Virus record (IMG/VR): IMGVR_UViG_3300049217_000078
Span: 1-44,012 of that record
DNA length: 44,012 bases
Reading direction: 5' to 3' (one strand)
Source: a virus
Part shown: positions 1 to 44,012 of the stretch, one piece after another
Layout of the letters: every line of letters starts with the position of its first letter
Numbering within the stretch: the first letter of the stretch is position 1
The notes under the pieces: generated by a model
Databases searched by the model: none
What the model was told of the DNA's origin: nothing
Seen by the model: the letters and a program-made list of their open reading frames with translations, nothing else
Made by a program: the position numbers and the translations under genes

Positions 1-127
1 AAGAAAGTCGAGGCTAGCCCGTTTTGAAAAAAACTGCAATTGTACTCTATGACGGCAGCTTCTAATTTCATCAAAGTTTCCCAGTCTCCGGCATGTTGAT
101 TGACCAATTCTGAATTACTCAAAGCCA
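1..127. repeat. Terminal overlap copy 1. Bases 1-127 are identical to 43886-44012, so the genome is circularly closed or terminally redundant with a unique length of 43885 bp.
   Basis: Direct comparison of both ends: aagaaagtcgaggctagccc...gaattactcaaagcca is present at both ends. ORFs read continuously across the junction. Confidence 0.95.
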
Positions 128-320
128 CAGTAATATCATTAATCGGCACAGAAACATATTTCATTAATTTAAGCATGACTTCTTGATTCGTTTTATATTC
201 GCTCACTTTTGGAATAGATGTGAGTGGATAATTACAGATAATTTCACGTCCCTCAATTGCTGGGAATTTATGTATGATAAATTTTTTCCCATTAACCTCG
301 ATTTGTTTTGGTTGTAGCAT
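1..320 (-). CDS. Tail assembly chaperone (G-like), 5-prime part. ATG at 320. The ORF runs off the window start and continues at 43885 down to the stop at 43786 (139 aa in total).
   Basis: ATG at 318-320 sits just downstream of the tube gene. Translation: MLQPKQIEVNGKKFIIHKFPAIEGREII...SNSELVNQHAGDWETLMKLEAAVIEYNCSFFQNG. It is the same reading frame as ORF 43786..44007 through the 127-bp overlap. The position between tube and tape measure is the canonical chaperone slot. Confidence 0.75.
   Translation of the reverse strand, partial: MLQPKQIEVNGKKFIIHKFPAIEGREIICNYPLTSIPKVSEYKTNQEVMLKLMKYVSVPINDITVALSNSELVNQHAGDWETLMKLEAAVIEYNCSFFQNGLASTF
27..33 (-). other. Programmed -1 frameshift slippery heptamer T_TTT_TTT (A7 on the plus strand). 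A duplicate copy lies at 43912-43918.
   Basis: The zero frame reads TGC AGT TTT TTT CAA. A -1 slip gives TTT TTT TCA AAA CGG = FFSKR, which is exactly the frame of ORF 43673..43924. That ORF has only a TTG pseudo-start. Confidence 0.65.
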
Positions 321-323
321 TAA

Positions 324-767
324 TTATATCCCCACTTTATTTTCAAAACTAAATGAATAAGTTTTGGACTTTAATCGCCCTTCCGTTGAGATTGAATTAC
401 CCGGCATCCCATCAGTGATAATCCCATTGGTTAAGTTAATAAAATTACCAAAAGGGTAAACTATGTTGATAGTGATGATATCTTTAGCCCCTTGCTTGCC
501 TTTACCAACTCGATTTGCTTCAAACAGAATACCTAGATTTATATCATCGAGGCTATTAGGTACTACGCTGATGCTAGCTTTGATCGGGTTTGCTTTAGAC
601 CAGGTTATTAGATCTCCATTTAGACCCATGGTAGAATCCCCAGCTTGTAAGCTAGGGATATCAATAGGGTCCGCGTCATCAGCAAATTGCGTTATTACAA
701 ATCCAACCGGAAAAGTATTTGACGCTTTTACTGTGACGACTGCACCAAAACCAGTTATATTAGTCAT
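324..767 (-). CDS. Tail tube protein
   Basis: 147 aa, immediately downstream of the sheath gene and upstream of the chaperone. Size and position are typical of a myovirus tube protein. Confidence 0.75.
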
Positions 768-780
768 GCCTTAACTCCCT

Positions 781-2676
781 TTAGATCAATACTTGTTGTC
801 CGGTTATTAAATTAATATCATCGTCTTTACTGTAAATTAATGTATATTCCGCTTTATATTCAGTCAAACCGGTATTTGAATTAGTATAGGGGACGATTAC
901 ACAATTTACCCAGTAGCCTATGGTTTGTACTTGGTACCACGCATTTGGATCGCCCGTGGTAGAAGTAACAAAAGCTTTTTGCGAAGGAGTTAAAGTTTTA
1001 TTAGCGCTAATCGTGCCGTTATTTGTAGCTTCTTCTATGACGGATTGTAAAACTGCCAGTATTTGACTTTGACCCTGCGCATTTGCAGAAACTCTATTTT
1101 GAGTTAATAACAAATTAATCAAAGATGATTGCATTGCATCTTTTAGCCACGATTCATTAGCATAAATATTTAAAAACTGAGGAGCGCTAGCCGGACCTTG
1201 CATTAACCCTCTTTGGTAAAAAGCAAGTAGAGATCCAGCGGTTTGAGTTACTCCGTAGTAATTGACCCTTAACCCATCGTAAAAATTAGCAGTAACATCA
1301 TCCATGACGCTAGGGGTTAGTGAAGATTGTTGATACATATAATTTTGTACAGAATTTGGCTGATCATAATTGGTAGCGGCTTCAATCATCATTGGAAATT
1401 GTTCGGGGTATTCCGTAGACAAAGGCGCCAACGTAATTTCAGTTCCAGCAAAATTGCTAAGTACATTAGTGTAAGCAATCGCCAGAGTTTCATTCAGAAC
1501 AGGAACATGATAAATATAAGCCACGTTTTGAGTAGAATTCCATTGAGCAATCGCTGTGATATCGTCAAGACTAAGCGAATCAATGAATAAAAAAGATCCG
1601 AAGTTGTTAGAAGTAGCCGCAGAAGCAATCACTGCATCTAATGGGGTCGGAGCCGTTAAGCCATTTACCCATACCAATGTAGGACCACTTACCCAGCCTA
1701 GAGTATTTCCGATTGGTGTTCCTGCCACTCCTTCTTGCACACTAATGGTCACGTCGTCAGCTTCGCCACCCAAAAAGTTAAAGCTTCCTCGAGAAGTATC
1801 ATATGTAACTGTGGCTGAAGTCCATTGAGTACCGCCATCCGTTATTGCGCGAATTGAGTTTTGGATAGTTCCGGCAACATTCGCGAGAGTAGTATCTCCC
1901 GTAAAATCAATCCCAGTAAGCGCTTGAGTAAAATTGCCGATCGTTAAAGTAAAACTTCCGTCCGTCGTGCCTGTATATAGACCGGCACTTTGTGATTGGA
2001 TATTGCCCAAAATCTGAGGAGCTGTGGCACCCACTCCGTCTGAAACTATCAAAGTTGGACCGGCAACCCACCCTAAAAGATTACCAATTGGTTGCCCAAA
2101 AGTTCCTTCCGTGACTTGAATTACCGCAGGTGCACTATCCGATCCACCTTGCAAATTAAAGCTCCCTCTTACTGGGTCAAAAACAACCGTTGCCGCCGAC
2201 CATACTGCTATAGAAGGAAAGGCTGCTCGGATAGAAGTTTGAAGGATAGCCGCAACATCTGACAAACTGGCGGCCGCGGTAAAATCAAAAGCCGAAAAGT
2301 TAGCCGTGTGATCGCCCAGGGTGAGGCCCATCGTACCGCCGGTAATAGTATTGTACAAACTTATTGACTGAGGTTGAATATTGCCAAATATTTGAGGGAA
2401 AGTAGCCCCGGTCACATACCTTGCATAATCGATAGAAGGGGGGATTGTCCCGTTTTTACTAACCCACCCGAAATAATAGACCGCTCTTGAGTATTCCGGG
2501 GAGCTTGTCCCAAACCAACTACCCACCTCTGCAGCATTGGTAAAACTGATAAATCCGTCAGTAGGTACCAATTCATTTTGTGTAAAAATTCTACCGGTCA
2601 GACTTCTTCGGGGCACGGAAGAACCAGCACCGACACTGGATATAATGTCTACATATCTAGTTATTGAAATTGCCAT
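781..2676 (-). CDS. Contractile tail sheath protein with an internal tandem domain duplication
   Basis: 631 aa, adjacent to the tube gene. The N-terminus MAISITRYVDIISSVGAGS resembles DUF3383-type sheath proteins (from recollection; needs an HMM check). Residues about 93-218 and 220-340 are about 45 percent identical. Confidence 0.75.
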   Translation of the reverse strand: MAISITRYVDIISSVGAGSSVPRRSLTGRIFTQNELVPTDGFISFTNAAEVGSWFGTSSPEYSRAVYYFGWVSKNGTIPPSIDYARYVTGATFPQIFGNIQPQSISLYNTITGGTMGLTLGDHTANFSAFDFTAAASLSDVAAILQTSIRAAFPSIAVWSAATVVFDPVRGSFNLQGGSDSAPAVIQVTEGTFGQPIGNLLGWVAGPTLIVSDGVGATAPQILGNIQSQSAGLYTGTTDGSFTLTIGNFTQALTGIDFTGDTTLANVAGTIQNSIRAITDGGTQWTSATVTYDTSRGSFNFLGGEADDVTISVQEGVAGTPIGNTLGWVSGPTLVWVNGLTAPTPLDAVIASAATSNNFGSFLFIDSLSLDDITAIAQWNSTQNVAYIYHVPVLNETLAIAYTNVLSNFAGTEITLAPLSTEYPEQFPMMIEAATNYDQPNSVQNYMYQQSSLTPSVMDDVTANFYDGLRVNYYGVTQTAGSLLAFYQRGLMQGPASAPQFLNIYANESWLKDAMQSSLINLLLTQNRVSANAQGQSQILAVLQSVIEEATNNGTISANKTLTPSQKAFVTSTTGDPNAWYQVQTIGYWVNCVIVPYTNSNTGLTEYKAEYTLIYSKDDDINLITGQQVLI

Positions 2677-2691
2677 ATTAATAGTACTCCC

Positions 2692-3231
2692 TTAAACCCT
2701 AAAAATGTCATACTCAACGTGGTCAATAGCGTTACCGGTAGAAACCCTAGTTTGCGTATGCGTTAATGTAAAATCAAAACTTGGTGAAGCTTCAAAGTTA
2801 TCCATATCGTCCGTAAAATAACCGTTTGATACTTCTGTTATTCTTAAAATAGCTATACCATTATTGTACAGTATATTTAAAGTATTATCACTCTGCATTA
2901 TTGCTGCTACTTCATTTACTAAATCGGAAGCCGTATATTGATTTGGCGTAGTGGGACTTTGCAAAACTAAAGCTCCTACTTGAAAAGTAGTTTCGTAAGC
3001 TTGTTCTTCTGTATGGACCATATTTTGAGTGACTTGATCCCACACATCATACCTTCGTAAATATCCATATCTGTGATCATTAACTTTGTAAAAGGTAACC
3101 GTGGGGGTGGTGGGTACACCTTGCTGAGTAGGTTGATTTGCTGCAATCGTGCTAATACCGCTAAATCCATCTGCCACGAGACCGGCTTGAATTATAGGTA
3201 AAAATACTTGTATTAATTGATTGTCTAACAT
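2692..3231 (-). CDS. Structural protein, possibly tail terminator or completion
   Basis: 179 aa, between the neck genes and the sheath gene. Assigned by position only. Confidence 0.35.
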   Translation of the reverse strand: MLDNQLIQVFLPIIQAGLVADGFSGISTIAANQPTQQGVPTTPTVTFYKVNDHRYGYLRRYDVWDQVTQNMVHTEEQAYETTFQVGALVLQSPTTPNQYTASDLVNEVAAIMQSDNTLNILYNNGIAILRITEVSNGYFTDDMDNFEASPSFDFTLTHTQTRVSTGNAIDHVEYDIFRV

Positions 3232-3235
3232 TTAA

Positions 3236-3610
3236 TCAACCACCTGATTTAATTAAACAACACAAAACCCCTTTCCATCCATCTACCGCAAACCAATCGT
3301 TATTGGATTCACATTGAAATCTTTGTCCATTAAAAACTATTTGATCATTCGAAACGTCTCTTTGCAAATCAATTATGTTGTTTAGTGTATAAAAAGTGTA
3401 ATAATTTTTTTGAAAATCAAGACCGTAAGCTTGGTATAAATTACGAGGAACTGCTTGAAAACTACCTCGTATATTTTGAGGGTCAGCGTATGTAGTCACA
3501 TATTGTCCAACGCTGTTTGTGGTTCGACCAGTAGCTAAATAATATGCAATAATCTGACTTTTTATCACACCTAATGCAATTTTTAATAAATTAGAGCCGG
3601 GAACGTTCAT
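3236..3610 (-). CDS. Structural protein (neck or tail completion candidate)
   Basis: 124 aa with a TAATG junction to the upstream gene. Assigned by position only. Confidence 0.35.
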   Translation of the reverse strand: MNVPGSNLLKIALGVIKSQIIAYYLATGRTTNSVGQYVTTYADPQNIRGSFQAVPRNLYQAYGLDFQKNYYTFYTLNNIIDLQRDVSNDQIVFNGQRFQCESNNDWFAVDGWKGVLCCLIKSGG

Positions 3611-4122
3611 TATTTGTCCTCTACTACATTAATGAGTGTAGCCAGCATATGACCCGTATCTACTAGAGGTTTGTATAAATTTCCAATTTCTTCTCTTGTG
3701 TATGGGCGACTTTTGACGCCTATACCTTTACGGCTTAATCTAGCTTGAATAGTGCTAAATTTTAAAGAGGGCGTATAAATTTGAGTTATTTTCTTTCTAA
3801 CATTTCCCGCCGCATTTTGCCCAATAGATTCCATTAATTTATAGGGCGTTGATTTCCCTTCAAGTATTAATTTTGATTCGAATTTAGCAATTCTATTCCA
3901 GGTATTTTTATACTTAATTACCGTCGGCCGCATAAACGGCCTGGGCGGAATATTTTTCGGAGAATAGCCATACTCTTGTATGGTTGCCACATAAGCCACT
4001 TGCGTTCCGTCTGGGTATTTTGCTCCTTGAAACCAACCCACTTTTCCAACTTTATTGCCTAAAGTTTTTAAAGCGACTTCTAGTGCGGCCCTGTTTTTTC
4101 CTTGGACTCTGCGAACATTCAT
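3610..4122 (-). CDS. Head-tail joining protein, HK97 gp10-like
   Basis: 170 aa. The segment VAYVATIQEYGYSPKNIPPRPFMRPT matches the gp10-family pattern (EyG ... rPFm.p). Confidence 0.6.
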   Translation of the reverse strand: MNVRRVQGKNRAALEVALKTLGNKVGKVGWFQGAKYPDGTQVAYVATIQEYGYSPKNIPPRPFMRPTVIKYKNTWNRIAKFESKLILEGKSTPYKLMESIGQNAAGNVRKKITQIYTPSLKFSTIQARLSRKGIGVKSRPYTREEIGNLYKPLVDTGHMLATLINVVEDK

Positions 4123-4562
4123 CCGAATAGACCTCCAACTCGTCTAAATGCCGATAATTCCGGTAAGCCCCCTGTCCAAAACCCTCCAACGGACCTACTA
4201 GAAAGAAGAGTTAGCAATTGTCCGCCATAGGGGGAAGTATTTAACCACCATTGCCATTGATTTTTTATAGGAGGCGGTGTCAGTCCCACTGAAATTTTAT
4301 CAATAGTTGCATTATTAACAATGGTTGGCACTTCCCCCGCTGCGATTAGGTCTGAGATATACAACAAATGGGCCGTCATCAGATTAATAGCTAGAACCCT
4401 ACAAGTCCCTTGCAGACACCCATAATTTAAATCAGATATATAACACGTGGCCATATCCCAGTACATTTGTAATAACGCATCAGGATATGTGGTCGCATTT
4501 GAATACGCCGGAAATTGTTGGCGAAATAAAGTAGGGTCAAAAACCAAAACTGGTATTGTCAC
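4119..4562 (-). CDS. Head-tail connector or head completion protein (DUF4054-like)
   Basis: 147 aa with an ATGA overlap to the downstream gene. N-terminus FDPTLFRQQFPAYSN. Assigned by position after the capsid gene. Confidence 0.45.
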   Translation of the reverse strand: MTIPVLVFDPTLFRQQFPAYSNATTYPDALLQMYWDMATCYISDLNYGCLQGTCRVLAINLMTAHLLYISDLIAAGEVPTIVNNATIDKISVGLTPPPIKNQWQWWLNTSPYGGQLLTLLSSRSVGGFWTGGLPELSAFRRVGGLFG

Positions 4563-4565
4563 TTT

Positions 4566-4952
4566 TTATCCCCTTTTGCGTCTTACTCCTTTCGGAATTG
4601 GCGTACTTTCATCGGCATTCTCATATGATTCTGGAGTGATTGGCGCCGAATTGTCCTTTTTCTTCATATTTGAAACAACTTTGTCCATTTCTGCTTGTTT
4701 CTTTTCTACCGTGATGTGACCTGCTTTAATATGCTCTTTAAAAGAATAGTTGTCTTTTAAAACTTCATAATCTTCGTCATCTATGCTGGTGACGGCCCCA
4801 CGTGGCGTTATCAAATGTTTAGTGGCCACGCCTACTTTTCCATTGATAAGTACTTCATGCTCGATGGTAGCGGGACCATGTTGGCCCGGTTGTGAATCGT
4901 GATATTTAGCATATCGCATGTCGTTAGCTAGTGTTGAATATATATAGTACAT
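4566..4952 (-). CDS. Hypothetical protein (128 aa from the ATG at 4952)
   Basis: The ATG at 4950-4952 is preceded by a GAGGA Shine-Dalgarno (4961-4965). The longer ORF-track version would run through the capsid terminator hairpin. Confidence 0.55.
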   Translation of the reverse strand: MYYIYSTLANDMRYAKYHDSQPGQHGPATIEHEVLINGKVGVATKHLITPRGAVTSIDDEDYEVLKDNYSFKEHIKAGHITVEKKQAEMDKVVSNMKKKDNSAPITPESYENADESTPIPKGVRRKRG

Positions 4953-4972
4953 TATTATTCTCCTCGGGTATG

Positions 4973-4996
4973 AAAACCCGCCCTTTCGAGCGGGGG
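4973..4996 (-). terminator. Rho-independent terminator or attenuator just after the major capsid gene
   Basis: Minus strand: CCCGC-UCGAAAGG-GCGGG followed by UUUUCA. It lies 7 nt after the capsid stop codon (5003-5005). Confidence 0.6.
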
Positions 4997-5002
4997 TATT
5001 TC

Positions 5003-6139
5003 TTAGATCCCAGAATATCGAACAATTGCCCATGGGCGTTTAACCATCACACCTGCTGTGGCATTCGAGTAATCTTCAAGATATCCTTTTGCTAATGTTT
5101 GAACTCCTAACACGTAAAATTTAGCTGGAACATTCTGCATGAAAGTTTTACCGTCATCTGTAGAACGATCTTGAATGGAGTCAGCGTACAAATAAAACAC
5201 GTTTGCGCCGCCATTTGCTGCATTAAGTTCTGGAGCAGAAACAACTCGTACCATTGGGTAAGTTTCTTTCAACCATTGCATTACTGAATAACCAAAGTCA
5301 GTCGTGGTAGATAAACGATCAACAGCCGCGGTAGCTACTGCTAATGTAAGCGGAACTCGGAAGGGGTCAATAACATCCTGAGACTGAGTTCTCAAAGCCG
5401 AAATAGATGTCAAAATATCTTTTTGGATTTCAGCGTATGTTTTCATTGACCACAATGGTGAACCACTAACACCATTTGGGACGTTAACATAAGAAGGTAA
5501 ACCTGGATCATTTAAGAAACCGTAGGTTTGGTTAGCGCCATTGTTATATCCAAAGAAACCGATTAAGTTACGTTCGATTTCTAGGGCTAAAGCGCATGAT
5601 TCTCTTTTTTCTTTAGAAGAATCGATTCTCATACGAGCGCTGCGAGCTTCTTCTAAACGATCAACTTGCATACCTTGCTCAAATCTAACCACAGAACGAT
5701 AGTTAAAATTTGTGTTCCAACTAGCTTCTGGCACATTTTGCACATCGCCATATGGGCGAGCTCGGTTTGTTAATTCGACGATGCCTTGGACAACTTGTTC
5801 GTCTTCCCAAGAACCCACCACACTCATGCCTATTAAAAGGTCAATATTACGTGCAGCGGTAGTTACATATACAAAACCAGGTAACCATTCTTGCAAAAAT
5901 TGTAAAGGTGTACCAATAGAAGCGGTGGTAACAGTTGGTTGCAATGCGTCCATTGCCCAAGTTTTCATCTGATAAACTTCATCGCCTCGTGGAGCGATAT
6001 TAATGCCGGCTTTGATAAGGGCTCTATACTCTTGACAAAATTTAATCTTTTCATCTTTAGTCATTGCATCAGTTGCCCAGGCCGAGAAACCACGCGCCGG
6101 AAACGATGTGTGTATTGTTGAAACTCTTTGGCTTTGCAT
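5003..6139 (-). CDS. Major capsid protein
   Basis: 378 aa, downstream of the scaffold-like gene and a small structural ORF, and followed by an attenuator hairpin. It resembles DUF2184-type capsid proteins that co-occur with DUF2213 (from recollection). Confidence 0.75.
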   Translation of the reverse strand: MQSQRVSTIHTSFPARGFSAWATDAMTKDEKIKFCQEYRALIKAGINIAPRGDEVYQMKTWAMDALQPTVTTASIGTPLQFLQEWLPGFVYVTTAARNIDLLIGMSVVGSWEDEQVVQGIVELTNRARPYGDVQNVPEASWNTNFNYRSVVRFEQGMQVDRLEEARSARMRIDSSKEKRESCALALEIERNLIGFFGYNNGANQTYGFLNDPGLPSYVNVPNGVSGSPLWSMKTYAEIQKDILTSISALRTQSQDVIDPFRVPLTLAVATAAVDRLSTTTDFGYSVMQWLKETYPMVRVVSAPELNAANGGANVFYLYADSIQDRSTDDGKTFMQNVPAKFYVLGVQTLAKGYLEDYSNATAGVMVKRPWAIVRYSGI

Positions 6140-6151
6140 GTTATCTCACTC

Positions 6152-6664
6152 CTATGATGCTAGTATGATTAATTTTGGATCAACTGTAATAACAGCTAAA
6201 CCCGCACCCGACACCGTGTAAAAATTCACGTATGCGTTTGCAAAAGTGCTGCCGCCCGGTACTGGTGTTGCGGGGGTAATTGTAGAAATCACGCCTGTCG
6301 TGTTGTTGAAAATTACATAATCGCCAATCGCCGCAGCACCTGGTAACGTAACAACAATGTCACCCATTGTTAATAAATCGGCCTGTGTGTTATTAGGCAA
6401 AGTTAAAGATGGAACTAAAGTTTGCCCACCTGTTGCAAACAATGCATATTGTTTAGGATCTATTAAGAACCCAGCAAATACACCAGTTCCACCAGCTTGT
6501 GCGATCCCTTCGCTAACAACCGTATAAGCGGTTGCGCCAATAATATTTAAAGAAGAAGTTGTAGATTGTAAAATGTACGATTGAGCACGCGTGGGGCTAT
6601 CTGTATATAGTTCCCCCGGCACTCCAAATCCCGATAAACGAGCAACTGTAGTTTGGAAACCCAT
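6152..6664 (-). CDS. Small head structural protein (decoration or cement candidate)
   Basis: 170 aa, rich in Gly, Ala and Thr, located between the scaffold and capsid genes. Confidence 0.4.
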   Translation of the reverse strand: MGFQTTVARLSGFGVPGELYTDSPTRAQSYILQSTTSSLNIIGATAYTVVSEGIAQAGGTGVFAGFLIDPKQYALFATGGQTLVPSLTLPNNTQADLLTMGDIVVTLPGAAAIGDYVIFNNTTGVISTITPATPVPGGSTFANAYVNFYTVSGAGLAVITVDPKLIILAS

Positions 6665-6666
6665 GA

Positions 6667-7980
6667 TTATTTACCCCCTTGAAGTGCTTTAGAAATATAC
6701 GCGTCTACTGAACTGGAGGATATTTCCACGCTGTCCATAGCCGCCGCTTGAGGTACAGTCTTAGAAGCCGCTAAATACCCTTCCAATACCGAGCTCTCAT
6801 GTCCTTTTTTGCATTTTAATCCTAGTTTTTTGATTCCATATTGCGCAACTTCTTCTGAGGTTTTATCAGAATGGTCAAAAGTACCGATAACATTAGATAA
6901 TCTTTTTGCCAAAGAATCACGGGCAGAAACTTCTCTCATCAAAGCTTTCATGTCCATACCGTGCGAATCTTTAGGTTTGCTCATGTCACCTGGTTTTTCA
7001 TCCTTTATTTCAATTTTTTCTTCTTCCTCTTCATCTTCTTCCTCTTCCGTGTCTTCATATTCATCTTCGTCTGCCGCTTTCTTTTCTATAATCTCTTTGT
7101 CCGGTTCTACATCGGCAACCGCTTTAGAACCCATCATCTCTGTCATGCATTCTTTCAATTCTTTAACCATGGCATGAAGAGATTCCAAAGTAACTTCTTC
7201 GTCCATCCCTTTTTTTTCAGCTTCTTTTTCCATTTTTTGAAACTCCTTTGCGTCTAGTGTAATTCGAAAATCTTTACCGTCTAATACTGCAACATCAGGT
7301 CCTGCCCTTCCTTCTTCAACTAGCGCAACGTGGTTGCCTCTAATTTCACGCTGAATGGCATCATATGGTTGACCATTATACACACCTGGAACCAAATCAT
7401 ACAAGCACCGGTAACCTATGCTGAGTTCTTTTTTTCCACTTTTGATTAAATTCATCAATTTCTCTGAAAAAACTTTAATGTTGCCTTTCAGGTATTCGCC
7501 ATCAAATTCAATTTCTTCTCCAATTACACCTTGCACCCCTTTTTTCTCAGCAGGCGTTAAACCTTCTTCAGAAGCACCGAGCATAACGTGATCATCTATC
7601 CAGGGAAGTAGTCTAAAAGATTTCAATGTTTCTTCATTAGATAACTCATCCGCGGGGCGATATACGTTGTAGATTTTTTCAGGTTCTAACGATTCATCGA
7701 TGGTTTTACCTAGATATGGAAACACCCCAACTTTGGACAATGGATTTTCTTTAATTTCGTACCAGCCATTAGTATCTACTAATCTTTTAGTATTAAAATT
7801 TTCTAAATTATTTTCTGAGTTAAATTGCACGATGTTTTCTCCAATAATTGGAGAATCTTTTCCTTGGCGCTGTTTGTTGTAGGCAATTGCAACAGCTTGT
7901 TTTTCTGGGTAACCAGAATTAACTAATTCTGCTATGTTTTTAGAAAGAATTTTCTTGCCTTTGCCTGCTTTTAATGGCAT
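6667..7980 (-). CDS. Scaffolding or prohead core protein (DUF2213-like) with an acidic tract
   Basis: The ATG at 7978-7980 is preceded by GGAGAGG and lies 1 nt after the upstream stop. The protein has a long acidic run, [26 protein letters not shown]. Its position between the head morphogenesis and capsid genes fits a scaffold role. Confidence 0.6.
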
Positions 7981-7981
7981 C

Positions 7982-8860
7982 TTATATTTCCTCTCCGTTT
8001 TCAAACTCTATTACCGGTAGCATAGTACACCGGCAATTTATGGCTTGGCCAGGGATTTGACCATTTACAAATCCTTCTTCGCCTTTTAGCGGTAGATCAT
8101 CAAAACTAAAGATCTTACCATCTAATTTCATATGGGAAATTCTTGGGTGTTGGCCACCACCAGAATGAATCCATTCAAATTTTTTAACACCTATAGATTG
8201 CATTCTTTGTTTATTAATTGTGTTATAGGCTTTTCTTGTTTGATCTAAAGCCAATAATGACACACGTCGGTCAGATTGTCCACTGTACTTTTTTATTTCT
8301 GGTTCTAAATCAGCCAGCCCATTTCCAGAAGTGATTGACCGCATTACCGCGCCAGATACTTTATCTAGGTACTCGGAAGGTATTGATTTAATCAAAGATA
8401 CATTCTCATTGATTATTGCTTGACTTACTTCTTCCATTCCTTTGGGGACTACACCCGTATTTAAAGATAAGCCGCCGCTTAATTGTTTTAGACTAGTTTT
8501 GAGATTTGATTGACTAGTTTTTAAAGTTTTTTCTAACATTCCTTCAGCCAGTTCTTTAGCTTTTGAATTAAAAAGTTTCTCGAATTTAGACATTAATTCA
8601 TTTAAAAGTTTTTTAGACTTTGAAGTTATACTAGCATCCATAGCGGCTTTTTTTTGTTGTTTAAAAAATTGCTTAGAATTATCACTTCTGAATAGATCCA
8701 GTATCTTTTTTTGTGACTCCGATATCATCAATCTAGTTAATTTCATCAATTCTCTTTTATATTTTAATTGATCACTTACATTATAATTCAAACGAGTTCC
8801 TTTTATGGCAACATTTCTTTTGCCAACCCAACTCGATTTTTTATTAGTAAGCTTAAGCAT
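7982..8860 (-). CDS. Head morphogenesis protein (SPP1 gp7 / Mu F-like)
   Basis: The C-terminal motif [22 protein letters not shown]...[10 protein letters not shown] is typical of this family. The start was chosen at MLKLTNKK (8858-8860), which overlaps the portal stop. Confidence 0.8.
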
Positions 8861-10361
8861 CTTCCAGTTCTTCTTGATAATCTTGATCTGGCTCAAATCC
8901 CTCTTCATGCAGCAACCCGTTATAACCAGAATCTGGGTCATTTATTATTCTTTTCCTTTCATCTTCGCCATTTATTGCTCCAACCTCCATCAATATTTTA
9001 CCGGTTTCTGCTTTACCTTTATTTACTAAAGCCTGTTCTTCTTCAGTCATGGCGTCTAATTTCACCCAGTTAATATGAGTTTTTATGGGTTTTATACCTA
9101 ACTTTGGAGCTATTTCAGATAGCATAAGTAAAAGATGATGTCTTTGAACTAAAGGAGTTACCTTTTCTTGTTGCCCCTCCAATTCTTGATGCCAACTAGC
9201 CTCATCGAATTCTCCAGTAGCGTTGAACCCTTTAGGGCTTGTTTCTAATAATTTAGTAGCGGGGGTGTTTGAAGCAGCGGCGACCAATTGAAATTGAGTC
9301 ATAATCACTGTGTCCAATTCTGCCAAAGATGTGTCTAATCGCGCGTACTCATCTTCAAGCCCTATGGTTTTAACTGCATAGTTATCCCTATTATACGCAA
9401 ATTGAGCCATTCTTTTTTCGAAATTTACTTGATTTGCTAAAGCTTCCGTGACGTCGCATTTTATTACATCCGTTCTTTTCGTCATGGCTAGCATCGGTGC
9501 TTCATTAGCAGTACGTTCGGCAGCATATACACGTTCATATATTTTTTGTGGGATAGGAATGCCACCGTATAGATAGGTCGGTTTAAGAATGTCCGGTACT
9601 TCTTCAGTCTTATATATGACTAAATGGGTTCTATGTATTAGTTTACCGGTTATTTGCCACCATGTTGGCTCATAAAAATATTCACTTCCTGGATCTCCCG
9701 CGGCTTTGTCATCTAGCATAAAAGACATCCAATAAGGATCAATTTGAGAAATTCCTTTATATGATCCTGGAGTTATACCATCGGGATTGAACGGTTTATA
9801 ATAATAGTCTTCGTCATCGGAATCCACGATGAACATGGCGATCCTTATTCCGAATATTCTTCCCATTTGTATAAATTCCACCAAGTGGTGGTTAATGTTG
9901 TATTTTAAATCACCTTCTCTAAACTCATTGAGTATTTCGGAATCTAATTCTTCCCCGTTATTAGCTGTAGTTTCATACCCTTTTCTTATTGCATCTTGAG
10001 CAGGTCTCAAACAAGCCTTACTGATAAGCCAATGCTGCGCAAGTAAAGCACAATTTTGATACCCGATAAAGCCTTGCGAGGCATACCATAATAATACGGA
10101 CTCTGATATCCCCGTGGCGTTGTTCAAAGTTTTAAATGACTGCAATGCCGCATCGGAAGCGTGTTTAACCGAATCCATCGTGCCCACCGGAGCTTTTATA
10201 TTTTTAGTGCTAAGCGGTTTAAAAGTATTTTCTAGTAATCCTTCCAATCTCATTTTTAATGAAACATCATTTCTAGTAAAATCAGTAGTAAATACTTTTC
10301 TTTCCGGTTTGATATCTTCCACAATTTGTTTTTTCTTAAAAATATTTTTAAGGAAACGCAT
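8853..10361 (-). CDS. Portal protein
   Basis: 502 aa, between terL and the head morphogenesis gene, with an acidic C-terminus. Possibly a DUF1073-type portal (from recollection). Confidence 0.75.
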
Positions 10362-11976
10362 CGAACATCCCTCCGCCTTTTTTCTTTTGTGGTGAAAAAG
10401 CTATCATAACAGCATCGGCAAGATTTGGCGATGCCACCCCCTCGGGAGTTTTGTCAACTATAATTTTCCCGACATTGTTTTGCATATAAGTTGGTCTTGA
10501 TAATTCTATTGTCAGTTTTGTTAATTCCGGTAATTCTTTAGGTATACTTATGATGTTATCGGGATCGTATTCGATCCCCTCTGTCACTGCGCGATGTGTA
10601 TTTTGAAATCTTAATCTGAGGGACCACCATGCTTGTGCTTTTGCATTAGCAAAGAAGTCAAAATTAGTTCGGCCCTTCCCTGGACCCCGCGCTTGTCCGT
10701 TTTTCAAGTAAGGGTCTTTATCTGGGTCTACAACTTCGCCAGAACCCCTGAAACCATTAAAACGTATTTCTGATAAATTTTGAGTAACTCGTCTTGCGTT
10801 AATAACTCTTGCATCTCCACGAACACCGGCACCCAGGCCGTCTGCGTCGTATAAAACACTAGCATAATCAAGAATATCGCATAAAGTGAAAACTTTTTCA
10901 ACACTTTTAAATATGTCTTCGCCTTTCCCAGACCATGACTCAATATATTCCAACAATACCCCATATCTGCCGCAGAAAGCATTTTTGTCTTTTCCTTCAT
11001 CCGCTACGTCCATTCCCGCTAATCTTATGCCGGAAGGTTGAATATTAAGTTTTTTATGAGCATCGATTGATGATTGTACCCATGCACTAGGAATAAGCAA
11101 CCCTTCGATTGAAGCAGAATAGTCTAAATCTATTTCTTGTGCAATTACTACAGGATCATCTAATTGATCGCAAATTTTTCTATACCAAATATCATCTTTA
11201 CGCGGATCGTCTCTCCAATGCAAAGTGAATACTGATACTTTTCCGCCGTGTCTTTTTTGTGCAAAAGGGTTATTCATTCCTCTGGGGGTGCTAATATCAA
11301 TTCGGCAATTCGTCGTGTTTGACAAAGAAGCTTCAACCAATGCAGGCCTAGGTAGCCACGCGGCTTCATCAACAAAATATATGGCCCTTCTGTCTCCTCT
11401 TCCTATGCCGTCCCCAGCTTCTCCCGAAATGATAGCTTTAGTCCCCGGGAAGGTTATTCGCATATGAGAGCAATTCTTTTTTATGTCCCATCCATTTTTA
11501 AATTCTGGTGGAAGTAAATGCAAAAACTGCCTAGCTTTTTCGAAAATGGATTTGGGGTCCCCTCTTAAATCAACATATTCTTCTTTTCTACTACCAAAGC
11601 CTATTGCCATGCCGTCGTAAAATAAACACAAGGTGCAAGCGTATGCTACAGATAACCAACTAAGCCCCATATCTCGGCTTTTGTCGCTTATTCCTCTTTC
11701 ACCATTTTTCCATTTCTCAATTGCCCATTTTATCCATTCTTCTTGCCTTTCAAATAATAGAAAAGGCACTCTTGAAGGCAAACCCCTTTCCACATTTCTC
11801 GGGTCGCTAGTGCAACCCCAGTCGATTATAAATTGCGCAGGATTTTCTTTGTAAAATAATTTTAACGAAGGCAGTACTTCAGGTTTCTTACGGATATTAG
11901 CAAGGCATTCCAATCGATGTTGGAACACCTTGACGTAATCTGGATTTCTGAAATCAAAATCAAATGGTAACGGCAT
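10348..11976 (-). CDS. terL: Terminase large subunit
   Basis: 542 aa. The N-terminal ATPase region contains [15 protein letters not shown] and FVDEAAW (Walker B-like). A C-terminal nuclease-like region is present. The gene sits immediately upstream of the portal gene. Confidence 0.85.
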
Positions 11977-12132
11977 TTATTTTTCTTCAGATTTTACTTC
12001 TTCCACCGCTGGTAATTTATTTAACATATCGAACAATATTGATATATTTTTTGCAGCAAATGGATAAGTACCTTCATTTAATGCATGTTTTAATACTTCA
12101 ATTTGTTGAGAATTAATTTTAAATTCTTTCAT
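11977..12132 (-). CDS. Small hypothetical protein (51 aa) abutting the terL start
   Basis: Not in the ORF track. ATG at 12130-12132 with a GAGGA Shine-Dalgarno. Translation: MKEFKINSQQIEVLKHALNEGTYPFAAKNISILFDMLNKLPAVEEVKSEEK. The stop is directly adjacent to the terL ATG. Confidence 0.5.
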   Translation of the reverse strand: MKEFKINSQQIEVLKHALNEGTYPFAAKNISILFDMLNKLPAVEEVKSEEK

Positions 12133-12141
12133 GTTTTCCTC

Positions 12142-12151
12142 ATCTATAGAT
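12142..12151. promoter_or_regulatory. Palindromic ATCTATAGAT box abutting the Shine-Dalgarno of the 51-aa ORF and terL
   Basis: Perfect 10-bp palindrome. It has the same TCTATAGA core as the duplicated boxes in the 33-bp inverted-repeat promoters. Confidence 0.4.
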
Positions 12152-12218
12152 TTGAAACTACAATTATATCTTATTGATGGATATAATAAAAGCCATACTT
12201 CGGCGATTACTTATCCAA

Positions 12219-12449
12219 TTAAGAAACGCTAGGTGGAGCACTATCTTGCATTGTAAATGCATATTTCCATTCCAATCCAGTATTGTCATTATTTGGTCCT
12301 TGATTTGAACACCAAAATATGGCACCAGTGTTTGAATTTATCCACCATGTCCCGTATTGAATAATTCCTTCATCCCAAGGCTCATTTGAAGTTGGATCGT
12401 GATCACATGTTAATCCCCATCCAGACCAATTTAATAGTGGTTGTGACAT
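12219..12449 (-). CDS. Trp-rich small protein (76 aa), last gene of the fibre cassette
   Basis: ATG with an AGGA Shine-Dalgarno. Contains WSGWGLTCDHD...YGTWWINSNTGAIFWCS. Function unknown; an assembly factor or lectin-like role is speculative. Confidence 0.5.
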   Translation of the reverse strand: MSQPLLNWSGWGLTCDHDPTSNEPWDEGIIQYGTWWINSNTGAIFWCSNQGPNNDNTGLEWKYAFTMQDSAPPSVS

Positions 12450-12453
12450 AATT

Positions 12454-12918
12454 TTATCCTAAGTATTTGATATACATCCATGAAACGTATGGAGAATTAC
12501 CTCCGCCTATACCTGTCGATGCAGACGATCCGTTGTTTACTTGAACGTTTATGTTAAACGTATTTCCTGCGGCGAGTTTTAATGTGCTCATCCCACATGT
12601 GCAGAATCTTAGAGAAGAATCAATGGAATTGATCAAAGAATATTCAGATAGTCTTGTTGATAATAATGTGCTATTTATCGTGCATAGATTACCATTACTT
12701 CCGCCGCTTACATTAGTAAGCATGAAGCTAGTAGCGATAAGATATAAACCCGGAACGGTTACGGTATATAAACCTGTAGCTGAACTATACCCAGAGCCAT
12801 ACAAGGTTGTGTCAAATTTTAAAACATAAACTGTCCCATTTCCTGTCACGTTTGTAACAGGCGTATTTAAATATACGAAAGTTGGAGGGACTAAACCAAA
12901 ATTACAAATATTAGTCAT
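12454..12918 (-). CDS. gC1q/TNF-like jelly-roll protein, paralog 3 of 3 in transcription order (154 aa)
   Basis: KFDTTLYGSGYSSATGLYTVTVPGLYLIA matches the gC1q signature core (F-D..., Y-x6-[FY]-x5-G-x-Y-x-[FI]). It has a TAATG junction with the upstream paralog. Confidence 0.65.
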   Translation of the reverse strand: MTNICNFGLVPPTFVYLNTPVTNVTGNGTVYVLKFDTTLYGSGYSSATGLYTVTVPGLYLIATSFMLTNVSGGSNGNLCTINSTLLSTRLSEYSLINSIDSSLRFCTCGMSTLKLAAGNTFNINVQVNNGSSASTGIGGGNSPYVSWMYIKYLG

Positions 12919-13367
12919 TAAAATAACCTCGCTATACTCAAATAGGTCGGGGAGCCATTTACCGTCAAAGTTTTAGATCCTCCAGAAGCGCTTAGATCAA
13001 GAAAAGCTGTATCATTTAAATTCATTTTTGCAATTATATATCCGCCAAACTGACAGACAGCAGCTGAACTTCTTAATGTAGAAGCGTTCATCTTAGAAAA
13101 TTGAAAACTTCCCAATGTAGTAACTAAGGTAAAATTCGTGTTTGCAGTAAGTGCCGATAGATTACCCAGCTCTGGCGTTATGCAAAACAAAAATGTTCCA
13201 GCAATTGTACATGTAAAAACACCTGTAGACGTATTAATGTTACCGCCTTGAATTACAGAATTGAAGATCATCTGAAAAACTGTTCCGTCCCCTGTTGCAT
13301 TTGTATAGCTGGTAGTGCTAGTCGCAAAAAGTTGAGGAGCGCTTGCTGAGTTAATTATATTTGTCAT
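12918..13367 (-). CDS. gC1q/TNF-like jelly-roll protein, paralog 2 (149 aa)
   Basis: IFNSVIQGGNINTSTGVFTCTIAGTFLFCI matches the signature core. The N-terminus MTNIIN is shared with the other paralogs. ATGA overlap with the upstream paralog. Confidence 0.65.
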   Translation of the reverse strand: MTNIINSASAPQLFATSTTSYTNATGDGTVFQMIFNSVIQGGNINTSTGVFTCTIAGTFLFCITPELGNLSALTANTNFTLVTTLGSFQFSKMNASTLRSSAAVCQFGGYIIAKMNLNDTAFLDLSASGGSKTLTVNGSPTYLSIARLF

Positions 13368-13813
13368 GGCAATCTAACTCCGCTAAAAGTGCTTAAAGTG
13401 CCAAAATTGATAACTTTAGTGCCATTTGAGACTTGTACCGTAACATGCACAGTGTCTCCTACTGACATTCTTATAGGAGCTACAGATGGAGTAAAAATCA
13501 CGTCATTAGAACTTGTAAAAGCATGGGCTAAACTGAAATCGCACGTTTGAAAACTTCCACCAGTTGCAATATATAGGAGGTTTGCATAAGTGTGAGACGA
13601 AGTTATCCCTGTTGCATGAAATCTCGTAATAAAAAGATATTCTCCCGCAATAGGACATGTAAATATTCCATTTGAAGTATTGTATCCAGAACCTGATGAC
13701 AAAGTATCCCATATGGGGGTATACACTGTGCCGTCCCCAGTTACCGTGGAAACTTGCGTAGTCAATGTCGCTAAAAAGAACGGAGTTCTTTGAGCATCGA
13801 TTATGTTAGACAT
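13364..13813 (-). CDS. gC1q/TNF-like jelly-roll protein, paralog 1 (149 aa from the ATG at 13813)
   Basis: IWDTLSSGSGYNTSNGIFTCPIAGEYLFIT matches the signature core, and the protein ends in STFSGVRLP, as in gC1q domains. The ATG overlaps the fibre stop (TAATG). The longer ORF-track form is an out-of-frame extension into the fibre gene. Confidence 0.7.
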   Translation of the reverse strand: MSNIIDAQRTPFFLATLTTQVSTVTGDGTVYTPIWDTLSSGSGYNTSNGIFTCPIAGEYLFITRFHATGITSSHTYANLLYIATGGSFQTCDFSLAHAFTSSNDVIFTPSVAPIRMSVGDTVHVTVQVSNGTKVINFGTLSTFSGVRLP

Positions 13814-16698
13814 TATGTCACCACCAAATTTAGACCTAACGCTGGATAAACAACCCATAGTCCCGAAGCTGAATCGGTTAATGTTGCACAATCGGTTGAA
13901 GAGCCTGTAGTTGAAGTTAATGTACCGCCAGCCGCGCTCAAAGAAGAAGCATACTGTATTTTGTCTGTACCATTTGCCGTTATTATCCAACCTGAAGGAC
14001 TAGAAGTGTTTAATGACTGTAAATCTATTTGTTTACCTGATCCTGTAGCCGGAAGCAAAGTATAAGCGCATTGTCCACCACTGTAATTATTAAAATATCT
14101 TGTTCCTAACGACATTGCTTGACTTGAACCGGTTACGGTAACCGCAGCAATAAAACTGTAGTTTGGAACGGTAGCTAGATTTTTTGATCCGTCTGTGACC
14201 ACGGCGTAGCTCGCGGTTAATCCAGACAAATTTAATCCAGTTGTGCTTAAAATGTTTGTACTTGGGTTGTACATAAGATTTGAAGAAATATCTTGCGCTT
14301 GAAACCCAGTGCTGGGTGAAGGAACAAAAGAAATATAATAAGAAGCATTAGTGGTGGTATTAGTAACATTAAGTAAAGAAGCTTGTGCAGCCGTGCCAGA
14401 AATACTAATCCCGTAAGTCCCACTAGCCGCCACCAAATTATGCCCTCCATCCGTCGCCACTAAATTAACGGTGGCTATGGAGCTTGCATTAACTGTGGCT
14501 AAACTTAATACATTAGTACTTGGATTATACGAAAATCCAGAATTTAAAGTGGCTTGTTGGTAACCATTTGTAGTGGAAGCCACAAACAGTGGATAAAAAC
14601 TTGCAGGCGTACTGCTGCTAATCGTATTGATGTTATTTGCATTGATAGCGACCGTAGTACTTGCAGAACTCCCGGAAATATTAATCGCGTATGGAGAAAT
14701 AGTATCTGCTGGAATTAAATTACTGGATCCATCTGTAGCTACTAATATATTTGTATTTAAATTACTCACATTGATATCTGGAGCAACTAATACGCCTGCC
14801 CCTGGATTAAAAAATAAGTTACTAGAGCAATTTCCGCTTCGGAAACCTGTTGCTGACGCATTTACAAAAGGAATAAAGTAATTTGCGGTGTTGGTAACAT
14901 TAGTAATGCTCCATGATGTCGCATCAGTTGCTAAACCTGCCGTTGTGGCGCTTCCGCTGATATTGCAAGTAAGGACATTCGTGCTAGGAACAAATGAAAA
15001 CGCGCTTGAAAACAGCGGACTTTGGAATCCACCGCTTGATGAAGCAACAAATAGCGGATAAAAACTGCTAGAGCTAGTGCTGTTATTAGTAGCCACGCTT
15101 GTTGCATCAGTTGCGGAACCCGCTGCGCCGGTAATGCTTATGGGCCAAGTTCCAGTCGCATTAGCTCCAGTGTTAGGAACAAGTGTAGAATTTCCATTAG
15201 GGAATGTATAAGTAGAAGCAGTCGGGAAATTCAGCGTCGCCGGCAATGTGCCAGTGATAAGCATGCCGCCATCCGCAATCAAACCCGTTGTTCCTGAAAA
15301 AATAGCCACATGGCCTGAAACAACGCCCCCTGTGACGTTTTCAAATGATGAACCGCCAGTGGTGCTTAAATACCAATTAGTTGAACCTTGAACAAGATTA
15401 TCAGTGCTGTTTAATCCTGCATATGTATCAATATTAAACAAGCGCCCAGATAAGGTGTTTATAACTAAATTATCCCCTGAACTAACATTATTTACAGTTA
15501 GTATTAACGCATCATTAGGGTTTAACGTCACTATGCCTGTTAAAGATGCAACAACAGGAGTAAAGTTATCTGTAGTTACCGTTGATGTAAAATAATTAGT
15601 ATTTACATATGAGCCGCCTGCCAGATGAATAGTGGGGTTAAAATTAAAAATTTGAGGAGTTAAGCTTGTTCCTCGCACTGTTACTGTAAAATCAAAAGCA
15701 TAAATTTGGGCAGTTGATGCAAGAGACTGTAATGCCGGGGTGTTTATCGGATTAAGATAAACATTCACCCCAACCGCTTCAACGACTGCAAATTTTGTTG
15801 CATCTATTTTAATTGGGGTAAAACTTGTATCTGTTGGAAAACTAACTGTGTTAGCCGCAACGGTATACTGCCCTTTTCCTATATCAGTTGCTCCGCTACT
15901 GCCTGCCGAATTCAGAGTAATAGAACCATCAGAATTATAATCGATGGCCATATTAGTGCCTTGAATCACTTTATCTTGCGTTAAAATGCTTTTAAAAGAA
16001 CCAGTTGAGTCATAATAATTCAATGCATCATTTGTTGTATTGTATGCAAATAAGCCAATTGGATTATCGCTGACGGTTAGACCATCTATTGCCGTTCCAC
16101 TCAATAGAGGAAAAGGCATGGACCCTTGATTTCTTATCGGAGACGACGCCACTTGCAAAACCGACGCTTGATAAAATGTTCCAGATTGTCCAACATTTAT
16201 TCCAACATTTTCAACGTGGGAATTTGTTGAACTTGTCCCACCAATGACAATGCGGGTTGGGTTAGTCGCATCTGATCCTATCATGGAAAAAATGGTGTTC
16301 ACATGGCCTTTATCTAGGATCTCATATAAGAAAAACCCCGATTCGCTTCCCGCTACTGACTCATAAGAAAAGCCGCCAGCCCATTGTCCAAAAAAAAGGT
16401 GATCCGTGTTTGGAGTAGTACCTGTGGCATTAATGGAAAATGACCGGTTTAAAACACCTACATCCGCGTTATTAAAGAAAGTTAGGAAATTTCCAGAAAT
16501 TTCTGTATAGGTACCGGCAGAATCTGTGAAATAGGAAGGATTCCCTACCCAACTTACAGATCCCAAATCCATGTTAATGATGGCCGGATTACCAGAGCTA
16601 TCATAAGCTACTTGTAAGCTAACATCGGTCGGTGGAACTCCACCATGAGCTACGTGAAATACTTCTAACCATTTTAAAAATTCACCGGCTGATATCAT
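13813..16698 (-). CDS. Long tail fibre protein (961 aa from MISAGEF)
   Basis: Rich in Ser, Thr, Asn and Gly. Contains four repeats of about 65-75 aa with the core [FY]YP/I-LFV..(x)G[FY]Q...S..[FY]NPSTN[VI]L. The start was chosen at the ATGA overlap with the upstream 68-aa ORF (16695-16698). Confidence 0.8.
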   Translation of the reverse strand: MISAGEFLKWLEVFHVAHGGVPPTDVSLQVAYDSSGNPAIINMDLGSVSWVGNPSYFTDSAGTYTEISGNFLTFFNNADVGVLNRSFSINATGTTPNTDHLFFGQWAGGFSYESVAGSESGFFLYEILDKGHVNTIFSMIGSDATNPTRIVIGGTSSTNSHVENVGINVGQSGTFYQASVLQVASSPIRNQGSMPFPLLSGTAIDGLTVSDNPIGLFAYNTTNDALNYYDSTGSFKSILTQDKVIQGTNMAIDYNSDGSITLNSAGSSGATDIGKGQYTVAANTVSFPTDTSFTPIKIDATKFAVVEAVGVNVYLNPINTPALQSLASTAQIYAFDFTVTVRGTSLTPQIFNFNPTIHLAGGSYVNTNYFTSTVTTDNFTPVVASLTGIVTLNPNDALILTVNNVSSGDNLVINTLSGRLFNIDTYAGLNSTDNLVQGSTNWYLSTTGGSSFENVTGGVVSGHVAIFSGTTGLIADGGMLITGTLPATLNFPTASTYTFPNGNSTLVPNTGANATGTWPISITGAAGSATDATSVATNNSTSSSSFYPLFVASSSGGFQSPLFSSAFSFVPSTNVLTCNISGSATTAGLATDATSWSITNVTNTANYFIPFVNASATGFRSGNCSSNLFFNPGAGVLVAPDINVSNLNTNILVATDGSSNLIPADTISPYAINISGSSASTTVAINANNINTISSSTPASFYPLFVASTTNGYQQATLNSGFSYNPSTNVLSLATVNASSIATVNLVATDGGHNLVAASGTYGISISGTAAQASLLNVTNTTTNASYYISFVPSPSTGFQAQDISSNLMYNPSTNILSTTGLNLSGLTASYAVVTDGSKNLATVPNYSFIAAVTVTGSSQAMSLGTRYFNNYSGGQCAYTLLPATGSGKQIDLQSLNTSSPSGWIITANGTDKIQYASSLSAAGGTLTSTTGSSTDCATLTDSASGLWVVYPALGLNLVVT

Positions 16699-16901
16699 TG
16701 GGCAATCCATCCTGAAATGTTTGTGACATTTGCGCCTGAATAAGTAAACGTTTGCACAAAGTTTCTGGGCATCCCGGTTTGCAAACTAGGGTAAGTGACA
16801 GTTATAGTTGCAATATTTGCACCACTATAAGTAAAAGTTTGCGCTAATGAATTTAAATCTAGCTGAGTACCATCGCTGGCCGTGACTGTTTCTGCCGACA
16901 T
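16695..16901 (-). CDS. Small fibre-associated protein (68 aa) with an internal QTFTYSGAN[IV] duplication
   Basis: Translationally coupled (ATGA) to the fibre gene. The motif is repeated twice. Confidence 0.5.
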   Translation of the reverse strand: MSAETVTASDGTQLDLNSLAQTFTYSGANIATITVTYPSLQTGMPRNFVQTFTYSGANVTNISGWIAQ

Positions 16902-16905
16902 CTGA

Positions 16906-17337
16906 CTAACTCCCTGTTGTCATGACTTCTTCGTATATCTTACCCGCTTCCACTGGGTCAGTGGTAGTTATTTTTAGCTCAAGTGGTGAACTTTTGTCTG
17001 TTTTGATTTTAGCATCTAGCTTAAGACTGCTCTCGGCTAGCCATTTAGCTTTTCGCTCTAGATAAAATAATATGCACTTAGTGTCACCTTGCTCTATTTT
17101 CTCTAAAAATTTATTTATTACAAACTCTAATAACTTGCTTCTTCCTTTTTTTATTCTTTCCTCTATTTCTGGATGTTGCTGTTTAGTATGATACCAACAT
17201 GATTTTTTAACCCCAAAATAGCCGCGTATTTGCTCTTGAGTGAATTGTTTTCGTGAAAGTGATTCAAGTTTGTCCAAAAATTCCTCATTTATTTCTATTG
17301 TAGGTTTTGGACCGGGTTTATTTCGTTTCTTATCCAT
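16906..17337 (-). CDS. terS: HTH protein, probable terminase small subunit
   Basis: 143 aa and the first gene of the late operon. The pattern GPKPT..(x)..FTQEQIRGYFGVKKSCWYHTKQQHPEIEERIKKGR...ILFYLERKAKW resembles HTH-type small terminases (from recollection). Confidence 0.5.
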   Translation of the reverse strand: MDKKRNKPGPKPTIEINEEFLDKLESLSRKQFTQEQIRGYFGVKKSCWYHTKQQHPEIEERIKKGRSKLLEFVINKFLEKIEQGDTKCILFYLERKAKWLAESSLKLDAKIKTDKSSPLELKITTTDPVEAGKIYEEVMTTGS

Positions 17338-17356
17338 GGTTTATCCTCCTGTTTAA

Positions 17357-17385
17357 ATTATACACTTTACTTCCCCACTAGTAAA
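17357..17385 (-). promoter_or_regulatory. Sigma70-like late-operon promoter TTTACT-N17-TATAAT
   Basis: Minus strand: TTTACTagtggggaagtaaagtgTATAAT. It lies about 20 nt upstream of the AGGAGG Shine-Dalgarno and the terS-like ATG. Confidence 0.6.
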
Positions 17386-17390
17386 CACAT

Positions 17391-17416
17391 GCCCGAAGCA
17401 GCAAAATACCCGAACC
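17391..17416. promoter_or_regulatory. Two TTCGGG boxes (read on the minus strand: GGTTCGGGT-N8-GCTTCGGGC) just upstream of the late -35
   Basis: Plus strand: gcccgaagc (17391-17399) and acccgaacc (17408-17416). Confidence 0.5.
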
Positions 17417-17682
17417 ATATTTCTTTAAGTCCGCCTATTCGGTCTTCACCTATCTTATTGTTTTTATTATTATTATTAATATAATGGACTGAAGGACCGT
17501 ACAATATATAAATTTTACATAAAGCTGTACATACATGTGGATAAGTAATAAAATAAGCATATTATGTACATACAGATTTCCGGAGGGTATGAACCCTCAT
17601 TTTGTTCGGTTATTTGATGGTAAAAAGCTTTGAAACCCACGTCTGCCAAGGGATGCCCGTGAACCGAATAAAATCGATAGGC

Positions 17683-17708
17683 GTTCGGGCCTGTTCGGGC
17701 TTCGGTCC
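17683..17708. promoter_or_regulatory. Three tandem GTTCGGGC / TTCGGTCC boxes at roughly 10-bp spacing, upstream of the rightward gene
   Basis: gcGTTCGGGCctGTTCGGGCTTCGGTCC. A possible TAAAAT -10 lies at 17723-17728 with no recognisable -35. Confidence 0.5.
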
Positions 17709-17743
17709 AAATGTTTGATTAATAAAATATGAGAGGAATCAAA

Positions 17744-18031
17744 ATGATAACACGAGATTATGCTATGGTAAATAGATTAAAAATCTATTATGACTGTTCT
17801 TCTTGTAAAAAAGGTCATCCGCCAGGTAGGTACACGAAAACAGGAAGATGTGTTTACTGTCACAGAGAAAACGCCAAAAGTGATAACCCTGATAGGATTA
17901 CTAAAAAGAAGCTTAAAACCGCATATGGGGTTTTAAAAGTGTATATGTATGTACATTCAGAAGATCTCCCTTTATTAGAAGCATTCGCAGCTTCTCTTCG
18001 ACTAGACCGCGGAATAATTCTTGATTTGTAG
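17744..18031 (+). CDS. Zinc-ribbon protein (95 aa from MITRDYA)
   Basis: Contains CSSC..(x14)..CVYC. A GAGAGGA Shine-Dalgarno favours the ATG at 17744 over the one at 17729. Confidence 0.55.
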   Translation: MITRDYAMVNRLKIYYDCSSCKKGHPPGRYTKTGRCVYCHRENAKSDNPDRITKKKLKTAYGVLKVYMYVHSEDLPLLEAFAASLRLDRGIILDL

Positions 18032-18061
18032 TATACTAATTTTTCAAGTATAGGAGGTTTT

Positions 18062-18232
18062 ATGAAAGATAGACCAATTGAACAAAATAAGTCTAGTTTT
18101 TTTAAAGAAATAAAACAAGAGCATCCCAAGGGATCTATGGTACAAACGACTACCGTCACCGTAAATATAGATCAAAAAGATGATTGTTTTACTGGTTGTA
18201 TTAGAGCGCTTACGGATTGTTTCAAGAGATGA
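18062..18232 (+). CDS. Small hypothetical protein (56 aa)
   Basis: Not in the ORF track. TAGGAGG Shine-Dalgarno followed by an ATG. Translation begins MKDRPIEQNKSSFFKEIKQEHPKGSMVQTTTVTVNIDQKDDCF. Confidence 0.5.
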   Translation: MKDRPIEQNKSSFFKEIKQEHPKGSMVQTTTVTVNIDQKDDCFTGCIRALTDCFKR

Positions 18233-18238
18233 GTATAG

Positions 18239-18267
18239 TTGACTTAATGTAGATTATGTTCTATAGT
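18239..18267 (+). promoter_or_regulatory. Sigma70-like promoter TTGACT-N17-TATAGT
   Basis: tatagTTGACTtaatgtagattatgttcTATAGT. It is related to the 33-bp inverted-repeat promoters (same TATAGTTGAC lead and TATAGT -10). An ATGAGTccACTCAT palindrome lies about 20 nt downstream. Confidence 0.6.
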
Positions 18268-18354
18268 TTTGTTGGGCAGGCAATGAGTCCACTCATAAGT
18301 AATAGATAAGCTGTCTATGATCCTGTCCACTTATAACAAACTAAAAGGGTATTT

Positions 18355-18759
18355 ATGAAATTATTAAGCGGAGTGATTGCAGCATTTATATCAAGTACGT
18401 CAATGGCAGCCGATAATGTACATATAGCCGTGTGCAGTATAGATGTGGTTTTATCTCAACATTCTTTAATGCCAAGTGATTTTTTTAGCAAACATGGTTT
18501 TTCTATTACAAATTCGTCTTCAATCCCTATGAATTATAAAATAGTTTATCAGCATGAAGTGATGAATATGTTTAGTGAAAAGAAAACTGTTAATATAGTT
18601 GTCAATCCAGGCCAAACAGTGCAAGAGATAAAAGTTTTTTCAAACAAAAAAGTATGGGAGCACAATGGCCAATTTCAAACAAGGGCAATGACTGTTATAT
18701 TTTTGGAAGGAAAACGCGTGGACAGCTGTGCTAATAACAATTACGCATACATTACCTAG
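18355..18759 (+). CDS. Secreted protein (signal peptide), function unknown
   Basis: N-terminus MKLLSGVIAAFISSTSMAADN. Confidence 0.6.
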   Translation: MKLLSGVIAAFISSTSMAADNVHIAVCSIDVVLSQHSLMPSDFFSKHGFSITNSSSIPMNYKIVYQHEVMNMFSEKKTVNIVVNPGQTVQEIKVFSNKKVWEHNGQFQTRAMTVIFLEGKRVDSCANNNYAYIT

Positions 18760-18766
18760 GGATATT

Positions 18767-19021
18767 ATGAAAAAATATTTAGCAAAAGATGCGGCAAAAA
18801 TTCTAGGCGTATGCCCTCAAAGAGTCGCCGCAAAATTAAAACAAGGCCATTTTCCAGGGGCACACCCTTGCGAATGTGGTCGTAGTATACTAATACCTGA
18901 ACATGACGTTCTTAATCAACCTAAGAAAAGGAATGAAAGGTATGAAAAAGTTAATAACCCTCCCACTAGTAAAATTAATAGCGACACTTCTAATAGCAAC
19001 AACGGCACACGCGGGCACTAG
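18767..19021 (+). CDS. Small HTH DNA-binding protein (excisionase / MerR-like fold candidate)
   Basis: Starts at MKKYLAKDAAKILGVCPQRVAAKLKQGHFPG. The low-complexity tail overlaps the next ORF. Confidence 0.5.
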   Translation: MKKYLAKDAAKILGVCPQRVAAKLKQGHFPGAHPCECGRSILIPEHDVLNQPKKRNERYEKVNNPPTSKINSDTSNSNNGTRGH

Positions 19022-19358
19022 CGGATCTTGCGCAACAAAAATCACTTGCAAAAGTGGGCAAGATTCAAAATGCTCAATGGCAAATGGTAGTACAGACATA
19101 TTTATTCAGGTATCTTATTTAGATTTATCCGCACAAACTGATTTATTTTTAAGTGATGTGTATGCATATAAGATTAAAAATATAGGTGTGATAGATTGCT
19201 ATTATTCTTTGTCTTACAATCCGGATGATTTAATAATTTTTAAAACTTTACCTCACCACAATGTAATACCTAGAGATAATGCAGAGTGGATACCGAGGCA
19301 TGATACTCTTTATTGCGATCCCGATATCCATTCTTGTTTGATATATATTTTATACTAA
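18933..19358 (+). CDS. Secreted protein (signal peptide), function unknown
   Basis: N-terminus MKGMKKLITLPLVKLIATLLIATTAHA followed by GTSGSC. The start is ambiguous (18933 or 18942). Confidence 0.55.
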   Translation: MKGMKKLITLPLVKLIATLLIATTAHAGTSGSCATKITCKSGQDSKCSMANGSTDIFIQVSYLDLSAQTDLFLSDVYAYKIKNIGVIDCYYSLSYNPDDLIIFKTLPHHNVIPRDNAEWIPRHDTLYCDPDIHSCLIYILY

Positions 19359-19359
19359 A

Positions 19360-19530
19360 AGCGTCAGTGTGTTTAAAAGTAAAGTTGTGGCGACGCCCAA
19401 CCAAAAGAATGCAATTACATTTGGTATTTGACAAGAGGTCGCCCATACTTTAAAACGGTAGGTTAGTGAGGATCGATTAACTCTGATAGCTTGTGGCATA
19501 GCTTAAGTCCCTTTAATTAATTGACCTCAC
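19360..19530 (-). ncRNA. Candidate structured non-coding RNA driven by the 33-bp repeat promoter (strand uncertain)
   Basis: No ORF on either strand. A consensus promoter points into the region. It contains a 14-bp bulged hairpin (19466-19530), a GGCGAC/GTCGCC stem (19389-19394 with 19438-19443) and an inner CCAAA/TTTGG stem. Confidence 0.3.
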
Positions 19531-19563
19531 TACTATAGATCGTATTCTATAGATTGTCAACTA
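19531..19563 (-). promoter_or_regulatory. 33-bp repeat copy A: TAG stop + TTGACA-N17-TATAGT promoter with two ATCTATAG(A) boxes, pointing leftward
   Basis: The reverse complement equals 34714-34746 exactly: tagTTGACAatctatagaatacgatcTATAGTa. Confidence 0.7.
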
Positions 19564-21891
19564 CTTCTGCGCTTCCTTATATGCACTAATAATTTGTTTT
19601 GAATCGGTGAGACCGCGATCTGGATGATTTATTTCAATATACAACCTCGGCTTGCTACTCTCGCCTGGCATAATGGTTGGACATCTCCCCTCTCTAAGTC
19701 CAGGATGCCAGTCATATCCAAGTGATTTCATCAACTCTCGACGCTTATTACGTGCTATACGCTTATCTGCCCCTATATCCTTCAGTAAAGCATCAATCGA
19801 CGTAGAGCTAATCCAACCACCTTTAAATCCGATTTTCTCCGATTCAATCGCCTCTACAAATTCATGCTCAACTCTTCCCCAGCCATGTTGTATTGCAGCC
19901 TCAGTTGAAGACGTAGTTGGAGCACGTGTGCACTTCAATGGGCTGAACTCATCCCTGATTGGATAGTTCATTAAGAAATCAGCTATTGCCGCATATCCGC
20001 CATTATTCGCCCAATTATACAAATCGGGAAAATAATCGCCCATCATGTCATCACGGTATAAATCTTCTACAGATTGCTGCGCAGTATAAAAAACAGCGAA
20101 ACGTCGGTCATCCTTAGACTTACGCAAAGCTTCCTTGTGGTTTGTGTTAATAATGGCATTCCAACAAATGTCTTTCATGATTTTTTTCTTGCCTTTCCCT
20201 TCAATCATGCGACGCTCAAGATCCAACATTGGTTTTAGAGCTTCCATAATCTCAGCTCGGGAATCTGGATAATACGCGTCTTCGATGGAAACAAACAAAG
20301 TTTGATCTTCCCAGTCGTTAAACTTACTAGCTATCTCATCAGCACGGGGGAACTGCGTGTATCTATCTCCTACTACGTAAGATATGATTCTCGATAGAAA
20401 TGTCTTACCATTACCTTGTGTCCCTTGTAAAACTATGCACCATTTGAACTTCTTACCAATGTACTGAACCAACGCTGCAAGATAATTCAGGATAATATCT
20501 TGGTCACGCTTATCGGGAAATAATCGTTCTAGATGCTCTAAAAATTTAGAAACATCTCCTTTTTCAGCTACACATTGATACGGCCAGTATGTGTTAACAA
20601 CTAGTTCACCATCTTTATTGAACACCGCGGCTGGTTTTAAATCAGGTCGAAATGTACAACTATTAACTCGTGGGAATCTCATACCTGTGGACATCGTAAA
20701 AGCGTCCCACGCCTTATTTGTAGTTTTAGCATTAGCGGCGTCGGTTATGAACGTATACCCGCCGTACATCACATTAAAACGCTCACGGTCCAGTAAATAC
20801 CCTCCGGGTACCAAAATCATGTTCTCGTGGCAAATGTACACACATCTCTTGAAATACTCTAACTGCTCTTGAAGAGTTAAGAATGAATTCCCCATTGTGC
20901 CGATTATTTGACTTGAAGAGTCAGACTTGATACTATTTTGTTTAGGTTGTTTCGAATATACATTTGTGCATTTACCGCGGGCGTTCCTGACCGTTCGCGG
21001 TAAGTAATCTTCACGATCCCACTTATCACGATAAAGTTTAGACTGCCTCAGTAAGTTGACCATTCTTTCTGCATTACAACCAGTCCAAAAAGCTAAATGC
21101 TGCGCCAAAGCGGCATCTACACTTGACCGATTGTATGGTTCAGAAGAAGTAGAATCTGGCGGATAAAACTTCGATAGCGCTTCTTCATCCCCTTCCCATA
21201 GTTCTTGAAAAGATGCCCCCTTACCAAATCTTGATTTGTTTGTTTTGCAAGCAATTGCCATTTTTATCAATTCAGCATCATCGGTTGGGCCAGTATATTC
21301 CGGTACAGGTTCTGTAGACCACCATTCCTTATCTGTTGGAGTCGATGAAGATGAAATAAAATAAGTAGAGGAGATATCTTTTAATGCTTCTGTGCAATCT
21401 AAGGATGCATCACCACTCGCATGAATTCCAGTTAATGCTATAAATCGTTTAGTCGTATAAAATTCCAATCCTAACTTATCATTTCTGCATCCATGCTCAA
21501 ATTGCTGGCATGTCCCAATCACGTGCAATCCTTTACCTGAAGCAGAAACTTCAACTGCCGCACCGGCCAATTTCTGTAGAAGTGTTTTAGATAAATCAGA
21601 CCAACCCGTTGTTTGGTCATAACAGGAATCGATATCTAAAAGAAAGAATGGGTCAGATTCAGTAATAACAAATCCAACTCCATAAGAGTCACCCAGAAAT
21701 TTACAAGCGGTTGAAGCTGACTCAAAATCAGACCATATGGCTGAATCATGAGCGTCCCAGGTTTTTCCGGTTAGAGGATGAACTGGCTTTTTGATCTTTT
21801 TACTAGCGTTAGTTGGGTTTTCCGTTAAAGAATACACAATAAATTGATGATAATTTTTAAGTGCATGAAACGCCACTGGTAATATATCCAT
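19561..21891 (-). CDS. Bifunctional primase-polymerase / SF3 helicase
   Basis: 776 aa. AEP motifs FFLLDIDS and SGKGLHVIG are in the N-terminal part. Walker A LQGTQGNGKT and Walker B-like LFVSIEDA are in the C-terminal part. Confidence 0.85.
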   Translation of the reverse strand: MDILPVAFHALKNYHQFIVYSLTENPTNASKKIKKPVHPLTGKTWDAHDSAIWSDFESASTACKFLGDSYGVGFVITESDPFFLLDIDSCYDQTTGWSDLSKTLLQKLAGAAVEVSASGKGLHVIGTCQQFEHGCRNDKLGLEFYTTKRFIALTGIHASGDASLDCTEALKDISSTYFISSSSTPTDKEWWSTEPVPEYTGPTDDAELIKMAIACKTNKSRFGKGASFQELWEGDEEALSKFYPPDSTSSEPYNRSSVDAALAQHLAFWTGCNAERMVNLLRQSKLYRDKWDREDYLPRTVRNARGKCTNVYSKQPKQNSIKSDSSSQIIGTMGNSFLTLQEQLEYFKRCVYICHENMILVPGGYLLDRERFNVMYGGYTFITDAANAKTTNKAWDAFTMSTGMRFPRVNSCTFRPDLKPAAVFNKDGELVVNTYWPYQCVAEKGDVSKFLEHLERLFPDKRDQDIILNYLAALVQYIGKKFKWCIVLQGTQGNGKTFLSRIISYVVGDRYTQFPRADEIASKFNDWEDQTLFVSIEDAYYPDSRAEIMEALKPMLDLERRMIEGKGKKKIMKDICWNAIINTNHKEALRKSKDDRRFAVFYTAQQSVEDLYRDDMMGDYFPDLYNWANNGGYAAIADFLMNYPIRDEFSPLKCTRAPTTSSTEAAIQHGWGRVEHEFVEAIESEKIGFKGGWISSTSIDALLKDIGADKRIARNKRRELMKSLGYDWHPGLREGRCPTIMPGESSKPRLYIEINHPDRGLTDSKQIISAYKEAQK

Positions 21892-21915
21892 AGAAAGATA
21901 CTTCCTTTGATTAAA

Positions 21916-22221
21916 TTATTTAGATAAGTACGTCAAAACCCGCTCCTTTAGTTCAGGGGTTAACCGTCTAGTTAGTGGGTCTTTTCGAACCAAGCCTTGT
22001 GCAATTATTTCCAGTATTTCGGTTCTGATAGCCTCTTTAAGCACCAAGCGTCTGAGGTTATCCATCGATTGAAAATAACGTGTCACTAAACCATATGATA
22101 CTTTAGCTTTTTTTGCAATCCCATCTCGCGTTATGTGGCTGTAACCTAGTTCTTTGGACAGTTCAACAGCTTCTGATAATAGTTCTTTTTTTCTTTCTTT
22201 TGGTAATTTCCGTTCTCTCAT
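21916..22221 (-). CDS. TetR-family-like HTH protein, HTH domain only (102 aa from MRERK)
   Basis: ELLSEAVELSKELGYSHITRDGIAKKAKVSYGLVTRYFQSMDNL matches the TetR_N pattern. The start was chosen right after the stop of the upstream Cys-rich ORF. Confidence 0.65.
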   Translation of the reverse strand: MRERKLPKERKKELLSEAVELSKELGYSHITRDGIAKKAKVSYGLVTRYFQSMDNLRRLVLKEAIRTEILEIIAQGLVRKDPLTRRLTPELKERVLTYLSK

Positions 22222-22222
22222 T

Positions 22223-22426
22223 TTATATCTCTCGTTGTTCGCCGCAGTCTTTACATATACTGTAGGCAGTCCCGTCTGATAAGTTCTTGTAGACTTTGCA
22301 ACGGTTGTGCCTACACCCATTTTTTTTTGCATGACACTGTTTGCATAATATTTGTTTTTCATGAATCATTATTTTTAATCCATCGACTCTACCGCAATCT
22401 TTGCACATCATTTCATTCGTCTCCAT
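22223..22426 (-). CDS. Cys-rich zinc-ribbon protein (67 aa)
   Basis: Contains CKDCG...CKQCH...CKDCG. It competes with the N-terminal extension of ORF 21916..22362. The gene-packing logic favours this reading. Confidence 0.5.
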   Translation of the reverse strand: METNEMMCKDCGRVDGLKIMIHEKQILCKQCHAKKNGCRHNRCKVYKNLSDGTAYSICKDCGEQREI

Positions 22427-22682
22427 TTAATAAGGTTGGTATCTCACACCAGTGCGTTATATCTTCCAAATCATATTCGTACAAATCTTCCGTGTTTTCA
22501 AAATAAGGCTCAGGCCGATTTTCATACTTTTCCAGAGAAGCAACTGTATGTAATACATGATTTCTTTTCCAATGGGTTTTTTTAAGACGTAGTAAAACAT
22601 CTTTTCCAATTTCGGGTAATCCAATTTTAATATCTACCCATTTAATTTCTTCATTTGGTCTTTTAATTTTAGTTATCTCCAT
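22413..22682 (-). CDS. Hypothetical protein (DUF551-like candidate)
   Basis: 89 aa. Contains WVDIKIGLPEIGKDVLL. Confidence 0.5.
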   Translation of the reverse strand: MEITKIKRPNEEIKWVDIKIGLPEIGKDVLLRLKKTHWKRNHVLHTVASLEKYENRPEPYFENTEDLYEYDLEDITHWCEIPTLLNGDE

Positions 22683-22758
22683 TTAATAATCTCTCCAATA
22701 CATCTTCTAAACAATCTTCGCCTTCTTCGTACAAATCTTCCCAATCATTTTTTTCCAT
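22669..22758 (-). CDS. Tiny ORF (29 aa) resembling the C-terminus of the downstream 89-aa protein
   Basis: MEKNDWEDLYEEGEDCLEDVLERLLNGDN compared with ...EDLYEYDLEDITHWCEIPTLLNGDE. The two share the 16-nt string ttcgtacaaatcttcc. Confidence 0.35.
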   Translation of the reverse strand: MEKNDWEDLYEEGEDCLEDVLERLLNGDN

Positions 22759-22911
22759 AACCCACCCAGTTAACTCCTAATAAAATTTTCATAAAAAATC
22801 TATGTATAAAAAAAGGCTTATGACACATAGGTAAATTAACGTATTGGCAATTACCTACCTGTAATCTATAAGCTCCTATTTCTTTAGGGGGCTGTATAAA
22901 CCGGGCATTAG

Positions 22912-23094
22912 TCATTCAGTAGTTCTCCTAATTAAATTCTCAACAATAATGTCTATACAATCTCCGCATATTTCTTTATCACCGTGAACACCATTAATGA
23001 CCGCGGCTTCTGTATCTTTAAAATGGAAACCTGGTTCTAATTCTGCCCCACACCAAGACTTATTTTCTTCTGTAGTACATTTAATGTGATTCAT
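22912..23094 (-). CDS. Small Cys-containing protein (60 aa from MNHIKC)
   Basis: ATGA overlap with the VRR-NUC stop. Confidence 0.5.
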   Translation of the reverse strand: MNHIKCTTEENKSWCGAELEPGFHFKDTEAAVINGVHGDKEICGDCIDIIVENLIRRTTE

Positions 23095-23567
23095 AAAGTA
23101 CCTTCCCTTGTTGCAAAACAAGCATCGCCACCTAGACTAGTTATCAGCTCAAGCCATTTTAATTGAGCTTTTTCAGCATCTGTGCCAGTGTATGTCCAAT
23201 CACTTTTTTTTATTTCTCTGCTAACAAATTGACCTATTGTTAATCCTACCATGGTTTCTCTTATTTTTACTGGACGAATGCCTATTAAATCTGAAGATTT
23301 AATAAAATCGTTCATCTTACCTGATTCATTAGCCAGGCCATAGTGTACCCATTGGCCGTACTCATTTTTAAATGCGCCTCTATTATTTCTCCATAAGCGA
23401 CAATTTTTCTTACTAGCTTCTAGCCGTACAATACTAGTAACCGCAGCTTCTGATTTCCCTTGTTCGCAATGTATTACTTCTAATATGCCGGCCCCTAAAG
23501 ATTTTTTAAGATCTTCAATTGCCGCATTTGGTATTCCCCACTTACTTGCCCATGTTGTCAGTTTCAT
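23091..23567 (-). CDS. VRR-NUC / PD-(D/E)XK nuclease
   Basis: 158 aa. SSDLIGI...GQFVSREIKK fits the D...E-x-K core. Confidence 0.6.
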   Translation of the reverse strand: MKLTTWASKWGIPNAAIEDLKKSLGAGILEVIHCEQGKSEAAVTSIVRLEASKKNCRLWRNNRGAFKNEYGQWVHYGLANESGKMNDFIKSSDLIGIRPVKIRETMVGLTIGQFVSREIKKSDWTYTGTDAEKAQLKWLELITSLGGDACFATREGTL

Positions 23568-23597
23568 GTTTAGTCCTTCCCTGATGTTTTAAATACA

Positions 23598-25214
23598 TTA
23601 CCCTCTATTAACTACCTCGTCAATAGTATTTTTTAATTTTTCTGCATCCGCTGTATTTAAAGTTTGCGCAGTTAATATATCTGTACCAAAAGTGTAAAAG
23701 AATAATCTATATATTTCAGAATCAGATAGTTTAGGATGGTGATAACCCGCCCATTGTGATATAGAACTTCTAAGTTCACCCTGTGCTTCTTGACGCATTT
23801 TATGACGTTTTTTGATGGCTAACTCCGCAGGAATAGAAAGACCACTGGGAATCCTAGCAACATCATCAATCCGTGCTATTTCTCCCCGAAGATGTGCCAA
23901 TACCGAGGGATCTAATTCGTATAAATCCCCTTCTACATGTTCTGGGGAAGAGCGCTCTTTTGGGGGTGTTACATATCCGCAATATGGGCATGACTTGCGG
24001 TAAGCTTCATAGACGCTAAAACAATTGACGTTGAGACAAGTTTTAACTTGGATTGCGTCTGATAATTTACTTCTAACTTTACGTTCGCGGCGGTCTAAAG
24101 TCCACTCCCGAGGGGCATCGGGCAACCCGTGTAATTTGACGTTATCAACGTGGTCTATGATGATAGCATGCGTTTTACCGGGAAGCGGCCTGAGTGCACG
24201 CCCAAATTGCTGGGAATATAATCCGTAAGACTGGGTGGGACGCGCCATGGACACGACCTCTAATGCGGGTACGTCCACCCCCTCGCCCAATAAATCAACA
24301 TTAACAATCTGAAGAATTTCTCGATTCCTAAATCGACGCATAATCGTTTGACGCAAAAGATCTGGAGTTTTAGCGCTGATTGATTCTGCGGGTATGCCTT
24401 GCTGCCTAAATGCCGCGGCTATTTCTGTCGCTGACTGCACATCCACTGCGAAAGTTATGCCCAATTTACCAGGAGCGATTTTTAAATAATGATCAACGAC
24501 GTCTCCAGTAATGTGGGATTTATGTACTGCGTCTCTTAACTTTGGATTATTATAATCACCCCCCGCACTTATCGGGACTTGGGATAAATCTAAATCCGAT
24601 GGCGGGGCAAATATTCGATAATCTGTAAGATAGCCATCTTTGATCAATGTACGCATAGTTGGTCCAATTACCATACAATCTATTATACCATCAGCATGTC
24701 TACCTAAACCTCTACCGTCAGTACGACACGGTGTGGCAGTCGGGTAAAGGCCGAGCGCATTAGGAAACAGGCTAGCCGCGGTTCCCCACTTATTATTTTT
24801 AAGTACATGGTGTCCTTCGTCTTGTATGACAAGTGTTATTTCTTTCAACCACGCGGTACCGGGGTCTAATCTGATAAGCGTGTCCACCCCAGCTACATAG
24901 CACTTAGAACTCGGGTCGTAATACCTTTTCCCAAATTCTTGTATCTGTAGTGACACTATTTCTCGTATGGCGGCCCTTTGCGCGATTATATTATGTCTGA
25001 TTCCATATCGACTTAAAGTCAAAGATATTTGACTAACTAGTTCCATACGATGCGCAATTGCAATACAGGGCCCTGTATGCTTAGCGATAATATCAGAAAA
25101 TACCACAGTTTTACCGCCGCCTGTAGGTATCACTAATCCAACATTTATTGAACCTTGACGCCACGCTTCATATGTGCTGTTTATAGCATCGTATTGATAT
25201 TGCCTTAATTCCAT
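23598..25214 (-). CDS. SF2 DEAD/DEAH-box helicase with a C-terminal zinc ribbon
   Basis: Contains LRQYQ, PTGGGKT (motif I), QDEGHH (motif II) and QQFGRALRP (motif VI), plus CLNVNC...CPYCG. The ORF-track start at 25229 is a GTG, so the ATG at 25212-25214 is preferred. Confidence 0.85.
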   Translation of the reverse strand: MELRQYQYDAINSTYEAWRQGSINVGLVIPTGGGKTVVFSDIIAKHTGPCIAIAHRMELVSQISLTLSRYGIRHNIIAQRAAIREIVSLQIQEFGKRYYDPSSKCYVAGVDTLIRLDPGTAWLKEITLVIQDEGHHVLKNNKWGTAASLFPNALGLYPTATPCRTDGRGLGRHADGIIDCMVIGPTMRTLIKDGYLTDYRIFAPPSDLDLSQVPISAGGDYNNPKLRDAVHKSHITGDVVDHYLKIAPGKLGITFAVDVQSATEIAAAFRQQGIPAESISAKTPDLLRQTIMRRFRNREILQIVNVDLLGEGVDVPALEVVSMARPTQSYGLYSQQFGRALRPLPGKTHAIIIDHVDNVKLHGLPDAPREWTLDRRERKVRSKLSDAIQVKTCLNVNCFSVYEAYRKSCPYCGYVTPPKERSSPEHVEGDLYELDPSVLAHLRGEIARIDDVARIPSGLSIPAELAIKKRHKMRQEAQGELRSSISQWAGYHHPKLSDSEIYRLFFYTFGTDILTAQTLNTADAEKLKNTIDEVVNRG

Positions 25215-25232
25215 TTTATTTCCATCCACCTA

Positions 25233-25260
25233 TTGACTAACCCGTCAATAATACTATATC
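25233..25260 (+). promoter_or_regulatory. Rightward early promoter TTGACT-N16-TATATC overlapping a TGAC-N6-GTCA inverted repeat
   Basis: The block ctaTTGACTaacccgtcaataa (25230-25251) recurs at 29922-29943 with 2 mismatches. Confidence 0.55.
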
Positions 25261-25275
25261 ATTTGATCTTGTCAA
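25248..25275 (-). promoter_or_regulatory. Leftward early promoter TTGACA-N16-TATTAT, interleaved with the rightward promoter
   Basis: Minus strand: TTGACAagatcaaatgatatagTATTAT. The -10 hexamers of the two promoters occupy 25248-25253 and 25255-25260. Confidence 0.5.
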
Positions 25276-25290
25276 CTAGGAGATTAAACA

Positions 25291-25488
25291 ATGAGTGTTA
25301 AAGACATATTGAAAAACATTTTAGATTGGTTTAAAGAAGCAGAAAAACCAGTTGCCGTTGAAGGAATTATACAAGGTACAGCAAAGGCTTTACATAGATC
25401 AGTAATCCAATGTCAAAAGTTACAACCTGAGTTACAGGAAACGGAAATATTATCACGCATTATGAAGGCTTACGACAATGGAAATTGA
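25291..25488 (+). CDS. Early hypothetical protein (65 aa)
   Basis: AGGAG Shine-Dalgarno. First ORF after the early promoter. Confidence 0.55.
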   Translation: MSVKDILKNILDWFKEAEKPVAVEGIIQGTAKALHRSVIQCQKLQPELQETEILSRIMKAYDNGN

Positions 25489-25771
25489 CAGAATCGTTAA
25501 AATCAACAATATAGCAGATGAAATTTTAAGAGAGTTGTATGTAAAAGCTTTAGAAAGATACAGAGATAGGCTTAGTGAAGAACTTGGGGAATATGATTCA
25601 CAAGAATATGCATCAGGTTTAATGGCTTTGGCAGTAAATTTATCAGGAAATCTTTTAAGCGGAATTAAAAAAATGCATGAATCAGTTGAGATAGGAAGTT
25701 TATACCTTTGTTTTACAGAGATGTTAGTTAGCGGGTTACAGAAAGTAGATAGCATGAAGTCGTTACATTAA
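25478..25771 (+). CDS. Early hypothetical protein (97 aa)
   Basis: ORF with an 11-nt overlap to the previous ORF. Confidence 0.5.
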   Translation: MEIDRIVKINNIADEILRELYVKALERYRDRLSEELGEYDSQEYASGLMALAVNLSGNLLSGIKKMHESVEIGSLYLCFTEMLVSGLQKVDSMKSLH

Positions 25772-25891
25772 GTTTCACCGTCAAGTCGTGAGTGACGTAA
25801 AACCGCGACAGCCCTTGGAGTGATAACGTCTCCACGTAAAGTTTCTATGACTCGCGAAGGGCAACTAATTTAACTTAATGGAGAATCCAAA

Positions 25892-26545
25892 ATGCTAAGT
25901 TTTCACAATGATCCAACGATAAAAGAAAAATACTTAAATAGAGTAAAATTACACAGAGAACTCGATAATATTATACAAGGAATCGGATGGGAAAATGGAA
26001 AGGGTTGTGCAGTAGGTTGCACTTTGGAAAATTATGATCATTCAGAATATCCAATTGAACTAGGTTTACCAGAATGGTTAGCAAGACTAGAAGACGCGAT
26101 TTTTGAAAATATACTTAATGAAGAAGCAATGTTATGGCCAGAAAAATTTCTAGATGCAATTCCAGTCGGTGTATGCGTTGAAAATGTTAAACACCGATTA
26201 TCAATTATTAGAATGAACAATCTATTAGAAATACAAAATAAATTATTAGAATCATATAAAAATAGTGAACTAGAAAAAATATTTATAGATGTAATGTCAT
26301 CTATTGAATTAGTAAAGAAATGTCATGAAGCAGAATTAAATAAAAATTATTGTGATTGGTCAGCAGCAGAGTCAGCAGCATGGTCAGCAGAAAGTTCAGC
26401 ATCGTCAGCAGCATCGTCAGCAGCAGAGTCAGCAGCAAGGTCAGCAGCATGGTCAGCAGCATGGTCAGCAGAAAGTTTAGCATGGTCAGAAGCATGGAAA
26501 GAAGAATCAGAAAATTTAATTGAACTTTTAAAAAATTGTAAATAG
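25892..26545 (+). CDS. Repeat protein: globular N-terminal domain plus a C-terminal [SW]-S-A-[AE] tetrapeptide array
   Basis: 217 aa with a GGAG Shine-Dalgarno. The C-terminus reads SAAESAAWSAESSASSAASSAAESAARSAAWSAAWSAESLAWSEAW. Confidence 0.6.
   Translation: MLSFHNDPTIKEKYLNRVKLHRELDNIIQGIGWENGKGCAVGCTLENYDHSEYPIELGLPEWLARLEDAIFENILNEEAMLWPEKFLDAIPVGVCVENVKHRLSIIRMNNLLEIQNKLLESYKNSELEKIFIDVMSSIELVKKCHEAELNKNYCDWSAAESAAWSAESSASSAASSAAESAARSAAWSAAWSAESLAWSEAWKEESENLIELLKNCK
26357..26497 (+). repeat. About 11-12 tandem imperfect 12-nt units (tggtcagcagca-like) inside the 217-aa CDS
   Basis: Read directly: tggtcagcagca gagtcagcagca tggtcagcagaa ... The repeat is in frame. Confidence 0.85.
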
Positions 26546-26555
26546 GAGAATAATT

Positions 26556-26723
26556 ATGAAAAAAGTAATATTTGAAAAAGATTATTACGGTGAAAATATA
26601 AATGATGTTTTTGAAGAAATTAACCACTCAATAAATGCACAAGATTTACCGACAGATGAACACGGATTTTTCAAAGGAACTATATCAATACAAGTAACAT
26701 ATTCTAATTATGAAGGAGAATAG
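26556..26723 (+). CDS. Small hypothetical protein (55 aa)
   Basis: Not in the ORF track. AGGAGA Shine-Dalgarno. Translation begins MKKVIFEKDYYGENINDVFEEINHS. Confidence 0.45.
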   Translation: MKKVIFEKDYYGENINDVFEEINHSINAQDLPTDEHGFFKGTISIQVTYSNYEGE

Positions 26724-26726
26724 GAA

Positions 26727-27353
26727 ATGACAATACGAATCGAAATTATTGATCCAACGATTAAAGATGAAAAGATGCTAGTGGCAACCGCTAGATTCTT
26801 AATGGAACTTGCGGGGCATCAAATGGTTCCTGCACCTGTTGAAGTTAAGGAACAAAAATTAAATGAAGGGGAAATACCAGTTACTTTGGAAGACTTAAAA
26901 GTAGATGGTTCAATCGGTTACTATGAAGGAAACCCTCCGGCTCATGAAAAGCTTGTTGAAGAACATGAAAAACTAGTTGCGGAGTTAGATAATTTAACAA
27001 TCGAGAAAAAACAAAGACGTAAAAAAATGAAAACAACTAAACTAGAAAAACATTTAACTGATAAAGAAATTGATTCATTTTTAGGGGAAAAATTACTAGA
27101 ATCTGAACATGTTTTAGTAGAAGAATTTAATAACACACCTCCATTTTTTCAGGTTACTCCACCCCCTAAGATCGATTTCAACTCTTTAATAGGAAAGATA
27201 ACTAAATTAACCGCAGAAAAGAAACTAGTCGCAGAAGATGTATTGAAAATAGTTAGGTCGTATGGTTTAAGCCATACGTATGAACTATCGACTAATCCGC
27301 AGTTAATAGAGAAAGTTAATGCAAGTATTGATAAATTTGGGGGTGATAAGTAA
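26727..27353 (+). CDS. Early hypothetical protein (208 aa)
   Basis: GGAGAA Shine-Dalgarno. Contains an internal HEKLVEEHEKLV repeat and a charged central region. Confidence 0.55.
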   Translation: MTIRIEIIDPTIKDEKMLVATARFLMELAGHQMVPAPVEVKEQKLNEGEIPVTLEDLKVDGSIGYYEGNPPAHEKLVEEHEKLVAELDNLTIEKKQRRKKMKTTKLEKHLTDKEIDSFLGEKLLESEHVLVEEFNNTPPFFQVTPPPKIDFNSLIGKITKLTAEKKLVAEDVLKIVRSYGLSHTYELSTNPQLIEKVNASIDKFGGDK

Positions 27354-27772
27354 TGGAACTTGAACAACAAGTAACATCTTTAGAACTATCAAAACGTCTA
27401 TGTGAATTGGGAGTTAAACAAGAAAGCTTGTTTTATCATCATTGGTATAAAAAAAATAGAGATTATGAACGAATAGAACATACAATAGAAAAAGAATACT
27501 CTGAATCTTTCGATGATAATAAGTGGAAATTTGAATGCTATGCAGCATTCACCGCCTCAGAACTTTTAGAGTTATTGCCTAACGAGATTTCAAATAATGA
27601 TATTTATTATACTTATTTAATGATTTTTAAGAAAAATAATGAATATGAAATAAGATATGACAGCATGAATATAGACCGTATAAGCCATATTAAATTCGGG
27701 CGTACATTACCAAATGCACTAGCAAAAATGTTGATTTATTTTATAGAAAATAAATTACTGGAGATTAAGTAA
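27353..27772 (+). CDS. Early hypothetical protein (139 aa)
   Basis: TAATG junction with the upstream ORF. Confidence 0.55.
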   Translation: MELEQQVTSLELSKRLCELGVKQESLFYHHWYKKNRDYERIEHTIEKEYSESFDDNKWKFECYAAFTASELLELLPNEISNNDIYYTYLMIFKKNNEYEIRYDSMNIDRISHIKFGRTLPNALAKMLIYFIENKLLEIK

Positions 27773-28099
27773 ATGGGTATGAATACATTAAGTTCATGTT
27801 CCAGCAGCCCCTACGCTACTAAGGATTCTAACCCAAACCCTAAGGTTTATAAAATAACAAGGGTATTCAATTTTGGTAAAAATTTGGCAATATTAGTAAC
27901 TTATCCAAATTGTACTAATTTTGAAGGTAATAAAATATTAGTTTATAAAAATATACATAATTTAGAAAATTTATTGAAATTAACTAAAGGGGAGTTAGAC
28001 CCGCATTTTTCAAAAGGTACCTCGCCATTCGCTAGATTTATACCCACTGAAGAAGGTTGGAATAACGCCATCAAACTGTGTGAATCAATTAGAGGGTAA
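27773..28099 (+). CDS. Early hypothetical protein (108 aa)
   Basis: Starts immediately after the upstream stop. Confidence 0.5.
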   Translation: MGMNTLSSCSSSPYATKDSNPNPKVYKITRVFNFGKNLAILVTYPNCTNFEGNKILVYKNIHNLENLLKLTKGELDPHFSKGTSPFARFIPTEEGWNNAIKLCESIRG

Positions 28100-28103
28100 G
28101 TAA

Positions 28104-28289
28104 ATGAAAGTAGATGAATTTTTAGAAAGCGTATTGAAAGAAAAAGACGAATCAAAAAGAGACGAATTGGTTGAAAATAAATTTAATGAGATAGAAAAGG
28201 AAATAGAGAAGTGCGAAAGGAAATTGAATAGCTTAAATGATTTCAGAGAAGCATTAGCGCAATTTCACGTGATGTTAAGGAGGATGTAA
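28104..28289 (+). CDS. Small coiled-coil protein (61 aa)
   Basis: Highly charged, with a helical-looking sequence. Confidence 0.45.
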   Translation: MKVDEFLESVLKEKDESKRDELVENKFNEIEKEIEKCERKLNSLNDFREALAQFHVMLRRM

Positions 28290-28453
28290 TGCCTAAGACT
28301 TTAACTTGCAAAATATTCGGATGCAAACCGGTTAGATACAGGCACGTACCTTTTTCATTAAGAAAGCGGATTGGAAGATTTGACCAGATAAAATGCCCAA
28401 GTTGTCTTTGGATATTTAAAGAGTATTACATATGCCGCAGGGGGTGTTGCTGA
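28289..28453 (+). CDS. Small Cys-rich protein (54 aa)
   Basis: Not in the ORF track. TAATG junction. Translation: MPKTLTCKIFGCKPVRYRH...KCPSCLWIFKEYYICRRGCC. Confidence 0.45.
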   Translation: MPKTLTCKIFGCKPVRYRHVPFSLRKRIGRFDQIKCPSCLWIFKEYYICRRGCC

Positions 28454-28517
28454 GTCGGTGGTGAAAGGGGGTACCTTTGCCTTGCGAACTGTTAATTAAA
28501 TTAGGGAGGGTAAGTAG

Positions 28518-28691
28518 ATGATCGGATTAATAGAAAAACTTTTTAACAAAAAATGCGACCACGGTGGAATGAATTTAAAAAGTATAAAAATGTATAAATG
28601 CCACATCCACTGTTCTAACTGCAATGAGATGTTAACAACCCCCATTTCAGAAAAAGAAATGGAAGAAAGATTTGAGAATGACACTTTTTAA
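28518..28691 (+). CDS. Small zinc-ribbon-like protein (57 aa)
   Basis: Not in the ORF track (the antisense ORF 28496..28684 is listed instead). GGGAGGG Shine-Dalgarno. Contains CDH...CHIHCSNC. Confidence 0.5.
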   Translation: MIGLIEKLFNKKCDHGGMNLKSIKMYKCHIHCSNCNEMLTTPISEKEMEERFENDTF

Positions 28692-28701
28692 GGAGACTGT
28701 A

Positions 28702-28848
28702 ATGAATATTTATATAGTATTTGAAGACTCAGGAACATGTCTGCCCTCTGGCATAGATAAAATATTTTTATCCGGAGAAAAAGCAGATGAGTATCTGTCT
28801 ACTAAAGAATATGGTTTTTACTTAGAAGAGCATGAGGTAAACGTATGA
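28702..28848 (+). CDS. Small hypothetical protein (48 aa)
   Basis: Not in the ORF track. AGGAGA Shine-Dalgarno. ATGA overlap with the nuclease gene. Confidence 0.45.
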   Translation: MNIYIVFEDSGTCLPSGIDKIFLSGEKADEYLSTKEYGFYLEEHEVNV

Positions 28849-29921
28849 CTACTCACTCTAAATTAGCTCCTTCCTCAGCGGAGCGTCGCATGGCGTGCCC
28901 TGGGTCTAGGAGGATGGAAGAGATTTACCCCAACAGGAAATCCGAAGCTTCTAGAGAAGGAACAATGGCGCATAAGGTTTGCGAAATGCTAGTAACGGGT
29001 GAAATACAAGGATTCGATTGTTCGAGAGAAATGTTTTTACACTGTGAAATGTATGTTAATTATATACGTAAGGTAATGCACAGCCCCAATCCAGCTATGT
29101 TTTATCAATTACAACTTGAAGAAACTATTAACATGGAATCGATACACCCAGATATGTACGGAACTCCCGACGCATGGTTTTTTACAGAGAACCATTTACA
29201 CATATTTGACTTTAAATATGGTTTCAAAGCCATTGAGGTGTTCGAAAACTGGCAGTTAATAGCTTATTCAGCGGGAATAATGGAAGGCGAACCAACGGTA
29301 GACAAAGTCACTTTTCACATTATTCAACCTCGCGCAGTACATAAAGATGGACCTATAAGAACTTGGAGTATTTCTTCTGACGAGTTAATTATTTATTGGG
29401 ATCGTTTACGAGCTTCTGAAGCAATAGCCGCTACTGAAGATGCCCCCCTAACCCCAGGCTCAGGATGTGAATATTGTCGCGCACGTCATGCATGCCCTGC
29501 ATTAAGAAAAACCGTATTGGAGAGAATTAACATGAAAGATTTACCAAAAGAATTAACTGACGATGAATTAGGAAAAGAACTTAAACAACTTCACGATTCA
29601 CAAGAGCTATTGAAAGCACGTATCACGGCATTAGAATCAGAAGCCTTGGCTAAATTAAAAATTGGAAAGAGAATACCGTTTTACCAATTAGGCCGGCATC
29701 AGCCTAGAGAAAAATGGGTTAAACCAATAGCTGAAATATTGACGCTAGGTGAAATGTTCGACGTGGATTTAAAAAAAGAACCTGAAGCAATTACACCTAA
29801 ACAAGCTATCAAAGCAGGGATTCCAGCAGATTTAGTGCGTCAGTATTCAGATACTCCAATAGGTGAACTAAAGTTAGAACAAGTGAAAGAATCTGAAACT
29901 AGAAAAATATTTGCAAAATAA
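28845..29921 (+). CDS. PD-(D/E)XK (Cas4/RecB-like, DUF2800-like) exonuclease with a Cys cluster
   Basis: 358 aa. Contains CPGS near the N-terminus, GTPDAWFF...IFDFKYG (D...D-x-K) and CEYCRARHAC. Confidence 0.7.
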   Translation: MTTHSKLAPSSAERRMACPGSRRMEEIYPNRKSEASREGTMAHKVCEMLVTGEIQGFDCSREMFLHCEMYVNYIRKVMHSPNPAMFYQLQLEETINMESIHPDMYGTPDAWFFTENHLHIFDFKYGFKAIEVFENWQLIAYSAGIMEGEPTVDKVTFHIIQPRAVHKDGPIRTWSISSDELIIYWDRLRASEAIAATEDAPLTPGSGCEYCRARHACPALRKTVLERINMKDLPKELTDDELGKELKQLHDSQELLKARITALESEALAKLKIGKRIPFYQLGRHQPREKWVKPIAEILTLGEMFDVDLKKEPEAITPKQAIKAGIPADLVRQYSDTPIGELKLEQVKESETRKIFAK

Positions 29922-29924
29922 CTA

Positions 29925-29953
29925 TTGACGAACCCGTCATTAACAGTTAGTAT
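29925..29953 (+). promoter_or_regulatory. Promoter TTGACG-N17-TAGTAT overlapping a TGACG-N4-CGTCA inverted repeat
   Basis: ctaTTGACGaacccgtcattaacagtTAGTAT. It is homologous to the 25230-25251 block. Confidence 0.55.
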
Positions 29954-29983
29954 GTCTTTGTCATTAATTAAGGAGAAACAAAA

Positions 29984-30826
29984 ATGGAAACTATTTTATT
30001 CCCAATCGGTCGGTTAGTAATGGGTTCTTTATATAAAGCTCAGGATAAAGATAGGGTCACAGGTAAGCCGTTTATAGACGATAGCGGAAAGCCATACGTT
30101 AAACACTACATTGCTTTAGCTATTCCTAAAGGCTCAGAACAGCATTGGAATCAAACAGAATGGGGTAAAAAAATATATGATGTAGCGGTTAAGGGTTTTC
30201 CAAACGGTCAAGCAAATTCACCATTATTCTCTTGGAAAATTGTGGATGGAGATAGTAATGTTCCGAATGGTAATGGTAGAAAGCCATGCGATTCAGAAGG
30301 CCACAAAGGGCATTGGATTGTGAATTTCAGTAATAGATTTGCATCCCCTATTCTTTGCGATGAAAAGGGCGCTCTATTATTAAAACCAGAAGAATTTATA
30401 AAACCAGGTGATTATATTCAAGTTTTTGGAAACATGAAGGATAATGGCAATCAACAAAAACCAGGCGTGTATTTAAATCACACACATGTGGCGTTTATTG
30501 GATTTGGGGAAAGAATAACAGTTTCTTCCATTGATCCAACAACTATTGGATTCGGCGGTGCGTTGCCTGCTGGAGCTAGCAAAACTCCAATCAGCTCTGG
30601 GTTTAATTCAGTCACTCAGGTATTATCTGCACCATACCAGCCCCCTGTTGTACAGACGCTTTCACATGCCCCCGTGCCTGTTCCAGCCGCAGCACCCCCA
30701 GCATATCCAAACATCCTTAAGCCTAAAATTATGACAGATTTAGCTAATGGGGCAACTTACGAAGCTTTCATTCAGCAGGGATGGACGGATGAAGCATTAA
30801 TTCAGCATGGATATTTGCAAGCTTAA
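29984..30826 (+). CDS. ssDNA-binding-like protein (DUF2815-like)
   Basis: 280 aa, in the typical position between the DUF2800-like nuclease and the family A polymerase. It has a Pro/Ala-rich linker and an acidic/aromatic tail. Confidence 0.55.
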   Translation: METILFPIGRLVMGSLYKAQDKDRVTGKPFIDDSGKPYVKHYIALAIPKGSEQHWNQTEWGKKIYDVAVKGFPNGQANSPLFSWKIVDGDSNVPNGNGRKPCDSEGHKGHWIVNFSNRFASPILCDEKGALLLKPEEFIKPGDYIQVFGNMKDNGNQQKPGVYLNHTHVAFIGFGERITVSSIDPTTIGFGGALPAGASKTPISSGFNSVTQVLSAPYQPPVVQTLSHAPVPVPAAAPPAYPNILKPKIMTDLANGATYEAFIQQGWTDEALIQHGYLQA

Positions 30827-30871
30827 TCAACTAACACGCCCCTTGAAATAGGGGCTTTAGGAGACGTTAAA

Positions 30872-31198
30872 ATGTTATTAAAAGAAAGGGTTAAAATATT
30901 AAAGAAAGAAGTAATTGAATTAAATGAACAAATACCAATGCTTCATAATTCTGTAGATTTGGCTCATGAGAAAATAAGATTTCTAGAAGATAAAGTTAAA
31001 CCAGATATCCTGCAAGACTTTAAAAAACGTCTATATCAATTAGAAGAATTAATGTCATCAGTTAATAGTCACTTTAAGGATGAAAGAGAAAAAAGGTTTA
31101 CCCTAGAAGAAAAATACAGAATATTAATAGCATTTTTAAAACAAAATTTGCATAGCGCGACTGTAGAAAATATTTTAATGGAAATAGGAGAACTGTAA
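30872..31198 (+). CDS. Coiled-coil protein, paralog A (108 aa)
   Basis: The C-terminus KYRILIAFLKQNL...ENILMEIGEL parallels that of ORF 31346..31717. Confidence 0.5.
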   Translation: MLLKERVKILKKEVIELNEQIPMLHNSVDLAHEKIRFLEDKVKPDILQDFKKRLYQLEELMSSVNSHFKDEREKRFTLEEKYRILIAFLKQNLHSATVENILMEIGEL

Positions 31199-31341
31199 TG
31201 AAAAAACTACTATGCATCGTGTTAATCTTATGCTCGCAACAAGCCTTTCCTAAAGTGAGAGCCGTTGATATTGAAATAGCCCTTTGCGATCAATTGCCAA
31301 AGAATAAGATCTTTGGATGTTTAATGCAGATAAGGAAATAG
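31198..31341 (+). CDS. Small signal-peptide protein (47 aa)
   Basis: Not in the ORF track. TAATG junction. Translation begins MKKLLCIVLILCSQQAFPKV. Confidence 0.4.
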   Translation: MKKLLCIVLILCSQQAFPKVRAVDIEIALCDQLPKNKIFGCLMQIRK

Positions 31342-31345
31342 GAAA

Positions 31346-31717
31346 ATGAAATATTCACCAGATGAATATTGTGAAATTACAGAATTGTGGGACAAGATAA
31401 AAGAATTAGAAAAAAGTGAATTATATAATTTAGCAAAATTTCAGCAACTAGATCAGGTCACAACTAAGTTGAGGGAAGATTTAGAAAAATTTAATCTATC
31501 TGTTTCTGCGGATGTATGGGATTTAAAACAAAAAAGAAATAGGACAAAAGAAAAAACAGATAAAAAAAATGCGATTTTAATACTTAAAGAAAAATCAAAA
31601 AAATTATCATCAAAACAAAAATATAAAATAGCTTTAGATTTTATAAAAGCGCTTAGATACGAAGATTATGTTTTTGGAGTAGAAGAAGTTTTAGCTGAAT
31701 TAGGAGAACTAAAATGA
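31346..31717 (+). CDS. Coiled-coil protein, paralog B (123 aa)
   Basis: C-terminus KYKIALDFIKAL...EEVLAELGELK. Confidence 0.5.
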   Translation: MKYSPDEYCEITELWDKIKELEKSELYNLAKFQQLDQVTTKLREDLEKFNLSVSADVWDLKQKRNRTKEKTDKKNAILILKEKSKKLSSKQKYKIALDFIKALRYEDYVFGVEEVLAELGELK

Positions 31718-31899
31718 ACACTGCAGACAGACAGAAATTCAAAGAACATTTAGCAAAACAAAAATCAGAGCTAGTAAATAAAATACATGAGGAAACTAAC
31801 CGGGTAATAACGGGTAGGGATAAGAGCCGAGTGCCAGAATTAATAAAAATATTGGAAGGAATTCAAAGACAATTAGTCAAGTTGGAGATAGTGAAATGA
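31714..31899 (+). CDS. Small hypothetical protein (61 aa)
   Basis: ATGA overlaps on both sides. Confidence 0.45.
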   Translation: MNTADRQKFKEHLAKQKSELVNKIHEETNRVITGRDKSRVPELIKILEGIQRQLVKLEIVK

Positions 31900-32132
31900 A
31901 ATTATTACCATGCCCATTTTGCGAAAATGAAGTGTTTTACAGTGCAAAAGAAAAATTTATTTCCCCGTGTGCGGTCGTCATTGTATGTAACAATTGTAAG
32001 TTAACCATGGATGATATAAATCAATGGAATAAGCGTTCTAATTCTGGAGAATTTTTAAGAGGATTTTTAGAAGCAAAAAGGCAAATGTTGGAAATCCTTA
32101 ATAAGCTAACTAGCACTAAGGGTAAATTATGA
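31896..32132 (+). CDS. Lar-family-like zinc-ribbon protein (restriction alleviation candidate)
   Basis: MKLLPCPFCENE...VCNNCKL...INQWNKR matches the Lar pattern (CPFCG ... CxxC ... WNxR). From recollection. Confidence 0.5.
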   Translation: MKLLPCPFCENEVFYSAKEKFISPCAVVIVCNNCKLTMDDINQWNKRSNSGEFLRGFLEAKRQMLEILNKLTSTKGKL

Positions 32133-34420
32133 TCCCCTCACCTCCTCCAAAATTAGAAGACTTACCGTCGGGACATAAACTAAACGCAGGTTTAGGAGTT
32201 TCCACAATCCTACCTGAGATGGACTTTGAAACCTACTCACCCGCCGGGTTTGAGTGGGACCTTACTCAAGGTAAATTCAAACCGCCACATGGCGCAAGTA
32301 TCAAAGGACTTCCGGTAACTGGTGCCGCGAGATATACAGAGCATCCAGAAGCTGAAGTATTGTGCCTAGCGTACAACCTAAAAGACGGAAACGGGGCGAA
32401 ATTGTGGAAACCGGGAGATTTTCCGCCACAAGATTTATTGGATCATATTTCATCAGGGCACTTAATTGAGGCTTGGAATGTTGCATTTGAGTACTGGGTG
32501 TGGAATAATATTTGCGTACATAAGTACAATTTCCCTCCACTATCCCCTCTCCAAATACGGTGTGCGGCTGCCAAGAGTCGCGCACACGCTCTTCCAGGTT
32601 CTCTTGACCCAGCGGGTGAAGTAGTTAATATCAAGAACAAAAAGAATAAAGATGGTAAAAGACTAATAACCAAATTTAGTATTCCTAGAAACCCAACTAA
32701 GAAAAACACTTCTTTAAGAACTTTACCCACAGACGACCCACAAGATGCCAACAACTTATACAACTACTGTTTGCGGGACATCGAAGCAGAAGCTGAGTTG
32801 TCATCTAAAACACCGGATCTTTCAGAAAGCGAATTGAAATTTTGGCAATGTGACCACGCCATTAACGTTCGCGGTATTCAGATTGACTTACCGCTTATAA
32901 ATAATTGCATTAGCATACTCGAGCAGGCGTATAAGAAATATGATGAAGAGTTACGTAAAATTACATTAGGAAAGGTTAATTCTGCAAGCGCATTACCTAG
33001 CCTTAAAAAATGGATGATTGAGCAAGGGATTACCGTAAATAAACTAACTGCTGACGATATAGAAGATTTGAAAAAAGTAATTCCTTGGAATAGACCCGAA
33101 ATCCATAGAGCCTTAAATATCAGAGAGATGAATGGTGCAGCCTCAGTTAAGAAGCTCTACGCAATGGCAAACCAAGTAACACGTGACAATCGTTTGCATG
33201 ACTTATTCATATACCATTCAGCACGCACGGGGCGCGCGGCAGGCACTGGGCCACAACCTCAAAACTTGCCAAATAGCGGACCTACGGTAAAAGAATGCGT
33301 ATGCGGTAAATATTTTAAATTATACACAGGATCTTGCTTGTGGTGCGGAATAGAACCAGAAACCACTATTAATAGTATGGAATGCGATAAATGCGAAGGT
33401 TTGGCTGAAGAATTTGAAATAAACCATAAGCACTCTGAATGGAACCCTCAAGCCGTAGAAGACGCCATTGAGATACTGAACACTGGTAGTCTAGAATGCG
33501 TCGAATACTACTTTGGGGATGCTGTTGAAATCATATCTTCATGCCTTCGCGGGATGTTTATTTCAGCGCCTGGAAAAGATTTAATATGTTCAGATTACAG
33601 TGCAATTGAAGCCGTGGTATTAGCCGCTTTAGCCGGTGAACAGTGGAGATTAGATGTATTCAATACCCACGGTAAAATATATGAAACATCCGCATCTAAG
33701 ATAACCGGGACTTCCCTAGAAGAATATGAATTATATAAATCTACTTCAGGTTCCCACCATCCGGATCGTAAGATAGGAAAAGTGGCAGAATTGGCGTCGG
33801 GATATCAAGGTGCCGTAGGGGCATGGAAAGCTTTCGGGGCCGATGAATTCTTTACCGACGAAGTAATACTTGAGAAAGTAAAAGCATGGCGTGCGGCTTC
33901 TCCCAATATTGTAAAACTGTGGTACGGGTTGGAAAATGCCGCTATTGCAGCCGTATCAAACCCAGGTACCGAATGTAATTACCGAGGTTTGACATACATA
34001 TGTAAACAAAATGTACTGTATTGTAAATTATTATCTGGTCGTTTAATCACGTACCACAGACCGATATTGTCTCCTCATGAAAAATTCGAAGGTAAGTTAT
34101 CTTTAAGTTTTGAAGGTTGGAACACTAATCCAAAATATGGAAAAACCGGCTGGGTAAGAATGAACACTTATGGAGGCAAATTAACGGAGAATGTCGTGCA
34201 AGCAACAGCCAGGGACATTTTAGCGCATGCGGTCATTAATTTGGAAGACAAGGGTTACCCCGTGGTTTTGCATGTGCACGATGAAATTGTGGTTGAAGTA
34301 GAAGAAGGCAAAGGAACCGTTGAAGAGGTTGAAACAATAATGAGCACGATGCCTGATTGGGCAAAAGGGTGGCCTGTAAAGGCTAAAGGTGGATGGAGAG
34401 CTAAGAAGTACAACAAATGA
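32129..34420 (+). CDS. Family A DNA polymerase with 3-5 exonuclease domain and a Cys-rich insertion
   Basis: Contains MDFETYS (Exo I), PQNLPNSG (the NLQNIP equivalent), DYSAIEAVVLA (motif A), RKIGKVAELASGYQG (motif B) and VLHVHDEIVVEV (motif C). Confidence 0.9.
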   Translation: MIPSPPPKLEDLPSGHKLNAGLGVSTILPEMDFETYSPAGFEWDLTQGKFKPPHGASIKGLPVTGAARYTEHPEAEVLCLAYNLKDGNGAKLWKPGDFPPQDLLDHISSGHLIEAWNVAFEYWVWNNICVHKYNFPPLSPLQIRCAAAKSRAHALPGSLDPAGEVVNIKNKKNKDGKRLITKFSIPRNPTKKNTSLRTLPTDDPQDANNLYNYCLRDIEAEAELSSKTPDLSESELKFWQCDHAINVRGIQIDLPLINNCISILEQAYKKYDEELRKITLGKVNSASALPSLKKWMIEQGITVNKLTADDIEDLKKVIPWNRPEIHRALNIREMNGAASVKKLYAMANQVTRDNRLHDLFIYHSARTGRAAGTGPQPQNLPNSGPTVKECVCGKYFKLYTGSCLWCGIEPETTINSMECDKCEGLAEEFEINHKHSEWNPQAVEDAIEILNTGSLECVEYYFGDAVEIISSCLRGMFISAPGKDLICSDYSAIEAVVLAALAGEQWRLDVFNTHGKIYETSASKITGTSLEEYELYKSTSGSHHPDRKIGKVAELASGYQGAVGAWKAFGADEFFTDEVILEKVKAWRAASPNIVKLWYGLENAAIAAVSNPGTECNYRGLTYICKQNVLYCKLLSGRLITYHRPILSPHEKFEGKLSLSFEGWNTNPKYGKTGWVRMNTYGGKLTENVVQATARDILAHAVINLEDKGYPVVLHVHDEIVVEVEEGKGTVEEVETIMSTMPDWAKGWPVKAKGGWRAKKYNK

Positions 34421-34716
34421 AATTAAATAGAAAACGTAAATTAAAATTAGAAATAGGACAAATTTGGGAAGCCATAGACTTAGATGATTCTGGAAATGAA
34501 GGCTATTATTGGAGAGTAAAAATAATACATAAAACAATTGTAAATAACGAAAATAGATGGATATCTTTAAAAATATATAACAATTTTGAAGAATTAAATT
34601 GGGGATCTTTTATAGTATTTAATGATTATGGTCATTGTATTTCCATAATGGAGGATTTAAATATGGATTTTTATTTAAATAAAAAATCATATATTACTAA
34701 AAAAGATAGAATATAG
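34417..34716 (+). CDS. Hypothetical protein (99 aa)
   Basis: ATGA overlap with the polymerase stop. Its TAG stop is the first 3 nt of the 33-bp repeat. Confidence 0.5.
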   Translation: MKLNRKRKLKLEIGQIWEAIDLDDSGNEGYYWRVKIIHKTIVNNENRWISLKIYNNFEELNWGSFIVFNDYGHCISIMEDLNMDFYLNKKSYITKKDRI

Positions 34717-34746
34717 TTGACAATCTATAGAATACGATCTATAGTA
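34714..34746 (+). promoter_or_regulatory. 33-bp repeat copy B: TAG stop + TTGACA-N17-TATAGT promoter with two ATCTATAG(A) boxes, pointing rightward
   Basis: tagTTGACAatctatagaatacgatcTATAGTa. -35 at 34717-34722 and -10 at 34740-34745. Exact inverted copy of 19531-19563. Confidence 0.7.
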
Positions 34747-34783
34747 ATCATGTAACTTAACACTAACCATGGAGACGGAACTC

Positions 34784-34921
34784 ATGAACGGGATATTTGA
34801 AGTGTTTTTAGTAACAGCGTTGCTGGCAGTATGTGTATATTCAATGTGGCTATCACATGAAAGCACAATTGCTATGCAGCAAATGATGCAACAAATTCAA
34901 ATGATGTTTGTTAAAAGTTAA
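34784..34921 (+). CDS. Small membrane protein (45 aa)
   Basis: Not in the ORF track. GGAGACGG Shine-Dalgarno. Translation: MNGIFEVFLVTALLAVCVYSMWLSHESTIAMQQMMQQIQMMFVKS. Confidence 0.5.
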   Translation: MNGIFEVFLVTALLAVCVYSMWLSHESTIAMQQMMQQIQMMFVKS

Positions 34922-35098
34922 TAAACAGTTTATGGGGTGCGCTTTTAGGTAACAAAAAGCAGACTTTTATCAACCGACCTGACTAATCTATCGCTAGTAG
35001 GGTTGATGGGCGGCGATGCACCCCACCAATTTAATAAGGTATGTTAGAAATACTAGGCAACATCTATGAAAATCCTGAATCACTGGAGAACAACTAAA

Positions 35099-35410
35099 AT
35101 GTTAATACGTGAAATTACATACGGTTTAACCGCGGCAACCGCAATCTGCTTTATAGCTTGGGATTTTTGTATAAATCACAATTCTCCGTCTTTAAAACAG
35201 GCGGAGGTAAATAAACAAATAGCGATTATAAAAGCTGAAGAAATAGAAGCTATTAGCAGAATAGTTTCTTATGATTTGTATCTTAAATCTATATGGATAG
35301 AAGCCATAAAAGATTCAGAAAAACAAATAATTTACGTGCCTACGGAGGACAGTACCCCAAATATGTCTACTAAAGGTATATGGGATCTAATTAAAGGGGT
35401 TATAAAATAA
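35099..35410 (+). CDS. Membrane protein (103 aa from MLIREITYG)
   Basis: A GGAGAA Shine-Dalgarno precedes the ATG at 35099. Has an N-terminal transmembrane segment, LTAATAICFIAWDFCI. Confidence 0.55.
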   Translation: MLIREITYGLTAATAICFIAWDFCINHNSPSLKQAEVNKQIAIIKAEEIEAISRIVSYDLYLKSIWIEAIKDSEKQIIYVPTEDSTPNMSTKGIWDLIKGVIK

Positions 35411-35411
35411 T

Positions 35412-35441
35412 AAAAAAGACCGTCTTGGCTGCAAGACGGTT
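35412..35441. terminator. Bidirectional rho-independent terminator between convergent genes
   Basis: AAAAAA-g-ACCGTCTTG-GCTG-CAAGACGGT. This is a 9-bp perfect stem. The U-tract is on the minus-strand transcript, and the hairpin lies directly after the plus-strand stop. Confidence 0.8.
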
Positions 35442-35474
35442 AACAAGGAATCCATATGATTTTTAATACTACAC

Positions 35475-35687
35475 TTAATCTGACCTATAAACACTCTTTA
35501 TTTTCATTCTTTTTTTATATTTTATACTTTCCAGGTCTAAATCGCTAAGACGGGATATCTCCATGTGAGCTCCATTTAAAAAAGAAATAGGCTCGTTAGG
35601 TAATAACTTCCACCGGGACCACCAAGAGAGTTTGTATTGAATGCCATAACCTCCGCCAACAAACTCAACTATCCTGTATTTTTTCAT
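35475..35687 (-). CDS. Hypothetical protein (70 aa), last gene of the leftward unit
   Basis: ORF followed by the terminator. Overlaps the RHH-like ORF by 23 nt. Confidence 0.5.
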   Translation of the reverse strand: MKKYRIVEFVGGGYGIQYKLSWWSRWKLLPNEPISFLNGAHMEISRLSDLDLESIKYKKRMKIKSVYRSD

Positions 35688-35811
35688 TATTTTTAATATA
35701 CTCTGCTATTAAGTCATTGAGAACTTCTGTCATTGTTTTTTGTTTTTCTACGCAAATTGTTTTAAATTTAATAAACGTATTTTTATCTATTATAAAGTTT
35801 ATTTTTTGCAT
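35665..35811 (-). CDS. Ribbon-helix-helix (CopG/Arc-like) candidate (48 aa)
   Basis: Not in the ORF track. MQKINFIIDKNTFIKFKTICVEKQKTMTEVLNDLIAEYIKNNEKIQDS has a beta-strand then two-helix pattern. It has no obvious Shine-Dalgarno, and a long hairpin sits 5 nt upstream. Confidence 0.4.
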   Translation of the reverse strand: MQKINFIIDKNTFIKFKTICVEKQKTMTEVLNDLIAEYIKNNEKIQDS

Positions 35812-35816
35812 TAAAT

Positions 35817-35864
35817 GAAGACCAGCATGTTATATTAGTAAAGTTTTTAAACATTCTGGTCTTC
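35817..35864. promoter_or_regulatory. Long hairpin (9 bp + 5 bp, 18-nt loop) immediately upstream of the RHH-like ORF
   Basis: GAAGACCAG-cATGTT...AACATt-CTGGTCTTC. Confidence 0.5.
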
Positions 35865-35976
35865 CCTCCGAACCGTTATCATTAATTACATAAATCATTA
35901 TATACTAATAAACCGGGTCTGGCAAGTCAGATCGATAAATATACTTAGGCTCGATTGAAAATAAATAAAAACTGTA

Positions 35977-35995
35977 TGAGTCTGTTATTCACTCA
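35977..35995 (-). terminator. Weak terminator candidate after the lysis cassette
   Basis: Minus strand: UGAGU-GAAUAACAG-ACUCA, then UACAGUUUUUAUUUAUUUU. The stem is short (5 bp). Confidence 0.3.
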
Positions 35996-36147
35996 GAATA
36001 TTTATTAGCAATAATATTTATCCCTTGTTGTAATTCTTTGATGCTTTTTTGAGCTTCATTAAGGGAATTAAGTTGTTGGTATTGGGTTCCTCCCAACAGT
36101 GCAATTACTGCGCTAAGTACAGAAATTAATATATTTTTCCAATTCAT
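35989..36147 (-). CDS. Small TM + coiled-coil protein (52 aa), spanin or lysis accessory candidate
   Basis: Not in the ORF track. ATGA overlap with the holin-like gene. Translation: MNWKNILISVLSAVIALLGGTQYQQLNSLNEAQKSIKELQQGINIIANKYSE. Confidence 0.45.
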   Translation of the reverse strand: MNWKNILISVLSAVIALLGGTQYQQLNSLNEAQKSIKELQQGINIIANKYSE

Positions 36148-36389
36148 TTCTTTTCCTCCGTGTTATTAACTTTATCCGTTAGATGGAGTTTTATTCCAAA
36201 GCCTACCGCCATTGCGGTACAGCCGCTAGCAAACTCCACAGCGGTCCATCCATGACCCAGAAATGCATTATAAAAAGCAAGCATGTAGTAAATAGTAAAG
36301 CTCATGGCGCATATAATGCGGCCATTGTCAAAACTTTCGTTGTCACGGGCAGTTATACTGTCTTTAAATATTTTGAATAAAACATTCAT
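36144..36389 (-). CDS. Holin-like membrane protein (81 aa from MNVLF)
   Basis: ATGA overlap with the endolysin stop. Has two hydrophobic segments (IICAMSFTIYYMLAFYNAFL and FASGCTAMAVGFGI). Confidence 0.55.
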   Translation of the reverse strand: MNVLFKIFKDSITARDNESFDNGRIICAMSFTIYYMLAFYNAFLGHGWTAVEFASGCTAMAVGFGIKLHLTDKVNNTEEKK

Positions 36390-36883
36390 AGCATCGCCCT
36401 CTTTACCCAACCTTCCAAGTTTTTAAGTTGCTTTCGATTTATACTAACACGGTTTAGATAAAATTTCACCAACTCCAATTTTATATGGTCTGACACATGG
36501 CATTCAGGAAGCTTATTGAGCATATCTATTGTTTGACTTCCGAAAATACCGTCTTCCGAAATAGGGTTAGTAATACGATTAATTGCTTTTTGAACACAAG
36601 TTGCGGCTGAACTAGGGGAAAGGTTTACAAAAAGTAAAAGTAATTGTGTGGATATAATGGGACTGCTAAGGGTATTTAGTTTATATTTTAACCAAAAATC
36701 ATTATAATAAATGTCAATTGCTTTATTTATTGTTAAATTTTTTATATCTAATTGTGGGTATGTTCTTTTTGTTATTCCAAAATTTGTTTCACCCCCCGGA
36801 TCATCAGGGTCATTGACGTATCCTCCTTCTTGTACTAAAAGGATGCCGACAGCTCTTTTAAAGTTTATATCTTGATAATCCAA
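36386..36883 (-). CDS. Endolysin, GH108-type N-terminal domain
   Basis: VQEGGYVNDPDDPGGETNFGITKRTYP matches the GH108 signature (EGGYvndp.DpGG.TnyGI). Confidence 0.8.
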   Translation of the reverse strand: MDYQDINFKRAVGILLVQEGGYVNDPDDPGGETNFGITKRTYPQLDIKNLTINKAIDIYYNDFWLKYKLNTLSSPIISTQLLLLFVNLSPSSAATCVQKAINRITNPISEDGIFGSQTIDMLNKLPECHVSDHIKLELVKFYLNRVSINRKQLKNLEGWVKRAML

Positions 36884-37722
36884 TTCATCACCAATGAAGG
36901 TTGAATATTATCGTGAGGTTGACCTGCACCACCATTAATTGCCCCCGTGTTAGTAGTACCGCCGGTATTAAATACATAGGGACGCCCGGAACCTCCTCCT
37001 ACAGCAATTTGTCTTAATGAAAATCCGGGCACTGTGGGGTGATTGTGATCTCCGTTTTGACTGCCCGTTAAAGCTATTGTTTCCGCACCGCCGATACTTC
37101 CGGGAGTATTTCCGAGAGTTCCGCTTCCAGTTCCACCAGCCCCTACAATAACCCGACGGGCCATAAATGGTAAATTAAATGTGGTAGAACCATCGCCAGC
37201 TCCGTATATTGTTCCAATTACTGCAAATAGTGCGGCATATGTTGACCGCAACACGGCAGAACCATCACAGAATAAATACCCGGACGGAAGCGTGGTACCT
37301 GCAAAAGCCGACACAACCCCCGTAGGCACTGGATTGCCGCTGACGATTTGCCACGAAGGATCAGTAGGGAGCGCCGTATTACCTTGCACTTGATTTTCAT
37401 ATATTTTAAAACCAGTGCCATCGTCATATCTAACATATGCATATAAATCATATGGGAAAGCCGTTCCTAAATTATCAGAAGTTGTAATAAAGTCGGGGAT
37501 ACCATGAGTTTGGTACTGATTTATAGCATCAGTGATATCGTAATAAAGTTGGTTAGTTTGGTCCCTAGGAATTGGTAACGCCGCAGGATCAGTGGATAAA
37601 TCTAACCCGTAGTCTGGCCCCCACCCTTGATTGTAACTTACAGAACCACTACCTTGTAAGGGGTCTGGTATGGCAGTTTTATCGCCAGACACAGCAAATG
37701 GGTACACGAAGAATTTAGCCAT
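36865..37722 (-). CDS. Short tail fibre or receptor-binding protein with a phage tail collar domain
   Basis: LPSGYLFCDGSAVLRSTYAALFAVIGTIYGAGDGSTTFNLPFMARR is a tail collar motif. Last gene of the baseplate block. Confidence 0.75.
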   Translation of the reverse strand: MAKFFVYPFAVSGDKTAIPDPLQGSGSVSYNQGWGPDYGLDLSTDPAALPIPRDQTNQLYYDITDAINQYQTHGIPDFITTSDNLGTAFPYDLYAYVRYDDGTGFKIYENQVQGNTALPTDPSWQIVSGNPVPTGVVSAFAGTTLPSGYLFCDGSAVLRSTYAALFAVIGTIYGAGDGSTTFNLPFMARRVIVGAGGTGSGTLGNTPGSIGGAETIALTGSQNGDHNHPTVPGFSLRQIAVGGGSGRPYVFNTGGTTNTGAINGGAGQPHDNIQPSLVMNWIIKI

Positions 37723-37736
37723 TTTATAATCCTTTT

Positions 37737-38339
37737 TTACAATATAACATAATTAACATTCACACCTGCCGGTTTTGGTAATAGATTATACCCAGCTATA
37801 ACATTTAGAAGAACAGGATTAATGGGAAAATTGAATTGATAAGTTATCGTCATGTCGAAATTATCAATCATCCATGCGCCTCCCGAACTACCGAAAATAT
37901 AATTCAAAAACTGATTGACTTCAGTGACCGCGCCTCGGCTAACTAATTGGTAATATTTTAATTGTAAAGCGGTGCGTTGTTCATCTTCTGTTAAAGTGGG
38001 AACCACTAAAGCTCCAGCTAAATTACCATGCTCAAAATTCAAGTTATTACTAACCGGTGGAATCACGTCAAATCCCCACACCGGAGGATCAACAGGTGCT
38101 TCACCTACTGGAACAAATAAAGGCAAATTTAATAGGATGGACCAAACTGTAAGTCCGAAAAGATTTGCAGTAGCTAAATTAAAAACATTGCTTTCCCAAG
38201 CTTCCCAAAATATTGTTCCATAGAGCGCCGTCCAAATATTTTTATTTAAAATCAATTGTTGGATATTAGAAGAATTCTCGTATTGCCAAATCAGTACTTC
38301 AAAAATGTTTATGTTGTAATTAAAATTTTCTATCTTCAT
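37737..38339 (-). CDS. Baseplate wedge / fibre-attachment protein (DUF2612-like candidate)
   Basis: 200 aa, directly after the baseplate J-like gene. Contains LIWQYENSSNIQQLI. Confidence 0.45.
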   Translation of the reverse strand: MKIENFNYNINIFEVLIWQYENSSNIQQLILNKNIWTALYGTIFWEAWESNVFNLATANLFGLTVWSILLNLPLFVPVGEAPVDPPVWGFDVIPPVSNNLNFEHGNLAGALVVPTLTEDEQRTALQLKYYQLVSRGAVTEVNQFLNYIFGSSGGAWMIDNFDMTITYQFNFPINPVLLNVIAGYNLLPKPAGVNVNYVIL

Positions 38340-39556
38340 ACGATGATCACCGTTATGTCACTTACTGCAATAGTTGCAATTTGAAATATGGTTATCGGCA
38401 ATGTGTTAGTAGAAAATGTTACGGGGGATTGCAAAGATACTTCAACTAAAGTAACAAAAATTGAACGATTGTAAAAATTTATTGCTCCAGCAATTTCAAA
38501 CGGAGAAACGCTGGTTCCCACCGTAAATCCCGTTTCACCTGGAATTAATCCAGCGGCGTAATTCAAAATAGCATTTTGAACCAAAGTTTGGGGGTCAGAA
38601 AGAGTATCTATTACTTTTATCGTAACTTGAATTTTTACAGGAATTGGCGTCGGTCTATCAAATAATATGTTCATAACTTGACCGCTAAAAGGCTCAGTAT
38701 AACTGACTGATACAGGAATCCCAGCGCCATTCGTATATTGACACCCTCCATTTTTCTTAGCAACCAGCGTGGCCGCAATGTCACTATCTGCACCACCATT
38801 AACACACAAATAAACGGAATTGGGTAACATCGTAACACCGTCTATTGTTTGTGTCGACGGAAGTACATTTTCTCTAAAAGTTGCACTCGTAACATTGGCG
38901 ACTGCATACACGCCGGATAGTATTGACTTGGCTAGACCTTCCCCTTGTATCGCCAAAGTGTTTTTTCTGTAAGCTCGAAGAGAGTCATCGGTTTGTGTAT
39001 CGGTTCCGATATTCGCAGCGGCGGCATTCGTGACAGTCTCCCACCCTAAAACTACGCTGATTATTTGGGTAAGGGTTCCCGGGCTGACTGCAATCGGCCC
39101 AGGATTAAGCGCTTGAAAAACAACATCAATGGAACCCGTGGTCGGAATTGTAACAGAAGAAACGGTTTGAAATATTTGTTGCCCTACAGTTTCTTGGGCT
39201 TGGGAACCAGCTGGGACAATTGTGCCACCTACTCCAGTTAAAGACCCCACTACAGTACTAAAAGAAGCTACCGTTCTTTGTATCCCGGTAAGAGCGCATA
39301 TGGCGTCTAAAAATACACCGCCGGCTAGATTAGGATTAATTTGATTTGCCAAAGTAGCATTATTAACGGCTATGCCATCCCTAGCTTGAGTTTCAGCCGA
39401 TATCAAAATCCCTTGTGGGGTGTTAGGAGTGACTATTAAATCCTGGCCAAATTGGTCTTGGTATTCATTTATTACTTGCTGATTGATAACTTCCGTATCA
39501 GGAATAATTACGCCGTCTGGTATAACATACTGATAAACATTATTAGAGAACGCCAT
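38336..39556 (-). CDS. Baseplate J-like protein
   Basis: 406 aa. Contains LDAICALTGIQRTVASFSTVVGSLTGVGGTIVPAGSQA. Position and size fit. Confidence 0.7.
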   Translation of the reverse strand: MAFSNNVYQYVIPDGVIIPDTEVINQQVINEYQDQFGQDLIVTPNTPQGILISAETQARDGIAVNNATLANQINPNLAGGVFLDAICALTGIQRTVASFSTVVGSLTGVGGTIVPAGSQAQETVGQQIFQTVSSVTIPTTGSIDVVFQALNPGPIAVSPGTLTQIISVVLGWETVTNAAAANIGTDTQTDDSLRAYRKNTLAIQGEGLAKSILSGVYAVANVTSATFRENVLPSTQTIDGVTMLPNSVYLCVNGGADSDIAATLVAKKNGGCQYTNGAGIPVSVSYTEPFSGQVMNILFDRPTPIPVKIQVTIKVIDTLSDPQTLVQNAILNYAAGLIPGETGFTVGTSVSPFEIAGAINFYNRSIFVTLVEVSLQSPVTFSTNTLPITIFQIATIAVSDITVIIV

Positions 39557-39899
39557 TAACTACTCCTACCCCGTAAATTGTTCGAATCGTCACTGTGTAT
39601 GTTAATGTATTATCCGACAAATCAGCTAAAAAAGATACAATTTCCAGCACCCCATCGACTTCAGCAAGTGTTGCTCTTAGGGCAGCTTCATACTGCTGGA
39701 TGTTAGGAACACCTACCCAAATCAATTGAAAATTTGGCAATCCCTGGTTAGTGGCGAAAATCATCTCTCCTAGTAGAGTTTTTGATGCATGGGCGCAAGC
39801 TTGCAAAGTCCCTTGCAAATCAAAAACAATCGCTAAGTTGCCATCTTTGCCTAAATATATGTCATTATTTGAATTAACTGCAAAACATTGGGCTGTCAT
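39543..39899 (-). CDS. Small baseplate protein (gp25/W-like slot)
   Basis: 118 aa, between the spike and J-like genes. Confidence 0.45.
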   Translation of the reverse strand: MTAQCFAVNSNNDIYLGKDGNLAIVFDLQGTLQACAHASKTLLGEMIFATNQGLPNFQLIWVGVPNIQQYEAALRATLAEVDGVLEIVSFLADLSDNTLTYTVTIRTIYGVGVVNGVL

Positions 39900-39910
39900 A
39901 TTTTTTTATC

Positions 39911-40681
39911 CTAGGGTGGCGGAGGTGCAGGTATTCCATTATTAAAGGATGTAAGAGCATCTCCCAGGCCATTAACATAAATATTCCCGCCAAAATACCC
40001 AGCATAAATAGTAGTTGCTATTCCGGTACAACTAAAGCCGGCTTGCATTCTGGTCAATCCTTGGACTACTAATTCGCCTGTGACCATAATGGTAGGGGAA
40101 TCGAGTGTTATGGTATTTACAGAAGTGATAGTAACGCCTGTTGAAGCGACCGTCACAGAATTATTAGGAGCAGTTAAAGTAACAGAAGTAGGAGAAAGTG
40201 AAACCCTTACGGTACCCTCTAAATTCTGAAGCACGGCATTACCGTCTTGACCTGTTGTCGTGTAATTAGCCAGCACTGAAGGAATGAACACGGCGTCTGA
40301 GAAGCTTTTGACACGCATGGTGTTTGGGGGTGATTCCGAGTAACTTTGTAAAAACAAACTTATATCTCTATCATTTGCAATTACAAAACCTAAATCTCCT
40401 ACAGTTAAAGGAAAATTTAAAATGTACCCGCCGCCGCCAAAATTTATTACAGGGATATTTGCGATTTGAGCACGGCTCACTTGGGCTCCGGAGGTGGACA
40501 CCATCGCAATCATTAACTCAACCTGTACTCGATTAGCTGTCCTATCGTACGCTAGAACGCGAGCGGGTAGCATACCATCTACATTGCGCATTAATTGGCT
40601 AAAAGCAAAACGTAAAACACCGGCAAGCGTGTCATTATCCGCGGGATTAATATTCGGATTGTTGCCTATGCTATCTGTCAT
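39911..40681 (-). CDS. Baseplate central spike (Gp138/Mu gp45-like N-domain plus beta-helix)
   Basis: Contains LPARVLAYDRTANRVQVELMI...IPVINFGGGGYILNFPLTVGDLGFVIANDRDIS, followed by the repetitive stretch VTLTAPNNSVTVASTGVTITSVNTITL. Confidence 0.7.
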   Translation of the reverse strand: MTDSIGNNPNINPADNDTLAGVLRFAFSQLMRNVDGMLPARVLAYDRTANRVQVELMIAMVSTSGAQVSRAQIANIPVINFGGGGYILNFPLTVGDLGFVIANDRDISLFLQSYSESPPNTMRVKSFSDAVFIPSVLANYTTTGQDGNAVLQNLEGTVRVSLSPTSVTLTAPNNSVTVASTGVTITSVNTITLDSPTIMVTGELVVQGLTRMQAGFSCTGIATTIYAGYFGGNIYVNGLGDALTSFNNGIPAPPPP

Positions 40682-41502
40682 GATCTACGTGCCGCCTCCG
40701 CAATGTAATAAAACGGTGTATCCCGATTTGCAATTTCAAACCCTAGTTTATATATAACATAACTCCCATTTACGGCAGGATAAATATCGCTAACAATATT
40801 TAGGCCGCCCCCTAATCTAGAAATATTATCCAATAGATATTTTACTCGAATTCCCTGTTCTGTTATTTCAGGTATTCCGATCATGCCGTTTGCGGCAGTT
40901 AAATCTCTAGCAGCACCAACTATTGGAACTCCTTGATTTTTAACTACCAGTATATCATCATCTATAAAGGCAACGGTACCCGCTGCGCCTAATAAAGCCA
41001 CTTGATCTAAAGAAGAGCCATTGAAAGTATAATTGCTTATATTTTTATTAGTGGCCTGGAAATTTAAAATAGTGTTAGTATCCTGCGCAATCCCTGCGGC
41101 TATCTCAGATAAACTAGCGATACCGGGTCTATTTCTAGCTAGAACAGTTCCTTTAGTGTAATTACCTGTCAGACACTTTAAAGTAATAGTCACGTCGGGT
41201 GGTTGGGAAACGATTGTACTGATAATATTACCGCTGTAAATAAGAGTAGTACCATAAGATTTTCTCCCAGCATAAAGCTTAAGGACTTTGGCCGTCCGGT
41301 TAGGATTGAACGGAGAAGTTTCGGTTAAAATATAATCTTGGGTAACTTTATCTAGATTGGTTATGGTTATTTGAGCTTCATTTTGTAATGGATTTGCGTA
41401 TTTCGTCCCTACTGCTTTTATATAAATTTCATCGTAGGTATTTATTTTACCGTTAACTTCAATCGATACTTGTACTACTCTGGGGTCTAGTTGATTCGTC
41501 AT
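40678..41502 (-). CDS. Baseplate hub or tail protein
   Basis: 274 aa. Assigned by position upstream of the spike gene. Confidence 0.45.
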   Translation of the reverse strand: MTNQLDPRVVQVSIEVNGKINTYDEIYIKAVGTKYANPLQNEAQITITNLDKVTQDYILTETSPFNPNRTAKVLKLYAGRKSYGTTLIYSGNIISTIVSQPPDVTITLKCLTGNYTKGTVLARNRPGIASLSEIAAGIAQDTNTILNFQATNKNISNYTFNGSSLDQVALLGAAGTVAFIDDDILVVKNQGVPIVGAARDLTAANGMIGIPEITEQGIRVKYLLDNISRLGGGLNIVSDIYPAVNGSYVIYKLGFEIANRDTPFYYIAEAARRS

Positions 41503-41819
41503 AGAGTCCCTGTTGTTCTAACAGTAACAAGTTCGGCTTGAGATAAATAAAACAATTGTTGAGTTACATTGAATTGTTCAAAATATGGGTAGTCCCCATT
41601 CTCAGTGTTAAAAAAGAAATTACCATTTTCTAAGTATTCATATGGAATTATCGGGACATATGGTAATACTCTAATCCCCATAATTACAGGTATATTATTT
41701 CGTATAATGTCTATGGCCATCACATTGGTAGTAATGTATAAAGATATATCGTATTGGTTTCCGTCCAAAGTTATGGAAAAAGACTGGTTTGGGACTGCAC
41801 TTATAGGCACTAAAATCAT
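41499..41819 (-). CDS. Small tail or baseplate protein
   Basis: 106 aa with ATGA overlaps on both sides. Confidence 0.4.
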   Translation of the reverse strand: MILVPISAVPNQSFSITLDGNQYDISLYITTNVMAIDIIRNNIPVIMGIRVLPYVPIIPYEYLENGNFFFNTENGDYPYFEQFNVTQQLFYLSQAELVTVRTTGTL

Positions 41820-42367
41820 GAGATTACCTTTAAATACTTAAACAATGATGCAAACAAAGACTCATTAGCCGCATTTCCCGCAACATTCATTGCTTGCTGT
41901 GCACCTCGATTAACTTCACTACTTTGATTAACATTTTTTGGAGAATAATCGACTTTTGTGGTAGCAAATTGAGCTTGTTTTAACGTTAAAGCCAGGGCTA
42001 AAGCATCATATTGGTCTGGGTTTTCTTCATGTGGCATGGATGAAATTAACTGATTGTAGTATACGCCAGATTTGGTTTGCACGATTAATAGCGTTGCGCT
42101 TAAATAAAATTGTCGTATTTGTCTATAAGTATCTTGATATGAGCTAGGCGGTAAAATAAAAGACAATTCTATTTCAACAGGTAATATTATTCGATGGTCA
42201 GTGATAGTTGCTCCCGTTTCTAGAGGGTGCTCCATGACTTTGGCTTCTTCTTTAACCACGGCTTTTATTGCGCGAGCTAAAGGAAATACCTGATTAAAAT
42301 TCTGGTCAAGCACCTGAACTTGATCATATGCGGCGCTAGGTAATAATGTTTCTAAAATATTCGGCAT
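41816..42367 (-). CDS. Tail protein following the tape measure gene
   Basis: 183 aa. Assigned by position. Confidence 0.4.
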   Translation of the reverse strand: MPNILETLLPSAAYDQVQVLDQNFNQVFPLARAIKAVVKEEAKVMEHPLETGATITDHRIILPVEIELSFILPPSSYQDTYRQIRQFYLSATLLIVQTKSGVYYNQLISSMPHEENPDQYDALALALTLKQAQFATTKVDYSPKNVNQSSEVNRGAQQAMNVAGNAANESLFASLFKYLKVIS

Positions 42368-43671
42368 TAGATCAATACTCCTCCCGCTACATCATTCTGG
42401 GTCTGTCTAAATTGTCTATTTAGTTCAGCGCTTAAACCATACGCTATTTCTCTCGGGTCTGTAGCCTGCGTGTTAATTTGTATTTCACTAATGGTTATAT
42501 TTACTTCTTTTGTGTCGCCACTACGATTATTGAAAACGCTAGACCCTATCTGAGAAGTTAACGGATTTTTGCTAGCGGAATCAATGGCCGATTTAGCTCC
42601 AAAAAGATGAACATCTGCGCCTTGAGCTTTTAATTCTTCTATAAAAGAATCTAAGTATGGAGACACTATTTTATCTAAAAGCTTTGCCGCTTTTATCACG
42701 TCGTTAATAACATCCAGTATTTTACCGAAAAACCACACTATATTTTCTCCGGCAAGCTTTAAATCATTCAATACCCATTTAATGACTTTTCCTAATTCTG
42801 GCCATCGTTCTAACATCCGGCCAATAATTGAATCTCCGCCTTGTTGAAAAGTTTGTATATCATCATAAGCTAAAGCAAAAGCTGCCGCCAAAGCCAAAAC
42901 TATACCAACTAAAATTGCAGTAGAGCCAGCCGTGATTACCATTTCAGCCGCAATTATTCCCAAAACCGTAGCGATTGGTATTAACGCGCCTTTTATTAAT
43001 CCGGAATGTTGTCTTAAATAAATAGTAAACTCAGTAAATTTTTCTAATATTTTATCAATAACTGGTATAGCGGCAAGAATGTAGTCTCTTATAAGAGATT
43101 TAAATCCCCTTCCTGCGTCTTGAATAGTGTTTTGAAAATGTTTAAAAATTATTGAATTTCTAGTTGTGACCACGCCTAATTGTTTTTGCCTAGCGACCAA
43201 AGCTTCTACTTCCCGCCGTCCTTGCTGCAAAAGTAAAATAGTGGGGGTGTCTAAACCTAGCAATTTTCCATAACGTAAAGCCTGTACTTGATTTAAGCGC
43301 TTAAATTGATCTGCTACTTTTGGCAATAATTGTAGCGCTATTTTTGGAGAAGTACCTAAATGCTCGGCCATCGATTCCAGCGATTTAGTAAAACCTTCGA
43401 CTGTTCCACCTGTTTTTTGAACAGCCCCGCCCCATGCATCAAGTTCACCAATATTAACATTTAAAGCTTGAGAAGCTTGAGTTAATTCAAATGCATAACC
43501 TACGGCGCTGGTAAGACCTTTAAATATCCCATACAACGATAGCCATTTACGCGCAAATTTATTTAAAGATTGATCCATTCTTACGATAGAATCATTGACT
43601 CCCTTAAAACTCTTTTCAGCGTCTTTAGAATCTGCTTTAAATAAAATGTAAAATGTATCTAATATGGCCAC
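42367..43671 (-). CDS. Tape measure protein
   Basis: 434 aa, helical, with the hydrophobic segments ALIPIATVLGIIAAEMVITAGSTAILVGIVLALAAAFALAY. It lies directly downstream of the G/GT chaperone. Confidence 0.8.
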   Translation of the reverse strand: MAILDTFYILFKADSKDAEKSFKGVNDSIVRMDQSLNKFARKWLSLYGIFKGLTSAVGYAFELTQASQALNVNIGELDAWGGAVQKTGGTVEGFTKSLESMAEHLGTSPKIALQLLPKVADQFKRLNQVQALRYGKLLGLDTPTILLLQQGRREVEALVARQKQLGVVTTRNSIIFKHFQNTIQDAGRGFKSLIRDYILAAIPVIDKILEKFTEFTIYLRQHSGLIKGALIPIATVLGIIAAEMVITAGSTAILVGIVLALAAAFALAYDDIQTFQQGGDSIIGRMLERWPELGKVIKWVLNDLKLAGENIVWFFGKILDVINDVIKAAKLLDKIVSPYLDSFIEELKAQGADVHLFGAKSAIDSASKNPLTSQIGSSVFNNRSGDTKEVNITISEIQINTQATDPREIAYGLSAELNRQFRQTQNDVAGGVLI

Positions 43672-43672
43672 T

Positions 43673-43924
43673 TTATTTCCTCTCAGCTTCTTTTTTAGCG
43701 GCTTTTGCCGCTAACCATGCGTTAAATTTTGGTACCGCTATAACTTCCCAAAGTATAAAAGCATCTTCAAGTGTGTATGTGTTCCTTAACTGCTCGAGGG
43801 TGGCTTGTTTTTCAGAGAGAATTGCCCCAAAGAGTCCGTCAATGTTTTGGTAATCCACGCTGGAACCTTCTGGGCTAAACCGCTTAAGAAAGTCGAGGCT
43901 AGCCCGTTTTGAAAAAAACTGCAA
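43673..43924 (-). CDS. T-frame (-1) extension of the tail assembly chaperone, expressed as a G-T fusion of about 177 aa
   Basis: No ATG (only a TTG pseudo-start). It overlaps the G frame and ends 1 nt before the tape measure ATG. A slippery heptamer lies within the overlap. Confidence 0.6.
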   Translation of the reverse strand: MQFFSKRASLDFLKRFSPEGSSVDYQNIDGLFGAILSEKQATLEQLRNTYTLEDAFILWEVIAVPKFNAWLAAKAAKKEAERK

Positions 43925-44012
43925 TTGTACTCTATGACGGCAGCTTCTAATTTCATCAAAGTTTCCCAGTCTCCGGCATGTTGATTGACCAATTCTGAAT
44001 TACTCAAAGCCA
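43786..44012 (-). CDS. Tail assembly chaperone (G-like), 3-prime part (same gene as 1..320)
   Basis: ORF 43786..44007 reads SNSELVNQHAGDWETLMKLEAAVIEYNCSFFQNGLASTFLSGLAQKV. This is identical through the overlap to the ORF that runs off the window start. Confidence 0.75.
   Translation of the reverse strand, partial: ALSNSELVNQHAGDWETLMKLEAAVIEYNCSFFQNGLASTFLSGLAQKVPAWITKTLTDSLGQFSLKNKPPSSS
43886..44012. repeat. Terminal overlap copy 2 (identical to 1-127)
   Basis: Direct comparison of the two ends. Confidence 0.95.

Follow-up and report, generated by a model that had tools for sequence, protein, structure and literature searches.

Our study identified three small, stalkless head genes of the gC1q fold lying directly behind a long tail-fibre gene in an uncultured contractile-tailed phage. 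We propose, with about an even chance of being right, that these genes form a two-part receptor-binding cassette in which an adaptor-tipped fibre carries detachable, exchangeable gC1q-fold heads. According to this model, the 965-aa protein would form a trimeric fibre whose last ~115 residues constitute an XD1-type beta-sandwich, and the three downstream products (heads A, B, and C) would be bare jelly-roll heads, each behind a flexible peptide of about ten residues (M-T/S-N-I...). In a gC1q trimer, the N- and C-termini both lie at the base; consequently, the three peptides would be in a position to contact the trimeric fibre end, and the apex loops would remain available for the host surface. 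Each head would most likely be a homotrimer, the fibres of one virion would carry A3, B3, or C3 tips or several of them, and such multiple tips would widen or secure host recognition. We infer the physical docking through the N-terminal peptide, the location in the virion, the binding of a receptor, and the oligomeric state from the evidence presented below.

Organization of the locus

The window, that is, the whole stretch of 44,012 nucleotides analyzed here, encodes the cassette and its surroundings as follows:

13813..16710, minus strand: fibre ORF, 965 aa; its own stop overlaps the start of A
13816..14163, minus strand: C-terminal domain (CTD) of the fibre, ~115 residues; XD1-type beta-sandwich, proposed docking adaptor for the heads
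13802..13822, minus strand: junction of fibre stop and head start; reads GTGACATAATGTCTAACAT in the window and GTGACTTAATGACAAATAT in most relatives
13784..13813, minus strand: N-terminal peptide of A (MSNIIDAQRT), not part of the folded domain; proposed docking peptide
13364..13813, minus strand: head A, 149 aa, MSNIID...; stalkless gC1q-fold protein
13338-13367, minus strand: equivalent peptide of B, M-[TS]-N-I
12918..13367, minus strand: head B, 149 aa, MTNIIN...; gC1q-fold paralog
12889-12918, minus strand: equivalent peptide of C, M-[TS]-N-I
12454..12918, minus strand: head C, 154 aa, MTNICN...; gC1q-fold paralog with group-specific conserved loops
12219..12449, minus strand: remnant of gene D, 76 aa and rich in Trp; its homologue is the N-terminal domain of the protein encoded after head C in the relatives

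The start and stop codons overlap at every junction, reading TAATG between the fibre and A, ATGA between A and B, and TAATG between B and C, which are the same letters as those given in the first-pass annotation. An SD-like GGTGGTGA, GGAG, or GAGG is found upstream of each of the three head starts. Given the overlaps, A, B, and C would be expected to be translated in equimolar amounts. A scan of positions 11800-17800 for promoters and terminators detected none above the shuffled background, and no terminator within the cassette. The cassette is located between terS and terL, distant from the baseplate genes.

Three paralogous heads with a gC1q fold

The similarity among the three heads is far above chance (pairwise BLASTP: A/B, 35% identity, E 4e-20; A/C, 34%, E 1e-17; B/C, 32%, E 2e-12), and on these alignments they are paralogs. 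Their assignment to the gC1q/TNF jelly-roll, initially claimed from sequence motifs, has now been examined by the two routes suggested at that time, and head A agrees with it in both. Using the Pfam C1q profile (PF00386, gathering score 23.7), head A passes with 33.6 bits (E 5e-8), whereas heads B (19.8 bits, E 1e-3) and C (18.6 bits, E 2e-3) fall under the cut-off, yet C1q is the sole sensible match for both of them. A profile built from A, B, and C together matches the C1q, C1QL1/3, adiponectin, and collagen VIII/X chains in the PDB, with the single-chain C1q 5hkj as its top sequence match.

The AlphaFold model of head A (pLDDT 94.1, pTM 0.85) is all-beta from residue ~11 to residue 148, with low confidence only in the first 10 residues, and agrees with the ten-stranded jelly-roll beta-sandwich of gC1q domains. 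Foldseek comparisons of this model with the PDB retrieved C1QL1/3, collagen X NC1, caprin-2, and C1q at E ~1e-8; the top 24 matches are all gC1q domains (E 8e-9 to 2e-7, TMt 0.65-0.78), and TNF ligands come next. The model also matches the phage knob 8ke9 of cyanophage A-1(L) gp33 (Foldseek E 2e-7) and the phage 'C1q domain containing proteins' of BFVD, with TMq values of up to 0.89. All the phage gC1q/TNF-like knobs among the structure matches are parts of single-gene fibres. The lack of a stalk described previously is reflected in the start of the beta fold at about residue 11, and a search for the Gly-X-Y collagen repeat in A, B, and C found none. The PHROG matches of the heads are the C-terminal ends of 'tail protein' and 'minor tail protein' families.

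Residues 1-10 of head A have low pLDDT and are disordered in the model. The shared M-[TS]-N-I motif already noticed at the N-termini of A, B, and C is also present in their orthologs, and the gC1q genes of the survey described below share MATxN/MTNII; the related MATxN begins most of the longer family members as well. The motif is enriched about 20-fold, occurring in 39/228 cases in comparison with 29/3510 control ORFs. Among the members of an array, conservation is usually higher in the N-terminal part than in the head (72 vs 44, 77 vs 46, and 59 vs 35%), and a conserved N-terminus combined with a variable head is the usual signature of alternative receptor-binding proteins that share one attachment site. 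In one relative (L164), a Gly-rich, non-gC1q fibre protein at the position of gene D also starts with MTNIIG.

The C-terminal domain of the fibre

The 965-aa fibre contains internal repeats of ~90 aa (FYPLFV...YNPSTNxL). As a whole protein it has no match in Pfam or PHROG, and outside its last 135 residues no sequence match was found in Pfam, PHROG, or the PDB. The CTD is conserved in all relatives at 39-80% identity, whereas the preceding shaft differs. The last 135 residues, the stretch corresponding to XD1, were modelled by AlphaFold with a pLDDT of 91.1. The best Foldseek match of this model is the N-terminal assembly region of CBA120 TSP4 (7rej, E 7e-6, TMq 0.60), and the matches to 7rej, 7rfo, and 7rfv range from E 7e-6 to 4e-4, with TMq values of 0.53-0.60; T4 gp9 and gp10 are matched more weakly (E 0.05-0.3), and CpaA is also among the matches. 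This set is the set of XD1 homologues listed in PMC8825819, and the modelled fibre end has an XD1-type fold; T4 gp9/gp10 and CBA120 TSP4 act as hubs in branched receptor-binding complexes. Partner binding in TSP4 and gp10 is assigned to XD2 and XD3, and the role given to XD1 is that of a spacer whose function is unclear; in CpaA/StcE, this fold is a glycan binder (PMC8825819). The fibre end could therefore itself be a receptor-binding domain rather than a dock.

Recurrent pairing of adaptor and head genes

We surveyed 139 unique phage loci, collected solely because they carry a gC1q gene. These loci include 78 ORFs with a CTD-type domain, which is located at the extreme C-terminus in 73 of them; a gC1q gene follows directly in 49 of the 78. 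It is important to note that the other 29 adaptor ORFs have no gC1q gene behind them and that many gC1q genes have no adjoining adaptor. The contig L171 encodes fibres with a CTD-type domain and no gC1q gene. An adjoining upstream adaptor is present in 15 of the 18 triple runs and 11 of the 19 double runs. The adaptor-then-head arrangement is common in uncultured phages, and its recurrence in many unrelated contigs backs the link between heads and fibre end that had been suggested for the window. An apparently stand-alone adaptor of 140 aa (P0135/L181) was discarded as an artefact, the upstream fibre being frameshifted in a nanopore contig.

In this wider family, one adaptor gene is followed by 1, 2, 3, 4, or 7 gC1q genes, and outside the clade of the window double runs are no rarer than triple ones. 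In addition, hundreds of full-length fibre-like proteins carry a gC1q-type domain as their C-terminal knob. We found no natural fusion of three gC1q domains; the only multi-domain relative (P0039) carries two of them in series after a stalk.

Conservation of the trio and oligomeric state of the heads

The first-pass annotation had proposed a search for the same triple-paralog synteny, and our study found it: fibre, A, B, and C are kept in the same order in 8 further distinct contigs (L001, L002, L004, L005, L162, L164, L165, and L167). This makes nine distinct contigs including the window; a tenth, the nanopore contig L181, has its fibre broken by assembly frameshifts. The genomic surroundings of the cassette are of three kinds (terminase, replication, and lysis). 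The fibre genes of the relatives in the same slot encode 1006-1096 aa, and in L167 the fibre is split into genes of 722 and 225 aa. In the search for a cultured relative or a host, the INPHARED phage genomes gave no match at the nucleotide or protein level, and a scan of 185,579 reference genomes gave only distant MAG matches.

The heads of these contigs fall into three clear orthologous groups, with identities of 31-78% within groups and 16-45% between them, and the start/stop overlaps are retained in most relatives. Mean identity is 58% for the fibre CTD vs 42-50% for the heads, head B being the most variable (mean 42%). Group C has its own conserved loops (NIINGANGNL and GGxSPYxxW). The identities of the heads correlate with one another (r 0.6-0.8) and not with that of the fibre CTD (r 0.1-0.35). 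Judging from the sequences, the trio is inherited as one block, and the data support A, B, and C as ancient, non-redundant paralogs. Head identities do not track CTD identities, and recombination has therefore taken place around the fibre/A joint; the junction at 13802..13822 is the most conserved DNA of the cassette, with a mean pairwise nucleotide identity of 0.86 vs ~0.5-0.6 in its flanks (10 loci).

Two of these observations count against the proposed model. First, the topology places the strongly conserved loops of head C at the apex, which is unexpected for a fast-evolving receptor-binding surface. Second, the strict number of three copies, their fixed order, and their block inheritance within the clade of the window are also expected of an obligate hetero-oligomer. 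The latter is the basis of a different explanation, which we consider rather unlikely: A, B, and C would assemble as an obligate 1:1:1 gC1q heterotrimer, a knob of pseudo-threefold symmetry whose similar N-terminal peptides would bind to the fibre end, itself made of three identical subunits. Animal members of the gC1q and TNF families are often heterotrimeric, and a conserved N-terminal peptide on diverged paralogs fits three chains on three equivalent sites. The preservation of the overlaps in most relatives, the existence of three ancient orthologous groups, and the location of recombination at the fibre/A joint, with none detectable inside the trio, point in the same direction. A viral precedent is also available in the virophage DSLV2, in which three consecutive genes encode conserved, small, paralogous tail proteins that are reported to co-purify as a 1:1:1 heterotrimer and to bind host LPS (PMC12724248); unlike A, B, and C, these proteins have a needle fold similar to the gp37 tip, not gC1q, and belong to a different virus group. 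However, simple linkage over 1.4 kb also predicts block inheritance, the only multi-domain relative has two gC1q domains and not three, and arrays of 1, 2, 4, or 7 heads per adaptor gene are common in the wider family. This variation in head number from 1 to 7 favours independent homotrimers or mixed trimers over an obligate A·B·C assembly, and interchangeable homotrimeric tips are at present the better-supported version.

Relationship to known systems

The first-pass annotation expected a phage version of C1q on a fibre tip to be an unusual architecture. This expectation has to be moderated, given that C1q-domain receptor-binding proteins beside tail fibres have already been described in pelagiphage metaviromic islands (PMC3909814), in a Mu-like cryoconite phage (PMC7468147), and in eCIS fibres (PMC12923769). 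The heads resemble those proteins in their domain, in their position beside or downstream of the fibre, in their variability between related phages, and in that a role in host recognition was proposed for both. The differences are that the proteins described previously have 200-1200 aa, with an N-terminal anchor and a shaft in the same chain, whereas the heads presented here are separate, shaftless genes of 149-154 aa that occur as a fixed trio behind a fibre ending in an XD1-like domain. Head A is also structurally similar to the knob of the short tail fibre gp33 of cyanophage A-1(L) (8ke9), a trimeric jelly-roll at the distal end of a myovirus fibre; gp33 has been demonstrated to be a receptor-binding protein that binds host cells (PMC10966104). 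Unlike head A, that knob is a covalent part of the fibre chain, forms a homotrimer, and has no separate head gene.

Animal complement offers a parallel in gene number, given that the A, B, and C chains of vertebrate C1q are likewise gC1q paralogs of this fold encoded in tandem by three genes. The phage heads differ from them in having no collagen stalk, and identities of 17-22% in structural alignments give no sign of a recent common origin. The likeness in gene number may be coincidental, since related phages carry from 1 to 7 heads.

A small protein encoded after the fibre gene is a known arrangement in phages T2 and S16 (gp38) and in Mu and P2 (Tfa), where this protein binds the C-terminal tip of the fibre; the gp38 of T2-type phages carries the receptor specificity. 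The heads differ from gp38/Tfa in that their fold is unrelated, they form a trio instead of a single gene, and they lack a family match. This arrangement suggests, nonetheless, an explanation that we regard as improbable, in which the gC1q proteins are assembly helpers that, in the manner of Mu/P2 Tfa or T4 gp38, aid trimerization at the fibre C-terminus and are then released or remain as passive caps. The overlapping start and stop codons directly downstream of the fibre are the classical Tfa/gp38 site, the adaptor-then-head pairing is recurrent, and the N-terminal part is conserved and the C-terminal part variable, as in Tfa proteins. Against this explanation, searches of Pfam and PHROG with A, B, C, and D found no match to an assembly-protein family, the same domain caps hundreds of full-length fibre-like proteins as their C-terminal knob, three to seven chaperones per fibre would be unusual, and, to our knowledge, all gC1q domains of established function serve in recognition.

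Regarding the docking proposed in our preferred model, the closest parallel is found in the branched complexes assembled on gp10-like domains, namely T4 gp10 with gp11/gp12, CBA120 TSP4 with TSP1-3, and G7C gp66 with gp63.1 (PMC8825819). These hubs are trimeric, dock partner trimers by their N-terminal ends through small beta-sandwich domains, and have receptor-binding genes in tandem. Unlike them, the fibre of our cassette matches XD1 and not the proven docking domains XD2 and XD3; its domain lies at the C-terminal fibre tip rather than at a baseplate-proximal N-terminus, and its putative partners are gC1q heads rather than tailspikes. The fact that XD1 is no proven docking domain, together with the distance of the cassette from the baseplate genes and with the MATxN N-terminus common to many longer fibre-like proteins, which may be attached to the baseplate, is compatible with a further improbable explanation, namely that the heads are independent mini-fibres or decoration/lectin proteins attached elsewhere (baseplate, neck, or capsid) and only share a host-recognition island with the fibre, but this would leave unexplained the tight, recurrent adjacency to proteins with XD1-like ends in unrelated contigs, and a 10-residue tail is short for insertion into a baseplate.

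Implications for host recognition

Receptor-binding proteins set which bacteria a phage infects, and it is these proteins that are re-engineered. If our preferred model is true, many uncultured phages split host recognition into a conserved, adaptor-tipped fibre and gC1q heads of ~150 residues; these heads would have genes of their own, would be exchanged in cassette form at a conserved joint in the DNA, and would be attached through a peptide of ten residues. Such a cassette would represent a very compact and naturally modular retargeting system, and it would give a role to the XD1-type domain, which in T4 gp9/gp10 and CBA120 TSP4 has no clear function yet. If the heterotrimer were true instead, phages would have arrived independently at an equivalent of the complement C1q head, and the trio would be the first known case of a heterotrimeric receptor-binding knob among tailed phages. 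The trio is a clean test case of whether viral gC1q domains, like animal ones, diversify their binding surfaces by heterotrimerization.

Reading frames at the edges of the trio

Two additional candidates were considered and rejected. The first was a programmed frameshift that would join the fibre and head A in one protein. Upstream of its start, the frame of A is open for 62 codons in the window but for only 2 codons in L005; in addition to a 15-nt gap, L165 has an open stretch of 10 codons, and 15-40 codons are open elsewhere. The apparent conservation of this upstream frame results from the conservation of the fibre C-terminus. The second candidate was gene D as a universal adaptor or chaperone. 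Gene D has no family or PDB match. The protein that follows head C in the relatives has 166-179 aa, and the C-terminal ~100 residues of D are present in L001, L002, L162, L165, L167, and L181 and missing in the window and in L005. In L164, a 383-aa Gly_rich_2 protein occupies the D position. Being truncated in two of these contigs and replaced in a third, gene D is not essential to the trio.

Organization and conservation of the head genes

The trio of small gC1q-fold heads (A, B and C) encoded behind a tail-fibre gene is a real, well-conserved feature of this virus, a complete 44-kb myovirus contig with 38% G+C that also encodes a major capsid protein, protease, portal and TerL. The cassette of fibre, A, B, C and the following gene D sits between a TerS-like gene and TerL (10348-17337, minus strand), and is separate from the baseplate module.

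Features of the window
781-2676: sheath
10348-11976, minus: TerL
12219-12449, minus: gene D remnant, N-terminal 76 residues, from comparison with relatives
12454-12918, minus: head C, 154 aa, after B
12918-13367, minus: head B, 149 aa, after A
13364-13813, minus: head A, 149 aa, directly after the fibre ORF
13813-16710, minus: tail-fibre ORF, 965 aa
16906-17337, minus: TerS-like gene (PHROG terminase small subunit, E 3e-13)
36865-37722, minus: second, baseplate-linked fibre, 285 aa, with a Phage Tail Collar domain (PF07484, E 1e-19)
37737-41502: baseplate genes

The tandem paralogs with overlapping junctions proposed by the first-pass annotation are borne out: A, B and C share 32-35% identity (E-values 2e-12 to 4e-20), and the sequence reads TAATG at fibre/A, ATGA at A/B and TAATG at B/C, with an SD-like element of its own before every start. 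The same synteny, sought in other phage contigs, was found in eight further distinct ones (L001, L002, L004, L005, L162, L164, L165 and L167), where fibre, A, B and C keep their order and gene D (166-179 aa) usually comes next, and in a tenth contig, L181, in which assembly frameshifts interrupt the fibre. The neighbours vary among terminase, replication and lysis genes; since the cassette lies by terS/terL in the window and adjoins replication or lysis genes in L164, L165 and L167, its behaviour is that of a mobile island for host recognition. The heads form three orthologous groups (identity 31-78% within, 16-45% between), so the triplication is older than these phages, all of which retain every copy. 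The three heads correlate with one another in pairwise identity (r 0.6-0.8), head identities are uncorrelated with those of the fibre C-terminal domain (r 0.1-0.35), and the joint of fibre stop and A start is the best conserved cassette DNA (0.86 against about 0.55); thus, the trio moves as one block, exchanged at that joint.

Full-length D in relatives (e.g. L001 7371-7910) carries a conserved C-terminal beta-rich domain with the motif SSPAFNSPRTP...VDTGSG...VPAGAxY; in the window and in L005 the gene is cut to its Trp-rich N-terminal ~75 residues. A family or structure match was sought for D and none was found. At the position of window 19561-21891 (minus), the relatives' gene carries the annotation NrS-1-type primase-polymerase (PF22763/DUF5906). 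Searches of INPHARED phage genomes and of reference genomes turned up no cultured phage or prophage related to this one, and all sources label the heads hypothetical.

Fold of the heads

The assignment of a gC1q/TNF-type fold proved correct. At 33.6 bits, A clears the Pfam C1q gathering score of 23.7; B and C score slightly under it, and a profile of all three matches the heads of C1q, C1QL, adiponectin and collagen VIII/X in the PDB. The AlphaFold model of A, which rests on 129 homologues, has a pLDDT of 94.1 and a pTM of 0.85; definition is poor only at residues 1-10, confirming that the heads lack a stalk. Its best structural matches are the gC1q trimers C1QL1/3, collagen X NC1, caprin-2 and C1q (E ~1e-8), followed by TNF ligands and three phage structures, among them 8ke9, the cell-binding knob of the cyanophage A-1(L) short fibre gp33.

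The fibre end and its pairing with heads

Across all relatives the C-terminal ~115 residues of the fibre show 39-80% identity, while the shafts differ, and in L167 a 225-aa protein encoded separately bears this domain. In a search of the full library, only about 30 representative proteins had it, always at the extreme C-terminus. Its AlphaFold model (pLDDT 91.1) matches the N-terminal assembly region of the CBA120 tailspike TSP4 (E 7e-6, TMq 0.60) and, more weakly, T4 gp9, T4 gp10 and CpaA, which is exactly the set of XD1 homologues listed in PMC8825819. XD1-bearing proteins are hubs where other trimeric fibres or spikes dock; XD2 and XD3, not XD1, are the proven docking domains, and the XD1 fold binds glycans in CpaA/StcE (PMC8825819).

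When the domain profile was run over loci fetched only for containing a gC1q gene (139 unique loci), it identified 78 ORFs, 73 of them with the domain at the extreme C-terminus and 49 followed immediately by a gC1q gene. An adaptor protein is encoded directly upstream of 15/18 triple runs, 11/19 double runs and 22/128 single genes. This adaptor-then-head order, recurring in otherwise unrelated contigs, supports the proposed link of heads to fibre and is the strongest evidence that the two interact.

The distal half of the fibre (13816-15100, minus) holds four ~90-residue repeats, SFYPLFVASSxGxQ...L.YNPSTNxL...VATDGSxNL. This shaft type is common to L005 and L181; another shaft type occurs in L001, L002, L004, L162 and L164, gene tables flag PTL_trimer (PF26696) in the L001, L002, L162 and L167 fibres, and the same C-terminal domain stands behind all these types. 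The apparent stand-alone 140-aa protein P0135 (L181 1-1170) was rejected: it is the end of a frameshift-broken fibre gene on a nanopore-derived contig, with fibre repeats upstream in all three frames.

The wider gC1q family

The same gC1q domain makes up the C-terminal portion of hundreds of fibre-like proteins (165-1170 aa) on viral and metagenomic contigs, in tandem arrays of 1, 2, 3, 4 or 7 members; those of 156 and 158 aa in locus L062 are nearly as short as A-C. Most begin with M-A-T-(I/N)-N-(S/A), a motif that MTNII, the version in A, B and C, closely resembles; the strict pattern is ~20-fold enriched over control ORFs, and within arrays the head is usually less conserved than the N-terminal part. 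The fourth slot of L164 (D position, 7371-8522) encodes a 383-aa Gly_rich_2 (PF21722) fibre-like protein starting MTNIIG, the same peptide as in gC1q heads, which suggests a transferable docking tag. In L171, what follows the fibres with the XD1-like domain is a Gly-rich protein with an MATQN start, and a gC1q gene is absent; from both cases, the peptide, not the gC1q fold, seems to accompany the adaptor.

In a gC1q domain the N- and C-termini are both found at the base. On a 2.2-kb metagenome contig, the 392-aa protein P0039 carries two consecutive gC1q domains with a ~8-residue linker between them, behind an N-terminal MATNNNWNN anchor and a short shaft; no three-domain fusion was seen in the wider family.

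A proposed two-part receptor-binding device

The evidence best supports a model in which receptor binding is split between two parts: the fibre would end in an XD1-like adaptor, to which detachable gC1q heads would be anchored via their short N-terminal peptide at the trimer base. Between the two arrangements raised by the first-pass annotation, homotrimeric tips are the default, because head number per adaptor gene varies and single-gene fibres carry the same knob. An obligate A·B·C heterotrimer is the less probable of the two; in its favour stand three ancient paralogs strictly conserved, block inheritance of the trio, the way animal gC1q/TNF paralogs tend to heterotrimerise and a precedent in the virophage DSLV2. 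Heads acting as chaperones or attached elsewhere than the fibre are less likely.

C1q-fold receptor-binding domains are already known in phages: C1q-domain proteins beside tail fibres (PMC3909814, PMC7468147), and likewise C1q-domain eCIS fibres (PMC12923769), are treated as variable receptor-binding proteins. The new variant here is a fixed set of three heads, each stalkless and encoded by its own gene, paired with a fibre that ends in an XD1-like domain; it merits experimental follow-up.

Two loops of head C (window 12454-12918) and its orthologs are highly conserved and specific to that group: TNIINGANGNL, between strands C and D, and GGxSPYxxW, ahead of the last strand. Topology places both at the trimer apex. 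A variable receptor-binding surface would not be expected to show conservation of this kind, which may reflect a conserved ligand or protein contact.

Follow-up and report, generated by a model that had tools for sequence, protein, structure and literature searches.

Repeated predicted sigma-70-type promoters with a shared candidate operator box at the boundaries of the replication module of an uncultured phage

Two exact, inverted copies of a 33-bp sequence stand at the two boundaries of the replication module in the phage genome studied here. They are best read as near-consensus sigma-70-type promoters, PA and PB, which share with a third promoter, P3, a lineage-specific, operator-like box, CTATAG. 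The three predicted promoters form a family that is inherited by the whole phage clade. The perfect identity of PA and PB, judged from the comparison with relatives, is a derived state, that is, a recent gene-conversion patch in which the core of PB was copied over PA. The CTATAG element and its promoters probably form one shared regulon. Taken as a whole, the explanation by repeated sigma-70-type promoters, a shared candidate operator box, co-regulation and conversion of PA appears to us the reasonably probable account of the repeat.

Results

Genome layout and the bracketed module

The window (the whole stretch of 44,012 nucleotides analysed here) is a complete phage genome with a G+C content of 38%, and its first and last 127 nt are identical. 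The replication and recombination module (19561..34716) consists of two divergent arms. The leftward arm (25229-19561, minus strand) carries the genes of a DEAD helicase, an endonuclease, a TetR-like protein and a primase-helicase, in the last of which an NrS-1-like primase-polymerase is joined to a DUF5906 helicase. On the rightward arm (25291-34716, plus strand) are the genes of an exonuclease, a Gp2.5-like annealing protein and a family A polymerase, followed by a 99-aa ORF, for which no homologue was found in any relative. These family assignments are in agreement with the content that an earlier note on this DNA, made from the letters alone, had given to the module. The central divergent promoters (25233..25275; TTGACT-18-TATCAT rightward and TTGACA-16-TATTAT leftward) carry the palindrome TTGAC-N6-GTCAA, an operator type different from CTATAG, and include TTGACTAACCCGTCAA at 25233-25248. 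Elsewhere on the minus strand, most genes are structural or lysis genes (sheath, capsid, protease, portal, terL, a tail-fibre cluster, tape measure and endolysin). In searches of ORFs against Pfam or PHROGs, which left out many small early ORFs and most of the late-region ORFs between 36.8 and 42.4 kb, neither an integrase nor an invertase nor an RNA polymerase was recovered.

Among deposited phages, Acinetobacter phage Scuro and Shewanella phage SppYZU01 are the closest, with a polymerase identity of about 52%, and the layout of Scuro is the same as that of the window. These polymerase relatives suggest a gammaproteobacterial host. A megablast search of the module against GenBank phages gave no match, and neither Rfam nor tRNA scans of the window had any hits.

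The inverted repeat and its promoter elements

The sequence TAGTTGACAATCTATAGAATACGATCTATAGTA occurs exactly at 34714-34746 (plus strand) and, inverted, at 19531-19563 (minus strand), with the arms 15,150 nt apart, and the description of a perfect 33-bp inverted repeat that brackets the module therefore stands. A repeat search returned this pair, extended to 47 nt at 89%, as the longest inverted repeat of the window, and no further copies with up to three mismatches were found in the window (0 expected, 100 shuffles). The genome had been called otherwise non-repetitive, which is correct in general, except for the 127-bp terminal direct repeat and a 12-nt tandem array in coding sequence. The first three bases of the repeat, TAG, are at both sites the stop codon of the last gene of an operon (ORF 34417-34716 on the plus strand and ORF 19561-21891 on the minus strand), as had been stated, and the orientation of the hexamers agrees with the view that both copies point outward from the module.

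Both copies contain TTGACA-17-TATAGT, consistent with their earlier reading as a consensus promoter. The hexamers of PA and PB match the sigma-70 consensus at 11 of 12 positions. Between 17 and 36.5 kb, only four sites score 11/12, and all four are intergenic.

PB (34714..34746, plus strand) lies after the polymerase arm. Its -35 hexamer, TTGACA, is at 34717-34722, and a first CTATAG (box 1) is at 34725-34730; a second (box 2) at 34739-34744 overlaps the -10 hexamer, TATAGT, at 34740-34745. The upstream TATAG (34712-34716) contains the TAG stop of the 99-aa ORF, and the predicted transcription start is near 34752. PA (19531..19563, minus strand), the exact inverted copy of PB, is located directly after the primase gene, with the -35 hexamer at 19560-19555, box 1 at 19552-19547, the -10 hexamer at 19537-19532 and the predicted transcription start near 19525; the primase-helicase gene stops at its TAG (19563-19561). 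The related promoter reported earlier at 18239-18267 (TTGACT-17-TATAGT) was recovered as described. Together with the preceding TAG it makes up P3 (18236..18267, plus strand), the third member of the family, which is convergent with PA at a distance of 1.3 kb and has its predicted start near 18274. In P3, box 2 (18261-18266) is CTATAG and box 1 is degenerate (ATGTAG); box 1 is also degenerate in the related locus L005.

The spacer had been said to hold two copies of TCTATAGA. One full copy is present at 34724-34731, but the second is TCTATAGT (34738-34745), which is largely the -10 hexamer, and the unit that repeats at 14 bp within the 33-mer is the 6-bp palindrome CTATAG. Box 1 is positioned two bases past the -35 hexamer, at about -27 to -22. 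AGTAG, which is usually directly 5' of the -35 hexamer, and the two CTATAG boxes are all in a 14-bp register; at about 1.3 helical turns, such a spacing is not what a simple dimeric operator usually shows. In the subclade to which the window belongs, a second CTATAG overlaps the -10 hexamer. Outside the subclade box 2 is not kept (TACAAT or TACTAT in L058 and L128), suggesting that box 2 may simply be the -10 hexamer.

The promoter family in related phages

The promoters of relatives were sought with a regular expression that fixed only TTGAC and TA[TC]AGT and left the spacer free. Eleven promoters were matched in the window and four close uncultured relatives, at the same syntenic positions, and nine of the 11 carry CTATAG (at least five of its six bases) at the same position in the spacer. 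By further scans and locus retrieval, the number of related uncultured phage genomes with family promoters at syntenic positions rose to at least eight. The consensus of the family is (A)AGTAG-TTGAC(A/T)-nn-CTATAG-N8-(C)TATAGT. TTGAC and TAnnnT are kept in all members from eight genomes, and the spacer outside CTATAG varies freely between members; the box itself is kept where the rest of the spacer has diverged, which bears out a check proposed in the earlier note, namely the conservation of the box in related genomes. A later tally of 19 sequences was chosen on the box and is not independent, so that it serves as an illustration only.

Three positions recur in these genomes: PA after the primase gene, P3 facing PA from a distance of about 1.3-1.8 kb, and PB after the polymerase arm. 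Orthologues of PB follow the polymerase in L003, L004, L005, L046, L157 and L160, and those of PA follow the primase in L001, L047, L051, L055, L007, L058, L156 and L161. Orthologues of P3 are found in L001 (13896, minus strand), L047 (11995, minus strand), L051 (9510) and L055 (8911). The stop codon of the upstream gene varies by genome, being TAG, TGA inside TTGACA, TAA after TTGAC, or the TAG of box 1, so that the upstream TAG belongs to the motif and does not result from coding constraint.

In distant relatives with 53-55% G+C, the tail proteins of which are about 40% identical to those of the window, a dual box (TTGAC-N3-CTATAG-N8-CTATAGT) is present at the PB-equivalent junction, flanked by the end of the recombination genes and by small membrane genes convergent with the lysis genes. 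The boxes grow to perfect inverted arms of 10-11 nt in L034, L044, L040, L043 and L048. In 596 Gb of bacterial genomes, the full pattern had 20 matches, as against about 17 expected by our own estimate; because this frequency is at the chance level, the motif appears to belong to the phage lineage and not to the host. The search gave no clue to the host. A search of the metagenome collection did not return the exact promoter, and a literature search on CTATAG operators yielded nothing but T7-primer noise.

Genes behind the promoters

PA and PB are outside coding sequence, with a ribosome-binding site and an ATG downstream on the same strand, and the arrangement is the same in relatives. The first gene behind PB (34769..34921, plus strand) encodes a small membrane protein with a likely start at ATG 34784 behind GGAG and the C-terminus MMFVKS. 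Its homologues come directly after PB in L004, L005, L003 and L046, and the common order is PB, a conserved leader (TGTAACTTAA), GGAG and a membrane protein of 45-59 aa that ends in MMFVKS. The second gene (35066..35410, plus strand) encodes a 114-aa protein with an N-terminal hydrophobic segment. The content of the PB operon is variable, with two genes in the window as against about nine different ones in L046. A G+C-rich hairpin (35419..35440) between the PB unit and the convergent late and lysis genes has the appearance of a terminator whose T-run is on the minus strand.

The putative PA-driven gene (19350..19499, minus strand) codes for 49 aa, with a hydrophobic segment at the C-terminus. 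Behind PA, the window, L001, L047 and L033 have AAGGGA-N8-ATG (the ATG being at 19499 in the window) and a protein of 46-56 aa with such a segment, and the genes after PA in the latter three loci are homologues or analogues of the 49-aa gene. A small RNA from the PA region was also considered. The region folds only slightly better than shuffled sequences (z = -2.1), and the idea was dropped because the region holds the conserved 49-aa ORF. The P3 operon (18355..19358, plus strand) consists of three genes, and the same three are present in L001 and L047: two encode signal-peptide proteins (18355-18759 and 18942-19358, plus strand) and one encodes an HTH_17 DNA-binding protein (18767-19021, plus strand). 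The last ORFs of the PA and P3 units overlap by 9 nt, the gene on the P3 side ending at 19358.

Each promoter begins at the end of the preceding operon, overlaps its stop codon and points outward. In the scheme that we propose, PA, PB and P3 would drive short accessory genes for small membrane, secreted and HTH_17 proteins, and transcription from PA would run head-on into P3, and that from PB into the lysis end of the late operon.

Origin of the identity of PA and PB

PA and PB have no mismatches in 33 positions in the window, and 6, 10 and 12 mismatches in the three relatives that have both promoters. PB of the window has two mismatches to its orthologue in the closest relative, and PA of the window has six to its own orthologue. 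L156 and L001 have one type of PA (AGCTATAGATGATGTTC) in common. When the window is aligned with L001 and L156, only 2 of 48 positions differ in the downstream flank of PA, as against 5 of 17 in the PA spacer, and the PA spacer of the window is that of PB. Because the copies of the relatives differ and PA of the window has the PB spacer between primase-side flanks, the identity is attributed to the recent conversion patch described above. It plausibly arose when a short patch copied the PB core over PA through the phage's own recombination proteins, an exonuclease and a Gp2.5-like annealing protein.

The earlier argument that exact conservation of 33 bp points to a regulator consequently fails, as relatives with the same gene order differ between their copies, and identity that is explained by conversion does not show that all 33 bases are constrained. 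Relatives that keep the gene order and lack the repeat had been expected to signify a recent duplication. This is right in that the identity is recent, but the promoters themselves are old.

A stand-alone box pair upstream of terL

The sequence ATCTATAGAT had been reported at 12142-12151 in front of a 51-aa ORF and terL, and it was found there as part of a stand-alone box pair, TGTAG-N8-CTATAG (12142..12160, minus strand), which has no TTGACA and is located between TATAAT and the Shine-Dalgarno sequence of the 51-aa ORF. At the same place, L052 and L051 have AGTAG-N8-CTATAG-N6-TATAAT. The pair is thus in the spacer of TAGACT-17-TATAAT in L052 and L051, as against downstream of TATAAT in the window. 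The motif is kept independently of the hexamer frame, suggesting a protein site. A search for ATCTATAGAT with up to two mismatches gave no further convincing sites. The pattern TAG-N9-TATAG was observed eight times (1.6 expected), all at PA, PB, P3 and the terL-upstream sites.

The idea of a shared sequence-specific regulator, proposed in the earlier note, is therefore retained on the evidence that CTATAG is kept in relatives and that the motif is common to the 18239 and terL sites, but not on the evidence of exact identity. The element has the traits of an operator, being a symmetric box at the polymerase site that is kept while its neighbours drift and that recurs at several promoters. The boxes may be the binding site of a phage-encoded DNA-binding protein, which would co-regulate the three promoters and the head/terL operon. 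At PA, PB and P3, repression by occlusion would be the most likely mode of action, because the boxes are within the spacer and the -10 hexamer, or just downstream of TATAAT.

Candidate regulators

The three DNA-binding candidates that had been named from the translations were matched by Pfam families, namely HTH_17, a ParG/Arc-like RHH and TetR_N. The HTH_17 protein (excisionase/MerR-like; 18767..19021, plus strand; PF12728, E = 5e-6) has homologues in six of the 80 primase-anchored relatives, and five of these six have promoters of the type AGTAGTTGAC..CTATAG, the exception being L061, which is HTH_17-positive without a clear family promoter. No such promoters were found in the HTH_17-negative loci that cover the region among the 80 relatives. 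Since the positive loci are also the closest relatives, phylogeny confounds this co-occurrence, which is suggestive of HTH_17 as the best-fitting candidate binder of CTATAG.

The second candidate is the RHH protein (ParG/Arc-like, 48 aa; 35665..35811, minus strand). Its gene has a promoter of its own, TTGCCA-17-TATAAT at 35925-35897, without the box, and is conserved in the neighbourhood of PB, beside a 70-aa gene, in L003, L004, L005, L006 and L046, the form in L046 being diverged. In PDB sequence searches, the HTH_17 and RHH proteins matched only RacA, weakly, and ParG.

The TetR-like protein (21916..22362, minus strand; TetR_N) is present in about 60 of the 80 relatives, with or without CTATAG promoters. 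The palindrome TTGAC-N6-GTCAA was found again in 47 loci, often near 9.63 kb, directly in front of the TetR-like gene. Because the protein occurs independently of the box and is associated with a different palindrome, it is, against the earlier suggestion, unlikely to be a binder of CTATAG and is more likely paired with TTGAC-N6-GTCAA. The candidates would then rank as HTH_17, RHH and TetR-like in descending order.

Discussion

The most specific form of our proposal is that the phased boxes are the operator of a lineage-specific regulator, most likely HTH_17, which would regulate its own gene, shut the three promoters and control the head/terL operon. We offer it tentatively and consider it rather doubtful in this full form. 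About as doubtful is the reading of CTATAG as an element for the polymerase, with no dedicated regulator, by which the box would tune promoter strength through the spacer or DNA shape or would be contacted by a phage-modified host polymerase. The box does stand at a fixed distance from the -35 hexamer in every family member, TA-rich steps are flexible, and, at equivalent promoters, other clades within this phage supergroup have fixed spacer words of their own (CGGCAACA three times in L028, and TGTCATTAA in Scuro). However, the pair upstream of terL lacks TTGACA and its distance from TATAAT varies among genomes, and the perfect inverted arms of 10-11 nt in distant relatives are typical of protein-binding operators. 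A further possibility is that CTATAG belongs to a promoter of a single-subunit, T7-like RNA polymerase. The cores of T7 and SP6 promoters superficially resemble the element, and both AATACGA..CTATAG in the window and GACTCACTATAG in the distant relatives L034 and L044 could be read in this way. This is nevertheless extremely unlikely, in that no RNA polymerase family was matched among the ORFs scanned, the 965-aa ORF without a family match is in the tail-fibre cluster, AATACGA is not conserved in relatives, and the conserved parts are the canonical -35 and -10 hexamers at a 17-bp spacing.

Other readings start from the repeat itself. If one regulator needed the same site at both boundaries, all 33 bases might be held by selection, as the exact identity in this genome would suggest. 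Relatives of the same gene order, however, tolerate 6-12 differences between PA and PB, mostly in the spacer outside the boxes, and PA of the window bears the signature of a conversion patch, so that such selection seems to us quite unlikely. The inverted copies might also be recombination sites that invert the 15-kb module, or crossover linkers by which co-infecting relatives swap modules. Because the stop codons fall within the 33 bp of perfect inverted homology, every gene would survive an inversion intact; an exonuclease and an annealing protein are encoded; and, around the conserved PB, gene content is highly variable to either side. Against this, the orientation of the module is the same in all relatives examined, including Scuro, no recombinase or invertase was found among the ORFs scanned (with the omissions given above), and the two copies in relatives are too different for efficient recombination. 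We regard this role of the repeat as very unlikely.

The reading that we prefer, repeated sigma-70-type phage promoters with a lineage-specific operator-like box, is that the predicted element belongs to a familiar class. The early and middle promoters of lytic phages that are read by the host sigma-70, and PL and PR of lambda with OL and OR, likewise have near-consensus hexamers, a 17-bp spacing and near-identical copies at operon starts. As at PL/PR with OL/OR, the extra conserved bases that lie over the polymerase site are common to the promoters, implying a small regulon under one regulator. Unlike the operators known to us, the present element has CTATAG, the 14-bp register and AGTAG before the -35 hexamer, and unlike lambda there is no sign of lysogeny here and no integrase among the ORFs scanned. 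As with the P22 Arc/Mnt RHH operators at Pant and the early/late switch by p4 of phi29, short symmetric boxes are in or beside the promoter, and the same boxes recur at promoters of the early type as well as at a morphogenesis operon. PB also has a small RHH gene (35665-35811) within 1 kb. The spacing and geometry differ from these systems, however, and the promoter of the RHH gene is without the box. The boundary or linker sequences between the modules of mosaic lambdoid phages are also short conserved non-coding elements at junctions with variable gene content, but the present element has an obvious primary role as a promoter, and the only recombination mapped is the conversion of PA within the genome. 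With T7 and SP6 promoters the element has CTATAG in common and differs in the conserved sigma-70 hexamers and in the lack of a polymerase gene among the ORFs scanned.

Conclusions

The present results point to ordinary phage regulation and to no new kind of mechanism. They also illustrate that perfect identity of repeats within a genome can stem from recent conversion, and that only the comparison of relatives separates conversion from constraint. If the reading of HTH_17 as the regulator is true, this protein would be a compact early-to-late switch, conserved across relatives from 38% to 55% G+C, and concerted evolution by the phage recombination system would keep its sites alike. For the uncultured myovirus-like phages of about 44 kb related to Scuro and SppYZU01, the analysis provides a predicted transcription map, which holds three predicted co-regulated accessory promoters, a separate type of operator at the centre of the module and a short list of candidate regulators.

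Genome ends and the terminase region

The two ends of the window each carry one copy of an exact direct repeat of 127 bp (1-127 and 43886-44012), which represents either a genuine terminal redundancy or an overlap from circular assembly; minus-strand late genes cross the junction of the ends. The terS-like gene (16906-17337, minus strand) and terL lie about 5 kb apart, because three adjacent paralogous small proteins, all belonging to the tail-related family phrog_15750, and an ORF of 965 aa that matched no family are placed between them (12454-13990 and 13813-16710). On the other side of the terS-like gene, a non-coding A+T-rich region of 390 bp (17338-17728) separates it from a divergent Cys-rich ORF of 100 aa (17729-18031, plus strand). 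This region, which contains a hairpin (17583-17598) and several weak promoter-like sites, is a candidate for a packaging or replication site, or for a late control region.

Boundaries and ORFs of the replication module

At the left boundary of the replication module, the outward-firing promoter PA (19531-19563, minus strand) faces P3 (18236-18267, plus strand), a third promoter of the same CTATAG-box family. The two promoters are strong, similar and 1.3 kb apart, no recognizable terminator was found between their convergent units, and the final gene in the P3 operon (18942-19358, plus strand) overlaps the PA-driven small gene (19350-19499, minus strand) by 9 nt. Transcriptional collision or antisense effects between the two units are possible. 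In two related phages, a Cys-rich, zinc-ribbon-like ORF of 68-70 aa is present between the primase gene and PA (L001, 12322-12534; L047, 9943-10149). This ORF is absent from the window and from the loci L033, L007 and L156, and for this reason the stop codon of the primase gene directly abuts the promoter in these four. In L047, ARAGORN also calls a tRNA-Phe-like gene (11542-11617, minus strand), whose anticodon, AAA, is unusual, in the 580-nt leader from P3 to its first protein gene; no tRNA gene was found in the window.

Near the right boundary, the 99-aa ORF (34417-34716) between the polymerase gene and PB, the identical outward-firing counterpart of PA (34714-34746, plus strand), had no homologue detected among the fetched relatives and no family match, and the stretch from the polymerase gene to PB is a hypervariable slot. 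Within the module, ORF 25892-26545 contains a tandem array of about ten copies of the 12-nt unit GGTCAGCAGCAN (26346-26516), which encodes a Gln-rich repeat; the sole PHROG match of this ORF was weak and to a family of unknown function.

Operator-like motifs and spacer words in related phages

A second operator-like motif, TTGAC-N6-GTCAA, is located at the divergent promoters in the centre of the module (25233-25248 and 25262-25275). It was found in 47 of the 155 loci retrieved and often lies a short way upstream of the gene for the TetR-like protein (for example, near 9630 in L066, L069, L084, L099, L105 and L106); in L157, L159 and L160 it is additionally present just downstream of PB. The motif is probably the operator of the TetR-like protein itself.

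In distant relatives of 53-55% G+C, the dual CTATAG promoter takes the form of a perfect inverted repeat of 10-11 nt, such as ACTCACTATAG-N8-CTATAGTGAGT (L034, 367-394; L044, 7548-7575; L040, 9879-9906; L043, 6472-6499; L048, 4330-4357). The promoters of L034 and L044 include GACTCACTATAG, a sequence identical to the T7 promoter core; this identity is striking, but it is probably a coincidence. Further clades of this phage supergroup carry repeated promoters of their own, in which another fixed word occupies the spacer. TTGACAC-GAACGGCAACA...TATAAT is present three times in L028 (12260, 13011 and 14214, plus strand), matching the consensus at 11-12 of 12 positions, and phage Scuro (L050) has the spacer word TTGACAAnnnTGTCATTAA in its repeated promoters (13242, 22984, 10414 and about 33400). 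Since both phages have spacer words of their own, clade-specific spacer boxes seem to be a general feature in this phage group.
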